Assembly: GCF_006345805.1 (NCBI RefSeq)
Contig: NC_043018.1
Location: forward strand, 8,928,001-8,992,000
Length of the DNA: 64,000 nt
Direction of reading: 5' to 3'
From: Octopus sinensis
Lineage: Eukaryota
Shown piece by piece: positions 1 through 64,000 of the stretch (position 1 is its first letter; every line of letters starts with the position of its first letter). The position numbers and the translations under genes are program-made. The notes under the pieces were generated by a model. The model ran no database searches, was not told the DNA's origin, and saw only the letters and a program-made list of their open reading frames with translations.

Positions 1-750
1 TCAAAATATTTAAAATATTTAACATTAAAAAGTTAACAATGAATATACCATCAGGAAAATAAAACCATATTAGATATTGACTAAAGTTATTTTAATTATT
101 TCTTTTATTAGAGTGGATAATTAGGTCTATTCCAATCTTATTTGACCTCATCAGCAATGCATAGATTTCACTGTAATTACAAAAACTGTCATGAGACAGT
201 TTTAAGTGAATTCATGATACCAAACACTGTTTGAGGTAAATAAATAGAATTGTTTAAAAAATTACTCAGAATCGCCCTCAAGGGATAAAAATCAATAGTC
301 ATCACTCCTTTCCTGTTTTATCTTAGCTTTGTGACTGAGTTATTGAATGGACAGTCTCACCTCTTAAGAATCACCCATACTTCACTGAAATTATTTTGCC
401 AAAGATTTTTAAAGGCAAATTTAGTGTTGCTTTCACTAGTTGCTTTCAATCTGTTTGAGTTTGTTGTACAAGAGATTAAGTTACCATATTACTGGCACAT
501 TTTATATGGAAAGTTAAAAGAAATAGCTGAAAAACACCTGTTTTAATATTAGAAATTTACAAGGCTTAGGAGTACCCAAATGCTCCTTTGTGGGGCACCA
601 TTTCAGTGCCTTTGCATTTTATTCAATACTGTCCACTGTTCAAGACTTTTGGAATTTCCCTGCCATGACTTGGATATATAATCCATCCACCCAACCCAAT
701 TTTCTCCACCCTTACCTCGTCCTCTCTTTTCTGTTTTTATCTTTTATTTT

Positions 751-928
751 TTGTTTTTACACTTTTAAAATTATATTTCTTTACTGTTTTTTTTTTTGTT
801 TTTACACTTTTAAAATTATATTTCTTTACTGTTTTTTTTTTTGTTTTTACACTTTTTAAAATTATATTTCTTTACTGTTTTTTTTTGTTTTTACACTTTT
901 TAAATTATTTTTCTTTACTGTTTTTTTT
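751..928. repeat. T-rich ~46-bp tandem repeat, ~4 copies, just upstream of the first exon acceptor
   Basis: Unit ~TTGTTTTTACACTTTTAAAATTATATTTCTTTACTGTTTTTT repeated 4x, differing mainly in T-run lengths. Confidence 0.85.
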
Positions 929-990
929 ATTTTTCTTTTTTTTTTTTTACATTTCCTACTAAACCTTGATATCATCCTTTCTGACTTCAG

Positions 991-1147
991 GATCACTTGT
1001 ACAAGCTGCGCAACATAGCTCGCCTGAAAACATTTAGTATAAATTACAAACCATGGAGACTAAAATACTTCATTTTAAAGAAAAAAGATGACCACCTCAT
1101 GCTGGAATATTATGATCGACAACCGACGCCAAAGAGGACCCCTAAAA
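991..1147 (+). CDS. Docking protein (DOK/IRS/FRS2-like), first exon seen: N-terminal half of PH domain
   Basis: Acceptor ttctgacttcag|GAT, donor aaaa|gtaaga. Translates DHLYKLRNIARLKTFSINYKPWRLKYFILKKKDDHLMLEYYDRQPTPKRTPK, a PH beta1-beta3 pattern (LYK...W..KYFIL...LEYY). Ends phase 1, matching the next exon. Confidence 0.85.
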
Positions 1148-2646
1148 GTAAGACAGCATTTACCATATTCTTTAATGCACACACACATACAGTTGTTGGT
1201 GAATTGGGCTTCTTATTTGTAACCTTAACAATATGTTTAAAGTGATTGTGTGAGTAGAGGGAGGAAGGTTCTTCTTGTTGCCTTCTCTGTGGAGGCAAAA
1301 AAATAAGCGTTAGGGAATCTGTGGTGTTCATTCCTTTTCCAAGAGTATTTTTTAATCTAAGTTAAGTCTTTCTACCTAATCTTTCGGGGGGGGGGGATTT
1401 AGAAAAGGAGAAACTGCATAGGATCCTGTTGAATAGCTTGTGCATTCCAGCTGTGACCATCCTGTCTTTTTTTGTGTCTGGTGTAGTGTCTCATCAACTA
1501 CATTCAGTTTCCAGCACATCCATTTCTGAAGATGGTAGGATGTGATATGAAGGAGCGATTTGGGGAGGAAGGATTGGACAAAGTGGTTAGTACAGGGACT
1601 GGGATGTGGTAGTGGTGGTGGTGGTGGGACAGGAGGAGAAGGACGATGAGGATGAGAGACTGGTAAACTTAGGAATTATCTTAGTGGAGGTGGTCCCTGA
1701 TCAGCTCCTACCTCAGAAGAACAGAGGCCATTGTAATTGTGGGAGAGGAGACAGAGAATGGACCCAGCACAACTTTGGGTCCAGATGTTGAAGTGTGCCT
1801 GTGATTTTACTTCAGTCAGTTGAGTGACCCATCACTGGAATGTCGTCTAGAATGTCTGTGGATGAAGAAGCAGCAGCAGTACCACCACCACCACCCTTCC
1901 AGATGTGGGAGCAACATTGCATTGTGGGTCCCGTCTGAACTTTCTAATGTTTCAGTTATTGAGGTGGTGGTGAGGTGGGGATGATGAAGAGAAAAAGGGT
2001 CAGTCGTTGGGATTTGGTTAAAGGATGAGTTTATTGCAAAGAGCTATCCTCAGGAATAGGGAAGCCTGACATATGGAGTAATCACAAGAACCCTAGTTGG
2101 GAGCTGCTCATGTTAAAGCATGATAATATTTCCTTGATACAAATAGTGCTTGTGTGTGTGTGTGTGTGTGTGTTTTGTTGTTGAAAGTGAGAAAATTTGG
2201 TTTATCTTCACCATCGGAGAATATGTTTGTGGTCTGTGGTCATAGAATCACCGAACATTCTGGTGTCTTGGTTGTTACATATAAAAAACGAAGAACATCT
2301 TGTTTAATATAATTAGTCCTCTCCTATATACGCCACTAGAAAAGCCAGGAGGGTTCTGGTTGGAACATCTTTAATTATCACTTTTTAAAGTTGTTTCTAC
2401 AGATTTTCTATAGAAATTAGGGCCAGCACTAATTTGTTACAACTTTTGGCATTAGAAAGGGCTTCCAGCCACAGGAATCATGCTACAACAGACAATTGAA
2501 GTCTGGACAGCTCCATGTCAAACCGTCCAACCCATGCCAGCATGGAAAGCAGATGTTAGACAATGATATTTCATATATGGATATGTATAGGAAACAAATT
2601 ATTGCTGGCTCTAAGTTTTATTGAAAGTCTGAATACTGGTGAGGTA

Positions 2647-3053
2647 TAATAATAATAATAATGAAATTATTGTATACAGTGCTCAGGTGCACCACAACTT
2701 GTCAGAAAGTGCATATAAAGCATATGCAGTAATGTACAAACGTCTGGGAAGTGAACAGTGTATGAGTCAGATACATGCTTGCGTGTGTATGGAGGGGAGA
2801 AAATCAGGTGTAGTGTTGGCGAATCTCAGGAAGCATGGAAGTTTTGAAGGATGCAGTGCTCCGACAACTAACAACTGATGTCGGCAGTTTGTTCCATACT
2901 TCAGCAACTCTCAGCGTGAAAAAATGTTCCCGAAAGTCATGGGAGCTGTGCTGTTTTCTGACTTAGTAAACATGTCCACGGGTGTTAGACGGGTGGAGTT
3001 TGAAAAGGTGCTCAGAGTTATTGTTTGTATGATGGTTGATAATTTTATGGGTA
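2647..3053 (-). mobile_element. CR1-clade LINE 3' fragment with (ATT)n tail
   Basis: Reverse complement of the 3' end seen at 13113-13640 and 14331-14920 (HDFREHFFTLRVAEVWNKLP); tail at 2647-2661. Confidence 0.85.
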
Positions 3054-3094
3054 CTGTATTGACTTAAGCCTTTAATGTACCTGGTAGTATATTA

Positions 3095-3445
3095 TGGTTG
3101 CAATGTGGCAGATGCTGGTGTTACGTAACTGGCATCCATGCCGGTGGCACATAAAAAGGCACCATTTGAGCATTGGGTCGTCAATGTTACATAACTGGTA
3201 CCTGAGCTGGTGACATGTAGAAAGACACCATTTGAATGTTGGCTGATGCTGGTGTCACATAACTGGCACCTGTGCTGATGGCACATAAAAGCACTGTTGG
3301 AGCTTTTGGCGTTAGGAATGGTATCCAGTAGTAGAGATCATGCCAGATCAGACTGGAGTCTGGTGCAGCCCCTCAGCTTTCCAGCCCTGGTCAAACCGTC
3401 CAACCCATGCCAGCATGGACAATGGAAATTAAATGATGATGATGA
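3095..3445 (+). mobile_element. RTE-derived GAT-tailed repeat (family B), diverged
   Basis: GGCACATAAAA..CACC units, CCAACCCATGCCAGCATGG, terminal (GAT)n. Confidence 0.75.
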
Positions 3446-3689
3446 ATGAAATATGGTGTCCTAACCAGCAATTAATCTTTGATTATAGTCCTGCTTGATT
3501 AGATCTAACCTGGTGGAATTACTACAACTGATTTGCCTTTCATCCTTTCAGGGTCAATTAGACACTGGGGTCGATGTTATCAACTTAATCCGTTTGTCTG
3601 CCCTTGTTTGTCACCTCTGTGTTTAGCCCCTTGTGGGCAGTAAAGAAATAGGAATTAATACAACTGATTTTTTTCTCTTGCCTTTGCAG

Positions 3690-3869
3690 TGCAACTGTTA
3701 CTACACAAATACCGTGTGGAGAAGATTACCAATTCTAAGAATCGTGCTTATGTTTTCGAAATCACCACACCTGAGCGAAGGCTTTGCCTCTCAGCCAATG
3801 AACAGCGATCTATGGATATGTTTGTGTTCTTTCTACAAATTCAACGCAAACTAATACGAGAATTAACAG
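3690..3869 (+). CDS. Docking protein exon 2: C-terminal half of PH domain
   Basis: Acceptor ttttctcttgcctttgcag|, donor acag|gtgagt; 180 nt, phase 1-1. Translates (M)QLLLHKYRVEKITNSKNRAYVFEITTPERRLCLSANEQRSMDMFVFFLQIQRKLIRELT, with the PH FEI...R.L.L.A + C-terminal helix pattern. Confidence 0.88.
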
Positions 3870-4235
3870 GTGAGTTAATTAGCACATCTTTACTTAAACA
3901 CTTTAATTGGATATTTTTTTTTTAAATTTATTCTACATACTTTCTTCCATTTCCTCTCAATTTCGTCTTCCTCTTCTTCTCCTTGAATACTTGTCTTTTT
4001 CTTTCTTTCTTTATTTCTTCCCCACCATCTCCATATGCATTTACACATGGACATCTGCATGTGTGTATGTGTTTGTGTGATAAACACAAGGCCTGGATCA
4101 TGTGGTTCTGCATCCAAATGCACCATGAACACTCACTGCAGAGGATGCAAACAGTGCCAGTGGGGAAACGTACATAGGGAACAAATTGTACAAATCACAT
4201 GTTGTGTGTATCCTACATTTTCCTACATGTGGTCT

Positions 4236-4500
4236 CATCATCATCATCATTTAACGTCCATTTTCCATGCTAGCATGGGTTGGATGGTTCGACCAGGGTC
4301 TGGGAAGCCAGGAGGCTGCACCAGGCTCCAGTCTGATTTGGCAGTGTTTCTACAGCTGGATGCCCTTCCTAATGCCAACCACTCCGAGAGTGTAGTGGGT
4401 GCTTTTTATGTGCCACCGGCACAGGGGCCAGAGCAGGCTGGCGAATGGCCACGATCGGTTGGTGCTTTTACATGTCACCAACACGGACGCCAGTCAGGCG
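4236..4500 (-). mobile_element. Family B (RTE-tail) repeat inserted in the first unit of an 87-bp minisatellite
   Basis: (CAT)n-TTTAACGTCC start; flanked by a minisatellite partial unit at ~4175-4235 and its continuation from ~4520. Confidence 0.85.
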
Positions 4501-4519
4501 GATTATGAAAAATAGCAAA

Positions 4520-5068
4520 TCATAATTGGTAACACTTCCAAATAGGGAACAAATGGTACAAATGACATGTTGTGTGTATCCTACATTTTCCTACATGTGG
4601 TCTGTATATCATTATTGGTAATACTACCAAATAGGGAAAAAATGGTATAAATGACATGTTGTGTGCATCCTACATTTTCCTACATGTGGTTTGTATATCA
4701 TAATTGGTAACTACCAAATAGGGAACATATGGTACAAATGACATGTTGTGTGCATCCTACATTTTCCTACATGTGGTTTGTATATCATAATTGGTAACTA
4801 CCAAATAGGGAACATATGGTACAAATGACATGTTGTGTGCATCCTACATTTTCCTACATGTGGTTTGTATATCATAATTGGTAACTACCAAATAGGGAAC
4901 ATATGGTACAAATGACATGTTGTGTGCATCCTACATTTTCCTACATGTGGTTTGTATATCATAATTGGTAACTACCAAATAGGGAACATATGGTACAAAT
5001 GACATGTTGTGTGCATCCTACATTTTCCTACATGTGGTCTGTATATCATAATTGGTAACACTACCAAG
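4520..5068. repeat. 87-bp minisatellite, ~6 copies
   Basis: TACATGTGGT recurs at 4681 and 4768 (period 87); unit CAAATAGGGAACATATGGTACAAATGACATGTTGTGTGCATCCTACATTTTCCTACATGTGGTTTGTATATCATAATTGGTAACTAC. Confidence 0.95.
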
Positions 5069-5186
5069 TAAATTGGTAGCTGCGCCACTTTACTGAATGT
5101 AAACTTGTTAATGATACACTATATGAACTCTGAATTCACCAGTAGCAGTTTTACATCTAACTGTATGCATAGAAAATGCATATGTA

Positions 5187-6240
5187 CAAAAGGGTACCCA
5201 AAAGTAACCAGAAACATTCTCTGTGGGACAAGCCCGTTGCAGTTCAGGCCTCTGCTTCTAGGAGCCACTTGGTGCAACTCTCAGCATCTGCACATATAGT
5301 CCTACTGCCATGTGGTGCATCTTTGCTTTGCAGTGCTTCTCTTCTGTTCGTCGATTTTTACGATGGCTGAAATGAAGGAACTGCATACTTTCCGAGAAAT
5401 TCAATTTTCTGCCGGGGAAAACGGCACTCAAAACAGTTGTCATGCTTTTAACAGCTTACAAGGATGCTGCCATGAGCAAAACACAAATTTGTGAGTGGAT
5501 TTCACGCTTTAGGGATGGTCACTTGTTGCTTGAGGACCAACCTCGTTCAGGGCAATCGTTGACCTCCTGAATAAATGAATGAAAACATCATGATAATTCT
5601 TGAACTGATTTTGGAGGACCGTCACCAAACAATTGACAAACTTGTTGCTATGACTGGTGTATCCTGGAGCTCCTGCCAACAAATTTTGAGCAAGGAATTG
5701 TGAATGAAAAGAGTTGCAGTAAAATTAGTACCTTGTTCGCTCGTGGAAGATCAAAAGCATTCATGGTTGAATGCATATCACGAATTGAAAGAACATTTGG
5801 AAGTTGATCCGAACCTTTTTTTTAAACGCCATCACTGGTGATGAAAGCTGCTGCTATGGAATTTGCAGATGTGGAAGCGGTGGAGAAAAGCGACGAAGGA
5901 GTTAAAAGGCATCACTTTACAAGAATTCCAGCACTGCTTCTAACAGTAGAAAATGTGTCTGGACCGATGCATTGCTTCAAATAGAGAAGAATTCTTTGAT
6001 GGGGATAGGAGTGTAAACATGTAAAACTTAAGTGAATGAAATAATATTCTTTTCTAATCTAGGCACAAGGCCCAAAATTTTGGGGTAGGTTGGGGGCCAG
6101 TCGATTAGATTGGCCCCGGTATACAACTGGTACTTAATTTATCGACCGCGAAAGGATGAAAGGTAAAGTCGACCTCAGTGGAATTTCAACTCAGAACGTA
6201 GAGACAGATGGAATTCCAGTTTCTTTTGGGTATCCCCTCA
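5187..6240 (+). mobile_element. Degenerate, internally deleted mariner element interrupted by a SINE
   Basis: Imperfect TIRs (TA)CAAAAGGGTACCCAAAAG / CTTTTGGGTATCCCCTCA(TA). Decayed transposase: HTH-like EWISRF...EDQPRSG, KRVAVKLVP, ITGDES, and C-terminal FQHCF..WK..LDRCIAS-like tail. Confidence 0.75.
6046..6212 (-). mobile_element. tRNA-derived SINE family A, inside the mariner
   Basis: Reverse complement of GTTCTGAGTTGAAATTCC...GTCGACTTTACCTTTCATCC...TTGGGCCTTGTGCCTAG. Confidence 0.8.
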
Positions 6241-6906
6241 TATGTGTACAATCATATACCCAAATATGAATGTGTGTGTGTGTGTGTGTGTGATAAAAGT
6301 ATGCCTGCTAAAGTCATTTACAAGTAACTTCATCTTATTTGATGTGATTATTATTATTATTATTATTATTTGACCAGGCTCCCGTGGCTTTTATGGGTTT
6401 TTCCACGTGAGACCTTTTCTTTTTTTTTCGAAGCGTCTCCTCTATCGGGAGTTTTTCGTTGTTAAAATTTTTGATTGTTAAAACTGCTTTTTACTCGTTT
6501 TTTTTTCTTTCGTAAAACGGACAAAACCCTTTGTAACCTTTCGCCCTGTTTTTGTCCCCTTATGTTTTCCAATGATATTTGTCAGCCTTTGTGGCCAATA
6601 AAAAGAATTAATTAATTATTATTATTATTATTATTATTAGGCATATTTCAAGATAATCTATAATAATGTATAATGCTTATAATCTCATTCACTTCTCTTT
6701 CTCTCTTTCTTTCTCTCCTTCTCTCTCTCCAACTCACCCGTGTTCTCTCGGCTCTCCTTAAATTAACTCTTCACTGGTCTTGCCTTCAGTCAACTAATCT
6801 GGTGAGTTCCAAACACCTTGCCTCACTAACGCTGCTTTTGGTTTTTACGTTTGTTGTTGTTGTTGTTTTTCTGTTGCTTTTGTTGTTGTTGTTATTGTTA
6901 TTATTT

Positions 6907-7085
6907 AAGGTATAAGCTGGCAAGCAACATGCTTAGCGGCATTTCGTCTGTCTCTTTTATGTTCTGAGTTCAAATTCTGCCAAGGTCGACTTTGCCTTTC
7001 ATCCTTTTGGGGTCGATAAAATAAATGCCACTTGGGTCAATGTAATTGACTTAACCCCCGCCCAGAAATTGCTGGCCTTGTGCCA

Positions 7086-7139
<54 letters not shown>

Positions 7140-7140
7140 G
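6907..7140 (+). mobile_element. SINE family A with (ATT)n tail
   Basis: AGCTGGCA..head, B-box GAGTTCAAATTC, GTCGACTTTGCCTTTCATCC body. Confidence 0.85.
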
Positions 7141-7162
7141 TGTTAGTAGTATTAGTAGTAAT

Positions 7163-7399
7163 GCGGCAAGCTGGCAGAATCATTAGCATGCCAGGCAAAA
7201 GCTTAGCAGCATTTTGTCCATCTTTACATTCTGAGTTCAAATTCTGCCAAGGATGATTTTGCCTTTCATCCTTTCAGGGTCAATAAAATAAGTATCAGTG
7301 ACACACTGGAGTCGATGTAATCAGTTAGCCCCACTTCCCACTAAAATTTCAGACCCTGTGCTTTTATTAGAAAGAATTATTATTATTATTATTATTATT
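7163..7399 (+). mobile_element. SINE family A with (ATT)n tail, head-to-tail with the previous copy
   Basis: GCGGCAAGCTGGCAGAATCATTAGC head, B-box, (ATT)n tail. Confidence 0.85.
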
Positions 7400-7965
7400 G
7401 AGTGAGAGAGCAGTGCATGCCATCAAAGTGACACTGGGGTAAAATATACAAAGCCCAGTATACCCATCATGACTACTCGTCTGATAAGGGTACACCAGGC
7501 ACATGCATCACAACCATATGTGCATGACATGGTGATCTCATATCAAGATTAACAGTGCATGACCTTGCAGGTGGGCTCAGTTAGAATTTTCTTCAGGTTG
7601 AGTAGCCCATCCCGCTCAAAAGGTCCCTGAATAAGGGTTGTTTAAGGATGTTGAAAGAACCACCCATGTTTCCAGAGGTGAATTATTCAAACCCCAAAGA
7701 ATCCCTCTCAACACATGGCTATGATGCTCCCCCACTACTTCTGCATGTGATCAGAGATGCACATATCGTCAGCCACTAAGGGACATGCTCAACTGGTTAA
7801 GGTCAAACAACTGACAAGCAAATCTGAGCTATTGAGCAGAATATTTGCTGTAGCCCATCTTTTATACCAAGACAAAACAATTTACATGATAACACTTCCA
7901 ATCAGTTAAGATCAGAAGCCATGAGAGCCACTGGTATTATTATTATTATTATTCAGTAGTTTGTA

Positions 7966-8430
7966 AGGTAGCGAGCTGGCAGAATTGTTAGTGTGTCAGG
8001 CAAAAACCTTAACAGCATTTCATCCGTCTTTATGTTCTGAGTTCAAATTCCTATTTCCTTACTACCCACAAGGGGCTAAACACAGAGGGGACAAACAAGG
8101 ACAGACAAACGGATTAAGTCGATTATATCGACCCCAGTGCGTAACTGGTACTTATTTAATTGACCCTGAAAGGATGAAAGGCAAAGCCGACCTTGGTGGA
8201 GTTTGAACTCAGAACGTAGCGGCAGACGAAATACCGCTAAGCATCTCGCCTGGCGTGCTAACGTTTCTGCCAGCTTGCCTCTGAGTTCAAATTCTGCTGA
8301 GGTTGACTTTGCCTTTCATCCTTTGAAGGTTGATAAATTAAGTACCACTGAAACACTGGGGGTCGATGTAATCGACTAGTCCCCTTCTCCCCGAAAATTC
8401 CAAGCTTTGTGCCTTTAGTAGAGAGGATTC
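7966..8430 (+). mobile_element. SINE family A (outer copy) split by an antisense SINE A
   Basis: Head 7966-8050 and body 8281-8430 rejoin into one SINE. Confidence 0.85.
8051..8280 (-). mobile_element. SINE family A (inner copy) with 14-bp target-site duplication
   Basis: TSD CTGAGTTCAAATTC at 8037-8050 and 8281-8294. Confidence 0.92.
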
Positions 8431-9327
8431 TTATCCAGTCGTTATATTCCCATTGTTCTTTCACTGCAGGAGCGAGGCACAGTTCTGTTACATGTTGTTG
8501 AGTAATTGAAAATACTCTACATAATGTGTGTGTGTGTGTGTACAATGCCTTGTGGTGTTCTGTTGTGTGCTATGTGCAAATAACTGCCATACTGTTTTAT
8601 TGCATATATCAATGGTCCCTTGGTGGTAGTAATACTTTCCCTGTATTACTGCTGTATTAGTAATTATATATAGTATAGTTAGTCCACCTTAATCTGTAAA
8701 GAGCACAGAGCCAGTTTCTCAGTTTCCCTTCTCTATATATATTCCTCACTGGATGGGACACTGGTCTGTTGCCGGAATGCTCACTTTTACCAGCTGAGTG
8801 GACTGGAGCAACATGAAATAATGTTTTGCTCAAGAATACAATGCATCGCTTGGTCCAGGAATTGAAACCACAATCTTATGATCATGAGTTCAATACCCTA
8901 ACCATTAAGCCATGCACCTCCACTGCACATAAAGTATTATACATAGTTTTTTACTAAAGAGAATTAAAAAACAAACAAAATCATCTTATTTTCTCTCTTC
9001 AGCAACCGATAGACATTGGTTTTTCAGAGTTACCTCCCTTGCACGATTAAACCTCTTTTTATTAATTGACAAAATCTGTAAAGGAAACCAGGATTACAAC
9101 AAATATATAGAATGAGATTGAGAAGGGGTTTATTTAAAACAATTTTTGTTTTTTTAGGGGTAGAGAAATTTGAAGGAAGGGTTGGGATTTTTTCAGAAAT
9201 ATTTATGACACAAGAAAAAAGGTGTAGAAATTCGAGATAAAAATAGGCTTAGTTTATTGAGAATTTACATCAACACTGGAGCATCCATTGTAATATTTTT
9301 GCAATAAAGCATACACACACACACACA

Positions 9328-9358
<31 letters not shown>

Positions 9359-9790
9359 CACACACTCACTCATCATTTTAACGTCTACTTTTCCATGCCT
9401 GCATGGATCAGACGTGACTACATTGAGGCAGATATTTCTACAGCTGGATGCAGTTCCTAGTGCCGGTCCTCACCTGTTTCCAAGCAAGGTAAACAATCAC
9501 TCGAGTCTATTGATCGATGAACAACCTCAACAAGCCTTTGGACAGCCCAGGGTTATATAGCAGAAGATACTTGCTCAAGTTCCACCCTGCTGAACTGAAC
9601 TCAAGACCACATGGTTGGGAAGCAAACTTCTTATCACACAACCAAACTTCTGTGTATGTGTGTGTGTGTGTGTGTGTGTAATTTATAACACAAAACGGAA
9701 TGAACAGGCTTTGATCCACATCATAACAACTGATTTGGTGCATTAGCACCAACTGTTCATTGCTGAATGTTTCACATATTATACATATTA

Positions 9791-11070
9791 TCTGGTCATT
9801 AAGAATGAAATATCCAATATCCTTATGAACCAGGTTTGACATTCATTAACTCTAATGTTTTATCCTGACAATTCTTTGTTTTACAACATTGAAGAGTTAC
9901 ATCATCACTTTTCGAAATGCAATTCATGGTGTTTGATTATATTGAGAGTTTTCTCTTGTAAATCAATTTTTGTGAACCCATGGAGAGATACAAAATTTGT
10001 GTTGTTTATGAATATGAGTTCCGTTGTGGAACCAATGCATCCCAGACAGTTCGAAACATCAGTGAGATGTTTGGTGAAGATGTGGCAAAGGAGCGCACTG
10101 TACGTTGATGGTTTGAGACGTTCCGGTCTGGTGACTTTACTCTTGACAATCAGCCCTTTGGTAGACCTGAGACCAAGGTGGATAATGATGAACTGGAAAC
10201 TGTAGTGGAAGCAGATACATCTCAAACTACGCTTGAGTTAGCAGCAAAGTTCGATTTGATTCCAACTATATTGGACCATTTGAAACAAATCAGCAAAGTA
10301 AAGAAGCTGGACAAGTGGGTACCACACAATCTGAATGAGCATCAAATGACATGTTGTCTTCAAACTTGCTGTTATGGCATAGAAGTGAAACATTTTTTAA
10401 TCGTATTGTTACGTGTGGTGAAAAATGGATTCTTTTCAACAATAGCAAGTGTTCTGCATGGTGGTTGGATAGAGACAAAGTGCCAAAACACAATCCAAAA
10501 ATAGAATATTCACCAAAAAAAGCTAATGATGTCTGTTTAAGTCTTCCAGTGCTGGTATCATCCACTACAGCTTTATGAGATGTGATAAATCAATTACAGA
10601 AGCTGTATACATCAACCAGTTGGATGAAATGATGAGGGAACTTGCAATTAAACAACCGAGATTGGTCAATTGAGACTGGACAATTCTCTTGCAAGACAAT
10701 GCTTGACCACATGTTGCACAAAGAATGCTACTCAAGTTACAGGAACTGAACTTGGAAGTACTCTGTCATCCACCATATTCACCAGTTCTTGCCCCAACTG
10801 ACTATCCCCCCGTTTTCCAGCCATTAGACAATTTTTTGCAAGGAAAAAACTTCAAATCTGAAGAAGATGCAAAAACAGCCTCTTGTAATTTCATCACCTC
10901 TTGCTCTCCAGAATTCTTTGCTGCCAGCATAAATAAGCTACCGATAAAATGGCAAAATTGTGTTGATAATTTAGGTGCATACTTTGATGAACTATATTGC
11001 TTTTTGTTGAGATAAAGTAAAAAAAAACTTTCAGTTCAAAATCGGACACATTTCATTCTTAATGACCTGA
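9791..11070 (+). mobile_element. Full-length (1280 bp) mariner transposon; transposase pseudogenised
   Basis: TIRs TA|TCTGGTCATTAAGAATGAAAT and ATTTCATTCTTAATGACCTGA|TA. Motifs WVPHNL, IVTCGEKW (first Asp replaced), LQDNA and HPPYSPVLAPTDY split by frameshifts and stops. Confidence 0.93.
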
Positions 11071-11084
11071 TATTATATAAATAT

Positions 11085-11765
11085 ATAAATATAGTCCAGC
11101 AATGTCATCAGGTGAATTGCTTTGATCACAATTATTGGTACTACTGCTACCTTTTTCATCAACCACAACTGTTTAACCTCCCATGCTCACCTGTCATATC
11201 TATCGACTTTTCTTTCTTCCTTATCACATACCTTGTTGTCAGCTGGGCATACTATATCTATGATCCAGCATTGTTTGCTTTCTTTCTCAATTAACACCAT
11301 GCCTGGTTTCCTAGTCTTTATCTCATGGTCGCACTGAATCATAAAATCCCATAGGATCTTTGCATTATCATTTTTGATGATGCTTTCAAGTTTCTGTTTG
11401 TGTTAAGGTGTCCAATTGACAATCCTTGCTATATTGTCATGACATCCCTTATATTCTCCCTGGGCTAGTGGTATACATTGACTGGTAATATGTCTTACGG
11501 TTTCACCATTTTGTCCACAAATTCTGCACTTATCACTTTCTGATGTGTTGTCTATTCTGTATTTGATGTAATTCATTCTTAGTGCTTGCTCTTGGGCAGC
11601 ACAGATTAGATCCTCAGTTTCCAGTTTTAAATCACTTCTAGTCATCCATAGCCATCTTTTTTGTCTGTCTGTCTTATCTTCAACATCCCTATGAAATTGT
11701 CCATGCATTCTTTTCTTTACCCACCTATTTTCAGCTTCATTCATTCTCAAGTCCTTGTAGAGTGC

Positions 11766-11770
<5 letters not shown>
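11085..11770 (-). mobile_element. R4/Dong-like non-LTR retrotransposon fragment (zinc knuckle + restriction-like endonuclease)
   Basis: LKLETEDLICAAQEQAL...CRICGQNGETVRHITSQC (CCHC), then ILWDF..QCDHEIKTRKPGMVLIEK...CWIIDIVCPAD...VVPII; contains stops and a deletion. Confidence 0.8.
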
Positions 11771-11804
<34 letters not shown>

Positions 11805-11806
<2 letters not shown>

Positions 11807-12027
11807 GGCTGCAAGCTGGCAGAATCGTTAGCATGCTGGGCTAAATACTTTGCAGCATTTCATCTGTCCTTACATTCTGAGTTCAAATTCTGCCGGGGTT
11901 GACTTTGCCTTCCATCCTTTTGGGGGTCAATAAAATAAGTACTGGTTGAACTCTGGGGTCAATGTAATCTACTTTCCCCTTCCCCAAACCTCCTGGCCTT
12001 GTGCCAAGATTTGAAACCATTATTATC
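11805..12027 (+). mobile_element. SINE family A
   Basis: AAGCTGGCAGAATCGTTAGC head, B-box, GGCCTTGTGCCAAGATTTGAAACCATTATT end. Confidence 0.8.
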
Positions 12028-12502
12028 AGTGTGGATGCATTGCCTAGTGGTTAGGGTGTTGCACTGGAGATCGCGAGATAATGGTTTCAGTTCCTAGACT
12101 GGGTGGTGTATTGTATTCTTGAGCAGAACACTTCACCTCGCATAGCTCTGCGGTCACTTTGACACCTAATGCATGAATCACTGTGCACCTGCTGGGGCAG
12201 TGTTGATTTAATGGAGGGAATGACCTAATGTATGATACGAACATTTGATCACAATAAACAAATCATTTGTGCAGATCATTCAGCAAAAGGCTGAACGCTC
12301 ATTCGTCGTTTTTATTATTATCATAATATCAGAGCTCTCTTACAATGGCTGATATGGAGGGAGGAGTGAGAGAAAGAAGGGGAGAGTGGTGGGATTGGTA
12401 GCAGAGTATGGAACAGCCAGAGGAGTTAAAAGAGAAAGTGAAAGTAGACTGGAGATAAGTATACAAAATGCCTACAAAGCGTATAAATCAATCACAAATG
12501 CA

Positions 12503-12543
<41 letters not shown>

Positions 12544-12825
12544 GCATTCAGTTACAAACACAATCACACAGCCACACACGTCAGATACAATTTAACCCAT
12601 TCATACACGTGCAACCTCGTACCGCCCCACACACTCATATGCACTTACATTCCCCATTGTTCACAACGGACAAAGGCTTAACATACCACACCCCTACTCT
12701 TGCGCACCTAATAATAGAGGTCAGTAGCCCCTTGATAGTAAGTCAGAGAGAAAGTTGAGTAAGTACCACTGAGGTTCACTTGGTTACAGCTGTGGTCGTG
12801 TGGTAAAAAGTTTGCTTCTTTTGTG

Positions 12826-12970
12826 CATCTTCTATTTGCCATATTCGGAACGCCTTACTTCCCTGGGCATGGACACATTGAAACTCCGACGTCTGGCAGC
12901 TGACTTGGCAGACATCCATAAAATTATCAACCATCTTACAAACAATAACTCTGAGCACATTTTCAAACTC
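12826..12970 (+). mobile_element. Short CR1 LINE fragment
   Basis: LPYSERLTSLGMDTLKLRRLAADLADIHKIINHLTNNNSEHIFKL, nearly the same as 13130-13275. Confidence 0.85.
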
Positions 12971-13112
12971 CAGACCATTCCTGGTTCTTTGATACAAACT
13001 TCCTGTTTCAAAGTGATCCAAATTTAAGCCTCCCATCAAAATTTCATGTCAGTTTATGTTCCAAACATCAGATTAAAAATGACAAAGTTATTTTTACCAA
13101 TTCTTCATTATT

Positions 13113-13640
13113 TTGAAACTTAAGAGAATACCCTCCATCAGGCATTTGCCATATTCTGAATGCCTTACTTCCCTGGGCATGGACACGCTGAAACTCCGAC
13201 GTCTGGCAGCTGACTTGGCAGACACCCATAAAATTATCAACCATCTTACAAACAATAACTCTGAGCACCTTTTCAAACTCCACCTGTCTAACACCCGTGG
13301 ACATGTTTACAAAGTCAGAAAGCAGCACAGCTCCCACGACTTTAGAAAACATTTTTTCACACTGAGAGTTGCTGAAGCATGGAACAAACTGCCGGCATCA
13401 GTTGTTAGTTGTTGGAGCACTGCATCCTTCAAAACTTCCATGCTTCCTGAGATTCGCCAACACTACACCTGATTTCCTCCCCTCCATACACATGCAAGCA
13501 TGTATCTGACTCATACACTGTTCACTTCCCAGACATTTGTACATTACTGCATATACTTTATACGCACTTTCTGACAAGTTGTGGTGCACCTGTGAACTGT
13601 ATACAATAATTGCATTGTTAGTATTATTATTATTATTATT
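13113..13640 (+). mobile_element. CR1-clade LINE 3' end with 3'UTR and (ATT)n tail
   Basis: RIPSIRHLPYSECL...HDFRKHFFTLRVAEAWNKLP...EIRQHYT*, then UTR GTGGTGCACCTG..CTGTATACAATAAT. Confidence 0.9.
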
Positions 13641-13706
13641 TTAAAGTCTTAGACCAATCAAAGCCTTGTAAGTGGATTTGTTAAACAGAAACTGTAAGAA
13701 GCCTGT

Positions 13707-13741
<35 letters not shown>

Positions 13742-13969
13742 GTGTGTGTGTATAATGTACATGTGAATAATACACAGGTATGGCTGTGTGGTAAGACACT
13801 TGCCGAAGGTACCATACAGTGGTCTGATTTGAATTTTTTCTTCTTTGGAATGAAGAGCAAGCCTTCTTCTAAACATACTCTCAATTTTGGTCAACTTGCG
13901 CTGCAGGGTCTCGGAGGAGATAGTGTTAGTTAAAGGCTATCAAATCTGCCACACACAGACAACTTCAGC

Positions 13970-14892
13970 TCTTGTTTGTGGCATACATTAACGACATAGA
14001 TGCCAATTTAAAGAATGCCACAGTATTGAAATATGCAGACGACATCAAGCTGTACCTTGAAATCAAGAGGACAGATCCTGATGTCTACAACTCTTTCCTG
14101 CAATCAGACCTAGACACAATGCAGCAATGGATCACAGACTGGCAACTGAAACTGGCTGTGGACAAGTGTACCACCATGCATTTTGGGAGAAAAAACCCTG
14201 CGTTCACATACTCCCTCCACAACACTGATATCAAGAATCCTCTTGCGAGCGTGACCTAGGCATCACTGTCAGCAGTGATCTGCGTTGGTCAAAGCATATC
14301 TCTAAGATTGTCAGGAAGGCCGAGGGTGTCTTGGCATCACTCAGCAGGTCTTTTGTTAGCCGCTCTCCAGCCATCTATTTAAAACTGTATACAGCTATGG
14401 TACGACCACACTTGGAATTCGCATCATCAGTTTGGAACCCCTATCTTGCACAGAACATTGACCTCCTGGAATCTGTCCAGAGACGTGCAACCAAACGCAT
14501 ACCCTCCATCAGACACCTACCATATTCTGAGCGCCTTGTTTCCCTGGGCATGGATTCACTGAAGCTCCGGCGTTTGGCGACGGACTTGGTAAACACCCAC
14601 AAAGTTATCAACCACCTCACCAACAACAACACTGAACACCTTTTTGACCTCCATGTGTCTAACACACGTGGACATGCCTACAAAGTCAGAAAACAATACA
14701 GCTCCCATGACTTTCGGAAACATTTTTTCACGCTCAGAGTTGCTGAAGCATGGAATAAACTGCCTGCGTCAGTTGTTGACTGCCATGACACTGCATCTTT
14801 TAAGGCCCTCATGCTTTCCGAAATCCGCCGAAACTTCACCTGATTATATATACACTTTAGATGAGTTGTAGTGCACCTGAGCACTGTACACA

Positions 14893-14920
<28 letters not shown>
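13970..14920 (+). mobile_element. CR1-clade LINE, 5'-truncated, RT domain to tail, frameshifted
   Basis: LFVAYINDI...LKYADDIKLY (RT catalytic YADD), LQSDLD..W...WQL.L...KC..MHFG, then VRPHLEFASSVWNP...LESVQRRATK; (ATT)n tail at ~14893-14920. Confidence 0.93.
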
Positions 14921-14926
<6 letters not shown>

Positions 14927-15548
14927 GAGAGATATAAAACCACTTCTATTTCCTTCCCCTTCTCCCCACCAAACTGATATCCACCCTTGACCACCTCTCC
15001 ACCTTGGTCCATTATTCATTACATTCACCTCCACCCCCAGTAACCAGCTGTCACTCTCCTTTAACATTCTCTCAAACCATTCACCCTTCACCTTCCTCTG
15101 TCCCTATTCTTTCTTAGACTCACCTTTATTGTACCTTCAGAGTACACTCTGAAACCTCGTCACCACTGCCACCACCATTGCCTTTCCAGCTGCTCCCATC
15201 CACCCTTATATAATGTGGGGTAACCATATATCGCCTCTACAGTGAGACACCTGTTCCTGTCCCTCTGTTATACTTCAACTTGGCATAAATCCACCTCCCC
15301 CTCAGTACTATGCTTCTCTTGGGTGAGGGTCCTTGTCTTGGGAGTTGCTTGGGGACATCACTGGTATCATTGTTATAGAAAAAAAGCACCTGGTACCCAG
15401 TCTTCCAGCTTGTCGGATCCTGTCAAATCATCCAACCCATGCCAGCATGGAAAAAGAGACGTTAAATGATGATGATATACTGATAGACACTTGCTTATTC
15501 ATGCAGATGTACACACACACACACACACACACAGGGATGCATTCACAC

Positions 15549-15768
15549 AGGCAGAAACATTAGCACACCGGACGAAATGCTTAGTCGTATTTCGTCTGCC
15601 ATTACATTCTGAGTCCAAATTCCGCCGAGGTCGACTTTGCCTTTCATCCTTTCGAGGTCGATAAATTAAGTACCAGTTACGCACTGGGGTCGATGTAATC
15701 GACTTAATTCGTTTGTTTGTCCTTGTTTGTCCCCTCTATATTTAGCCCCTTGTGGGTAGTAAAGAAAC
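15549..15768 (+). mobile_element. SINE family A
   Basis: GGCAGAAACATTAGCAC...CCGCCGAGGTCGACTTTGCC...GTGGGTAGTAAAGAAA. Confidence 0.85.
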
Positions 15769-15981
15769 ATATCTTCTGGGTATCTGTGTAGTACACACAA
15801 TGCTCTCAGTACTCTGAAGAAAGGCTGAAAGAATCTAACCTGACGTACATGCAAAGCGATATGCACAAGATACATTAAAAAGAACAAATGTCTTTTTACT
15901 AATATCCTTTAAAGACTTTTGCAGGACCTTCAAGACCAGTGGGAGGAAGAGGGGAAGGTGCTAAGTAACTTATTTGTTTAA

Positions 15982-16405
15982 CCCTTTTGCATTCGGGTTT
16001 CTCTGTTAAATGTAATGCTTATTTATTCATATTGATATGAATTAGTCATGCATTATCTCATAGCTTCAAGTTTCCAATGATATGATTGTTTGTTTTTACA
16101 ATAACATTATAAGGTGAGATGTTGGGTCTGGCCAGTTTGAAGATAAAACATACAGATTGTTTTGGCCAGATATGACCCTTTTAACCCTTTAGTGTTCAGA
16201 TTACTCTGTTAAATGTAATACTTTTTCACTCAAATTGTTTTGGATTAATCCTGGATTATCTTACAGCTTTGGGGTTTCAATGATGTGATTGTTTATTTTT
16301 AGAATGGCATTGTAGGTTAGGTGTGAGAAGCTAGATATCACCAGTTTGAATGTAAAACATGTAGAATATATTGGGCCAGATTTGGCCAGTTTAAACACTA
16401 AAGGG
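15982..16405. mobile_element. Two adjacent piggyBac-type MITEs (family 2): truncated copy 15982-16180 and complete copy 16185-16405
   Basis: TTAA|CCCTTTAGTGTT ... AACACTAAAGGG|TTAA termini; the two copies are similar internally. Confidence 0.75.
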
Positions 16406-17010
16406 TTAAATCCTTAAGTGTTAATTCCTGTAATTACCTTAACTGGATGTCAGTGCTGATGAGTGAGGCCTGTCCAATTAGTAGTGCAACCTTGAAGGGC
16501 CTTTGTAAGGGTACTACTTCCACTAGAACCTGCTGACAAATTGTGGTGGATCTACACAAGGAATGGTGCCCATAGCATGTCAAGTTATTGAGTTAGCTTC
16601 AGAATAAAAACTTGGTTTAAATGATTCTGATGGGACAAATTCTGCCAAGAGCAACCGAGTGTCAGGTGCTATCATTAAAACAGGTGATGGATTAGGTTTA
16701 CGCTTCTTTGTTTAAAAAAATACCTACATGCAATGCTTGTACCTGCAAACAGTCCCCAGTAAATTCATTACAGGTAATAACACCACACTAGGTACACCAC
16801 CTGCAATTCTATTACAAAGTGATTTTGTGGTAAACCAACTGCATGACACCAGTACCTTCCGCCACTGCAATTTTACTTGGATTGATGGGTCTTCTTGTCA
16901 AGCATGACATAATTCCAAAGGTCTCAGTCATTCATCATTGCCTTTGTAAGGTCCCACACTCAAAAGGTAATTTTCACATGCCACTGGTGTTGGCTATTTT
17001 GCTTCCATGA

Positions 17011-17445
17011 GGTGCTTTTTATGTACCACCAGCAAGGGTACCAGTTACGTGACACCAGTATCGGCCATGACTATAATTTCACTTAGCTTGGTGGGTCTTC
17101 TCAAGCACAGCGTATTGCCAAAGGTCTTGGTCACCAGTCATTGCCTCTGTGAGGCCCAAAGTTCGAAGTTCCCAGGGGTTGCCTGTCTTAAATTCCTCTG
17201 TTATTGCCTGGAGGACTATGATGAACAAGAGGGGGCTGAGGACCGATCCTTGGTGAACCCCTACTTGCATCCTGAGTGAACCCACCCATTACACTTTTGG
17301 AGTGGTTAGCATTAGGAAGGGCATCCAACCGTAGAAGCCATGCCAAATGAGACTGGAGTCTGGTGCAACCTTCCAGCTTGCCAGCCCTGGTCAAACTGTC
17401 CAACCCATGCCAGCATGGACAACGGACTTTAAATGATGATGATGA
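17011..17445. mobile_element. RTE LINE insertion with inverted 5' part (17011-~17283, minus) joined to a sense 3' tail (~17284-17445, plus)
   Basis: Minus strand encodes QVGVHQGSVLSPLLFIIVLQAITEEFKTGNPWE fused to LRTLGLTEAMTGDQDLWQYAVLEKT* plus the start of the UTR; plus strand continues the UTR to (GAT)n. Confidence 0.8.
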
Positions 17446-17624
17446 TAATGTTTATACTGGATCATACAGGTTTATACTGGTTTATACAGGTGCAGGCAGG
17501 GCTACGTGGTTTAGAAGTTTGCTTTCCAACCACACAGTTTTGAGCTCATGGTACTTTAGGCAAGAGTCTTCAATTACATCCCTGGCCTAAGCAATTCCTT
17601 CTGATTGGGTTTCATAGACAGTGC

Positions 17625-17932
17625 TGGTGACACGTAAAAGCACCATTCGAGCGTAGTAGTTACTAGCGTCACCTGACTGGCGTCCATGTCGATGACACGT
17701 AAAAGCACCAACCGATCATAGCCGTTTGCCACCCTGCGCTGGCTCCTGTGTCGGTGGCACATAAAAAACACCCACTACACTCATGGAGTGGTTGGCGTTA
17801 GGAAGGGCATCCAGCCGTAGAAACTCTGCCAAATCAGACTGGAGCCTGGTGCAGCCTCCATGGCTTACCAGACCCCGGTCGAACCATCCAACCCACGCTA
17901 GCATGGAAAACAGACGTTTGATGATGATGATG
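17625..17932 (+). mobile_element. Family B (RTE 3'UTR) repeat
   Basis: CACGTAAAAGCACC units, GGAGTGGTTGGCGTTAGGAAGGGCATCC, (GAT)n tail. Confidence 0.88.
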
Positions 17933-18533
17933 ATTTTGTGTGTGTATGTGTGTGTGTGTGTGTGTGCTCCCTCTCGTCTTGACATAGGATGGTAAATTTT
18001 AAACAAGTGTCACTGTTGTATAAGCAGTTTCCAATTTTCTTCAGGAGCATGTCTGGTCATGGGGGGAGGGGAAATATTACAATGCTTGGATGCAGGTGTG
18101 AGTTGGCAACAGGAAGGGCATCCAGCTGTAGAAAATCTAGCTCAATGAAATTCCATCTGGCCCATGCAAGCATGGAGAAGTGGGTGTTAAAATGACGATG
18201 GTGATGGCTACAAGACTAAATAAACACTTGCACTTCCCATGACCTCACAGTAGAGACAATACTTTCAATTACAACTCCTATAAGAAAACATTTCAGTTTG
18301 ATGACAAAGTAACTTCTCTTTGTTCACACTACTTACTACAAAAATATAACAATGTGGCCTTAATTTTAATTATGTTTTAATTTGATCTCATGAGAAAATA
18401 ATGGCGAATAATAAAACGTTAATGGATCAGTTTATTTAGTGACAGGAAATGAGTGACAAGTATTTCTAGGAAGACTCATCTTTTTTTGGTTTGCATGACA
18501 CAAACCATAGTGACAATTCTAAAGGAAGGTGGG

Positions 18534-18536
<3 letters not shown>

Positions 18537-18596
<60 letters not shown>
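18537..18596. repeat. (GT)n microsatellite
   Basis: About 30 uninterrupted GT units. Confidence 0.95.
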
Positions 18597-18599
<3 letters not shown>

Positions 18600-18639
18600 G
18601 TATGTTAAGATAATGTTATCATTGGTATGTATAACCCAT

Positions 18640-18862
18640 AAGGCGGTGAGCTGGCAGAAACGTTAGCACACCGGGTGAAATGCCTAGCGGTATTTCGTCT
18701 GCTGTTACGTTCTCAGTTCAAATTCCGCTGAGGTTGACTTTGCCTTTCATCCTTTCGGGGTCGATAAATTAAGTACCAGTTACGCACTGGGGTCGACTTA
18801 ATCCGTTTGTCTGTCCTTCTTTGTCCACTCTATGTTTAGCCCCTTGTGGGTAATAAAGAAAC
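18640..18862 (+). mobile_element. SINE family A with 15-bp TSD
   Basis: TSD GGTATGTATAACCCA at 18624-18638 and 18864-18878. Confidence 0.92.
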
Positions 18863-19394
18863 GGGTATGTATAACCCAAGGAACCTCTTCCGTTCCAGCC
18901 TTTCTCTCTCATACTTCACCTCCTCTCAGTTCCTTTTTCTCCCCACATAAGGTTTCCTCTCACCCTCTCTGTTCAGGGTTTGTAGTCTTGGAAAATTCAT
19001 GGTGATCTCACTGGCGCTGGTGTCACAATAAAGTGTGCCCAGTGCAATCTGTAAACTGGCCAGTGTAGGGAGGGCAATCCAGCCACAGAAACCCCTTCCG
19101 AAGAAGACCCTTGAGCATGATGCAGCCTTTGGTCTCACTGGATCCTATGAAACCATCCAACCCATGCCACCATGGAGCACAGACATTAAATAATGGTGAT
19201 GATGATAATGTTTTTTTTTGTGAAATTACATATCCAAACAATTTAACATTTAATTAAAAGATTACTCAACACATTTTAGTAGAAAACCAGTTTGTATCAG
19301 TCAAACTTTTTCCTTTTGCATAAAAGGAAAACAAAACTTGACAGTAACTTCAAAGTTTTAGCTTTGTAACACTGCACATTACAATTCAAGACAA

Positions 19395-19771
19395 AAGGAC
19401 AATAATATAAGGTATTGAGTCCTACCTGCAAAAAGACAATAAATATAAGGTATTGAGTCCTACCTGCAAAGAGACAATAAATATAAAGTATTGAGTCCTA
19501 CCTGCAAAGAGACAATAAATATAAGGTATTGAGTCCTACCTGCAAAGGGACAATAAATATAAGGTATTGAGTCCTACCTGCAAAGGGACAATAAATATAA
19601 GGTATTGAGTCCTACCTGCAAAGGGACAATAAATATAAGGTATTGAGTCCTACCTGCAAAGGGACAATAAATATAAGGTATTGAGTCCTACCTGCAAAGG
19701 GACAATAAATATAAGGTATTGAGTCCTACCTGCAAAGGAACAATAAATATAAGGTATTGAGTCCTACCTGC
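19395..19771. repeat. 38-bp minisatellite, 10 copies
   Basis: Unit AAAGGGACAATAAATATAAGGTATTGAGTCCTACCTGC; 10 occurrences of GAGTCCTACCTGC; no spacers. Confidence 0.97.
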
Positions 19772-19860
19772 CCACCCACCCCGTCATTAAATATTCGGTG
19801 GTTATTCTTAAACTAATTAAGTGTGAATAGGGGCCTGTCATATATATATATATATTTATA

Positions 19861-20210
19861 TCATCATCATCGTTTAACGTCCGCTTTCCATGCTAGCATG
19901 GGTTGGACGGTTCAACTGGGGTCTGGGAAGCCAGAAGGCTGCACCAGGCCCAGTCTGATCTGGCAGTGTTTCTACAGCTGGATGCCCTTCCTAACGCCAA
20001 CCACTCCGTGAGTGTAGCGGGTGCTTTTTACGTGCCACCAGCATGGAGACCAGACGAAGCTGGCAACGGCCATGGTTGGATGGTGCTTTTTACGTGCCAC
20101 CGGTACGGAAGCCAGTCAGGGCGGTGCTGGCTATGGCCACGTTCAGATGGTTCTCTTACGTGCCACCAGCACTGGTATCACAGCTACAAATTCCATTGAT
20201 GTTGATAGAT
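19861..20210 (-). mobile_element. Family B (RTE 3'UTR) repeat next to (TA)n
   Basis: (CAT)n-CGTTTAACGTCCGCTTTCCATGCTAGCATGGG; about 3 internal units. Confidence 0.9.
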
Positions 20211-20778
20211 TACGATTTTGATGAATCTTCAGATTTTAACATGCTAGACCACTGGTTTTAAATTGATATTAATCAAATTAATATTCAATTTTTCACCTTT
20301 ATTTTAAATATATTTATATGTATATAGGTGCAGGCATGGCTGTAGTAAAAAGTTTGCTTCCCAACCACATGGTTCCAGGTTCAGTCCCACATCGTACATG
20401 TACATCACACATGTACACCCCTAAAAAATTTCAGTAAAATTGCTATTACTGTGATAATATCAAAGGAAATCAAATGAAATTTATACTGAATATAATATAT
20501 TATACATGCAAACATTATACAAATTTGGAACACAAAACAATGACCATTTTCAAAGATACGAATGGAATATTAATTTTCAAACTTTACAAAAATATGTACA
20601 CCCTAAAGGAAATTTGCTATATTCAATATTCCATCCACTTTTTTACTAAATTCAGATATTGCTGATAATTTCAATTCTAATAAATTATTTCTCCTGGCAT
20701 TTTTGCATCGGTTATTATTATTGCATTTGCAGGAATTCTGATTAGTGTACCATTGTGAAAATCTTCATTGTGATTAAA

Positions 20779-21120
20779 ATGGCACCAAAAGGGAAAGAAT
20801 TGTCTGAAGATTTGAAGAAAATTATTTTCAATTTGCACAAGAATGGTTTCAGATGCAAATTAATTAGCTAACGAATGCACATTAGCATAAACACAGTTGA
20901 CAAAGTAAATCAGAAGAACAAAGCTACTGGACGGCCAAGCAATAAACATCGTCCAAGTCATCCTTCTAGTTTGACTGTGCAGGATATTCGCCATATCCAA
21001 CATTGTGTGATGGATGACGAGGGTTGTACCTCTTCATCTTTGGCCCAAGAAGTATCTTCTGTTTGTGGAAAGAATGTATCCACTCAAACAGTTCACCAAT
21101 TGCTGATGACGAGAAAATTC
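20779..21120 (+). mobile_element. Tc1-like transposase N-terminal relic
   Basis: MAPKGKELSEDLKKIIFNLHKNG...IS*RMHISINTVDKV...TGRPSNKHRPSHP.SLT..DIR.I (paired-like HTH + GRP-like linker) with an in-frame stop. Confidence 0.75.
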
Positions 21121-21409
21121 TAAATGAATCAACTCAGAAATTGGGACCGATCTGATAATAACGAAATTTTTTTAGAAATTTCTATCGGCTTGCTTTCGAG
21201 ATTTGTGCTTATAGTGATAAATTATATGGTTTTGGACGATTAAGTCTATTTTGGCATATTTGGCATTGAAATTTTCTTTCTTTTGCCCTTGTTTATAAGT
21301 TGTTTATAAATTTAGCCTTTAAAGGTATTTTTTTAATATGCTGGCCATTGATAGAATTTTTTCGAAAATTTTATCCTATATTAGATGATATATATATATA
21401 TATATATCA

Positions 21410-21790
21410 CATCATCATTTAGCGTCCATTTGTCCATGCTGGCATGGGTTCAACGGTTTAACCAGGACTGGTAAGCTGTTGGGCTGCACCAGGGTCCAGT
21501 CTGATTTGGCATGGTTTCTACGGCTGGATGCCCTTCCTAACACCAACCACTCTGAGAGTATAACAAGTGCTTTTACATTCCACCGGCACGGGTGCCATAT
21601 GCGTGACACCAGCATGCTTTTACATGCTAATTTGCATGACATCAGTATCTGCCATGACTGCGTTTTTGCTTGGTTCGTTGGGTCTTCTTCTCAAGCACAT
21701 CATAATGCCAAAGGTCTTGGTCATTGCCACCGTGGGCCCAACACTCGAAAGGAACTCAGCCACTTTGCCTCCGTGAGGCCTAATGCCCAA
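21410..21790 (-). mobile_element. Degenerate RTE ORF C-terminus plus family B 3'UTR
   Basis: Reverse complement resembles the LR.LG.T..MT.....W..A.LEK end of the 24244-24741 ORF, followed by UTR and (GAT)n tail. Confidence 0.7.
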
Positions 21791-21864
21791 CGTTTGTATA
21801 CTATTAGGTATTTTAATCTAAATATATCTTAGACCATTAACTTTTTTAATACCAGGAACATCAT

Positions 21865-22095
21865 CTCATCATTTTCGTTCAGCATCTGTTTTCCATGCTA
21901 GCATGGGTTGGACGGTTCAACTGGGGTCTGGGAAGCCAGAAGGCTGCTCCAGGCTCCAGTCTGATCTGGCAATGTTTCTACGGCTGGATGCCCTTCCTAA
22001 CACCAACCACTCCGTGAGTGTAGTGGGTGCTTTTTACGTGCCACCAGCACAGGTGCCAGACGAGGCTGGCAAACAGCCATGATCGGATGGTGCTT
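21865..22095 (-). mobile_element. Family B repeat
   Basis: CATGCTAGCATGGGTTGGACGGTTCAACTGGGGTCTGGG body. Confidence 0.85.
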
Positions 22096-22344
22096 TATAC
22101 GTAATATTTAAAAAAATATTTTTTAAAAAAACCCATGGCGAAATAAGAAATATCCCTTTCGTTGTTTATTAAAAAAATACATGCTATTATAATAACAATC
22201 CGCTATTTATTTGTTGGTAAATAGCAAAATAATATATTTAGAATACTTTATCTTCTCTAGTCAAATAGCAAATAATAATATTGATTACATTGCATTAATT
22301 ATTCATAATAATCATTACTAAAAATCAAAGATTAATAATAAAAA

Positions 22345-22615
22345 ATTACATGTGTGTGTGTGTATATATATATGTATGTGAATGTATTTATATAGATGTA
22401 TGTATGTGTATATATATGTATACACATATGTATGTGAATGTTTTTATATAAATGTATATATATGTGTATATATATATATGTATATACACACACACGTGTA
22501 TGTGAATGTATTTATATAGATGTATAAACGTGTGTGTATTTATGTATATATATATATATATTATATATATATATATATCATCATCATCGTTTAACGTCCG
22601 TTCTCGATGATGATG

Positions 22616-22649
<34 letters not shown>

Positions 22650-22652
22650 GTA

Positions 22653-22726
<74 letters not shown>

Positions 22727-22844
22727 TGTATGTAAATGTATTTACATAGATGTATATATGTGTGTGTATGTATATATATATATATATATATACACACATG
22801 TATGTGAATGTATTTATATAGATGTATATATGTGTGTGTGTGTA

Positions 22845-22881
<37 letters not shown>

Positions 22882-22990
22882 GTATACATACGTATCCACT
22901 TATGTATGTGAACATATTTTTATATATACATGTATATGTACCTATCTACTCACACACACACACACACACACATTGTATTTGTGAATGCCA
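22345..22990. repeat. Compound (TA)n/(TG)n/(CA)n tract with a recurring TATGTGAATGTATTTATATAGATGTAT motif
   Basis: Low-complexity dinucleotides; the motif recurs about 5 times. Confidence 0.9.
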
Positions 22991-23589
22991 TAATTCCTGT
23001 GAACTCTACTCATTTCTCTCTTATCAAGTGTTGTCCATATTATTATTATGGATTCTTGGTATTCACGTTTCCTGTTTGCCAAATCCTGTTCCATCTCAGA
23101 TCAATAACTACACTTGAAACGACTCTCCCTCTCAACTTCATAAGAATCATTTCCCCAAATGTATTTATGCTAATTACAGTTTCGTGAGCTTTTGTTGTTG
23201 TTGTTGTTATTATTATTATAAATTTATTGTTGTTGTTGTTTGTGCTATTCATATCTCGGATAATTATGGCTTTCTGATCTGTGTTGGTGAATAAGTTGAT
23301 CAAACTGCGTGAGGTACCACTTGGCCGAGTTAATTTCTGTTCTCTTTGTCACTTTTAACAAACCAGGACGTACAAAAACAAATGCCATCTTTTTACTGGT
23401 TTCAATCACTGAATTGTGGCCAGGCTGGGGCATGTCCTTGAGATGTTCTGACGAAGGAATCGACCCCCAGTGTTTATTCATTAAGCCTAGTACTTACTCT
23501 ATTAGTGTCTATTGGTGAACTGCTAAGTTATGGCAATGCAGATAAACAACTACCGTTGTCAAGCAGAGGGGGGGGATAGAGACACACGC

Positions 23590-23934
23590 ACACATACATG
23601 CATATATGTATGTATGTATATATGTATGTGTGTATGTATATATGTATGTATGTGTGTATGTATGTATATATATGTATGTATGTGTGTATGTATGTATGTA
23701 TATAAGTTTGTGTGTGTGTATATATATATATATCTATATATATATACATACATATATATACATATATATATATATATATACATACATATATATATACATA
23801 TTATATATATATATACATACATATATATACATATATATATATTATATATATATATATAATATACATACATATATATACATATATATATATACATACATAT
23901 ATATACATATATAATATATATAATATATACATAC

Positions 23935-23998
<64 letters not shown>

Positions 23999-24243
23999 GT
24001 ATATATACATATACATACATATACATACATACATATATATATATATGTATACATATACACATATATATATATACATATATATACATACATACATACATAT
24101 ATATATATATGTATACATATACACATATATATATATACATATATATATACATATATATACATACATATATATATATATGTATATATATACACACACACAT
24201 ATATATATACAAATACACATGTATATATATATATATATATATA
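23590..24243. repeat. ~650-bp (TA)/(TACA)/(TATG) microsatellite tract
   Basis: Direct reading; source of the spurious YI-rich ORFs. Confidence 0.95.
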
Positions 24244-25612
24244 TGGGCAAAGTTTAGGGAGCTCTTACCTCTGTTGGTGACTAAAGGCCTCTCGCTCAGA
24301 GTAAAAGGCAGACTGTATGATGCATGTGTACGAACAGCCATGCTACATGGCAGTGAAACATGGGCCGTGACTGCTGAGGACATGCGTAAGCTCGCGAGAA
24401 ATGAAGCTAGTATGCTCCGTTGGATGTGTAATGTCAGTGTTCATAGTCGACAGAGTGTAAGTACCTTGAGAGAAAAGTTGGACCTAAGAGGAATCAGATG
24501 TTGTGTGCAAGAGAGACGATTGCGCTGGTATGGTCATGTGGTGAGAATGGATGAAGATAGGTGTGTGAAAAAGTGCCACACCCTGGCAGTTGAGGGGACC
24601 TGTGGAAGAGGTAGACCCAGGAAAACCTGGGTCGAGGTGGTGAAGCACGACCTTCGAACTCTAGGTCTCACCAAGGAAATGACCAGAGACCGAGACCTAT
24701 GGAAGTATGCTGTGCGTGAGAAGACCCGGCAAGACCAGTGAGAACAATCAAAATCAAATCATATATCAGAAAGCAGGGGTTAAGTGACCCATCCGTTCGT
24801 GTCCGCTGTCAGCCTCGTCTGGCACCCGTGCCGGTGATACGTAAAAGCACCATTCGCTCATGGCCGTTTGCCAGCTCTGCCTGGCCCCGTGTCGGTGGCA
24901 CGTAAAAGCACCATCCGTTCGTGTTCGTTGCCAGCCTCGCCTGGCCCCGTGCCGGTGACACGTAAAAGCACCGTCCGTTCGTGGCCATTTGCCAGCTCTG
25001 TCTGGCCCCGTGTCGGTGGCACGTAAAAGCACCATCCGTTCGTAGCCGTTTGCCAGCTCTGTCTGGCCCAGTGTCGGTGGCACGTAAAAGCACCATCCGT
25101 CCATGTCCGTTGCCAGCCTCGGCTGGCCCCCGTGCCGGTGACACGTAAAAGCACCGTCCGCTTGTGGCCGTTTGCCAGCTCTGTCTGGCAACCGTGTCGG
25201 TGGCACGTAAAAGCACCATCCGTCCGTGTCCGTTGCCAGCCTCGGCTGGCCCCGGTGCCGGTGACACGTAAAAGCACCGTCCGCTCGTGGCCGGTTGCCA
25301 GCTCTGTCTGGCCCCGTGTCGGTGGCACGTAAAAGCACCATCCGTTCGTGTCCGTTGCCAGCATCGCCTGGCCCCGTGCCGGTGACACCCGTTCGTGGCC
25401 GTTCGCCAGCTCTGTCTGGCACCTGTGCAGGTGGCACGTAAAAAACACCCACTACACTCGCGGAGTGGTTGGCGTTAGGAAGGGCATCCAGCCGTAGAAA
25501 CACTGCCAGATCTGACTGGGCCTGACGAAGCCTTCCAGCTTCACAGACCCCAGTTGACCCATCCAACCCATGCTAGCATGGAAAGCGGACGCTAAACGAT
25601 GATGATGATGAT
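24244..25612 (+). mobile_element. 5'-truncated RTE-clade LINE: intact ORF C-terminus (24244-24741) plus 3'UTR with expanded ~61-bp units and (GAT)n tail
   Basis: [11 protein letters not shown]...[21 protein letters not shown]...EASMLRWMC...[12 protein letters not shown]...GRGRPRKTW, typical of the RTE C-terminus; contiguous with the family B sequence. Confidence 0.93.
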
Positions 25613-25617
25613 ATCCC

Positions 25618-25940
25618 CATCATCGTTTAAAGTCCGTTTTCTGTGCTAGCATGGGTTCGACAGTTTGGCTGGGGTCTGGGAAGCCAGGAGGCTGCACCAG
25701 GCTCCAGTCTGATCTGACAGTGTTTCTACAGCTGGATGCCCTTCCTAATGCCAACCACTCCGTGAGTGTAGTGCCACCAGCACAAGTGCCAGGGGAGGCT
25801 GGCAGCGGCCATGATCGGTTGGTGTTTTTACGTGCCACCGGCACTGAAGCCAGGCTAGGCGGAGCTAGCATCGACCACGTTCGGATGGTGCTTTTTATAT
25901 GCCACCGGCACAGGTATCACAACTACAATTTCCATTTGAT
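25618..25940 (-). mobile_element. Family B repeat, tail-to-tail with the RTE copy
   Basis: CATCATCGTTTAAAGTCCG begins ~5 bp after the GATGATGAT tail. Confidence 0.88.
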
Positions 25941-25964
25941 ATTTATTTTGATGTTGATGTACCA

Positions 25965-26230
25965 GGATGGCAACAAAGTGCAGAGACGACTGGCTGGCTG
26001 GATCCTAAGAACATTCAGAACCAGAGATAAGGAAATCATGATGGTCCTCTGACAGACATTCGTCCTCAGCTGCCTGGATTACTGCTCACAGCTATGGTCA
26101 CCCACCAGTGTGAAATTAACAGCGGACCTTGAAGCAATCCAGAGAAAATTCACAAAGAAGATTGTCTCTTTGCAACAGCTCAGCTACTGGGAAAGGTTGA
26201 AACAGCTAAAACTCTACTCCCTGGAAAGAA
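25965..26230 (+). mobile_element. Second CR1-like LINE subfamily fragment
   Basis: GWILRTFRTRDKEIMMVL*QTFVL..LDYCSQLWSP....LEAIQRKFTKKI..LQQLSYWERLKQLKLYSLER. Confidence 0.8.
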
Positions 26231-26912
26231 TATCTCTGAGCTTAACTTTGCCTTATGTTGTTTCAGGATCAATACAGTGACCGTCTACTATCCTAGTCAA
26301 TTGATATCTACTGACCCCCTCTCCTCAAAATCACTGCCCTTGCACCTAAATTAGAAAATGTTATGGACCTCATGAAAACACAGTTTGGTAGAGGTGGCCA
26401 TGTTTCACTTTCTATAAGTTTTTCAAAGAAATGGCGAGGAAAGGCCAATGAAATTTTATTGCAAAATATAGGACAGGATGTATGAATAAATAGGGTTTTT
26501 TTCTAAATGCAGAGATTTCCTCTTCAGTTGAAACAAATAGTGAGAAGGATGAGGAATTGTGGTGCCCCTGCAGCAGCAATTCTAGGAAGAACACTGGTTG
26601 GTTTTGGAGGGAAAGGGAGAAGGAAAAAAAGAAAAAATGGATTTGTAATTAAATACTGAGTGAGAAAGTGGTAAAAACAAGAAAATTGTGTTGTAAAGGG
26701 ATTTGCTAATGGAAAAGTACAAAATGAGGAAGTAAGTTTTGGTGAATGGAGGATCATAATTCTAAGTAGGAGTGTAAAACCACAAAAAAAAACAAAAACA
26801 AAAAACAATTGTAATGTGTGTGTGTGGGGGTATGTGTGTGTGCATGGGGGTGTGTATGTGTATGTATGTTTATATACATTTGTTCATGTGTGTTTGAGTG
26901 TAAGTATGTGTG

Positions 26913-27180
26913 TCATCATCATCATTATCATCATCATCGTTTAACGTCCGTTCTCCATGCTAGCATGGGTTGGACGGTTCAACTGGGGTCTGTGAAGCCA
27001 GAAGGCTGCACCAGGCTCCAGTCTGATCTGGCAGTGTTTCTACGGCTGGATGCCCTTTCTAACGCCAACCACTCCGTGAGTATAGTGGGTGCTTTTTATG
27101 TGCCACCAGCACAGGTGCCAGACAAGGCTGGCAAACGGCCACGATCGGATGGTGCTTTTTACGTGCCACCGGCATGGTGT
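26913..27180 (-). mobile_element. Family B repeat
   Basis: (CAT)n-CGTTTAACGTCCGTTCTCCATGCTAGC. Confidence 0.88.
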
Positions 27181-27964
27181 GTGTGCGTGATAAATGGTGA
27201 CAGTAACACTACAGTGAGATTGTGGAATTCTAGAAATGTCGATAATGGGTTTGGGGAATTTATTTGCCAAACAAGCTGCAAGGAATTCCTGTGAGAATAT
27301 GAAGAATGTCTGATAACACAAGACTTTCACTTCTTGGTGTGGATGCCTTCCTGTCACCGAACCTCATACCAAATAAGGTAATATTTCTCCATGGCCAGAT
27401 ATGTTTACCCGGAAGACTGGAAATTAAGGACACCACTTATATGACAGTGACACTCATTTACAACTATCACATGATGTCAAGATGATACACAAACATATAC
27501 ATACATACTTACTCATAAACACACACACACACACATGTATATAAATATACAATGGGCTTCTTTCAGTTTTTGTCCACCAAATGCTCTCACAAGGTTTTGG
27601 TTAGACTTGTGCCTTGAGGCTAAACTTTCTGGGTGCAATCCCATGGTCATTCATGATGAAAGGGGGCCTTTACCAACCTGCCTCAGACCATTCTTGGTTC
27701 TATGATACAAACTTCCTCTTTCAAAGTGATCCAAATTTAAGCCTCCCATCAAAATTTCATGTCAATTTATGTTCCAAACATCAGATTAAAAATGACAAAG
27801 TTATTTTTACCAATTCTTCATTATTTTGAAACTTAAAACAAAGGCAGTGTATTTTCACAGAATTATGGTAAAGAAAGGGTCAAAGCATTGATAATGTTGG
27901 TGTTTGGTGGTGATGATGATGACGCAAGTGTTTATGGAATAAAACTCAATTATGTCAAACATTC

Positions 27965-28160
27965 ACAAGGTCCGTCGCAGGTGAGCTGCAAGATGCAGGA
28001 GGAAAGAGTGAGAGAAAGTTGTGGCAAAAGAGTCAGCAGAGGTTCGCCATTACCTTCTGCCTGAGCTGCGTGGAGCTTAGGTGTTTTGCTCATAAACACA
28101 CACATCGCCCGGTCTGAGATTCGAACCCACGATCCCTCGACCGCAGGTCCGCTGCTCTAA
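27965..28160 (-). mobile_element. tRNA-headed SINE family D
   Basis: Minus strand GGAGGCACATGGCCTAGTGGTTAGAGC...GGTTCGAATCTC (A/B boxes), then GAGCAAAACACCTAAGCTCC. Confidence 0.8.
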
Positions 28161-28424
28161 CCACTAGGCCATGTGCCTCCACATCATTATTATTATTATC
28201 ATTATTAAATAATAAGAAGAACAGAATGCGATTGTAAGCGATTGTTTATTGTCAAAGTGAGAATGCAGGATTTCGCTTCTTCAGTTTCCATTTTGAACCT
28301 GAAAAAGACGGACGGGCTGACGATGTATTGTTCAAACCAATAAGCAATCTGTTACAATCACGTTGCACACTTCTTTCTGTCTCTTTACCTTCACGAAGAG
28401 TTATGTCAATCTTTTTTCTTTTTT

Positions 28425-28625
28425 TTTACTTGTTTCAGTCATTTGACTGTGGCCATGCTGGAGCACCGCCTTTAGTTGAGCAAATCGACCCCAGGACTTA
28501 TTCTTTGGAAGCCTAGTACTTATTCTATCGGTCTCTTTTGCCGAACCGCTAAGTTACTGGGACGTAAACACGCCAGCATTGGCTGTCAAGCGATGTTGGG
28601 GGGACAAACGCAGACAAACAAACAT

Positions 28626-28678
<53 letters not shown>

Positions 28679-28805
28679 TATATATGATGGGCGTCTTTCG
28701 GTTTCTGTCCACTCACAAGGCTTTAGTCGGCCCAAGGCTATAGTAGAAGACACTTGCCCAAGGTGCCACGTAGTGGGTCTGAACCCGGAACCATGTGGTT
28801 GGTAA
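28425..28805 (-). mobile_element. tRNA-headed SINE family C with internal (CA)/(TA) tract
   Basis: Minus strand CCACATGGTTCCGGGTTCAG...CACCTTGGGCAAGTGTCTTCTACTATAGCC; matches 35512-35915 and 50207-50635. Confidence 0.88.
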
Positions 28806-28966
28806 CCACCTTTATAAAATATTATCATTATTATTATTATTCATCCTTTCGGGGTTGATAAATTAAGTACCAGTGAAACATTGGGCCCAATGTAATTGAT
28901 TAGTCCCCTGCCCCAAAATTTCAGTCCTTGAGCCTATAATAGAAAGGATCATCATCATCATCGTCT

Positions 28967-29002
<36 letters not shown>

Positions 29003-29049
29003 CCTGTAATGTGGCTAGTCTGAAAGAGAAAGGTGATTCTCTGTTGCAG

Positions 29050-29162
29050 ATGATTACATTGTGGTACAACCAGAGAATTCTGAAACTCTGAGACGTATTG
29101 GTGCCAGAGGCTGCCCCTGTTTGCTGTTTATCTCCCCATATGGAGTGACTTTGGCTCTTCAG
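29050..29162 (+). CDS. Docking protein exon 3: N-terminal part of IRS-type PTB domain
   Basis: Acceptor attctctgttgcag|, donor cag|gtaagc; 113 nt, phase 1 to 0. Translates (D)DYIVVQPENSETLRRIGARGCPCLLFISPYGVTLALQ. Too short for the ORF track. Confidence 0.85.
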
Positions 29163-29484
29163 GTAAGCATCATTTTTCCTTGTCATTGATGGTGAGATTA
29201 TGAAGTATTTGGAAAACGATGCATGTGTGTGTGTTAATTAGGTAACTGATCAAGAAGAAAGATCTTGAGTTCTGCAAGAAAATTGGATTTTAATTTTATC
29301 ATCTTTAGTATTCCTCTGTTCATTTACTGTTTTTACTAATGTCTGAGTGACATCCCTATTTTAGTGTTTTTGCAGTTGGAATCAAATATAAAACTGTGTG
29401 ATTTATACATGAATAAATTGAGTATTTATTTATTTCTTCATTTCTTTTTTTGTTTAATTATTTTATCATTATCTTTTTTACCAG

Positions 29485-29688
29485 GGATCACTCCGAGTTC
29501 TAGCACAATGGCCTTTGAAGAGCATTCGCTGCTATGAAAGTTCCTGCCAAGGACAATTCTCCTTAGAAGCTGGTCGTGTTGCTCCAATGGGGGATGGTTT
29601 ATATATTTTTAACACACAACCAGGCGATGATGACCGTCTCTATGACTTGTTAGATAAACATGTGGTCAATGCTTTACAAAAAATTCGG
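29485..29688 (+). CDS. Docking protein exon 4: core of IRS-type PTB domain
   Basis: Acceptor tcttttttaccag|, donor cgg|gtaaga; 204 nt, phase 0-0. GSLRVLAQWPLKSIRCYESSCQGQFSLEAGRVAPMGDGLYIFNT matches the DOK/FRS2 pattern WP...IR.Y.....FS.EAGR....G.G.F.F.T. Confidence 0.92.
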
Positions 29689-29979
29689 GTAAGATTCGTT
29701 TTGATGTTGATGTTGTGGTTGTGGTTTTGATAATTAAAAATGAAAGACCTTTTACTTTGTCAAGGAAATGTTTGGAATTTCTTATCATTCAAGGTGTAAA
29801 AAAAATAGTAATTGTTTTTATAAACAATCAAGCATGTGCATTTTCTGTGATGATTCGATAAGCAGTGCCAATTTTACAGTTCTGTGAATGATAATAATAT
29901 TTTATAAGCTTATCATCTGATTCGAAGTCAGACGCCTTATCCATTAGGCCAAAAAAAAAAATAATAAAGAACTTTGAGT

Positions 29980-30272
29980 CAGGTCGTTGCCAGTGCCGCT
30001 GGACTGACTCCTGTGCAGGTGGCATATAAAAAACACCATTTGAGCATGGCCGTTGCGGGTACTGCCTGACTGGCCCTTGTGCCGGTGGCATGTAAAACCA
30101 CCCACTACATTCTCAGAGTGGTTGGCGTTAGGAAGGACATCCAGCTGTAGAAACTCTGCCAGATCAAGATTGGAGCATGATGCAGCCATCTGGTTCACCA
30201 GTCCTCAGACATATCGTCCAACCCATGCTAGCATGGAAAGTGGATGTTAAACGATGGTGAGGATGATGATGA
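29980..30272 (+). mobile_element. Family B repeat
   Basis: GGCATATAAAAAACACC, GAGTGGTTGGCGTTAGGAAGG, CCAACCCATGCTAGCATGG, GAT tail. Confidence 0.85.
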
Positions 30273-30720
30273 TGAAGCTTAAACCCTGTATTGATTAAAG
30301 AAGATAGTCTAATATTATAATATTGGGGCCCCAATATTAGACTTTTTTTTTTTTTAGTCAAAACAGGGTGATTGCTAATGGCTTTAAGCTTATAAAATAC
30401 TATTATATACAGAACTAGTAATTGGTTAGACTGATTTTAGAAAAAGTTGCTTTCAGTGCCTCTAGTCCATTAAGGTGTTAATTGGTGCCATAGGTTAATG
30501 AAGTTGTTCTCTGCCATAAAGAGTAGAACGAGGGTATTGTATAGTTATTGGGTGCTAAGTTAGTTGGTTGGGGTGGAACTCAAATTCTTAGAAACCATGC
30601 CTGGTCATAACTCATGCCCTATACATGTTTTCATGGAAATGGAGCACAATGCAGGGATTTGGATTACTGGATCCTGTCAAAGCATCCAATCCATGCCAGC
30701 AGGGATATAGACATTAAATG

Positions 30721-30951
30721 TATTTCTTTACTACCCACAAGGGGCTAAACACAGAGGGGACAATCAAGGACAGACAAACGGATTAAGTCGATTACATCGA
30801 CCCCAGTGCGTAACTGGTACTTAATTTATCAACCCCGAAAGGATGAAAGGCAAAGTCAACCTCGGCGGAATTTGAACTCACAACGTAATGGCAGACGAAA
30901 TACGGCTGTGCATTTCGCCTGGTGTGCTAACGTTTCTGCCAGCTCGCCGCC
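30721..30951 (-). mobile_element. SINE family A with 15-bp TSD, inserted in the tail of a family B relic
   Basis: TSD TATAGACATTAAATG at 30706-30720 and 30952-30966. Confidence 0.92.
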
Positions 30952-31346
30952 TATAGACATTAAATGATGATGATGATGATGATGAGTGGCAACAAGGAAC
31001 TGGATCTGTGATGATGATGCTCGTTTACAACTATCATATGATATCAATGCAAAGAGACTCACATACGCACATACCCAATGGGCTTCTTTCAGTTTCCGTG
31101 TACCAAATCCATTCATGAGGCTTTGGTCAGTCTGGGGCTAAAGTAGAAGACCCTTGCTCTAAAAACCAGGTGGTGGAACTGAACCTGAAACCATGAGGTT
31201 TGGAAGTGAAATTCTTACTCACAGCCATGCCTGTTCTATGTCTAAAATTAAGACAAGATGGTCATGGCCGGAATGCTTTTAGTGATAAGTCTGTTCAGTC
31301 AGGATTGACCTGAGTTCTAATCAATAATGATATATTTTCTGAAATA

Positions 31347-31888
31347 TTGGGTTGTCCGGAAAGAAAAAGGTCAATAAATAATAGCCATTACATTTTTAAT
31401 CAACCAAATATGAACCATTTTGTTGCACAATGCGTCTCCATCTTTCCTTTAACTTGAAAATACCCTCTTCCCAGAATTGAGGTGGTTTCATGGCAAAGAA
31501 TTCATCAAGGTGTCCTTTTATGTCATCCAAGGAATTGAAATTTTCACTATTAAGACTATTCTGCAGAGACCGGGATAAGTGGAAATCTGAAGGAGCAATA
31601 TCTGGTGAATATGGAGGGTGGGGTAACACATCCCAGCCGAGCTGCAGCAATTTTTGTCTGGTTCCCAAAGCATCAAGTGCTGAAAATAAACTTTCTTATC
31701 TTCCATTTTAAAGGGTTACAGAAGTAACACAGGTTATAGGAACATAAACCTTCTTCCACGAAAAGATAGCTTAAACTGTGCTCTAAATGGAGGTGCAGTC
31801 AAATCCTATTTTATGGACTCAACCATGTTCTAAAATAAGTCGAAAGGTAAGCTACTATAAATTGGCAAGAACTTTCCAGACAACCCAA
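31347..31888 (-). mobile_element. Internally deleted (542 bp) non-autonomous mariner with both TIRs
   Basis: TA|TTGGGTTGTCCGGAAAG ... CTTTCCAGACAACCCAA|TA; retains TRQKLLQLGWDVLPHPPYSPDIAPSDFHL...WRRIVQQNGSY. Confidence 0.9.
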
Positions 31889-32342
31889 TACTATTAGAAC
31901 ACATTGGACAATGTACTCTTAGATGCACTATGGCTGAAATAGCTTTGTAATCTTTTGGGGTTGAGCGGGATTTACCCCTTTTGTTCTGTTGATATCCTCT
32001 GCCTTTGTTTCAGTTAATTTTGGAAACAATTAAGAATTTAATGAAATAGTTTTCATTGTCAAGCTGGTGTTTGGAAATTGAATTGATAAGAAATTTTGGC
32101 AGAAGCTTTTAGTTGAAATCACTTTAAAACGGGAAGTTTGTATTTTAAAATCAGACGATCTCAAGTATGTTTGACATCAAAATGCATTTCAGCAATAACA
32201 ATCATTAGGCTTATTCATAAGTGTAACAAATTGATAATGGACAAAAAAAACTCGTCTTTCAATTCTGTATTTTATTTGTTTTCTTTGCATTTTTTTTTGT
32301 TTTTGTTTATTGTTGATAGAGTTTTCGTTTTCCGTCCCTCAG

Positions 32343-32493
32343 CCTGGTCAACAAATTTCTCACCAAATTGAAGAATATGCCTTAGAAACGAAACAACTTC
32401 AGTCTCTCACTCAATTCTCCATCTGTACACAACACCAAGAAGAAATACCTCGGATTTTGCAGGAAAACTGGAATCTTGTTTTACCATCTTTCG
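32343..32493 (+). CDS. Docking protein exon 5 (post-PTB linker)
   Basis: Acceptor tttcgttttccgtccctcag|, donor ttcg|gtaaat; 151 nt, phase 0 to 1; open PGQQISHQIEEYALETKQLQSLTQFSICTQHQEEIPRILQENWNLVLPSF. Confidence 0.75.
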
Positions 32494-33065
32494 GTAAATT
32501 TTTCTTTACTCTTTCTTCTACTAGTTTCAGGCTTTTGACTTGCTGGCCATGCTGGGGCAATGCATTTGAGTCATTCAGCCAATCATATTGATCCAAGTAT
32601 TTGGGCCTTCATTGTTTGATAATGATGACCTGTTTGATTACCTGCATCTGAATTAATCTAGAAGTGGCTGAGTATTCCACAGACATGTACCCTTAATGTA
32701 ATTTTCAGCAGAATCAGCATGGTGCAGTGTTAAAAGACTGTACCTTTTTCAATTAGGGGTATGTTCCACCTGAAAAGCTTCTATAGTTTATACTGTTTTG
32801 TTCATTGGGTAAGCATTGACCCAAGGTTATAGAAAATCACATTTACCCAAGGTGACACACTATGAGATTGAACCCGAGCCCTTGTGGTTGCTAATCAAAC
32901 TTCTTTACCATTCAACCATACTGCACCTGCTGTGTGTGTGTGTGTAACTAAGCAGGCAGCAGGAAAATTTTTCAGTATCATTTCTTCACCATTACACATG
33001 TTTCATTTGCTAATAGGAATCACAAAATTGTATATGTCGCATATTTTATTAATGCGCCCTTTTCA

Positions 33066-33350
33066 AGCCTAGCCAGGCTCATGGGCCCGGTTTCCCGGTT
33101 TCTGTGGCGTATGTGTTCCCCCCAGCTGGACGGGATGCCAGTCCATCGCAGCGTTACTCAAGAAACAGGAAGAGAGTGAGAGAAAATCATGACGAAAGAG
33201 TACAGCAGGGGTCGCCACCACCCCTGCCGGAGCCTCGTGGAGCTTTAGGTGTTTTCGCTCAATAAACACTCACAACACCTGGTCTGGGAATCGAAACCAT
33301 GATCATCCAACTGCAAGCCCGCTGCCCTAACCACTGGGCCATTGTGCCTC
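33066..33350 (-). mobile_element. tRNA-headed SINE family D
   Basis: Minus strand GGAGGCACAATGGCCCAGTGGTTAGGGCAGCGGG...GGTTTCGATTCCCAGACC; similar to 53646-53945 and 57145-57438. Confidence 0.85.
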
Positions 33351-33700
33351 CATATGTTGGATAAACATAAGAAATTTCCTATTAGAAATTCTTTAGAATT
33401 CAGAGAATCAAACACAGACACACAAACATACACAGACATATATATACATATATACGATGGGCTTCTTTCAGTTTCTGTCTGCCAAATCCAATCACAAGGC
33501 TTTGGTCGGCCTGAGGCTATAGTAGAAGACACTTGCCCAAGGTGCCATGCAGTGGGACTGAACCTGGAACCATGTGGTTGGTAAGCAAGCTACTTACCAC
33601 ACAGACACTCCTATGCCTGCTGTTCAAATTTATGTTCAATAAATAAGTTATACTTCAACAAAACAAAATATTTTAACAATTTTTTTAAATATGATTTTTT

Positions 33701-33985
33701 ATCATCATCATCGTTTAGCGTCCGCTTTCCACACTGGCATGGGTTGGACGGTGCAACTGAGGTCTGGGAAGCCAGAAGGCTGCACCAGGCCCAGTCTGAT
33801 CTGGCAATGTTTCTACGGCTGGATGCCCTTCCTAACGCCAACCACTCCATGAGTGTAGTGGGTGCTTTTTACCTGCCAGATGATGCTGGCAAACGGCCAC
33901 GATCGGATGGTGATTTTTACGTGCCACCGGCATGGAGGCCAGACAAGGCTGGCACCGGCCACGATCGGATGGTGCTTTTTACATT
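33701..33985 (-). mobile_element. Family B repeat
   Basis: (CAT)n-CGTTTAGCGTCCGCTTTCC. Confidence 0.85.
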
Positions 33986-34628
33986 TAATTGTAAAAATAT
34001 AACAGGATTTTGTAAACATCAAATGGCTATGGAAGTCCACTTGAGCAATGTAGAAATAAGGGGTCCATAGGTAAAATATGGTTGAGAACCACTGATATTG
34101 ACTGATGCAATCCACTATTCAGAAGCAAACTTTTACTTAATTTAAGATCATGAAATTCATATTCATACAAAGGTGTAGCCCTACACCTTTATCAATGATA
34201 GACCATCTATCACATATTGATAGCAATGAGAATGCTTAGAAACTTGGTGATGGCTGGATAGGGGAAGGGGCAATTAAAACATGTTGTTCCCAGAGAAGGA
34301 ATACCTCAGAACCAGTTTCTTGAAAATAGTTGCCCTCATTTAAATATTTCAAAATATTTCATCATATACTGCTACCATATTTTTACTATCAGTTTTTGTT
34401 CTTGAATCAGTTAATTTTTAATTCATTTTTCTAGGAAAACACTTGTCCCTTCATCATTTAATTTTTCAAGGAAAACACTTTCATTTTGTTGCAAACTAAA
34501 TCACTTCTCTTTCATTTTAGACAAAATAAACACTTATTTCAATGGGCTAGATGACCTTGCACACTTACCTTCCTATAAAGATTCCATTATAATTGATAAT
34601 TGATGTGTTATCTTCTAATATATATATA

Positions 34629-34990
34629 CAGGGGTTGGACAAAATTACGGAAACATGTAAAATCAAAGCATCATAATTTTGAAATATCTATAAAACCGTC
34701 AAAAGCTTGTTTATTTTTATGTTTTTTTATTTATTATTAGTGTTGCTTAATATGTTTTGCTAAAATTGCTGTTTCTTTACGGATATCATCAGAAAAAGGC
34801 AATTAAAATTCATTAAAATAACAGATCTATCAGACTTTCAAAGAGGCCAAATTGTTGGTGCTCATATGGCTGGCACCAGCATAATGAAAACAGCCGAAAT
34901 GTTTGGTATATCAAGAAGTACTGTCTCAAAAATATTGACAGCTTTTGAGAATGAGGGAAAAACCTCCTCGTCAAAACAAAACTCCAGAAG
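34629..34990 (+). mobile_element. Tc1-like element 5' relic (left TIR + HTH start)
   Basis: TA|CAGGGGTTGGACAAAA terminus; DLSDFQRGQIVGAHMAGTSIMKTAEMFGISRSTVSKI. Confidence 0.75.
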
Positions 34991-35511
34991 AAATGTAAAT
35001 AAAACACCCCCTTCCAGATTTTAAGAGAACACCCCCAGCACTCCTGTGGAGCCCTGAAGGCTGTTATGCCCCACTTTGCAAAATTTCTCTTAGAGGCCCT
35101 GTCCATTAGTCAAATGTCTGTCAGGCAAACATTCCACTTGTCATCTGTCAGCCAAACATCTGTCATTTATCTGTACATCCAGCCGTCATCTGGCTGGATA
35201 GTTAAGTAGTTTCACTTCACATCCAGATGGTTCCAGGTTCAATCACACAAAATGGTACACAGGGCAAGTGTCTTCACACACACATGTGTATATCTGGGTG
35301 TGTCCTTATCTTAAATACCCCTAGGGCTGTAGTAGCATGACCCCCACCTTCCACCAACCAAAACTTCCCATTTAGATGTTTGACATATGCAAACCACTGG
35401 AATAAATTACTATACTTAGAAACCAGTAAAGGTTGGCACCAGGAAGAGCATCCAGCTGTACATTATTATGAGATGGTCTCATCCAGAAACACATGTAGTT
35501 TATTAAAATAT

Positions 35512-35720
35512 ACTCTTTTACTCGTTTCAGTCATTTGACTGTGGCCATGCTGGAGCACCGCCTTTTAGTCGAGCAAATCGACCCCAGGACTTATTCTTTG
35601 GAAGCCTAGTACTTATTCTATTGGTCTCTTTTGCTGAACCGCTAAGTTACGGGGACGTAAACACACCAGCATCGGTTGTCAAGCGATGTTGGGAGGACAA
35701 ACGCAGACACACAAACATAC

Positions 35721-35755
<35 letters not shown>

Positions 35756-35915
35756 ACGGGCTTCTTTCAGTTTCCGTCTACCAAATCCACTCACAAGGCT
35801 TTGGTTGGCCCGAAGCTATAGTAGAAGACACTTGCCCAAGGTGCCACGCAGTGGGACTGAACCCGGGACCATGTGGTTGGTAAGCAAGCTACTTACTACA
35901 CAGCCACTTCTACGC
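35512..35915 (-). mobile_element. tRNA-headed SINE family C, near full length
   Basis: Head AGGCGTAGAAGTGGCTGTGTAGTAAG...GGGTTCAGTCCC; tail TGACTGAAACGAGTAAAAGAGTA. Confidence 0.9.
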
Positions 35916-36081
35916 CTACGTATATGTCTATAAAATAAATTTTGTGGATGTACAAGTCTCCATACTCTTCACTATTATTAGTTATTATACACACACACGC
36001 ATTCTTGTATCTGGTTCTTTAAGTATATTTCCATTATACACCAATGTATATTTCAATAAATCATATTTTGGTAAATTACAG

Positions 36082-36160
36082 ACCTAAGCCAACGAACTTC
36101 TTCTTCCTACATTACAGTGCCGGTACGACCGCCCCCGACTCGACCAGACTTTCTTGCCAA
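36082..36160 (+). CDS. Docking protein exon 6 (Pro-rich, 79 nt)
   Basis: Acceptor aattacag|, donor ccaa|gtaagt; phase 1 to 2 links exon 5 to the terminal exon. Translates (D)LSQRTSSSYITVPVRPPPTRPDFLA(N); a locally GC-rich island in AT-rich intron. Confidence 0.8.
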
Positions 36161-36380
36161 GTAAGTTGTTATTAGTATCATTTAATTGTTACCCTATACT
36201 CTGTGCTTGACTGTTCCAGTAGTTGTAACTTTAACCATCATGGATTTTGTTTTGATACTTGTCACAGTTATGTTAACAGCCTTTACAGTTGTGACGGAAA
36301 TTTAAGATTCGTGACGTGGGTTTTGTTGTTGTCATATTTGTAACCTGACAAAATACTGTTTGTAATGTGGTAACTAAGTA

Positions 36381-36876
36381 CTGTAAATCTTCGAGTATAA
36401 TCCGCATTTTGTTCCCAAAATGTAAAGGTTAAAATCCCTTGTGCGTACTATATACGAGGTTAAAAATGAAAAATATTTTCTAAGCAATGTCCGAGTCTTT
36501 ATTTGCTGTTTGGCAATGTTTATTCAGACGCATTTTGTGATGTCGGACATGAAAATACCTTAAGCTAAGCCTGAAAGCAATGAAGTCATAAAAGAATCAT
36601 CCATAACTTGCAGTAAGCAACATTTATTAAACGTTATTACTGTTATTTCTTTATTCTCTGCAAACAAAATGCACAAAAAAGCTACACGTTTGCATTATGT
36701 TATATATACAATAATAATAAAGGACGTTACCGTATACATCTTTACAAACCAAGGACGTTATATAGACCTCCTTGACTCAAGTTAGAGAAGGGGTGCGTAT
36801 TATACACAAGGTTTAGGTTTTTCAGAGGTACAAGCCCCCTAAAAATCCCCTGCGTATTATACTCAAAGATTTATGA
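36381..36876. mobile_element. pogo/Tc1-type MITE (~500 bp)
   Basis: Imperfect TIRs TA|CTGTAAATCTTCGAGTATAATCCGCA and TGCGTATTATACTCAAAGATTTATGA|TA. Confidence 0.7.
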
Positions 36877-37093
36877 TAACTGTAAAATGGTATCTTAGCA
36901 ACTGTAACATAGTAATTAAGCAACTATAATATGGTAACTTAGATGTAATGCATCAGTTTACCAGTTGCAACTTGGTGTCTTAACAGTTGTTCAGTGGAAA
37001 CCTGGCAATTGTAACAAAGTAACTTACAAATGTATCATGGCAGCAACTTAGCAGGGAATGGGATTTCTTAAGCTTTATTTTTGTAACCCTTAA

Positions 37094-37311
37094 CCCTTTC
37101 GTTACCAACCCGGCTAAAACCGGCTCTGGCTCTGAGTACAAATGTTTTGTTTTCATAAGTTCTGAATTAAAATCTTCCACCAAACCTTAGTCACAATCTA
37201 TGTTCCTAACACTAAGCTGAATGATAAAGTTATTTTACAAAATTCTTTGTTATATTTAAAGTAATTGAAAGAAACACAGAACATCTCAAAATAAATACAG
37301 TAATGAAAGGG
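37094..37311. mobile_element. piggyBac-type MITE family 1, copy 1
   Basis: TTAA|CCCTTTCGTTAC ... GTAATGAAAGGG|TTAA. Confidence 0.85.
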
Positions 37312-38388
37312 TTAATGTAGAATATTGTCCTTAATGCTGTACTGCCCCACCTCCCATCCCATCCCATCCCATTTCAGGCTGGCTTTGATGATGAAGCATA
37401 TCAATCACTAATTGAATAATTCCATGTGATTGATGAGTCTATTGTTCCACTGATACCAAGACAGGAACTCACTTTCTTTCAATCAAAGAATGAACTTGCC
37501 ACCCCCACCACACCCCCATCCACTTGGCCATTGTTCTTTGTTTTGTCTTTTCACCCACCATTTCTCCTGATCAGTGCCTTTTATTTACCAAAAATATTAA
37601 CACTTGTTCTAAAGGTTGTTATGTAGTCCTGAGGTCTTGAGCTAAGTAATATCTCTCTCTCTCCCTCTACTTTGTGTGTGTGTGTGTGGAGGGGTGGATT
37701 GCAGGTGAGTTGTCTCACCTGTCTATGACTTTCAGGTGTTTTAATACCCAGTGCTATGAGGGAGTCACCCCGCAGAGTGCTGTACTGCAGCGAACCCGCA
37801 AAACACATACACTGAGTGGGTGCTGTTGATAAAATGTGTGTTCGTGTAATATAAATCCATTGTAATGTTTTTGCATGCTGACCCAACACTGCAAGTAATC
37901 CGTCATTTAGGCAATGCTCCCACTGGTTACCCTAGTGAATTGTACTGATTTATCAGCCAGGTAGATGTGCTGTAGAGATTGAAGCATCTTTCGGTATGGT
38001 TTTTTTTATTTTATCTAGTTTCAGCTTACGAGCTGTGGCCATGCTGGGGCACCGCCATGGTTGTGTACACACTGTTCCTTTGATGGACAATAACTGACCC
38101 AATACATCTTGGGTTGTTTAGTTTCACCCACCTGTGTTCCAAACTAAAATCTGTCTGAGTCAATTTTGCTGAACACCAGATTACAGACACCCCCCCCCCT
38201 CCACCTGTTATTGTACTAATGCAATAGTACAATATTGCATTAGTACAATATTGCATTAGTACAATAATGCAAGAAATTATTGTTGTAGTTGCTAACAACA
38301 ATTTTTTTTGTCAATTCTTTAATAATTCAACGGAAATAAATTTTTTATTGTTTTTCCTTTTTTTATTGTTTTTTTCTTTCTTTTTCAG

Positions 38389-39679
38389 CTTCAGCAATAA
38401 TCAGCTTCCACCCCCTCTACCCATACGTTCCATAAACACTACATCAACCGAAGTCCTCGCTTCGTCACCAGATGCATTTGTCCCCGATTTCCGGTCCCTT
38501 CGACTAAAATCTCCTAACACTGAAGCTCCACTTGAAAGTAACTCTCTCGACAATTCCAACCAAAGTGTCCCTGATTTCGTCTCGAATGGTCGCACAGGCT
38601 ACATGTATCCCTCCGGCCAACAGATGTTAAGACATTCCCAGAGTCTGTCCAGTCCGGAACAGGACTCGCTGTTAAATGTTTTCGAGTCTTCGCCAGAAAA
38701 CAATGAGGGGTACCTGACAGCTTGTCTAAAAAAGAACAACACGGACGGGGGTCTGACGTGCAACTCCGAGAGTAATAATCTCAACAAATCCCAAAACAGC
38801 TTACGGAGACGAAGTCGGCTAAAATCCCGGAGCTGTGAAGATTTGAATTCCTACATCAAAATGTCTGCATTAAAAGATTCTAATCCGGAAACATCAGACT
38901 GCAAAACAGAGCCAAAGAAAGACAACAGGGAAAATGCGGCTGTCAAACCTCCCGTGCCTTTCCCACGACTGCAAAACCTCCGCAGCAGTCTATACTGTGA
39001 CAGCAATGGACTCAATAATTATCGTGCTGCTTCTGTTTATTATGGCAACATTACCAAGAAAAAAAATGGTGTTTACGAACCAGCAAACCCAGGTGTTTCA
39101 GAACTTCGGCAGATCTTCGATGGCGGCGAGAAGAAGATGCGTAAATCAGTTTCGAATCCGAATTTCTTTAACATCTCGAGTAAAGACAACTCTGTGTGTC
39201 CCATGGCGTTCGCTCCGGAGCCGAGCCCCCTCGGAACCAGCAACAAAAACAAGTCGACTCATAAATCGTGGAGAAACCTATTTGCAGACCGACGGCGCCG
39301 GTCAAACCATGACAACCAGCAGAACAACAACAACCATCACAAAAACAACAACAACAACAATAACAACAATAATAACAACAACAACACTAATTCCTCAGCG
39401 ACAACAGAAGAAGGCCCTTACTTGAATGAATCGGTCCTTTCACGTCCTGCGAATAAAGGACGATCGAGCAGTTTCAGCAAGAAGTCTTCCCAGAATTACC
39501 AAGCAACCAGTTCTCAGGTGATGGATACCTATGGCACCGGAGGCATGAAAGGTGTTCGAATGACGCCGAAAACCCGATCTTACCGGAGACTAAAGAGTGA
39601 GAGCAGTGCTTCGTATCTGAATAAATCTCCGCTGAAAGAAGCCACTCCACCTCTAGCATCAGTGGAATCTCTTTGTTGA
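38389..39679 (+). CDS. Docking protein terminal exon: disordered tail with SH2/SH3-binding motifs and poly-Asn
   Basis: Long polypyrimidine tract + cag|c (phase 2); 1291-nt open frame with raised GC. Motifs PPLPIR, PPVPFPR, YMYP, YIKM, YGNI, YLNE, YLNK; AAC repeat at 39323-39385. Confidence 0.88.
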
Positions 39680-39941
39680 CAACTCTTCCTCCATCATGTT
39701 TGATGGCAACGTAAAAGACAAAACAACTGTGGATGCATATGTGTGTGTGAGTGTGAAAGTGTTTGCATGAGTCTGTGTGTACATATGTATATCTGTGTGT
39801 GTGTGTGTGTATGTATTTCCCCTCTAACAGTCTTTCCCTCCAAAATTCTATTCTGTAGATAAAACTACCAACAAACAAGCAAAGAAAAAAAATCAGAAGC
39901 TGTAAAAAGAAATGAAAATATATTCATAAACATATATATAT

Positions 39942-39988
<47 letters not shown>

Positions 39989-40586
39989 CGCTCTATCCAT
40001 ATCTCTCTGAAATTGCTCTGAAGTCTGTGGCCATCCGAGGGCTGTTGGAACCTTTGAAACTCTCATCTCTATTAAAAACACCCAGCATTTATAATTCTTC
40101 ATATTTCCAATGCCGTGTCTTGGATCTATTTTAGTGCCTTATTGTCTCCAACTTCGATTATCTCACTGGCAACTGACTTTGCACCAGTTTCCACATCTCC
40201 AAGTCAACCTCAAGTCAACTTGTAATTTACTTGGGTCGTAGGTGGGAAGGAGAATCTAGACTTCTGATTGGGTCTCTTTTCTGATGTAAAAAAAAAAAAA
40301 AAAAAAGGGATAACATGGTACCTGGGGAAGAAAAAAAAAAAAAAAAATGAAGACTAAAAATTGAAAACCAAAATAAAAATCTGCAAGTTCTGTTGAGAAA
40401 AGAAGAGATGGGCTTTTCTCTCTCTCTCTCTTTCTCTCAGAAAACTTCATCCTATTTTTATTTGATTGTTATTTTGTTTGTTTATTTTTGTATTGCAATT
40501 TGGTGATCAATTACAGGTCATTATTGGTTTCACTGGATTAATCACTGCTTTGTTACTTTTTGCCACCAGAAAAATAACAATGGAGG

Positions 40587-40812
40587 CGAGCTGGCAGAAA
40601 CGTTAGCACGCCGGGCGAAATGCGTAGCTGTATTTAGTCTGCCGTTACGTTCTGAGTACAAATTCCGCCGAGGTCGACTTTGCCTTTCATCCTTTTGGGG
40701 TCGATAAATTAAGCACCAGTTACACACTGGGGTCGATGTAATCGACTTAATCTGTCTGTCTGTGCTTGTTTGTCCCCTCTGTCTGTAGCCCCTTGTGGGC
40801 AATAAAGAAATA
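40587..40812 (+). mobile_element. SINE family A (duplicated at ~45155-45385) with ~17-bp TSD
   Basis: TSD AGAAATATAACAATGGA is perfect in the second copy and has one mismatch in the first. Confidence 0.9.
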
Positions 40813-41680
40813 AGAAATATAACAATGGAATGTGTGCAATTGGGAGAAACACAGATTTATATTCTTTCACCAATATATATTCATGAAAGTGCAAACATAC
40901 ATACGGATATAGATATACGAAGGGGGGCTGAAAAGATCCTGGTTTTTTTAAAAAAAGAAAATACAGGGAGATCAGTCAATTATGATTTCATTCAACATAT
41001 TCCCCTCTCAGATTCACACACTTATTGCAGCAGTCTCTCAGTTTTTCTAAGTCCTGTAGAAGAACTCAGAGGGTTGGGTCTTTTGCAATACCCTTAAAGC
41101 CAGGAACTTTTCAGTGACCCCTCATACATCTATTCATACACATACATAGATGTATGCATACATATGGACATACACCTACTCACACACATTCTACATACAT
41201 ATATATATACATCTATTCACATACACACACATATTTAAGCAGTATGGCTGAGTGGTTAAGAGGTTCATTTTGCAACCATGAGGTCATGGGCTCAATCCCA
41301 CTGCATGGCATCTTGGGCAAATGTTGCTTTCTTTAGCATCGGATGGATTGTACCTGTAATTCCAAAGGCACATTCTTTTGTCATTAATTCTTTCAGATTT
41401 TGTTACACATATTCCTTATCCATTCATAGTGTTTTGAATTACTCGTGCATTATCTCATAGCTTCAAAAATTTGATGATGAGGTGGTTTATTTCTAGAATA
41501 TTATCGGCGGGTAAGTTAGGGTAAGTGTGAGAGGCCAGATCTGGCCTGTTTGACCATAAACCAGGTAGATATGGCTAGTTTAAATGCTAAAGGGCTAAGG
41601 ATATAAAAGTGTTGAGGAAGAAGGAAGGATGTATGTGGGAGATCATGTTACAGTCATGTTTGTGACCAATCTAACTTTAA

Positions 41681-41898
41681 CCCTTTCGTTACCAACCCGG
41701 CTGAAACTGGCTCTGGCTTTGGGTACAAATGTCATGTTTACATAAGTTTTGAATTAAAATCTTCCACCAAACCTTAGTCACAATCTATGTTCCTAACACT
41801 AAGCTGAATGATAAAGTTATTTTACAAAATTCTTTGTTATATTTAAAGTAATTGAAAGAAACACAGAGCATCTCAAAATAAATACAGTAATGAAAGGG
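41681..41898. mobile_element. piggyBac-type MITE family 1, chimeric copy at the duplication junction
   Basis: Left part matches MITE 46252-46474; right part matches MITE 37094-37311. Confidence 0.9.
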
Positions 41899-42973
41899 TT
41901 AATGTAGAATATTGTCCTTAATGCTGTACTGCCCCACCTCCCATCCCATCCCATCCCATTTCAGGCTGGCTTTGATGATGAAGCATATCAATCACTAATT
42001 GAATAATTCCATGTGATTGATGAGTCTATTGTTCCACTGATACCAAGACAGGAACTCACTTTCTTTCAATCAAAGAATGAACTTGCCACCCCCACCACAC
42101 CCCCATCCACTTGGCCATTGTTCTTTGTTTTGTCTTTTCACCCACCATTTCTCCTGATCAGTGCCTTTTATTTACCAAAAATATTAACACTTGTTCTAAA
42201 GGTTGTTATGTAGTCCTGAGGTCTTGAGCTAAGTAATATCTCTCTCTCTCCTCTACTTTGTGTGTGTGTGTGTGGAGGGGTGGATTGCAGGTGAGTTGTC
42301 TCACCTGTCTATGACTTTCAGGTGTTTTAATACCCAGTGCTATGAGGGAGTCACCCCGCAGAGTGCTGTACTGCAGCGAACCCGCAAAACACATACACTG
42401 AGTGGGTGCTGTTGATAAAATGTGTGTTCGTGTAATATAAATCCATTGTAATGTTTTTGCATGCTGACCCAACACTGCAAGTAATCCGTCATTTAGGCAA
42501 TGCTCCCACTGGTTACCCTAGTGAATTGTACTGATTTATCAGCCAGGTAGATGTGCTGTAGAGATTGAAGCATCTTTCGGTATGGTTTTTTTTATTTTAT
42601 CTAGTTTCAGCTTACGAGCTGTGGCCATGCTGGGGCACCGCCATGGTTGTGTACACACTGTTCCTTTGATGGACAATAACTGACCCAATACATCTTGGGT
42701 TGTTTAGTTTCACCCACCTGTGTTCCAAACTAAAATCTGTCTGAGTCAATTTTGCTGAACACCAGATTACAGACACCCCCCCCCTCCACCTGTTATTGTA
42801 CTAATGCAATAGTACAATATTGCATTAGTACAATATTGCATTAGTACAATAATGCAAGAAATTATTGTTGTAGTTGCTAACAACAATTTTTTTTGTCAAT
42901 TCTTTAATAATTCAACGGAAATAAATTTTTTATTGTTTTTCCTTTTTTTATTGTTTTTTTCTTTCTTTTTCAG

Positions 42974-44263
42974 CTTCAGCAATAATCAGCTTCCACCCCC
43001 TCTACCCATACGTTCCATAAACACTACATCAACCGAAGTCCTCGCTTCGTCACCAGATGCATTTGTCCCCGATTTCCGGTCCCTTCGACTAAAATCTCCT
43101 AACACTGAAGCTCCACTTGAAAGTAACTCTCTCGACAATTCCAACCAAGTGTCCCTGATTTCGTCTCGAATGGTCGCACAGGCTACATGTATCCCTCCGG
43201 CCAACAGATGTTAAGACATTCCCAGAGTCTGTCCAGTCCGGAACAGGACTCGCTGTTAAATGTTTTCGAGTCTTCGCCAGAAAACAATGAGGGGTACCTG
43301 ACAGCTTGTCTAAAAAAGAACAACACGGACGGGGGTCTGACGTGCAACTCCGAGAGTAATAATCTCAACAAATCCCAAAACAGCTTACGGAGACGAAGTC
43401 GGCTAAAATCCCGGAGCTGTGAAGATTTGAATTCCTACATCAAAATGTCTGCATTAAAAGATTCTAATCCGGAAACATCAGACTGCAAAACAGAGCCAAA
43501 GAAAGACAACAGGGAAAATGCGGCTGTCAAACCTCCCGTGCCTTTCCCACGACTGCAAAACCTCCGCAGCAGTCTATACTGTGACAGCAATGGACTCAAT
43601 AATTATCGTGCTGCTTCTGTTTATTATGGCAACATTACCAAGAAAAAAAATGGTGTTTACGAACCAGCAAACCCAGGTGTTTCAGAACTTCGGCAGATCT
43701 TCGATGGCGGCGAGAAGAAGATGCGTAAATCAGTTTCGAATCCGAATTTCTTTAACATCTCGAGTAAAGACAACTCTGTGTGTCCCATGGCGTTCGCTCC
43801 GGAGCCGAGCCCCCTCGGAACCAGCAACAAAAACAAGTCGACTCATAAATCGTGGAGAAACCTATTTGCAGACCGACGGCGCCGGTCAAACCATGACAAC
43901 CAGCAGAACAACAACAACCATCACAAAAACAACAACAACAACAATAACAACAATAATAACAACAACAACACTAATTCCTCAGCGACAACAGAAGAAGGCC
44001 CTTACTTGAATGAATCGGTCCTTTCACGTCCTGCGAATAAAGGACGATCGAGCAGTTTCAGCAAGAAGTCTTCCCAGAATTACCAAGCAACCAGTTCTCA
44101 GGTGATGGATACCTATGGCACCGGAGGCATGAAAGGTGTTCGAATGACGCCGAAAACCCGATCTTACCGGAGACTAAAGAGTGAGAGCAGTGCTTCGTAT
44201 CTGAATAAATCTCCGCTGAAAGAAGCCACTCCACCTCTAGCATCAGTGGAATCTCTTTGTTGA
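42974..44263 (+). pseudogene. Duplicated terminal exon with a 1-bp deletion frameshift
   Basis: AACCAAGTG (43143-43151) versus AACCAAAGTG in copy 1; the spliced frame stops at 43214. Confidence 0.75.
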
Positions 44264-44525
44264 CAACTCTTCCTCCATCATGTTTGATGGCAACGTAAAA
44301 GACAAAACAACTGTGGATGCATATGTGTGTGTGAGTGTGAAAGTGTTTGCATGAGTCTGTGTGTACATATGTATATCTGTGTGTGTGTGTGTGTATGTAT
44401 TTCCCCTCTAACAGTCTTTCCCTCCAAAATTCTATTCTGTAGATAAAACTACCAACAAACAAGCAAAGAAAAAAAATCAGAAGCTGTAAAAAGAAATGAA
44501 AATATATTCATAAACATATATATAT

Positions 44526-44560
<35 letters not shown>

Positions 44561-46251
44561 CGCTCTATCCATATCTCTCTGAAATTGCTCTGAAGTCTGT
44601 GGCCATCCGAGGGCTGTTGGAACCTTTGAAACTCTCATCTCTATTAAAAACACCCAGCATTTATAATTCTTCATATTTCCAAATGCCGTGTCTTGGATCT
44701 ATTTTAGTGCCTTATTGTCTCCAACTTCGATTATCTCACTGGCAACTGACTTTGCACCAGTTTCCACATCTCCAAGTCAACCTCAAGTCAACTTGTAATT
44801 TACTTGGGTCGTAGGTGGGAAGGAGAATCTAGACTTCTGATTGGGTCTCTTTTCTGATGTAAAAAAAAAAAAAAAAAAGGGATAACATGGTACCTGGGGA
44901 AGAAAACAAAAAAAAAAAATGAAGACTAAAAATTGAAAACCAAAATAAAAATCTGCAAGTTCTGTTGAGAAAAGAAGAGATGGGCTTTTCTCTCTCTCTC
45001 TCTTTCTCTCAGAAAACTTCATCCTATTTTTATTTGATTGTTATTTTGTTTGTTTATTTTTGTATTGCAATTTGGTGATCAATTACAGGTCATTATTGGT
45101 TTCACTGGATTAATCACTGCTTTGTTACTTTTTGCCACCAGAAATATAACAATGGAGGCGAGCTGGCAGAAACGTTAGCACGCCGGGCGAAATGCGTAGC
45201 TGTATTTAGTCTGCCGTTACGTTCTGAGTACAAATTCCGCCGAGGTCGACTTTGCCTTTCATCCTTTTGGGGTCGATAAATTAAGCACCAGTTACACACT
45301 GGGGTCGATGTAATCGACTTAATCTGTCTGTCTGTGCTTGTTTGTCCCCTCTGTCTGTAGCCCCTTGTGGGCAATAAAGAAATAAGAAATATAACAATGG
45401 AATGTGTGCAATTGGGAGAAACACAGATTTATATTCTTTCACCAATATATATTCATGAAAGTGCAAACATACATACGGATATAGATATACGAAGGGGGGC
45501 TGAAAAGATCCTGGTTTTTTTAAAAAAAAAAATACAGGGAGATCAGTCAATTATGATTTCATTCAACATATTCCCCTCTCAGATTCACACACTTATTGCA
45601 GCAGTCTCTCAGTTTTTCTAAGTCCTGTAGAAGAACTCAGAGGGTTGGGTCTTTTGCAATACCCTTAAAGCCAGGAACTTTTCAGTGACCCCTCATACAT
45701 CTATTCATACACATACATAGATGTATGCATACATATGGACATACACCTACTCACACACATTCTACATACATATATATATACATCTATTCACATACACACA
45801 CATATTTAAGCAGTATGGCTGAGTGGTTAAGAGGTTCATTTTGCAACCATGAGGTCATGGGCTCAATCCCACTGCATGGCATCTTGGGCAAATGTTGCTT
45901 TCTTTAGCATCGGATGGATTGTACCTGTAATTCCAAAGGCACATTCTTTTGTCATTAATTCTTTCAGATTTTGTTACACATATTCCTTATCCATTCATAG
46001 TGTTTTGAATTACTCGTGCATTATCTCATAGCTTCAAAAATTTGATGATGAGGTGGTTTATTTCTAGAATATTATCGGCGGGTAAGTTAGGGTAAGTGTG
46101 AGAGGCCAGATCTGGCCTGTTTGACCATAAACCAGGTAGATATGGCTAGTTTAAATGCTAAAGGGCTAAGGATATAAAAGTGTTGAGGAAGAAGGAAGGA
46201 TGTATGTGGGAGATCATGTTACAGTCATGTTTGTGACCAATCTAACTTTAA

Positions 46252-46474
46252 CCCTTTCGTTACCAACCCGGCTGAAACTGGCTCTGGCTTTGGGTACAAA
46301 TGTCATGTTTACATAAGTTTTGAATTAAAATCTTCCACCAAACCTTAGTCACAATTTATGTTCTTAACACTAGTTTAATGATAACTAAGTTATTTTATTA
46401 AATTCTTTGTTGTTATATATAAAATAATAGAAAGAAACACAGAGCATCTCAAAATAAATACAGTAATGAAAGGG
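46252..46474. mobile_element. piggyBac-type MITE family 1, copy 3
   Basis: TTAA|CCCTTTCGTTAC ... GTAATGAAAGGG|TTAA. Confidence 0.85.
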
Positions 46475-47356
46475 TTAATTATTCTCACACATTCTAAATA
46501 CTTTAATTGTTCTAAATATTTCATTATTTGTTCTTTTGGCTAACAATGTACCTCTATACACAGACATACACACACACATTCCAAAACGAAACTGGAAAGA
46601 GAAAAACTCATTGAAATGAACTTCTTTCATTTTAAACAAATGCGTTGATTACAAAATAACCTTTGATGGAAAAATAGAAATTGAGAAAACAATACCAGGT
46701 CAGAAGGATTTCTGAGAAATGCTATGTTTTTAGAACATGAGGTGACTGTGATATAATTAGTCAGTGGCGGTTACTTGAAAGACCAGGAAATTATTCGTTA
46801 GCAAGAAATTAAGTAAACAAATTCAATGTGTGTGTGTGCGCTTGTAATGTGTCTCTTAGGTCATAGCTGACACATTTAAAGACGTCATCTTCATGCAGTG
46901 TTTCTGGATAAGTCAACCTACCAAAGTCCATCTCCTTTCAGGAATCGATTTTTTTTTTTTTAGCTCTGATAAAAGTCATAATTTTTACGATGCTTCCTCT
47001 GCTTGCTTTTCAGCAGTGAATCAACTTCTGTAAACTTATTGCTTAGTGGCTTTTGTCCATTTGGGACTGTCTTCAACTTTGGCCATGATACAGTGCCAAT
47101 GCTAAGATCTAAAACTGTTAATCTCTCAGCAGTAGTCTGCTATCCTACAGACTCAACAACAATAATAATTTTCACAGAAATTACTTTTTACCTTCAGGTG
47201 TAAGATTGTGGTGTACACTGAATGTTTTCTTAACTTCTCGTCACGTCACTTTTACCTGCTAAGGTAGCTTGAATGCAATTAAGATTTGATTACATATGTT
47301 TTCACTTACACTTGCAGGATATCAGTTCTTGTGCATCAATTTCTGAATTAATCCAT

Positions 47357-47670
47357 TAATAATAATAATAATAATGAAATTATTGTATACAGTGCTCAGG
47401 TGCACCACAACTTGTCAGAGTATATGCAGTAATGTACAAATGTCTGGAAAGCGAACAATGCACGAGTCAGATACATGCTTGTGTGTGTATGGAAGGGAGA
47501 AAATCAGGTGTAGTGTTGGCGAATCTCAGGAAGCATGGAAGTTTTGAAGGATGCAGTGCTCCGACAACTAACAACTGATGCCGGCAGTTTGTTCCATGCT
47601 TCAGCAACTCTCAGCGTGAAAAAATGTTTCCTTAAGTCATGGGAGCTGTGCTGTTTTCTGACTTTGTAAA
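47357..47670 (-). mobile_element. CR1 LINE 3' fragment with (ATT)n tail
   Basis: YKVRKQHSSHDLRKHFFTLRVAEAWNKLP...EIRQHYT*. Confidence 0.88.
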
Positions 47671-48604
47671 TATCACTGAATTCTATTGTATAAACAAATT
47701 TCATCCAAATCCATGCAAGAGTTGTGTTACTACTGGACAAACTGTATTTCCTGAAAATCTCTCGGTTCCAACAGGATTGTGAGAAAGCAGAACATGACTT
47801 GAAAAGTTACGAACATCTTAATGTATAATTTATGGTTTGGGTTTCCATGGTTGAATGGTGAGACAAAACTTGAAGCAGTTATGGTTGGTTGACAGCAGCT
47901 ACATGGATCGGTCATTCTGTGATATCTTTAAATAAAGAAACAAAAATAAATTCAGTGAATTTGGGAGGAGGGGAGGGCAAACAACAAAAGATACATATCT
48001 ATATCTTTCTCAGCGTGATCTGATGCTGTTACACATCACTGGTCACAATGTGCTTTGCATTGTTTTAGCCATCAAAGGATGCCACCCTGCTGATTAGGCG
48101 AGCAGGCCAGCACTGCCCCTTGATCGTAAGAGGACTGGAGTAACATGAAATGAAGCGAAGTGTCTTGCTCAAGAACACAAAGTGCTACCTGGTGTGGGAA
48201 TTGAACCTGCGATCATGAGTGCAACAGCCTAACCACTAGGCCACACACACAATATTCTTTCTGTGATGGTAAGATCAACGAAAAAAGTGCTCCATCTGGT
48301 GAGAGATACATATTATTTGATAAACACAGTGTATGTTTTTTGATGTGCTGGTCTGGTGTCCCATACACACACATATATATATATTACCATTATATTTCTT
48401 AAGGGTTCCAAGATTGATGGGAGAAAGTTATTCCTCAAACCAGAAACCTGGTTTGCATGCTTCCAACAAAGTTCGTCTATCATCATCATCATCATCATCA
48501 TCACACAAGCTGTATATTTCACAGAACAATCTACACTGACTCCACATTGCCCAAAATACAAAATAAGATACCTGCTGTGAATTTGAACTCAGAACCTGTA
48601 TTTA

Positions 48605-49031
48605 ACCCTTTAATATATTTAAAGTGGCCTAACCCCAGCTCAAATATTCTACTTGTTTTATGTTCAGACTGACCAGATCCAACCTTTCATACCTAGCCTA
48701 CAATGTCATTCTAAAAATAACAATGTGAATAATTAAGCATAACATTTGACATCATCATCATCATCATCATTTAGCGTCAGCTTTCCATGCTGGCATGGGT
48801 TGGACGGTTTGACTGGGGTCTGATCTGGCAATGTTTCTATGGCTGGATGCCCTTCCTAACGCCAACCACTCCGTGAGTGTAGTGGGTGCTTTTTACGTGC
48901 CACCGGCACAGGGACCAGACGAGGCTGGCAAACGGCCACGATCGGATGGTGCTCTTTACGTGCCACCGGCGCAGGGCCATGGTCGGATGGTGCATTTTAT
49001 GTGCCACCGGCACATCTGAATGTTAAAAAGT
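48605..49031. mobile_element. piggyBac-type MITE family 2 interrupted by a family B repeat (48752-49015, minus)
   Basis: TTAACCCTTTAATATATTTAAA left end and ATCTGAATGTTAAAAAGTTAA right end bracket a CAT-tailed insert. Confidence 0.65.
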
Positions 49032-49300
49032 TAAGCTTGTAATCCTATTCTCCTTTCCTCCACCCTTCAAACCATTTCAATGAGACTGACTGTGATGACT
49101 CATTATTAACAGAAGAACCGGCTCCTCCGGTGTCTGGGCAGGGTCGTTTTGGTGTTTTGTTTTACAACATGACACCACAATACTATTAGGTGAGTGTAAT
49201 GAGGGTGACTTTGACATAGTTGATCAGCTTGCTAGAGATAGCAGCCACATCTTCCACAAATATAACAATACCCTGCAAACAAGAGATGGTTACATTAGAG

Positions 49301-49559
49301 CAGTGGTTCTCAACCAGGGGCCACATGACCTTTGAAGGTCAATATAAGGTTTTGGTGTTAAAATTTATCTGCAACGAATTCGTTATACTTCTGCAATGCA
49401 CAAACGATTTTAATCCTTTTTTTATGCAATTTCTAATAATATTTAATCATAAAAGTATAATAGGAATTTTTTAAACATTGAATCGCTTTAAGGGTCCATC
49501 TGGATAATAAAAAAAAATCAAATGGGTCCAAAGGCAAATAAAATTGTAGGCAACCACTG
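49301..49559. mobile_element. hAT-type MITE (259 bp)
   Basis: TIRs CAGTGGTTCTCAAC / GGCAACCACTG; 8-bp TSD CATTAGAG / CATTAGAC. A solo right end of the same family is at ~34040-34093. Confidence 0.8.
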
Positions 49560-50206
49560 CATTAGACTGTGGTCCTTAGCTGTAGTCCTGAAAAGGGAAG
49601 ATGGTTACAATTGGTACATCTTTGGTCACAGATTGATCAGAGATAGGGGGAGCTAAACAACAACAAGGCACCAGTGATAGGGGTACAAACTGAGGACTGA
49701 CTAAGGACACCAATGGCATATACATGGTTCCCCAGAGTGACTGCAGCCCTTGGGCTGAAACTAAAAGAAAAGTGATTGATTTAGATATGATGATGGCGGG
49801 TAGTGGAGGTTGGTTGGTGGTGGTGCACTTCACGATGATGGTGAGTGGTGGTGGTGGTGGTGGTGGTGATGGCAGCTGTGACAGTGGTAGTGTTGGTGGT
49901 GATGGTCATGACTTAATTTTCAAAATCAGTTGCACCAAAAAACAAAAACAATAAAAGACCTCCCAAAAATAAAACAACAAACAAATAAAATCAGATAGAA
50001 ACCTGTCTGGTTTTTCCTGCCATGGATCTGCAATCATTCGTCTTCAAGGAATCAGCTCTGAGATGGCATCGAGTCTGAGGCGAGGAAGTTGGAGAAGCTT
50101 TAAAATATAAAAAAAGACGACATTAATACAGGTTTTACTAGATTTTGTGTGTGTGTGTGTGATACTAACATACCTCACATAGTAGCAGAAATTAATACTG
50201 TTATAT

Positions 50207-50416
50207 GATACTCTTTTACTTGTTTCAGTCATTTGACTGTGGCCATGCTGGAGCACTGTCTTTAGCCGAGCAAATCGACCCCAGGACTTATTCTTTGTAA
50301 GCCTAGCACTTATTCTATCGGTTTCTTTTTGCCGATCTGCTAAGTTACGGGGATGTAAACACACCAGCATCGGTTGTTAAGCGATGTTGGGGGGACAAAC
50401 ACAGACACACAAACAT

Positions 50417-50465
<49 letters not shown>

Positions 50466-50635
50466 TATATACGACGGGCTTCTTTCAGTTTCCGTCTACC
50501 AAATCCACTCACAAGGCTTTGGTCGGCCCGAGGCTATAGTAGAAGACACTTGCCCAAGGTGCCACGCAGTGGGACTGAACCTGAAACCATGTGGTTGGTA
50601 AGCAAGCTACTTACCACACAGTCACTCCTGCGCCT
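50207..50635 (-). mobile_element. tRNA-headed SINE family C, near full length
   Basis: Near-identical layout to 35512-35915. Confidence 0.9.
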
Positions 50636-51403
50636 ATCATAATAATATTGTATAATACTAATATATAACAGAGACATATAACAGGAACATGATAGACACT
50701 TTGTGTGTATTTAAGTCTACAAACACATTAGACCTTAATTGTGGTTTTGTGCTGGGAGGCAAATGTAAATTGATCTAATAACATACTTCTTCAAATGTAA
50801 ACACAGCAGACATCATCAAAACTATATACACTTCCCTCCTCCGCTAACGATGCATTGATAACTCTTACTATTTCTGCTTATAATTGCATGTGTGTGTGTG
50901 TGTGTGTGTGTGCATGTGTCTGTCTACCAGATGGAATACGATGCATGCCAAGAAGCAGTGAGTCTTTTAGTAATTACCCACTAACGAGGGCGACAGGTTG
51001 GCAGAATCGTTAGGAAGTTGGAAAAGAATTCTTTGCAGCATTCAAGCATTTGCCTTCTTTATATTCTGAGTTCAAATCCTACCAAGTTCAAGAGCAATAA
51101 AACTGAAACATATTGAATGCGTGTGCAAGCATATGTATTTATGTAGTTAAAAGTGTGTGTTTACATATGTATTACGCATAGGCGTGGACATGTGTGAGCG
51201 TGCATACATCTGCATTCAGAATAAGTCTCTGAATGAGTGTGTGCACTCACACACCTGTACAAATACACATGGATGCAACAGTATATACTCATAAAATTAT
51301 ATCCATGTGTACATGGACATGCACAAACATATATACACACCAAAAGTCTCTCTTTCTCTCTTTCTAATCTACCATTTGTTTGTTTGGTTTTACATCCATT
51401 TTT

Positions 51404-51650
51404 CTATGCAGGTGGCACATAGCTGTGCAGGTGACACATAGCTGTGCAGGTGACACATAGCTGTGCAGGTGACACATAGCTGTGCAGGTGACACATAGCT
51501 GTGCAGGTGACACATAGCTATGCAGGTGACACATAGCTATGCAGGTGACACATAGCTATGCAGGTGACACATAGCTATGCAGGTGACACACAGCTGTGCA
51601 GGTGACACATAGCTGTGCAGGTGACACATAGCTGTGCAGGTGGCACATAA
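51404..51650. repeat. 19-bp minisatellite (~13 copies) running into a family B repeat (to ~52140)
   Basis: Unit CTGTGCAGGTGACACATAG; the last unit continues as GTGGCACATAAAAAGCACC, the family B motif. Confidence 0.93.
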
Positions 51651-52190
51651 AAAGCACCATTTGAGCGTGGCCATTGCCAGTATCGCCTGTGCCAGTGGCA
51701 TGTAAAAGCACCCACCGATATAATTATTTATGATTATACCCGCATAAAAGGCACTTGAGCCCTGTGCTAGTAGGGTGCTAAGAGCACTGTCTGAGCATGA
51801 TCATTGCCAGAGCGGCTAACTGGCTTTTGTGCCGGTGGCACGTAAAAGGCACCATTCGAGCATAACCAGCTTTGCCTTACTGGAACCTATGCCGGTGGTA
51901 TGTGTAAAAAGATTCGAGCTAGGTCGTTGCCAGTACCACCTAACTGGCCCCCATGCCAGTGGCACATAAAAGCACCCACTACACTCACTGAGTGGTTGGC
52001 ATTAGGAAGGGCATCCAGCTGTAGAAACTCTGCCAGATCAAGATTGGAGGTTGGTGCAGCCATGTGGTTCGCCAATCCACAGTCAAATCATCCAACCCAT
52101 GCTAGCATGGAAAGCGGACGTTAAACAATGATGATGATAGATGATCCTTATCTTATGAGTATATAAACAATTTTGTAGTTCTCTCGTCAG

Positions 52191-52308
52191 AATATAATGC
52201 AGGACTGCATTCACCCCATATGACTTCTGATATTTATCCCCATGGTCAAGATGGACTGGAAGATGAAATGTATAAGCGGGATATGTACGAGTACATTCGT
52301 ATCTGCAG
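52191..52308 (+). CDS. Candidate coding exon A of an unidentified gene (alternative in-frame acceptor at 52179)
   Basis: Acceptor ttttgtagttctctcgtcag|, donor gcag|gtaact; open frame (E)YNAGLHSPHMTSDIYPHGQDGLEDEMYKRDMYEYIRIC + AG (phase 2). Confidence 0.55.
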
Positions 52309-52575
52309 GTAACTTTACCAGTGGGCAGGTATATTTCTCATTTATATATTAATGGTTTATTCTGCTGAAGATCGCAAAGCAATTGTTTGCAGAGCGTGAA
52401 ATCTTGAAGTATATATAGAATTATCCAATATTTTTTGTATTTTCTTGCTCATACCTGTGGTTGAATACAGAGAACAAATTGTAGAGTGGACTGTAGGTAT
52501 TTGACACCTATTTCTAGATTGGCAATGGTCATTTCCAGTTGCCCTTAACTATAATTATATTTGTATATAATTTCA

Positions 52576-52855
52576 TCATCATCATCATCATCATCGTTTA
52601 ATGTCCGTTTTCCATGCTAGCATGGGTTGGACGGTTTGACCGGAGTCGGGGAAGCCACGAGGCTGCACCAGGCTCCAATCTGATCTGGCAGTGTTTCTAC
52701 AGCTTGATGCCCTTCCTAATGCCAACCACTCTGTGAGTGTAGTGGGTGCCTTTTACGTGCCACTGGCACAGGTGGCAGGGTAGTTTGGCAGTGGCCATGA
52801 TCGGTGGTGCTTTTTACGTGCCATCAGCATTGAAGCTAGTCAAGGTGGTGCTGGC
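52576..52855 (-). mobile_element. Family B repeat
   Basis: (CAT)n-CGTTTAATGTCCG. Confidence 0.85.
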
Positions 52856-53260
52856 AGAATGATAAAAAAGTTCTTAGTACAGTATAATATATTTGAAAAA
52901 ATGAGTAGAGATGGCTTGGTGGGGGGGATAATTATAATTTTAATAGTGTTTTCAGTTACTCTAATGAGTTCTGAGCTTTTCAACAGCCGTTTTCAAACTG
53001 AAATTCTGTGGTTTAGAAGGTTACTCATACAGCAAAATATTTTTTCTTAAAAGTAGACAAATAAAAAAAAAAAGGGGGAAAATAGAAAACAAAAAATAAA
53101 AAATACAAAATACAAAATAAAAAATATATAAAAATTAATATCAAAATGACATCAAAAATAATAAAAGAATACAAAAAGTAAATGTGTGAAAAACAGTATG
53201 TGTGAAAAAAAGAAAAGAAAAAAAGAAAAGGGTGTTCTTTTTTTCCCTGCTCTTTGTCCT

Positions 53261-53490
53261 TGGCCTGTGAGATCCCCAGATCTCACCGCATTTGTTTTTT
53301 TCTAGTGGGGACATGTAAAGGATCGCGTTTATGTTGCACCGCTACCCACAAACCTCGGTGACCTTAAGCATCGAATAACGACAGAGATCAACTCTGTGGA
53401 TCGCGATATGCTGATACGTGTCTGGGAGGAATTCTCTTATTGCATTGATGTTGCCCGTGTTGCAGGTGGTGGGCCACATTGGACACTTGT
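53261..53490 (+). mobile_element. Tc1/mariner-superfamily transposase C-terminal relic
   Basis: WPVRSPDLT..FF*WGHVKDRVY..PLPTNLGDLKHRI...VWEEFSYCIDVARVAGGGH. Confidence 0.75.
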
Positions 53491-53612
53491 AAGAGAGGAA
53501 ATGAAAATTGATCATGAGTAAATACTTGTGACTTAGCAGGAGTTTTCTGTTGCTTTTCCTTATTGCGTAATGAAATCAGTTAAATCTTTTAGAATAACCC
53601 TGTGTGTGTGTG

Positions 53613-53645
<33 letters not shown>

Positions 53646-53647
<2 letters not shown>

Positions 53648-53945
53648 AGGCGCAGTGGCCTAGTGATTAGGGTAGCGGACTCGCAATCGTAGGATCGCGG
53701 TTTCGATTCCCAGACCAAGCATTGTGAGTGTTTATTGAGCGAAAACACCTAAAGCTCCAGAGGCTCCTGCAGGGGATAGTGGCGGTCCCTGCTGTACTCT
53801 TTCGCCACAACTTTCTCTCACTCTTTCTTCTGTTGGCCTGCTCGCTTAGCCAGCAGGATGGCGTCATTTGAAAGCTAAAAGAATGCGAAGCACATTGTAG
53901 CCAGTGATGTGTAGCAACATCTGATAGCCTGGTCAGTCACGGCGA
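53646..53945 (+). mobile_element. tRNA-headed SINE family D
   Basis: GGAGGCGCAGTGGCCTAGTGATTAGGG (A box) ... GGTTTCGATTCC (B box), non-tRNA body. Confidence 0.85.
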
Positions 53946-53957
53946 TTCATGGTGGCG

Positions 53958-53989
<32 letters not shown>

Positions 53990-53993
53990 TTGT

Positions 53994-54325
53994 GAAGGTG
54001 CATGGCTCAGTGGTTAGAGCGACAAGCTTACAATCGTGAGGTGTGAGTTCGAATCCGGACCGGGCAGCATGTTGTGTTCTTGAGCAAGACACTTTATTTC
54101 ACGTTGTTCCAGTTAACTCAGCTGTAAATGAGTTCCGACGTCAGTGGTGCCAAGCTGTATCAGCTTTTGCCTTTCCCTTGGATAACACTGGTGGCGTGGA
54201 GAGGGGAGGCCGGTATGCATGGCCGACTGCTGGTCTTCCATAAACAACCTTGCCCGGACTTGTGCCTGGGAGCGTAACTTTCTAGGTGCAATCCCATAAT
54301 CAGTCATGACCAAAGGGGGTCTCAG
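53994..54325 (+). mobile_element. tRNA-headed SINE family E
   Basis: GGTGCATGGCTCAGTGGTTAGAGC...GAGTTCGAATCC, then TTCTTGAGCAAGACACTT; its 3' half recurs at ~61290-61490. Confidence 0.8.
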
Positions 54326-54329
54326 TGTG

Positions 54330-54378
<49 letters not shown>

Positions 54379-54560
54379 GGACAATCAGTTAGTTGTCATA
54401 ATAAAACTCAGAGTTTTGGATGTCACAGCTGAAGCCTGCTCTGTCATCTCATCAGTTCTTAAGACAAAAACACTTGAATAAAAACACTTGAATAAAAACA
54501 CTTGAATAAAAGGAAGTTATTCCAACAGGTGTGCAGAAAGTAAAACTTCATTCATAGAAT

Positions 54561-54643
54561 ATGCATATACACACATATACATACATGTACGCATACACTC
54601 ACATGTGTATATATATATATGTATGTATATATATATATATGTG

Positions 54644-54693
<50 letters not shown>

Positions 54694-54900
54694 CTCACAC
54701 ACACCTGTACATATATACACACACACATATATATCTATATATATGTAAACATACACACATACACAGCCATACTCACGTATATGTGTCCATACACACATCA
54801 TTGTGTTCATGTACACATTTCTATACGCACATGCACATACATAGATATACAAAACACTGCATTTGCATATATATGTACAAATATACACACATACATATAA
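54561..54900. repeat. (TA)/(CA) low-complexity tract
   Basis: Direct reading. Confidence 0.9.
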
Positions 54901-56108
54901 ACACGTAGTCAACATCATCCTCGCGTAGATATATAGACGTTTATACAAATAGAAACACATACACAAAAACATAAACCGTAAACACATTCACATGTAAGAG
55001 TGTGTATGCATGTAATAACCTGCTTGGGTTGTGAACATCACTATATAGGAGAGACAAGTACAACATTGAGACGAAGAACCGCTCTTCATGAAGAGCCAAT
55101 CTGGTTCCTGGAATAAAGATGGGTTCCTTTAAGTGAACACATAGAGAAATGTGCAGGTAACATCAAACCAAATTTCACAGTCAGATACTCTTCCTGTCAC
55201 CAATCCTCACCTGTTTCTTGACATGGTTTTCAGGGAAGTTTGGAACTGAACATCCCTTATATAGCAATGATGCTTCTATGCAAGCATCACATGATGTTGA
55301 GATGACAAAGGTGCACACACATACAAATTTATATATATATATATATATTTAGATTCAGTTGAATTAGGCACTTAAATAGAGGCACCTCCTTAGTTCAGTA
55401 TAATCTGCACAGCCCACACACACACACACGTCGCATACATTGACAAATGTCCCCTCCCTCTCTCTCTCTCACCCACATACACATTGCTCTCCTTTCACTT
55501 CTGTTACAAACACACCACCTCTTTTTATCACACACACACACACACACTTGGACTCTATTTTTCAAACATTAACAGATAAACTTTCGATTTGTCTTTCGTT
55601 TTCTCAGACACAGACACCCGGCCACATATGCATACAAACACATACACATACCCTAACCCCACCCCCCACAAACTCACTCTCTCCTTCCACTCTATCTCCT
55701 TTTCACACTAACTTTCCCACCCCACTCACTCTCCTCACACACACACACACACACACATCCATGACTCTTCTCCTTCCCCTCCTGTCCTTCTCTACCTCCC
55801 CTGCATTCATTCAATGAAACAAAAGTAAAACAGTAACAAAAAATCCTAAAAATCAAATCAATAAGAAAAAAAACATTTACATTAGTGTTTTTCTGAGAAA
55901 ACCTGTCAACAGTTTCTGGGTAATCTGACATAAAAAAAAAAGTGGAACAAGGAAGATAAAAAACAACAATAGCAAAAGAATAAAAATAACAATTTATCTT
56001 GGTACAATAAATGCGAGAACTTGAACAGGATTGCTTGCGTTTAAAAATAACAGCTAAACCACTGCTGAATTTCAAACTGCTATATTATATAATGTGATTC
56101 TAGCTTAA

Positions 56109-56330
56109 CCCTTTTGTTACCAGCCCAGCCAAAACCGGCTCTGGTTCTGTAGTATAAGTGTCTTGTTTTCATAAGTTTTTCATTAAAATATACCACCAAA
56201 CCTTAGTTGCAATTTATACTCCTAACACTAGCTTAATGATAACTAAGTAATTTTACTAAATTCTTTGTTATATTTAAAATTAATTGAAAGAAACACAGAG
56301 CATCTCAAAATGAATACGGTAACGAAAGGG
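56109..56330. mobile_element. piggyBac-type MITE family 1, dispersed copy 4
   Basis: TTAA|CCCTTTTGTTACC ... GGTAACGAAAGGG|TTAA. Confidence 0.85.
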
Positions 56331-56535
56331 TTAATAACATTGAATAATTTTAACCCATTATGTTGAAATTTTAAGGTCTTTGATAATCTTGTCGTTGAAA
56401 TGTTGCTTGTGTTTCAGCCTCAGATTGTCCAACAATATGAAAATCTGACAGTTCTGCAGAACTTTTTAGTCAAATAAATTGCCCCCAGTACGTTTTTTTT
56501 CTAAAGCCTATATATATACATCTATATATATATAT

Positions 56536-56889
56536 CATCATCATCATCGTTTAACGTCCGCTTTCCATGCTAGCATGGGTTGGACGGTTCAACTGGGGTC
56601 TGGGAAGCCTGAGGGCTGCACCGGGCCCAGTCTGATCTGGCAGTGTTTCTACAGCTGGATGCCCTTCCTAACGCCAACCACTCCGTGAGTGTAGTGGGTG
56701 CTTTTTATGTGCCACCGACACAGGTGCCAGACGAGGCTGGCGAACGGCCACGCTCGGATGGTGTTTTTTATGTGCCACCAGCACGGAGGCCAGGCGAGGC
56801 TGGCACGGCCACGATCAGATGGTGTTTGTTACGTGCCACCAGAACGGAGGCCAGTCAATGCGGTACTGGCTACGGCCACGTTCGGATGG
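56536..56889 (-). mobile_element. Family B repeat flanked by (TA)n on both sides
   Basis: (TA)n-(CAT)n-CGTTTAACGTCCGC ... GGATGGT-(TA)n. Confidence 0.9.
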
Positions 56890-56947
56890 TTATATATATA
56901 TGCATATATACATACATATATATGTACATGTGTGTATATATATATTT

Positions 56948-57009
<62 letters not shown>

Positions 57010-57021
57010 TATATATGCATG

Positions 57022-57053
<32 letters not shown>

Positions 57054-57144
57054 CATACACACACACATTCTGCTGGTCTCTTCTGCTGAACCACTAAGTT
57101 ACGAGGATGTAAGCACACCAATTATTTTTTTATGCACCCTTTTC

Positions 57145-57438
57145 AAGCCTAGCCAGGCTCATGGGCCCAGTTTCCCGGTTTCTATGGCGTATGTGTTCCC
57201 CCACAGCTGGACGGGACACCAGTCTATCGCAGCATTACTCAAGAAACAGGAAGAAAGAGTGAGAGAAAGTTGGGGGCGAATGAGTACAACAGGGGTCACC
57301 ACCACCCCCTGCCAGTGCCTCATGGAGCTTTTAGGTGTTTTCGCTCAATAAACACACACAATGCCCGGTCTGGGAATCGAAACCGCAATCCTCCGACCGC
57401 AAGTACACTGCCCTAACCACTGGGCCATTGCACCTCCA
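57145..57438 (-). mobile_element. tRNA-headed SINE family D
   Basis: Near-colinear with 33066-33350. Confidence 0.85.
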
Positions 57439-57637
57439 CACGCACACCAACACAACTACAAAAATACCCACATATGATGGGCTTCCATTCACAATATCCA
57501 TTCACAAGGCCCTGGTTGGCCTGAGACCATAGTAGAAGACACCCACCCAAGGTCCCACACTGTGGGACTGAATCTGAAACCATATGGTTGGGAAGCAACC
57601 TTCCTACCACACAATCACGACTGCTCCACATAAATAT

Positions 57638-57670
<33 letters not shown>

Positions 57671-58387
57671 TGTATGTATATATTTAAAATTGGAATCGTA
57701 ATGATTTCCTACTTAGTGTCAAAAGTTATTTCGTGCACTTGAGTTTATTCTTAATGTTTTGTATGGAGTTCCCCTCTTTTTAAATTTCCTCACATAAACT
57801 GGTCAATAATGTCCTTCAGAAGAATGTATGTCTTCTCTAAGAGTACTTGAAACACTGTGTGTTCGTGTGTCTGTATGTGTTTCGGTCGATGATATGTCCG
57901 GACTGTGTGTCTTTGTGATCAGTAAACACTTGCAAACAATAAATGTTTGTGTCTCTGTCTCCGTACATACAGGAATCTGTGTGTGTGTATGTGTGTGTGT
58001 GTGTGTATGTGCGGATGAATATTTCCCCGTGTACATAAAAGAACACACGTGAGTGTGTGTGTGTGTGGGGGGGGGGGGGGTTGTAAGACAAAGGAAATGG
58101 ACAACAGCTTTTCCAGTTTTCCAGGAATTCCCATGCCAGTGCATCAAAGTGAAGTGGTTGCTATGAGATCTAAGAGATTCATGAGTGCGTGTAAATATAA
58201 TTCTCTTAAAATGCCGAGGCAACACGCTAGGCATTCATCACACCAGAAATTAACACCCACGTGTATACATACATATGTGTGTGTATGTGTGTGTGTACAC
58301 ACATACACTTATATATATATGCATATATGTATATATATATATCATCATCATCATCATCGTTTAGCGTCTGCTTTCCATGCTAGCATA

Positions 58388-58426
<39 letters not shown>

Positions 58427-58643
58427 TTAGGGGGTATAACTCCAAACTTACAGGGAAAAATTCAATTTAGTATTAAATTAAATTTCACAATATAAATATA
58501 TAATATATATATAAATTAGAGAAAAACCACTATTATGCAATTCAAACAATGATAGACAAACCAAATCATTAATAAAAAATAAAATATATTCTTATAAAAC
58601 ACATAACTAGATCACAAAAGTATAAAAATAAATAATAAATAAA

Positions 58644-58675
<32 letters not shown>

Positions 58676-58894
58676 ATAAGAAATATTGAATTTCTAAATC
58701 TCTCGATATGTACGGTGGTGGGGCGATAGAATGGTTGTATACTGTCAATCTAACAAGAACGTGACAGTAGGGGGTACACCACCGTTGTATAGCCCTAGGA
58801 GGCATCGAACGCCTCCTGACAGCTTCGACACATTTTTTCCCTGTGTCCTTATATACATATACGAAGGAGAATATATATATAAATTGTGCGTTAC

Positions 58895-59229
58895 ATATAT
58901 ATATATAAATTAGAAAAAAAACCCACCTTTTATCAATTCAATAATGAAAAATTAAATTATACCATTTAGAAAAATTACATATTATAGAAGGATTAAATAT
59001 AAGATAAAACATATAACGATGATTAAGTAATGTGCAAAATAATGAATAAAACGTATATATTTGGTAGAACATTTTTATTAATTATTTTGCACATTACTTA
59101 ATCATCGTTATATGTTTTATCTTATATTTGATCTTTCTATAATATGTCATTTTTCTAGATGGTATAATTTAATTTTTCATTATTGAATTGATAAAAGGTG
59201 GTTATTTTCCCAATTTATATATATATATG
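58895..59229. repeat. Long inverted repeat (foldback), ~150-bp arms with ~20-nt loop, in (TA)n
   Basis: Left arm AAATTAGAAAAAAAACCCACCTTTTATCAATTCAATAATG...GTGCAAAATAAT; the right arm is its reverse complement with only a few mismatches. Confidence 0.92.
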
Positions 59230-59234
59230 CATAT

Positions 59235-60046
59235 ATGGATGAAGATGTTTTGAGGGCAAAAGTTAAAGAAAACTCAAATATCATTAGTAGAGAACTTGCA
59301 GGGGAGTTGGAAGTTCCCAAAATTAGTACACCTCATAAACACCTAGTGAAGCTAAGATACATTTCTTGCTATAATTTATGGGACCCTCTCAGATTCTCAG
59401 AAAAGATATGTATTTGAAACAGAATGAAAGCATGCCTTTTCTGAAAAAAACTTGTGACTGGAGATGAAGAATGAATTGTGTATAAAAACGTAGTGTGAAT
59501 AAGCTATGCCTTGTGTTTGGTGGGATCATAAAGGCATTATTTATTATTGACTCCTTCTACAAAACCAGACCATTAATGCTGATGTGTACTGCCGTCAGCT
59601 GGTTAATTTGATCCAAAAAAAATCAAAGAAATGAGGCTGGAGACTGTCAACAAAAAAGGGGTGGTGTTTCAACAAGACAATGCTCAGCCACATGAGTCTT
59701 TGGCTACCCGAACTTGGCTGGGATTTCTTACCCCATCCACCATGTTCTGATATTCTACCATCCGAATACCATTTGTTTTTGTCTCTACAGAACTCATTGC
59801 AAGGAAAAATATTTAACAATTGACATGTACTCAAAATGCATCTAGCTAACTTTTTTCATGAAAAGCAGTCAAATTCTATGCTGATGGAACATTTAAATTG
59901 CCTGATAGATGGGTGAAGGTCATTAATAATAATGGAAATTATTTCATTGAATAAAATTTATTGAAAGGTCAATTATTTATATCCCTTTTTGAATATTAAA
60001 TAACACTTACATATAAAAAAAACTTGGAATTTTTTGGACAACCTAA
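59235..60046 (+). mobile_element. Degenerate mariner (5'-truncated) with right TIR
   Basis: LVTGDEE*IVYKN, VWWDHKGII, TINADVYCRQL, FQQDNAQPH, LPHPPCSD; terminus TTTTGGACAACCTAA|TA. Confidence 0.85.
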
Positions 60047-60102
60047 TATATATACATACATACACACACACATATATACATACATACACATACATATATA
60101 TA

Positions 60103-60400
60103 TCATCATCATCATTATCGTCGTTTAACGTTCACTTTCTATGCTGGCATGGATAGGACAGTTTGACTGAGGGCTGACAAACCAGAAGGCTGTACCAGGT
60201 GCCAATCTGATCTGACAAAGTTTCTACAGCTGGATGCCCTTCTTAACACCAACCAGTCCGAGAATGTAGTGGATGCTTTTTACATGCCACTGGCATGAAG
60301 GTCAGTCAAGCGGTACTAGCATCAACTACGCTTGACTGGTTCTTTTTACGTGCCACTAGCATGGGAGCCAGTTTGGCGGCACAGGCAACGACCATGGCTT
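60103..60400 (-). mobile_element. Family B repeat, diverged
   Basis: (TA)n-(CAT)n-CGTTTAACG. Confidence 0.8.
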
Positions 60401-60586
60401 CCGAAGTTGTCTGGAAGCCATGGTTGAAACCAATGGCTATTATATTTAATAAATTTACTCTTTTAGTATTTCAAGATATTTTATGTTATATTTGTTAAAA
60501 TAAATCTGTTAAAATGAGATGTCAGTGTTAATTTCATTTTTGAGTAATTTAAACAATATATTCACCGCACCCTGTGTTTATATGTA

Positions 60587-60627
<41 letters not shown>

Positions 60628-60629
<2 letters not shown>

Positions 60630-60985
60630 GTTAGCTTCCCAACCATATGGTTCCGGGTTCAGTCCCACTGTATGGCACCTTGGGTTAGTGTCTTTTAATA
60701 TAGCTTCGGGTTGACCAAAGCTGTGTTAGTGGTTTTGTTAGATGGAAACTGAAAGAAGCCCGCTGTGTATGTGTGTGTGTCTTTGTGCCTGCGTTTGTCC
60801 CCATACCAACCACAACTCAACATCTGGTGTTGGTGTACTTAATGTCCCCGTAACTTAATGATTTGGCAAAAGAGACCCATAAAATAAGTTCAAGGTTTCA
60901 CAAAAAAATTATAAGTAATGGGGGTTGATTAGTTCAACTAAATTTCTTCAAGGTGGTCCCTCAGCATAGCCACAATTTAATGACT
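60628..60985 (+). mobile_element. SINE family C, diverged
   Basis: CCAACCATATGGTTCCGGGTTCAGTCCCACTG..GGCACCTTGGG. Confidence 0.8.
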
Positions 60986-61630
60986 GAAATAATCTCTCGT
61001 AGGGCAGCGGACTCGCAGTCGTAGAATCGCGGTTTTGATTCACAGAACAGGTATTATGAGTGTTTATTTAGCGAAAACACCTAAAGCTCCACATGGCTCC
61101 GGCAGGGGGTGGTGGTGAACCCTGCTGTATTCTTTCACCACAACTTTCTCTCACTCTTCCTTCCTGTTTCTGTTGCACCTGTATTTCAAAGGGTCAGCCT
61201 TGTCACACATTTTGTCACGCTGAATCTCCCCAAGAACTACGTTAAGGGTACATGTGTCTGTGGAGTGCTCAGCCACTTGCACATTAATAAATGAGCTGCG
61301 ACGTCACTGGTGCCAAGCTGTATTGGCCCCTTTGCCTTACCCTTGGATAATAACATCTGTGATATGAAGAGGGGAGGCTGGTATGCATGGGCGACTGCTG
61401 GTCCTCCATAAACAACCTTGCGCAGACTTGTGCCTCGGAGGGTAACTTTCTAGGTGCAATCCCATGGTCATTCATGACCGAAGGGAGTCACAACATCTAG
61501 AATTACATTATTTAAGCATCCTTGCTATTTTTGAAGATGGTGAGTTGGCTGCTATTTCTAGCAGATTGTGCAATCATCTAGAGGACTCCTCTTGATTTTT
61601 TTTTTCATATGCTGAATTGTTGTTGTGCAG

Positions 61631-61877
61631 ACCTCAGATCAATCTTGACTGGACACAAATTACTGAGAAACTTCAGTTTCAGTTTTTCTGTGTTCTAACG
61701 CACACCTGCCAGCAAGTTGAATGCATCCGGGCACAGCTGAATAGCCCTGGTGCGATTTCAAAATCATTCAACTGTAAAGTGAGAATCTATGAGTGTGCAA
61801 TGAGGCACAAAGAAGCCAACGCCATTTTCAAACAGCGAGATCTCGCCTGCAACCATTATTTAAGGAAAAGACAATAA
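61631..61877 (+). CDS. Candidate coding exon B (terminal, or internal if donor GTGAGA at 61779 is used)
   Basis: Acceptor ttgttgttgtgcag|a (phase 2, joins exon A as AGA=Arg); open PQINLDWTQITEKLQFQFFCVLTHTCQQVECIRAQLNSPGAISKSFNCKVRIYECAMRHKEANAIFKQRDLACNHYLRKRQ*; AATAAA at 62079-62084. Confidence 0.55.
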
Positions 61878-62099
61878 CATTTTCCCTCTCATTCTTCTCA
61901 CACTGACGCCGAGCAAGACTTCAAAGCCAGGAGCTCACAGCGGACTTTTGTCCCGCTGTGATATCACATGCATTGTCTCCAGAGTTTACTGAACCTCACG
62001 TGTATGGGAGAGAAGGCTAACTACACACTGCTGTGAAGATGGTTACTGAAAGCAAACCCCTTGTACGAAGCACCTGTGAATAAACGGTTATTGAATTTA

Positions 62100-62309
62100 A
62101 GGCAGCGAGCTGGCAGAAACATTAGCATAGCGGCCGAAATGCATAGCCGTATTTCGTCTGCTGCTACGTTCTGAGTTCAAATTCTGCCGAGGTCGACTTA
62201 TCCTTTCGGGGTCGATTAAATAAGTACCAGTTACGCACTGGGGTCGATGTAATTGACTTAATCCGTTTGTCCTCTCTATGTTTAGCCCCTTGTGGGTAGT
62301 AAAGAAATA
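62100..62309 (+). mobile_element. SINE family A with 14-bp TSD
   Basis: TSD GGTTATTGAATTTA at 62086-62099 and 62310-62323. Confidence 0.92.
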
Positions 62310-62629
62310 GGTTATTGAATTTACTCCACCTGAGGACTTCATTCTTCGTATTTCTAGCTCCTTGAATCAACAGAATAATTTATATTGGAAGAAGATACCC
62401 CAGAAGTGTCATAAAAAAAACCTTCCTCCCATTATAAGTGTATCAAATTTCTTTTATATCTGCTTTTCTCCCTAGCAACTGCAATGTACCTGGCTTTTTA
62501 GCAGATGAAATCTGTGACAAGCATATTTCTGCCTACCTAAATTCTGCTCAAATGTTTTTGTGTTTCAACACAAATGTATGACGACAAATATATCAGAGAA
62601 TACACCTGATACGATATCTTTATCTTTTT

Positions 62630-62927
62630 ATCGTTTACTTGTTTCAGTCATTAGACTATGGCCATGCTGGGGCACCACTTTGAAGAACTTTTAGTTGAAT
62701 GAAGTGACCCCAGTGCCTATTTTGTTTTTCAAGCCTGGTTCTCATTCTATCTGTCTCTTTTGCTGAACTGCTAAGTTACAGCGATGTAAACATGCCAATG
62801 GCGGTTGTCAAGCAGTGGCAGAGGACAAACACAGGTACAAAAACACACTCACGCACACATATATACATGATGGGCTTCTTTCAGTTTCCATCTACCAAAT
62901 CCACTCACAAGGCTTTGGTCGGCCCGA
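62630..62927 (-). mobile_element. SINE family C fragment
   Basis: TTTCAGTCAT..GACT.TGGCCATGCTGG ... CACTCACAAGGCTTTGGTCGGCCCGAG. Confidence 0.8.
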
Positions 62928-63222
62928 GACACAGAGAGACCCTTTGTAAGAGTCACGACACAATGTGATGTATTAAGCAAATGGCACTTTAAGACTAACA
63001 TTTAAACTCATACTGGTATCATGTGTACGAGTTTGGTGAGTAGTACATGAGTTTGTATGTGGGAGTGGGGGGGGGTGTTTGAAAATGCACATTGTTATCA
63101 GAAAAGGAAGTAAGCAATCCGGGGATCAATTAGATGAAAGAAACTTTGCTACACTAAGTATAACAGGATCTTATGGGCTAAATATTCCACGAATTATATT
63201 GAAATAAATTCTGTGAATTAAG

Positions 63223-63261
<39 letters not shown>

Positions 63262-63432
63262 CCACACTCATGCATACTAATGTGTCTGTATATATTGTCA
63301 ATAATAAAAGGGTAAAATTAATTAATTATTAATTAATTTTACCAAGTAGTGCTCAGTATGTAAAAAGACGATTTATGGTATATTTAAAACATTACGTTAT
63401 ATAATTAGGGTTCAGTAAAAAATGTAATGTTT

Positions 63433-63466
<34 letters not shown>

Positions 63467-63883
63467 TATGCACATATGTCCCTACCTACATACAAACATG
63501 TGAGTTGTATGTTCATATTTATATATAAATATCTTGTAACCGTTGGGTAGGAAGTAGGATGGAGAACTGAGAGATTTGGTGTATTTAACACAGTTTCATG
63601 TAAGTACATGTATGTACTTACATGTACATACATGTAAGTGTGTTTGTATGTATGTGTGTGTGCGTGTCTGTTCCCTTTTGTTTTTCAATATTTGAGGTCT
63701 TCTTGTAAAGAAGGATCTGGTTTCTAACAAAGCTACAAAGCCCCCCCCCCCCTTGTTGAAATGTAGATAACAAAAGCAAATTCATATTTTAAACTTGAGA
63801 AAAGCTTTTCATACGTAACTTTACTGTTCTGCTCACAGATTGCATGGTAATGTGCAAGTTAGCTAGCAGATTACTTTGTCTTA

Positions 63884-64000
63884 TTTCTTTACTGCCCACA
63901 AGGGGCTAAACATAGAGGGGACAAACAAGGACAGACAAAGGGATTAAGTCGATTACATCGACCCCAGTGCGTAACTGGTACTTATTTAATCGACCCATAA
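63884..64000 (-). mobile_element. SINE family A 3' half, cut by the window end
   Basis: TATTTCTTTACTGCCCACAAGGGGCTAAAC...GTCGATTACATCGACCCCAGTGCG. Confidence 0.85.

What the first reader, a model, noticed from the sequence alone, without database searches (positions are those of the whole stretch)
37094..46474. 4.58-kb tandem duplication with a chimeric MITE at the junction: signature of unequal crossover between two MITEs
Seen: three family 1 MITEs at 37094, 41681 and 46252. The middle one carries copy-3 alleles on the left (GGCTGAAACTGG..TTTGGGTAC..GTCATGTTTAC..AGTTTTG) and copy-1 alleles on the right (CAATCTATGTTCCTAACACTAAGCTGAATGATAAAG). The switch falls in a 35-bp identical stretch TGAATTAAAATCTTCCACCAAACCTTAGTCACAAT (37163-37197 / 41750-41784 / 46321-46355). 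Established: non-allelic homologous recombination between direct repeats yields exactly this pattern. Inference: a recent MITE-mediated duplication of a coding exon with a crossover mapped to 35 bp. Alternative: the assembler joined two haplotypes or reads through the MITE.
Basis: partly seen in the sequence, partly recalled or inferred. Interest (0 to 1): 0.75.

Follow-up and report, generated by a model that had tools for sequence, protein, structure and literature searches.

The report
MITE-mediated tandem duplication of a terminal exon
In an octopod genome, two small piggyBac-type transposon relics (MITEs) 4.4 kb apart served as homology for a recent tandem duplication of the last coding exon of a Dok-like signalling adaptor gene; this is a clean but ordinary case of transposon-mediated ectopic recombination.

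Summary
Window 37090-41903 and 41677-46479 are 99.07% identical, giving a two-copy tandem array with period 4587/4571 bp. It is bounded and split by three direct 218-bp elements with TTAA duplications and 13-bp CCC... inverted ends, so they are piggyBac-type MITEs. The middle MITE matches copy 3 at 8/8 informative sites on the left. On the right it matches copy 1 at every informative column except 37281. The switch lies in the 35-bp tract present exactly three times. At 37281 copies 2, 3 and 4 carry G, so the A in copy 1 is best read as a later mutation.

The unit holds the complete terminal exon (38389-39679, with stop and poly(A) signals) of a + strand PH + IRS-type-PTB (Dok-like) gene. The gene's best named match is from the octopod Argonauta hians. 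The distal exon copy (42974-44263) is identical except for a 1-bp frameshifting deletion. The Argonauta and decapodiform loci each show a single terminal exon.

Best reading: a real, recent, homology-driven duplication. Unequal crossover cannot be separated from replicative template switching. An assembly artefact is unlikely but cannot be tested without reads. This is a new instance of a known kind of event and is of modest interest.

The parts
37090..37315 (+). MITE A (copy 1), parental left repeat. Element 37094-37311 (218 bp), flanked by TTAA at 37090-37093 and 37312-37315. TIR is CCCTTTCGTTACC / CCCTTTCATTACT. It lies in the last intron of the gene.
37163..41749 (+). Duplication unit, copy 1 (4587 bp, counted from the start of the crossover tract). 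Contents: right part of MITE A, 1.07 kb of intron, the terminal exon, about 2 kb of 3' UTR/downstream DNA, and the left part of the middle MITE.
41750..46320 (+). Duplication unit, copy 2 (4571 bp). Over the comparable 4552 bp it differs from copy 1 by 3 substitutions and 7 indels. Eight of the 10 differences lie in homopolymer or microsatellite context.
41677..41902 (+). Middle, chimeric MITE (element 41681-41898, with TTAA on each side). The left 69 bp are copy-3 (B) type and the right part is copy-1 (A) type. It has no private bases.
41750..41784 (+). 35-bp tract of identity in which the exchange occurred. The parental tracts are at 37163-37197 and 46321-46355.
46248..46478 (+). MITE B (copy 3), parental right repeat. 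Element 46252-46474, flanked by TTAA on both sides. It is 86% identical to MITE A and lies about 2 kb downstream of the stop codon of the distal exon copy.
38389..39679 (+). Terminal coding exon, proximal copy. It is intact: 430 codons ending in TGA and preceded by the acceptor tctttttcag|. It encodes the domain-free, low-complexity C-terminal tail, including a poly-Asn run. Poly(A) signals follow at 40071 (ATTAAA), 40372 and 40801 (AATAAA), all inside the unit.
42974..44263 (+). Terminal exon, distal copy. The acceptor and CDS are identical to the proximal copy except for a 1-bp deletion (CCAAAG -> CCAAG, at 43146/43147). From the acceptor it would read 57 normal codons, then 21 out-of-frame codons and a stop. 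The downstream piece, 43148-44263, matches the copy 1 tail exactly.
37281..37281 (+). The only discordant site in the chimera: A in copy 1, G in copies 2, 3 and 4. It is best read as a G>A change in copy 1 after the duplication.
36082..36160 (+). Penultimate micro-exon (DLSQRTSSSYITVPVRPPPTRPDFLA). It lies outside the duplication and splices in frame to 38389.
991..32493 (+). Upstream exons of the same gene: 991-1147, 3690-3869, 29050-29162, 29485-29688 and 32343-32493. They encode the PH and IRS-type PTB domains. The first exon was not found in the window.
40582..40816 (.). SINE-like interspersed repeat inside the unit, with its duplicate at about 45154-45388. At least 14 further copies occur elsewhere in the window.
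56105..56334 (+). Fourth full MITE of the family, in the same orientation, with TTAA on both sides. It is 81-83% identical to the others and was used to polarise site 37281. Degraded fragments of the family lie at 27734-27883 (-) and 13021-13118.

Best explanation
The ancestral chromosome carried two independent, directly oriented insertions of one piggyBac-type MITE family. MITE A sat in the last intron of a Dok-like docking-protein gene. MITE B sat about 2 kb downstream of the gene's stop codon, 4.36 kb from MITE A. MITE B on one chromatid (or homologue) misaligned with MITE A on the other, and an exchange resolved within a 35-bp tract of perfect identity. The result is the observed product A-U-(B/A chimera)-U-B, a tandem duplication of the complete terminal exon with its acceptor, stop codon and poly(A) signals.

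Shown: the structure, the register, the single switch point, the near-identity of the copies, and a single-copy state in two outgroups.

Inferred:
- The exchange was a crossover (NAHR).
- It was recent. K = 6.6e-4, an upper bound because the two copies may descend from two haplotypes.
- The proximal copy is the one used, because transcripts would be cleaved at its own poly(A) site.
- The distal copy is a redundant, already frameshifted pseudo-exon.
- The event is therefore probably selectively neutral.

The confidence given (0.55) is for the crossover mechanism specifically. Confidence that the array is a real, homology-mediated duplication by either crossover or template switch is about 0.8.
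For: - The tandem array is 99.07% identical over 4.8 kb.
- The three elements have TTAA target duplications and 13-bp TIRs, all in + orientation.
- The outer flanks of A and B are unrelated.
- The middle element matches B at 8/8 sites on the left and matches A at about 19 columns on the right. It has no private bases and no indel at the junction.
- The 35-mer switch tract is present exactly three times.
- The discordant site 37281 is explained by the consensus G in copies 2, 3 and 4.
- Only 3 substitutions and 7 indels occur in 4552 bp, spread along the unit.
- The gene model places MITE A in the last intron and shows the unit contains a whole terminal exon plus poly(A) signals.
- Argonauta hians (76-kb locus) and a decapodiform (21-kb locus) have one terminal exon and no copy of this MITE.
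- PiggyBac families are reported as recently active in Octopus vulgaris (PMC13282606).
Against: - The identity tract is 35 bp and the repeats are 218 bp at 86% identity. This is far below the roughly 300-500 bp usually quoted for efficient homologous recombination in mammals (PMC6071635), which favours a replicative or MMEJ-type route.
- If 37281 was G at the time of the event, a longer 50-bp identity tract (37267-37316) was available and was not used.
- No independent reads or second assembly of this species could be found, so the reality of the array rests on the assembly.
- Eight of the 10 differences sit in low-complexity context (p about 0.008). This is also the pattern of long-read consensus errors, so neither the age estimate nor the frameshift is secure.
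Confidence: 0.55

Rival explanations
1. The duplication is real, but it arose by a replication-based template switch (MMBIR/BIR/FoSTeS) or by MMEJ after a break. The 35-bp identity between MITE B and MITE A acted as (micro)homology, and no reciprocal crossover took place.
For: The repeats are short (218 bp), diverged (86%) and share at most 35-50 bp of uninterrupted identity. For Alu pairs of similar size and divergence, the same chimeric-element junctions are attributed to template switching or MMEJ, because the elements are shorter than the minimal segment for NAHR (PMC6071635).
Against: The junction is perfectly in register and simple, with no templated insertion, no second switch and no local mutation cluster. 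This is equally compatible with NAHR. No data on recombination requirements in cephalopods were found.
Confidence: 0.25
2. Assembly artefact: the locus is single-copy (A-U-B). The assembler either traversed the cycle created by the shared MITE sequence twice, or placed two haplotypes in tandem.
For: - No independent sequence of the species could be retrieved.
- The level of difference between the copies (0.07% substitutions, the rest homopolymer or microsatellite indels) is in the range of allelic variation or consensus error.
- A graph cycle through a shared 35-mer would give exactly this topology (inference).
Against: - The window has no N, so there is no gap next to the duplication.
- A graph-cycle artefact would give identical copies, but they differ at 10 places, including a 12-bp (CT)n length difference and site 37281 inside the MITE.
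- The window holds 0.5-0.6 kb TA arrays and a 600-bp minisatellite assembled without gaps. This implies long reads that need kb-scale overlaps, not a 35-bp one, and would span 9.4 kb (inference).
- Haplotypes placed in tandem would not be joined in register through two non-allelic MITEs.
Confidence: 0.12
3. The duplication is old, and gene conversion between the 4.6-kb units keeps them nearly identical, so 'recent' is wrong.
For: Tandem repeats of this size are good substrates for conversion (general knowledge). The outgroups available are too distant to date the event.
Against: Divergence is uniformly low over the whole unit, including both halves of the middle MITE. No patches of higher divergence or mosaic tracts are seen. 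The chimera boundary is still sharp.
Confidence: 0.05
4. Transposase-driven alternative transposition (sister-chromatid or composite transposition using one end of MITE A and the other end of MITE B) generated the duplication.
For: The elements have intact TTAA-flanked piggyBac-type ends. PiggyBac families are reported as recently active in an octopus (PMC13282606).
Against: The switch between the parental sequences lies 69-104 bp inside the element, in a tract of identity, not at an element terminus. There are three elements, not four, and no new TTAA target duplication.
Confidence: 0.01

Closest known systems
Alu/Alu-mediated rearrangements in human (exon deletions and duplications with a chimeric Alu at the junction, e.g. 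LDLR)
   Same: Two short (200-300 bp), diverged, directly oriented interspersed repeats bound the segment. A full-length chimeric element sits at the junction, and the breakpoint maps to a short tract of identity. The products are kb-scale exon-level copy-number changes (PMC6071635).
   Different: Here the repeat is a class II piggyBac-type MITE, not a SINE. The host is a cephalopod. The product is a fixed or assembled duplication of a terminal exon, not a pathogenic internal-exon change.
Bar duplication of Drosophila melanogaster and other TE-bounded tandem duplications formed by unequal crossing over between two copies of one transposon family (own knowledge, not checked here)
   Same: Ectopic exchange between two non-allelic copies of a transposon gives a tandem duplication with a transposon copy at the novel junction.
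   Different: The Bar elements are kb-long retrotransposons and the duplication spans many kb with a phenotype. Here the elements are 218 bp and the unit is 4.6 kb, with no predicted phenotype.
piggyBac-derived MITEs (TTAA-specific, short CCC...GGG inverted ends, e.g. human MER85-type elements; own knowledge)
   Same: TTAA target-site duplication, 13-bp terminal inverted repeats starting with CCC, about 220 bp, non-coding, multicopy.
   Different: No autonomous partner or transposase was identified here, and the family name in any repeat library is unknown.
Alternative last exons born by tandem exon duplication
   Same: Two tandem copies of a complete terminal exon, each with an acceptor, a stop codon and poly(A) signals.
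   Different: There is no evidence that the distal copy is used. It differs by a frameshift only and has no diverged coding sequence.

Membership tests
piggyBac-type MITE | TTAA target-site duplication on both sides | tested here: met
   TTAA flanks all four full copies: 37090/37312, 41677/41899, 46248/46475, 56105/56331.
piggyBac-type MITE | Short terminal inverted repeats beginning CCC... | tested here: met
   CCCTTTCGTTACC at the left end. The right end reads CCCTTTCATTACT (copies 1-3) or CCCTTTCGTTACC (copy 4) on the reverse strand. Nine end matches were found against 0.09 expected.
piggyBac-type MITE | Small, non-coding, multicopy | tested here: met
   218-223 bp, with 4 full copies and 2 fragments in 64 kb. 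No ORF is possible at this size. No overall hairpin beyond the TIRs (z = -0.98).
piggyBac-type MITE | Shares its ends with an autonomous element encoding a piggyBac (DDE_Tnp_1_7) transposase | not testable with these tools
   No genome of the species is available, and no family member is present in the Argonauta or decapodiform loci.
NAHR (unequal crossover) product | Two non-allelic homologous repeats in direct orientation bound the duplicated segment | tested here: met
   MITE A and MITE B are both on the + strand, are 86% identical and have unrelated outer flanks.
NAHR (unequal crossover) product | The junction repeat is an in-register chimera with a single switch and no added or lost bases | tested here: met
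   8/8 left sites are B type and all right columns are A type except 37281 (a consensus G). No private bases.
NAHR (unequal crossover) product | The identity tract is long enough for homologous recombination (minimal efficient processing segment) | tested here: inconclusive
   The tract is 35 bp. Mammalian estimates are about 300-500 bp (PMC6071635). The requirement in cephalopods is unknown.
NAHR (unequal crossover) product | A reciprocal deletion allele exists or existed | not testable with these tools
   This needs population data.
False duplication (assembly artefact) | Adjacent to a gap or contig end, or copies exactly identical (graph cycle) | tested here: not met
   The window has 0 N, and there are 10 differences between the units.
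False duplication (assembly artefact) | Halved read depth, with no read spanning the junction | not testable with these tools
   No reads are available, and no same-species sequence is in the collections.
Dok-like docking protein (PH + IRS-type PTB adaptor) | N-terminal PH domain followed by an IRS-type PTB domain, then a disordered tail | tested here: met
   PF00169 at 35.3 bits (cut-off 25.1) and PF02174 at 47.1 bits (cut-off 22) in the spliced upstream exons. No family was found in the 429-aa tail. The closest solved structures are the Dok5 and Dok1 PTB domains. Orthology to a particular vertebrate DOK was not tested.

The most novel reading that the evidence does not exclude
The distal, frameshifted copy is used as an alternative last exon. 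When the proximal acceptor and poly(A) site are skipped, splicing from the micro-exon (36082-36160) to 42974 would produce a truncated PH-PTB adaptor that lacks about 370 residues of the effector-binding tail. That would be a newborn, potentially dominant-negative isoform created in one step by a MITE-mediated duplication plus a 1-bp deletion. In addition, the array, which now has 4.6 kb of homology, may be copy-number polymorphic in the population.
Probability: 0.07. Interest if true: 0.45.

Novelty: new member of a known kind. Interest (0 to 1): 0.3.

Why it matters
This is a well-resolved natural example of a 218-bp DNA-transposon relic acting as the substrate for an exon-scale duplication in a cephalopod genome. 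The breakpoint is mapped to 35 bp, and both parental repeats are still in place. Such cases document how MITE load in introns and downstream regions can drive gene-structure change and copy-number variation. This one also gives a short-homology data point for the debate between NAHR and template switching outside mammals. It does not reveal a new mechanism. It is also a practical flag for annotators, because the distal exon copy could produce a spurious gene model or a false 'pseudogene'.

Tried and rejected
- Exact look-ups of the 470-aa and 358-aa ORFs of the two exon copies in public assemblies found nothing on record.
- A homology search with the frameshift-specific 120-aa ORF found no hit.
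- Two metagenome scans were run, one for a degenerate pattern covering parental, chimeric and reciprocal junctions and one for the conserved MITE end. Both gave 0 matches. No independent sequence of the species was therefore obtained.
- tblastx of the Argonauta downstream region against window 46.5-64 kb returned only low-complexity sum-statistic matches. It was uninformative for synteny.
- Rfam and ARAGORN found nothing in the duplicated region.
- The DNA fold of the MITE shows no significant hairpin beyond the TIRs, so it is not a palindromic-type MITE.
- A first gene model that joined 32493 directly to the terminal exon did not keep the frame at any AG acceptor. This was resolved by finding the micro-exon at 36082-36160.
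- Transposase-mediated alternative transposition was considered and rejected because the switch is internal to the element.
- A patchy gene-conversion explanation for site 37281 was considered and rejected in favour of a single G>A change, because the fourth copy also has G.
Full report

Yes.

- A self-comparison of window 34-50 kb gives one long direct match, 37090-41903 vs 41677-46479, at 99.067% identity over 4821 columns. A short third match, 37090-37316 vs 46248-46479, is 89.3% identical.
- The repeat finder shows the same two-copy array, with spacing that falls from 4587 to 4571 bp.
- The window contains no N.
Each is flanked on both sides by TTAA.

**2. The short elements are piggyBac-type MITEs.**

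- They are 218-223 bp long.
- Their ends are a 13-bp inverted repeat. The left end is CCCTTTCGTTACC. On the other strand the right end reads CCCTTTCATTACT, or the perfect CCCTTTCGTTACC in a fourth copy.
- They are flanked by TTAA.
- They occur as four full copies (the fourth at 56105-56334) plus two degraded fragments in 64 kb. There are nine end matches against 0.09 expected by chance.
- Apart from the termini they do not fold into a significant hairpin (z = -0.98).
- A recent repeat annotation of Octopus vulgaris lists PiggyBac families among the recently active DNA transposons (PMC13282606).
- An autonomous partner could not be sought.

**3. The chimera.**

- Copies 1 and 3 are only 86% identical, and their outer flanks are unrelated. 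They are therefore independent insertions, called A and B here.
- The middle copy equals B at all 8 informative sites between 37116 and 37162, and in its left flank.
- It equals A at every informative column from 37198 to 37266, and in its right flank.
- It has no private base and no gain or loss of bases at the junction.
At 37281/41868/46439 the bases are A/G/G. The fourth copy also has G, so G is the family state. The A in copy 1 is most simply a G>A change after the duplication, not a second exchange.
- If that reading is right, a 50-bp identity tract (37267-37316) existed at the time and was not the one used. The exchange took place in the 35-bp tract.

**4. How similar are the two units?**

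Over the 4552 bp that can be compared (37198-41749) there are 3 substitutions (37281, 40335, 40573) and 7 indels:

- six 1-bp changes in C, A or CT runs;
- one 12-bp difference in a (CT)n array, 25 vs 19 units.

K = 6.6e-4, with a Poisson 95% interval of 1.4e-4 to 1.9e-3. Eight of the 10 differences lie in or next to homopolymer or dinucleotide runs, which cover 37% of the unit (p about 0.008). This pattern fits slippage mutation. It fits long-read consensus error equally well. The event is very young in either case, and the divergence is only an upper bound on its age, because an exchange between homologues would have joined two pre-existing haplotypes.

**5. What was duplicated?**

- The long ORF at 38267-39679 matched three proteins (E down to 5e-113). 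Two of them carry PH and IRS-type PTB domains.
- tblastn with these proteins places a + strand gene across the window.
- With splice sites and an Argonauta-guided micro-exon, the model is 991-1147, 3690-3869, 29050-29162, 29485-29688, 32343-32493, 36082-36160 and 38389-39679. It reads through in frame to a TGA stop.
- Pfam finds PH (35.3 bits) and IRS-type PTB (47.1 bits) in the upstream exons and nothing in the 429-residue tail. The nearest solved structures are the Dok5 and Dok1 PTB domains.
- The best named relative is an Argonauta hians protein, 90% identical over the domains. Next come cuttlefish (81%) and bivalves (about 54%). The window therefore comes from an incirrate octopod.
- MITE A lies in the last intron, 930 bp after the micro-exon. 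MITE B lay about 2 kb past the stop codon.
- The unit therefore contains the whole terminal exon: its acceptor, 430 codons, the stop, and three poly(A) signals at 40071, 40372 and 40801. It also carries a SINE-like repeat at 40582-40816.

**6. The distal exon copy (42974-44263).**

It has the same acceptor and a CDS identical to the proximal one, except for the loss of one A (CCAAAG to CCAAG at 43146/43147). Translated from the acceptor it gives 57 normal residues, then 21 out-of-frame residues and a stop. The remaining piece, translated separately, equals the copy-1 tail exactly. Whether this frameshift is real or a consensus error cannot be decided here.

**7. Outgroups.**

- In the 76-kb Argonauta hians locus the terminal exon occurs once (64745-66373). 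There is no second copy in the 10 kb downstream and no member of this MITE family.
- A 21-kb decapodiform genomic locus also has a single copy.
- The duplication is therefore derived. These relatives are too distant to date it or to show the empty A-U-B state.

**8. Mechanism.**

The structure L-A-U-(B/A)-U-B-R, joined in register through two non-allelic repeats, shows that the event was homology-guided. Unequal crossover between sister chromatids or homologues explains it fully and is my preferred reading.

The substrates are short (218 bp, 86% identical, 35 bp of identity at the switch). For Alu pairs of similar size, the same chimeric junctions are argued to arise by template switching (MMBIR) or MMEJ, because the elements are shorter than the segment needed for efficient homologous recombination (PMC6071635). 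The sequence cannot separate these routes.

Transposase-driven alternative transposition is excluded, for two reasons. The switch lies 69-104 bp inside the element, not at an end. There are also only three elements and no new target duplication.

An old duplication homogenised by gene conversion is unparsimonious given the uniformly low divergence.

**9. Artefact?**

No reads and no second sequence of the species could be found, so this cannot be closed. The following points argue against it:

- There is no gap next to the array.
- A graph-cycle error would give identical copies, but they differ at 10 places, including within the MITE.
- The window holds 0.5-0.6 kb TA arrays and a 600-bp minisatellite without gaps. 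This points to long reads, which need kb-scale overlaps and would span the 9.4-kb array (inference).
- Two haplotypes laid in tandem would not be joined in register through two different MITEs.

I put the artefact at about 0.12.

**10. Consequence.**

The proximal copy has its own poly(A) signals, so transcripts should end there and the protein should be unchanged. The distal copy is probably a silent, decaying pseudo-exon.

The array now offers 4.6 kb of near-perfect homology, and a fourth MITE lies 9.6 kb downstream in the same orientation. Further copy-number change at this locus is therefore predicted.

**11. Verdict.**

The crossover-versus-template-switch question and the reality of the assembly remain open. 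This is a new, clean instance of a well-known kind of event, TE-mediated ectopic recombination with a chimeric element at the junction. It is not a new kind of system, and interest is modest (0.3).

Noticed in passing
window 29251-29306 vs 32436-32491: A 56-bp stretch in the intron between exons 29050-29162 and 29485-29688 is 77% identical to part of the exon at 32343-32493. It translates as QEERS*VLQENWILILSSL against QEEIPRILQENWNLVLPS, so it looks like a small decayed exon fragment.
   Followed up: partly
window 29898-29958 (-): Rfam tRNA match at 38.3 bits (gathering score 29), but ARAGORN calls no tRNA in the window. It is probably the tRNA-derived head of a SINE or a tRNA pseudogene inside an intron.
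   Followed up: no
window 40582-40816 and at least 14 other places (e.g. 30721-30951, 8048-8281, 15550-15767, 18642-18861, 62105-62309): An abundant interspersed repeat of about 230 bp (74-90% identity), probably a SINE. Weaker matches to this part of the unit also occur in the Argonauta locus.
   Followed up: partly
window 38208-38271 (and its duplicate 42793-42856): A 16-bp unit, TGCATTAGTACAATAT, repeated 3.2 times. It is also self-complementary (60-nt arms at 83%). It lies about 120 bp upstream of the terminal-exon acceptor.
   Followed up: no
window 22363-24244 and 24789-25388: Two long imperfect TA arrays (528 and 643 bp; GC 26% over 22-24 kb), followed by a GC-rich 61-bp minisatellite (9.9 units; GC 50% over 24-26 kb). 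Both lie in the large intron.
   Followed up: no
window 11403-11834 (-), 13113-13472 (+), 14331-14843 (+), 24109-24741 (+): ORF fragments that look like remnants of non-LTR retrotransposon proteins. Two of them (13113-13472 and 14331-14843) are clearly paralogous to each other. No family search was run on them.
   Followed up: no
window 39323-39386 (and 43907-43970): An (AAC)n tract encoding a poly-Asn run in the C-terminal tail, identical in both copies. The Argonauta orthologue also has long poly-N and poly-Q runs. This probably explains its misleading database name, 'dual specificity protein kinase splA-like'.
   Followed up: partly
window 56105-56334: A fourth full MITE of the family, in the same orientation, 9.6 kb downstream of MITE B. 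It is a further potential substrate for ectopic exchange.
   Followed up: partly
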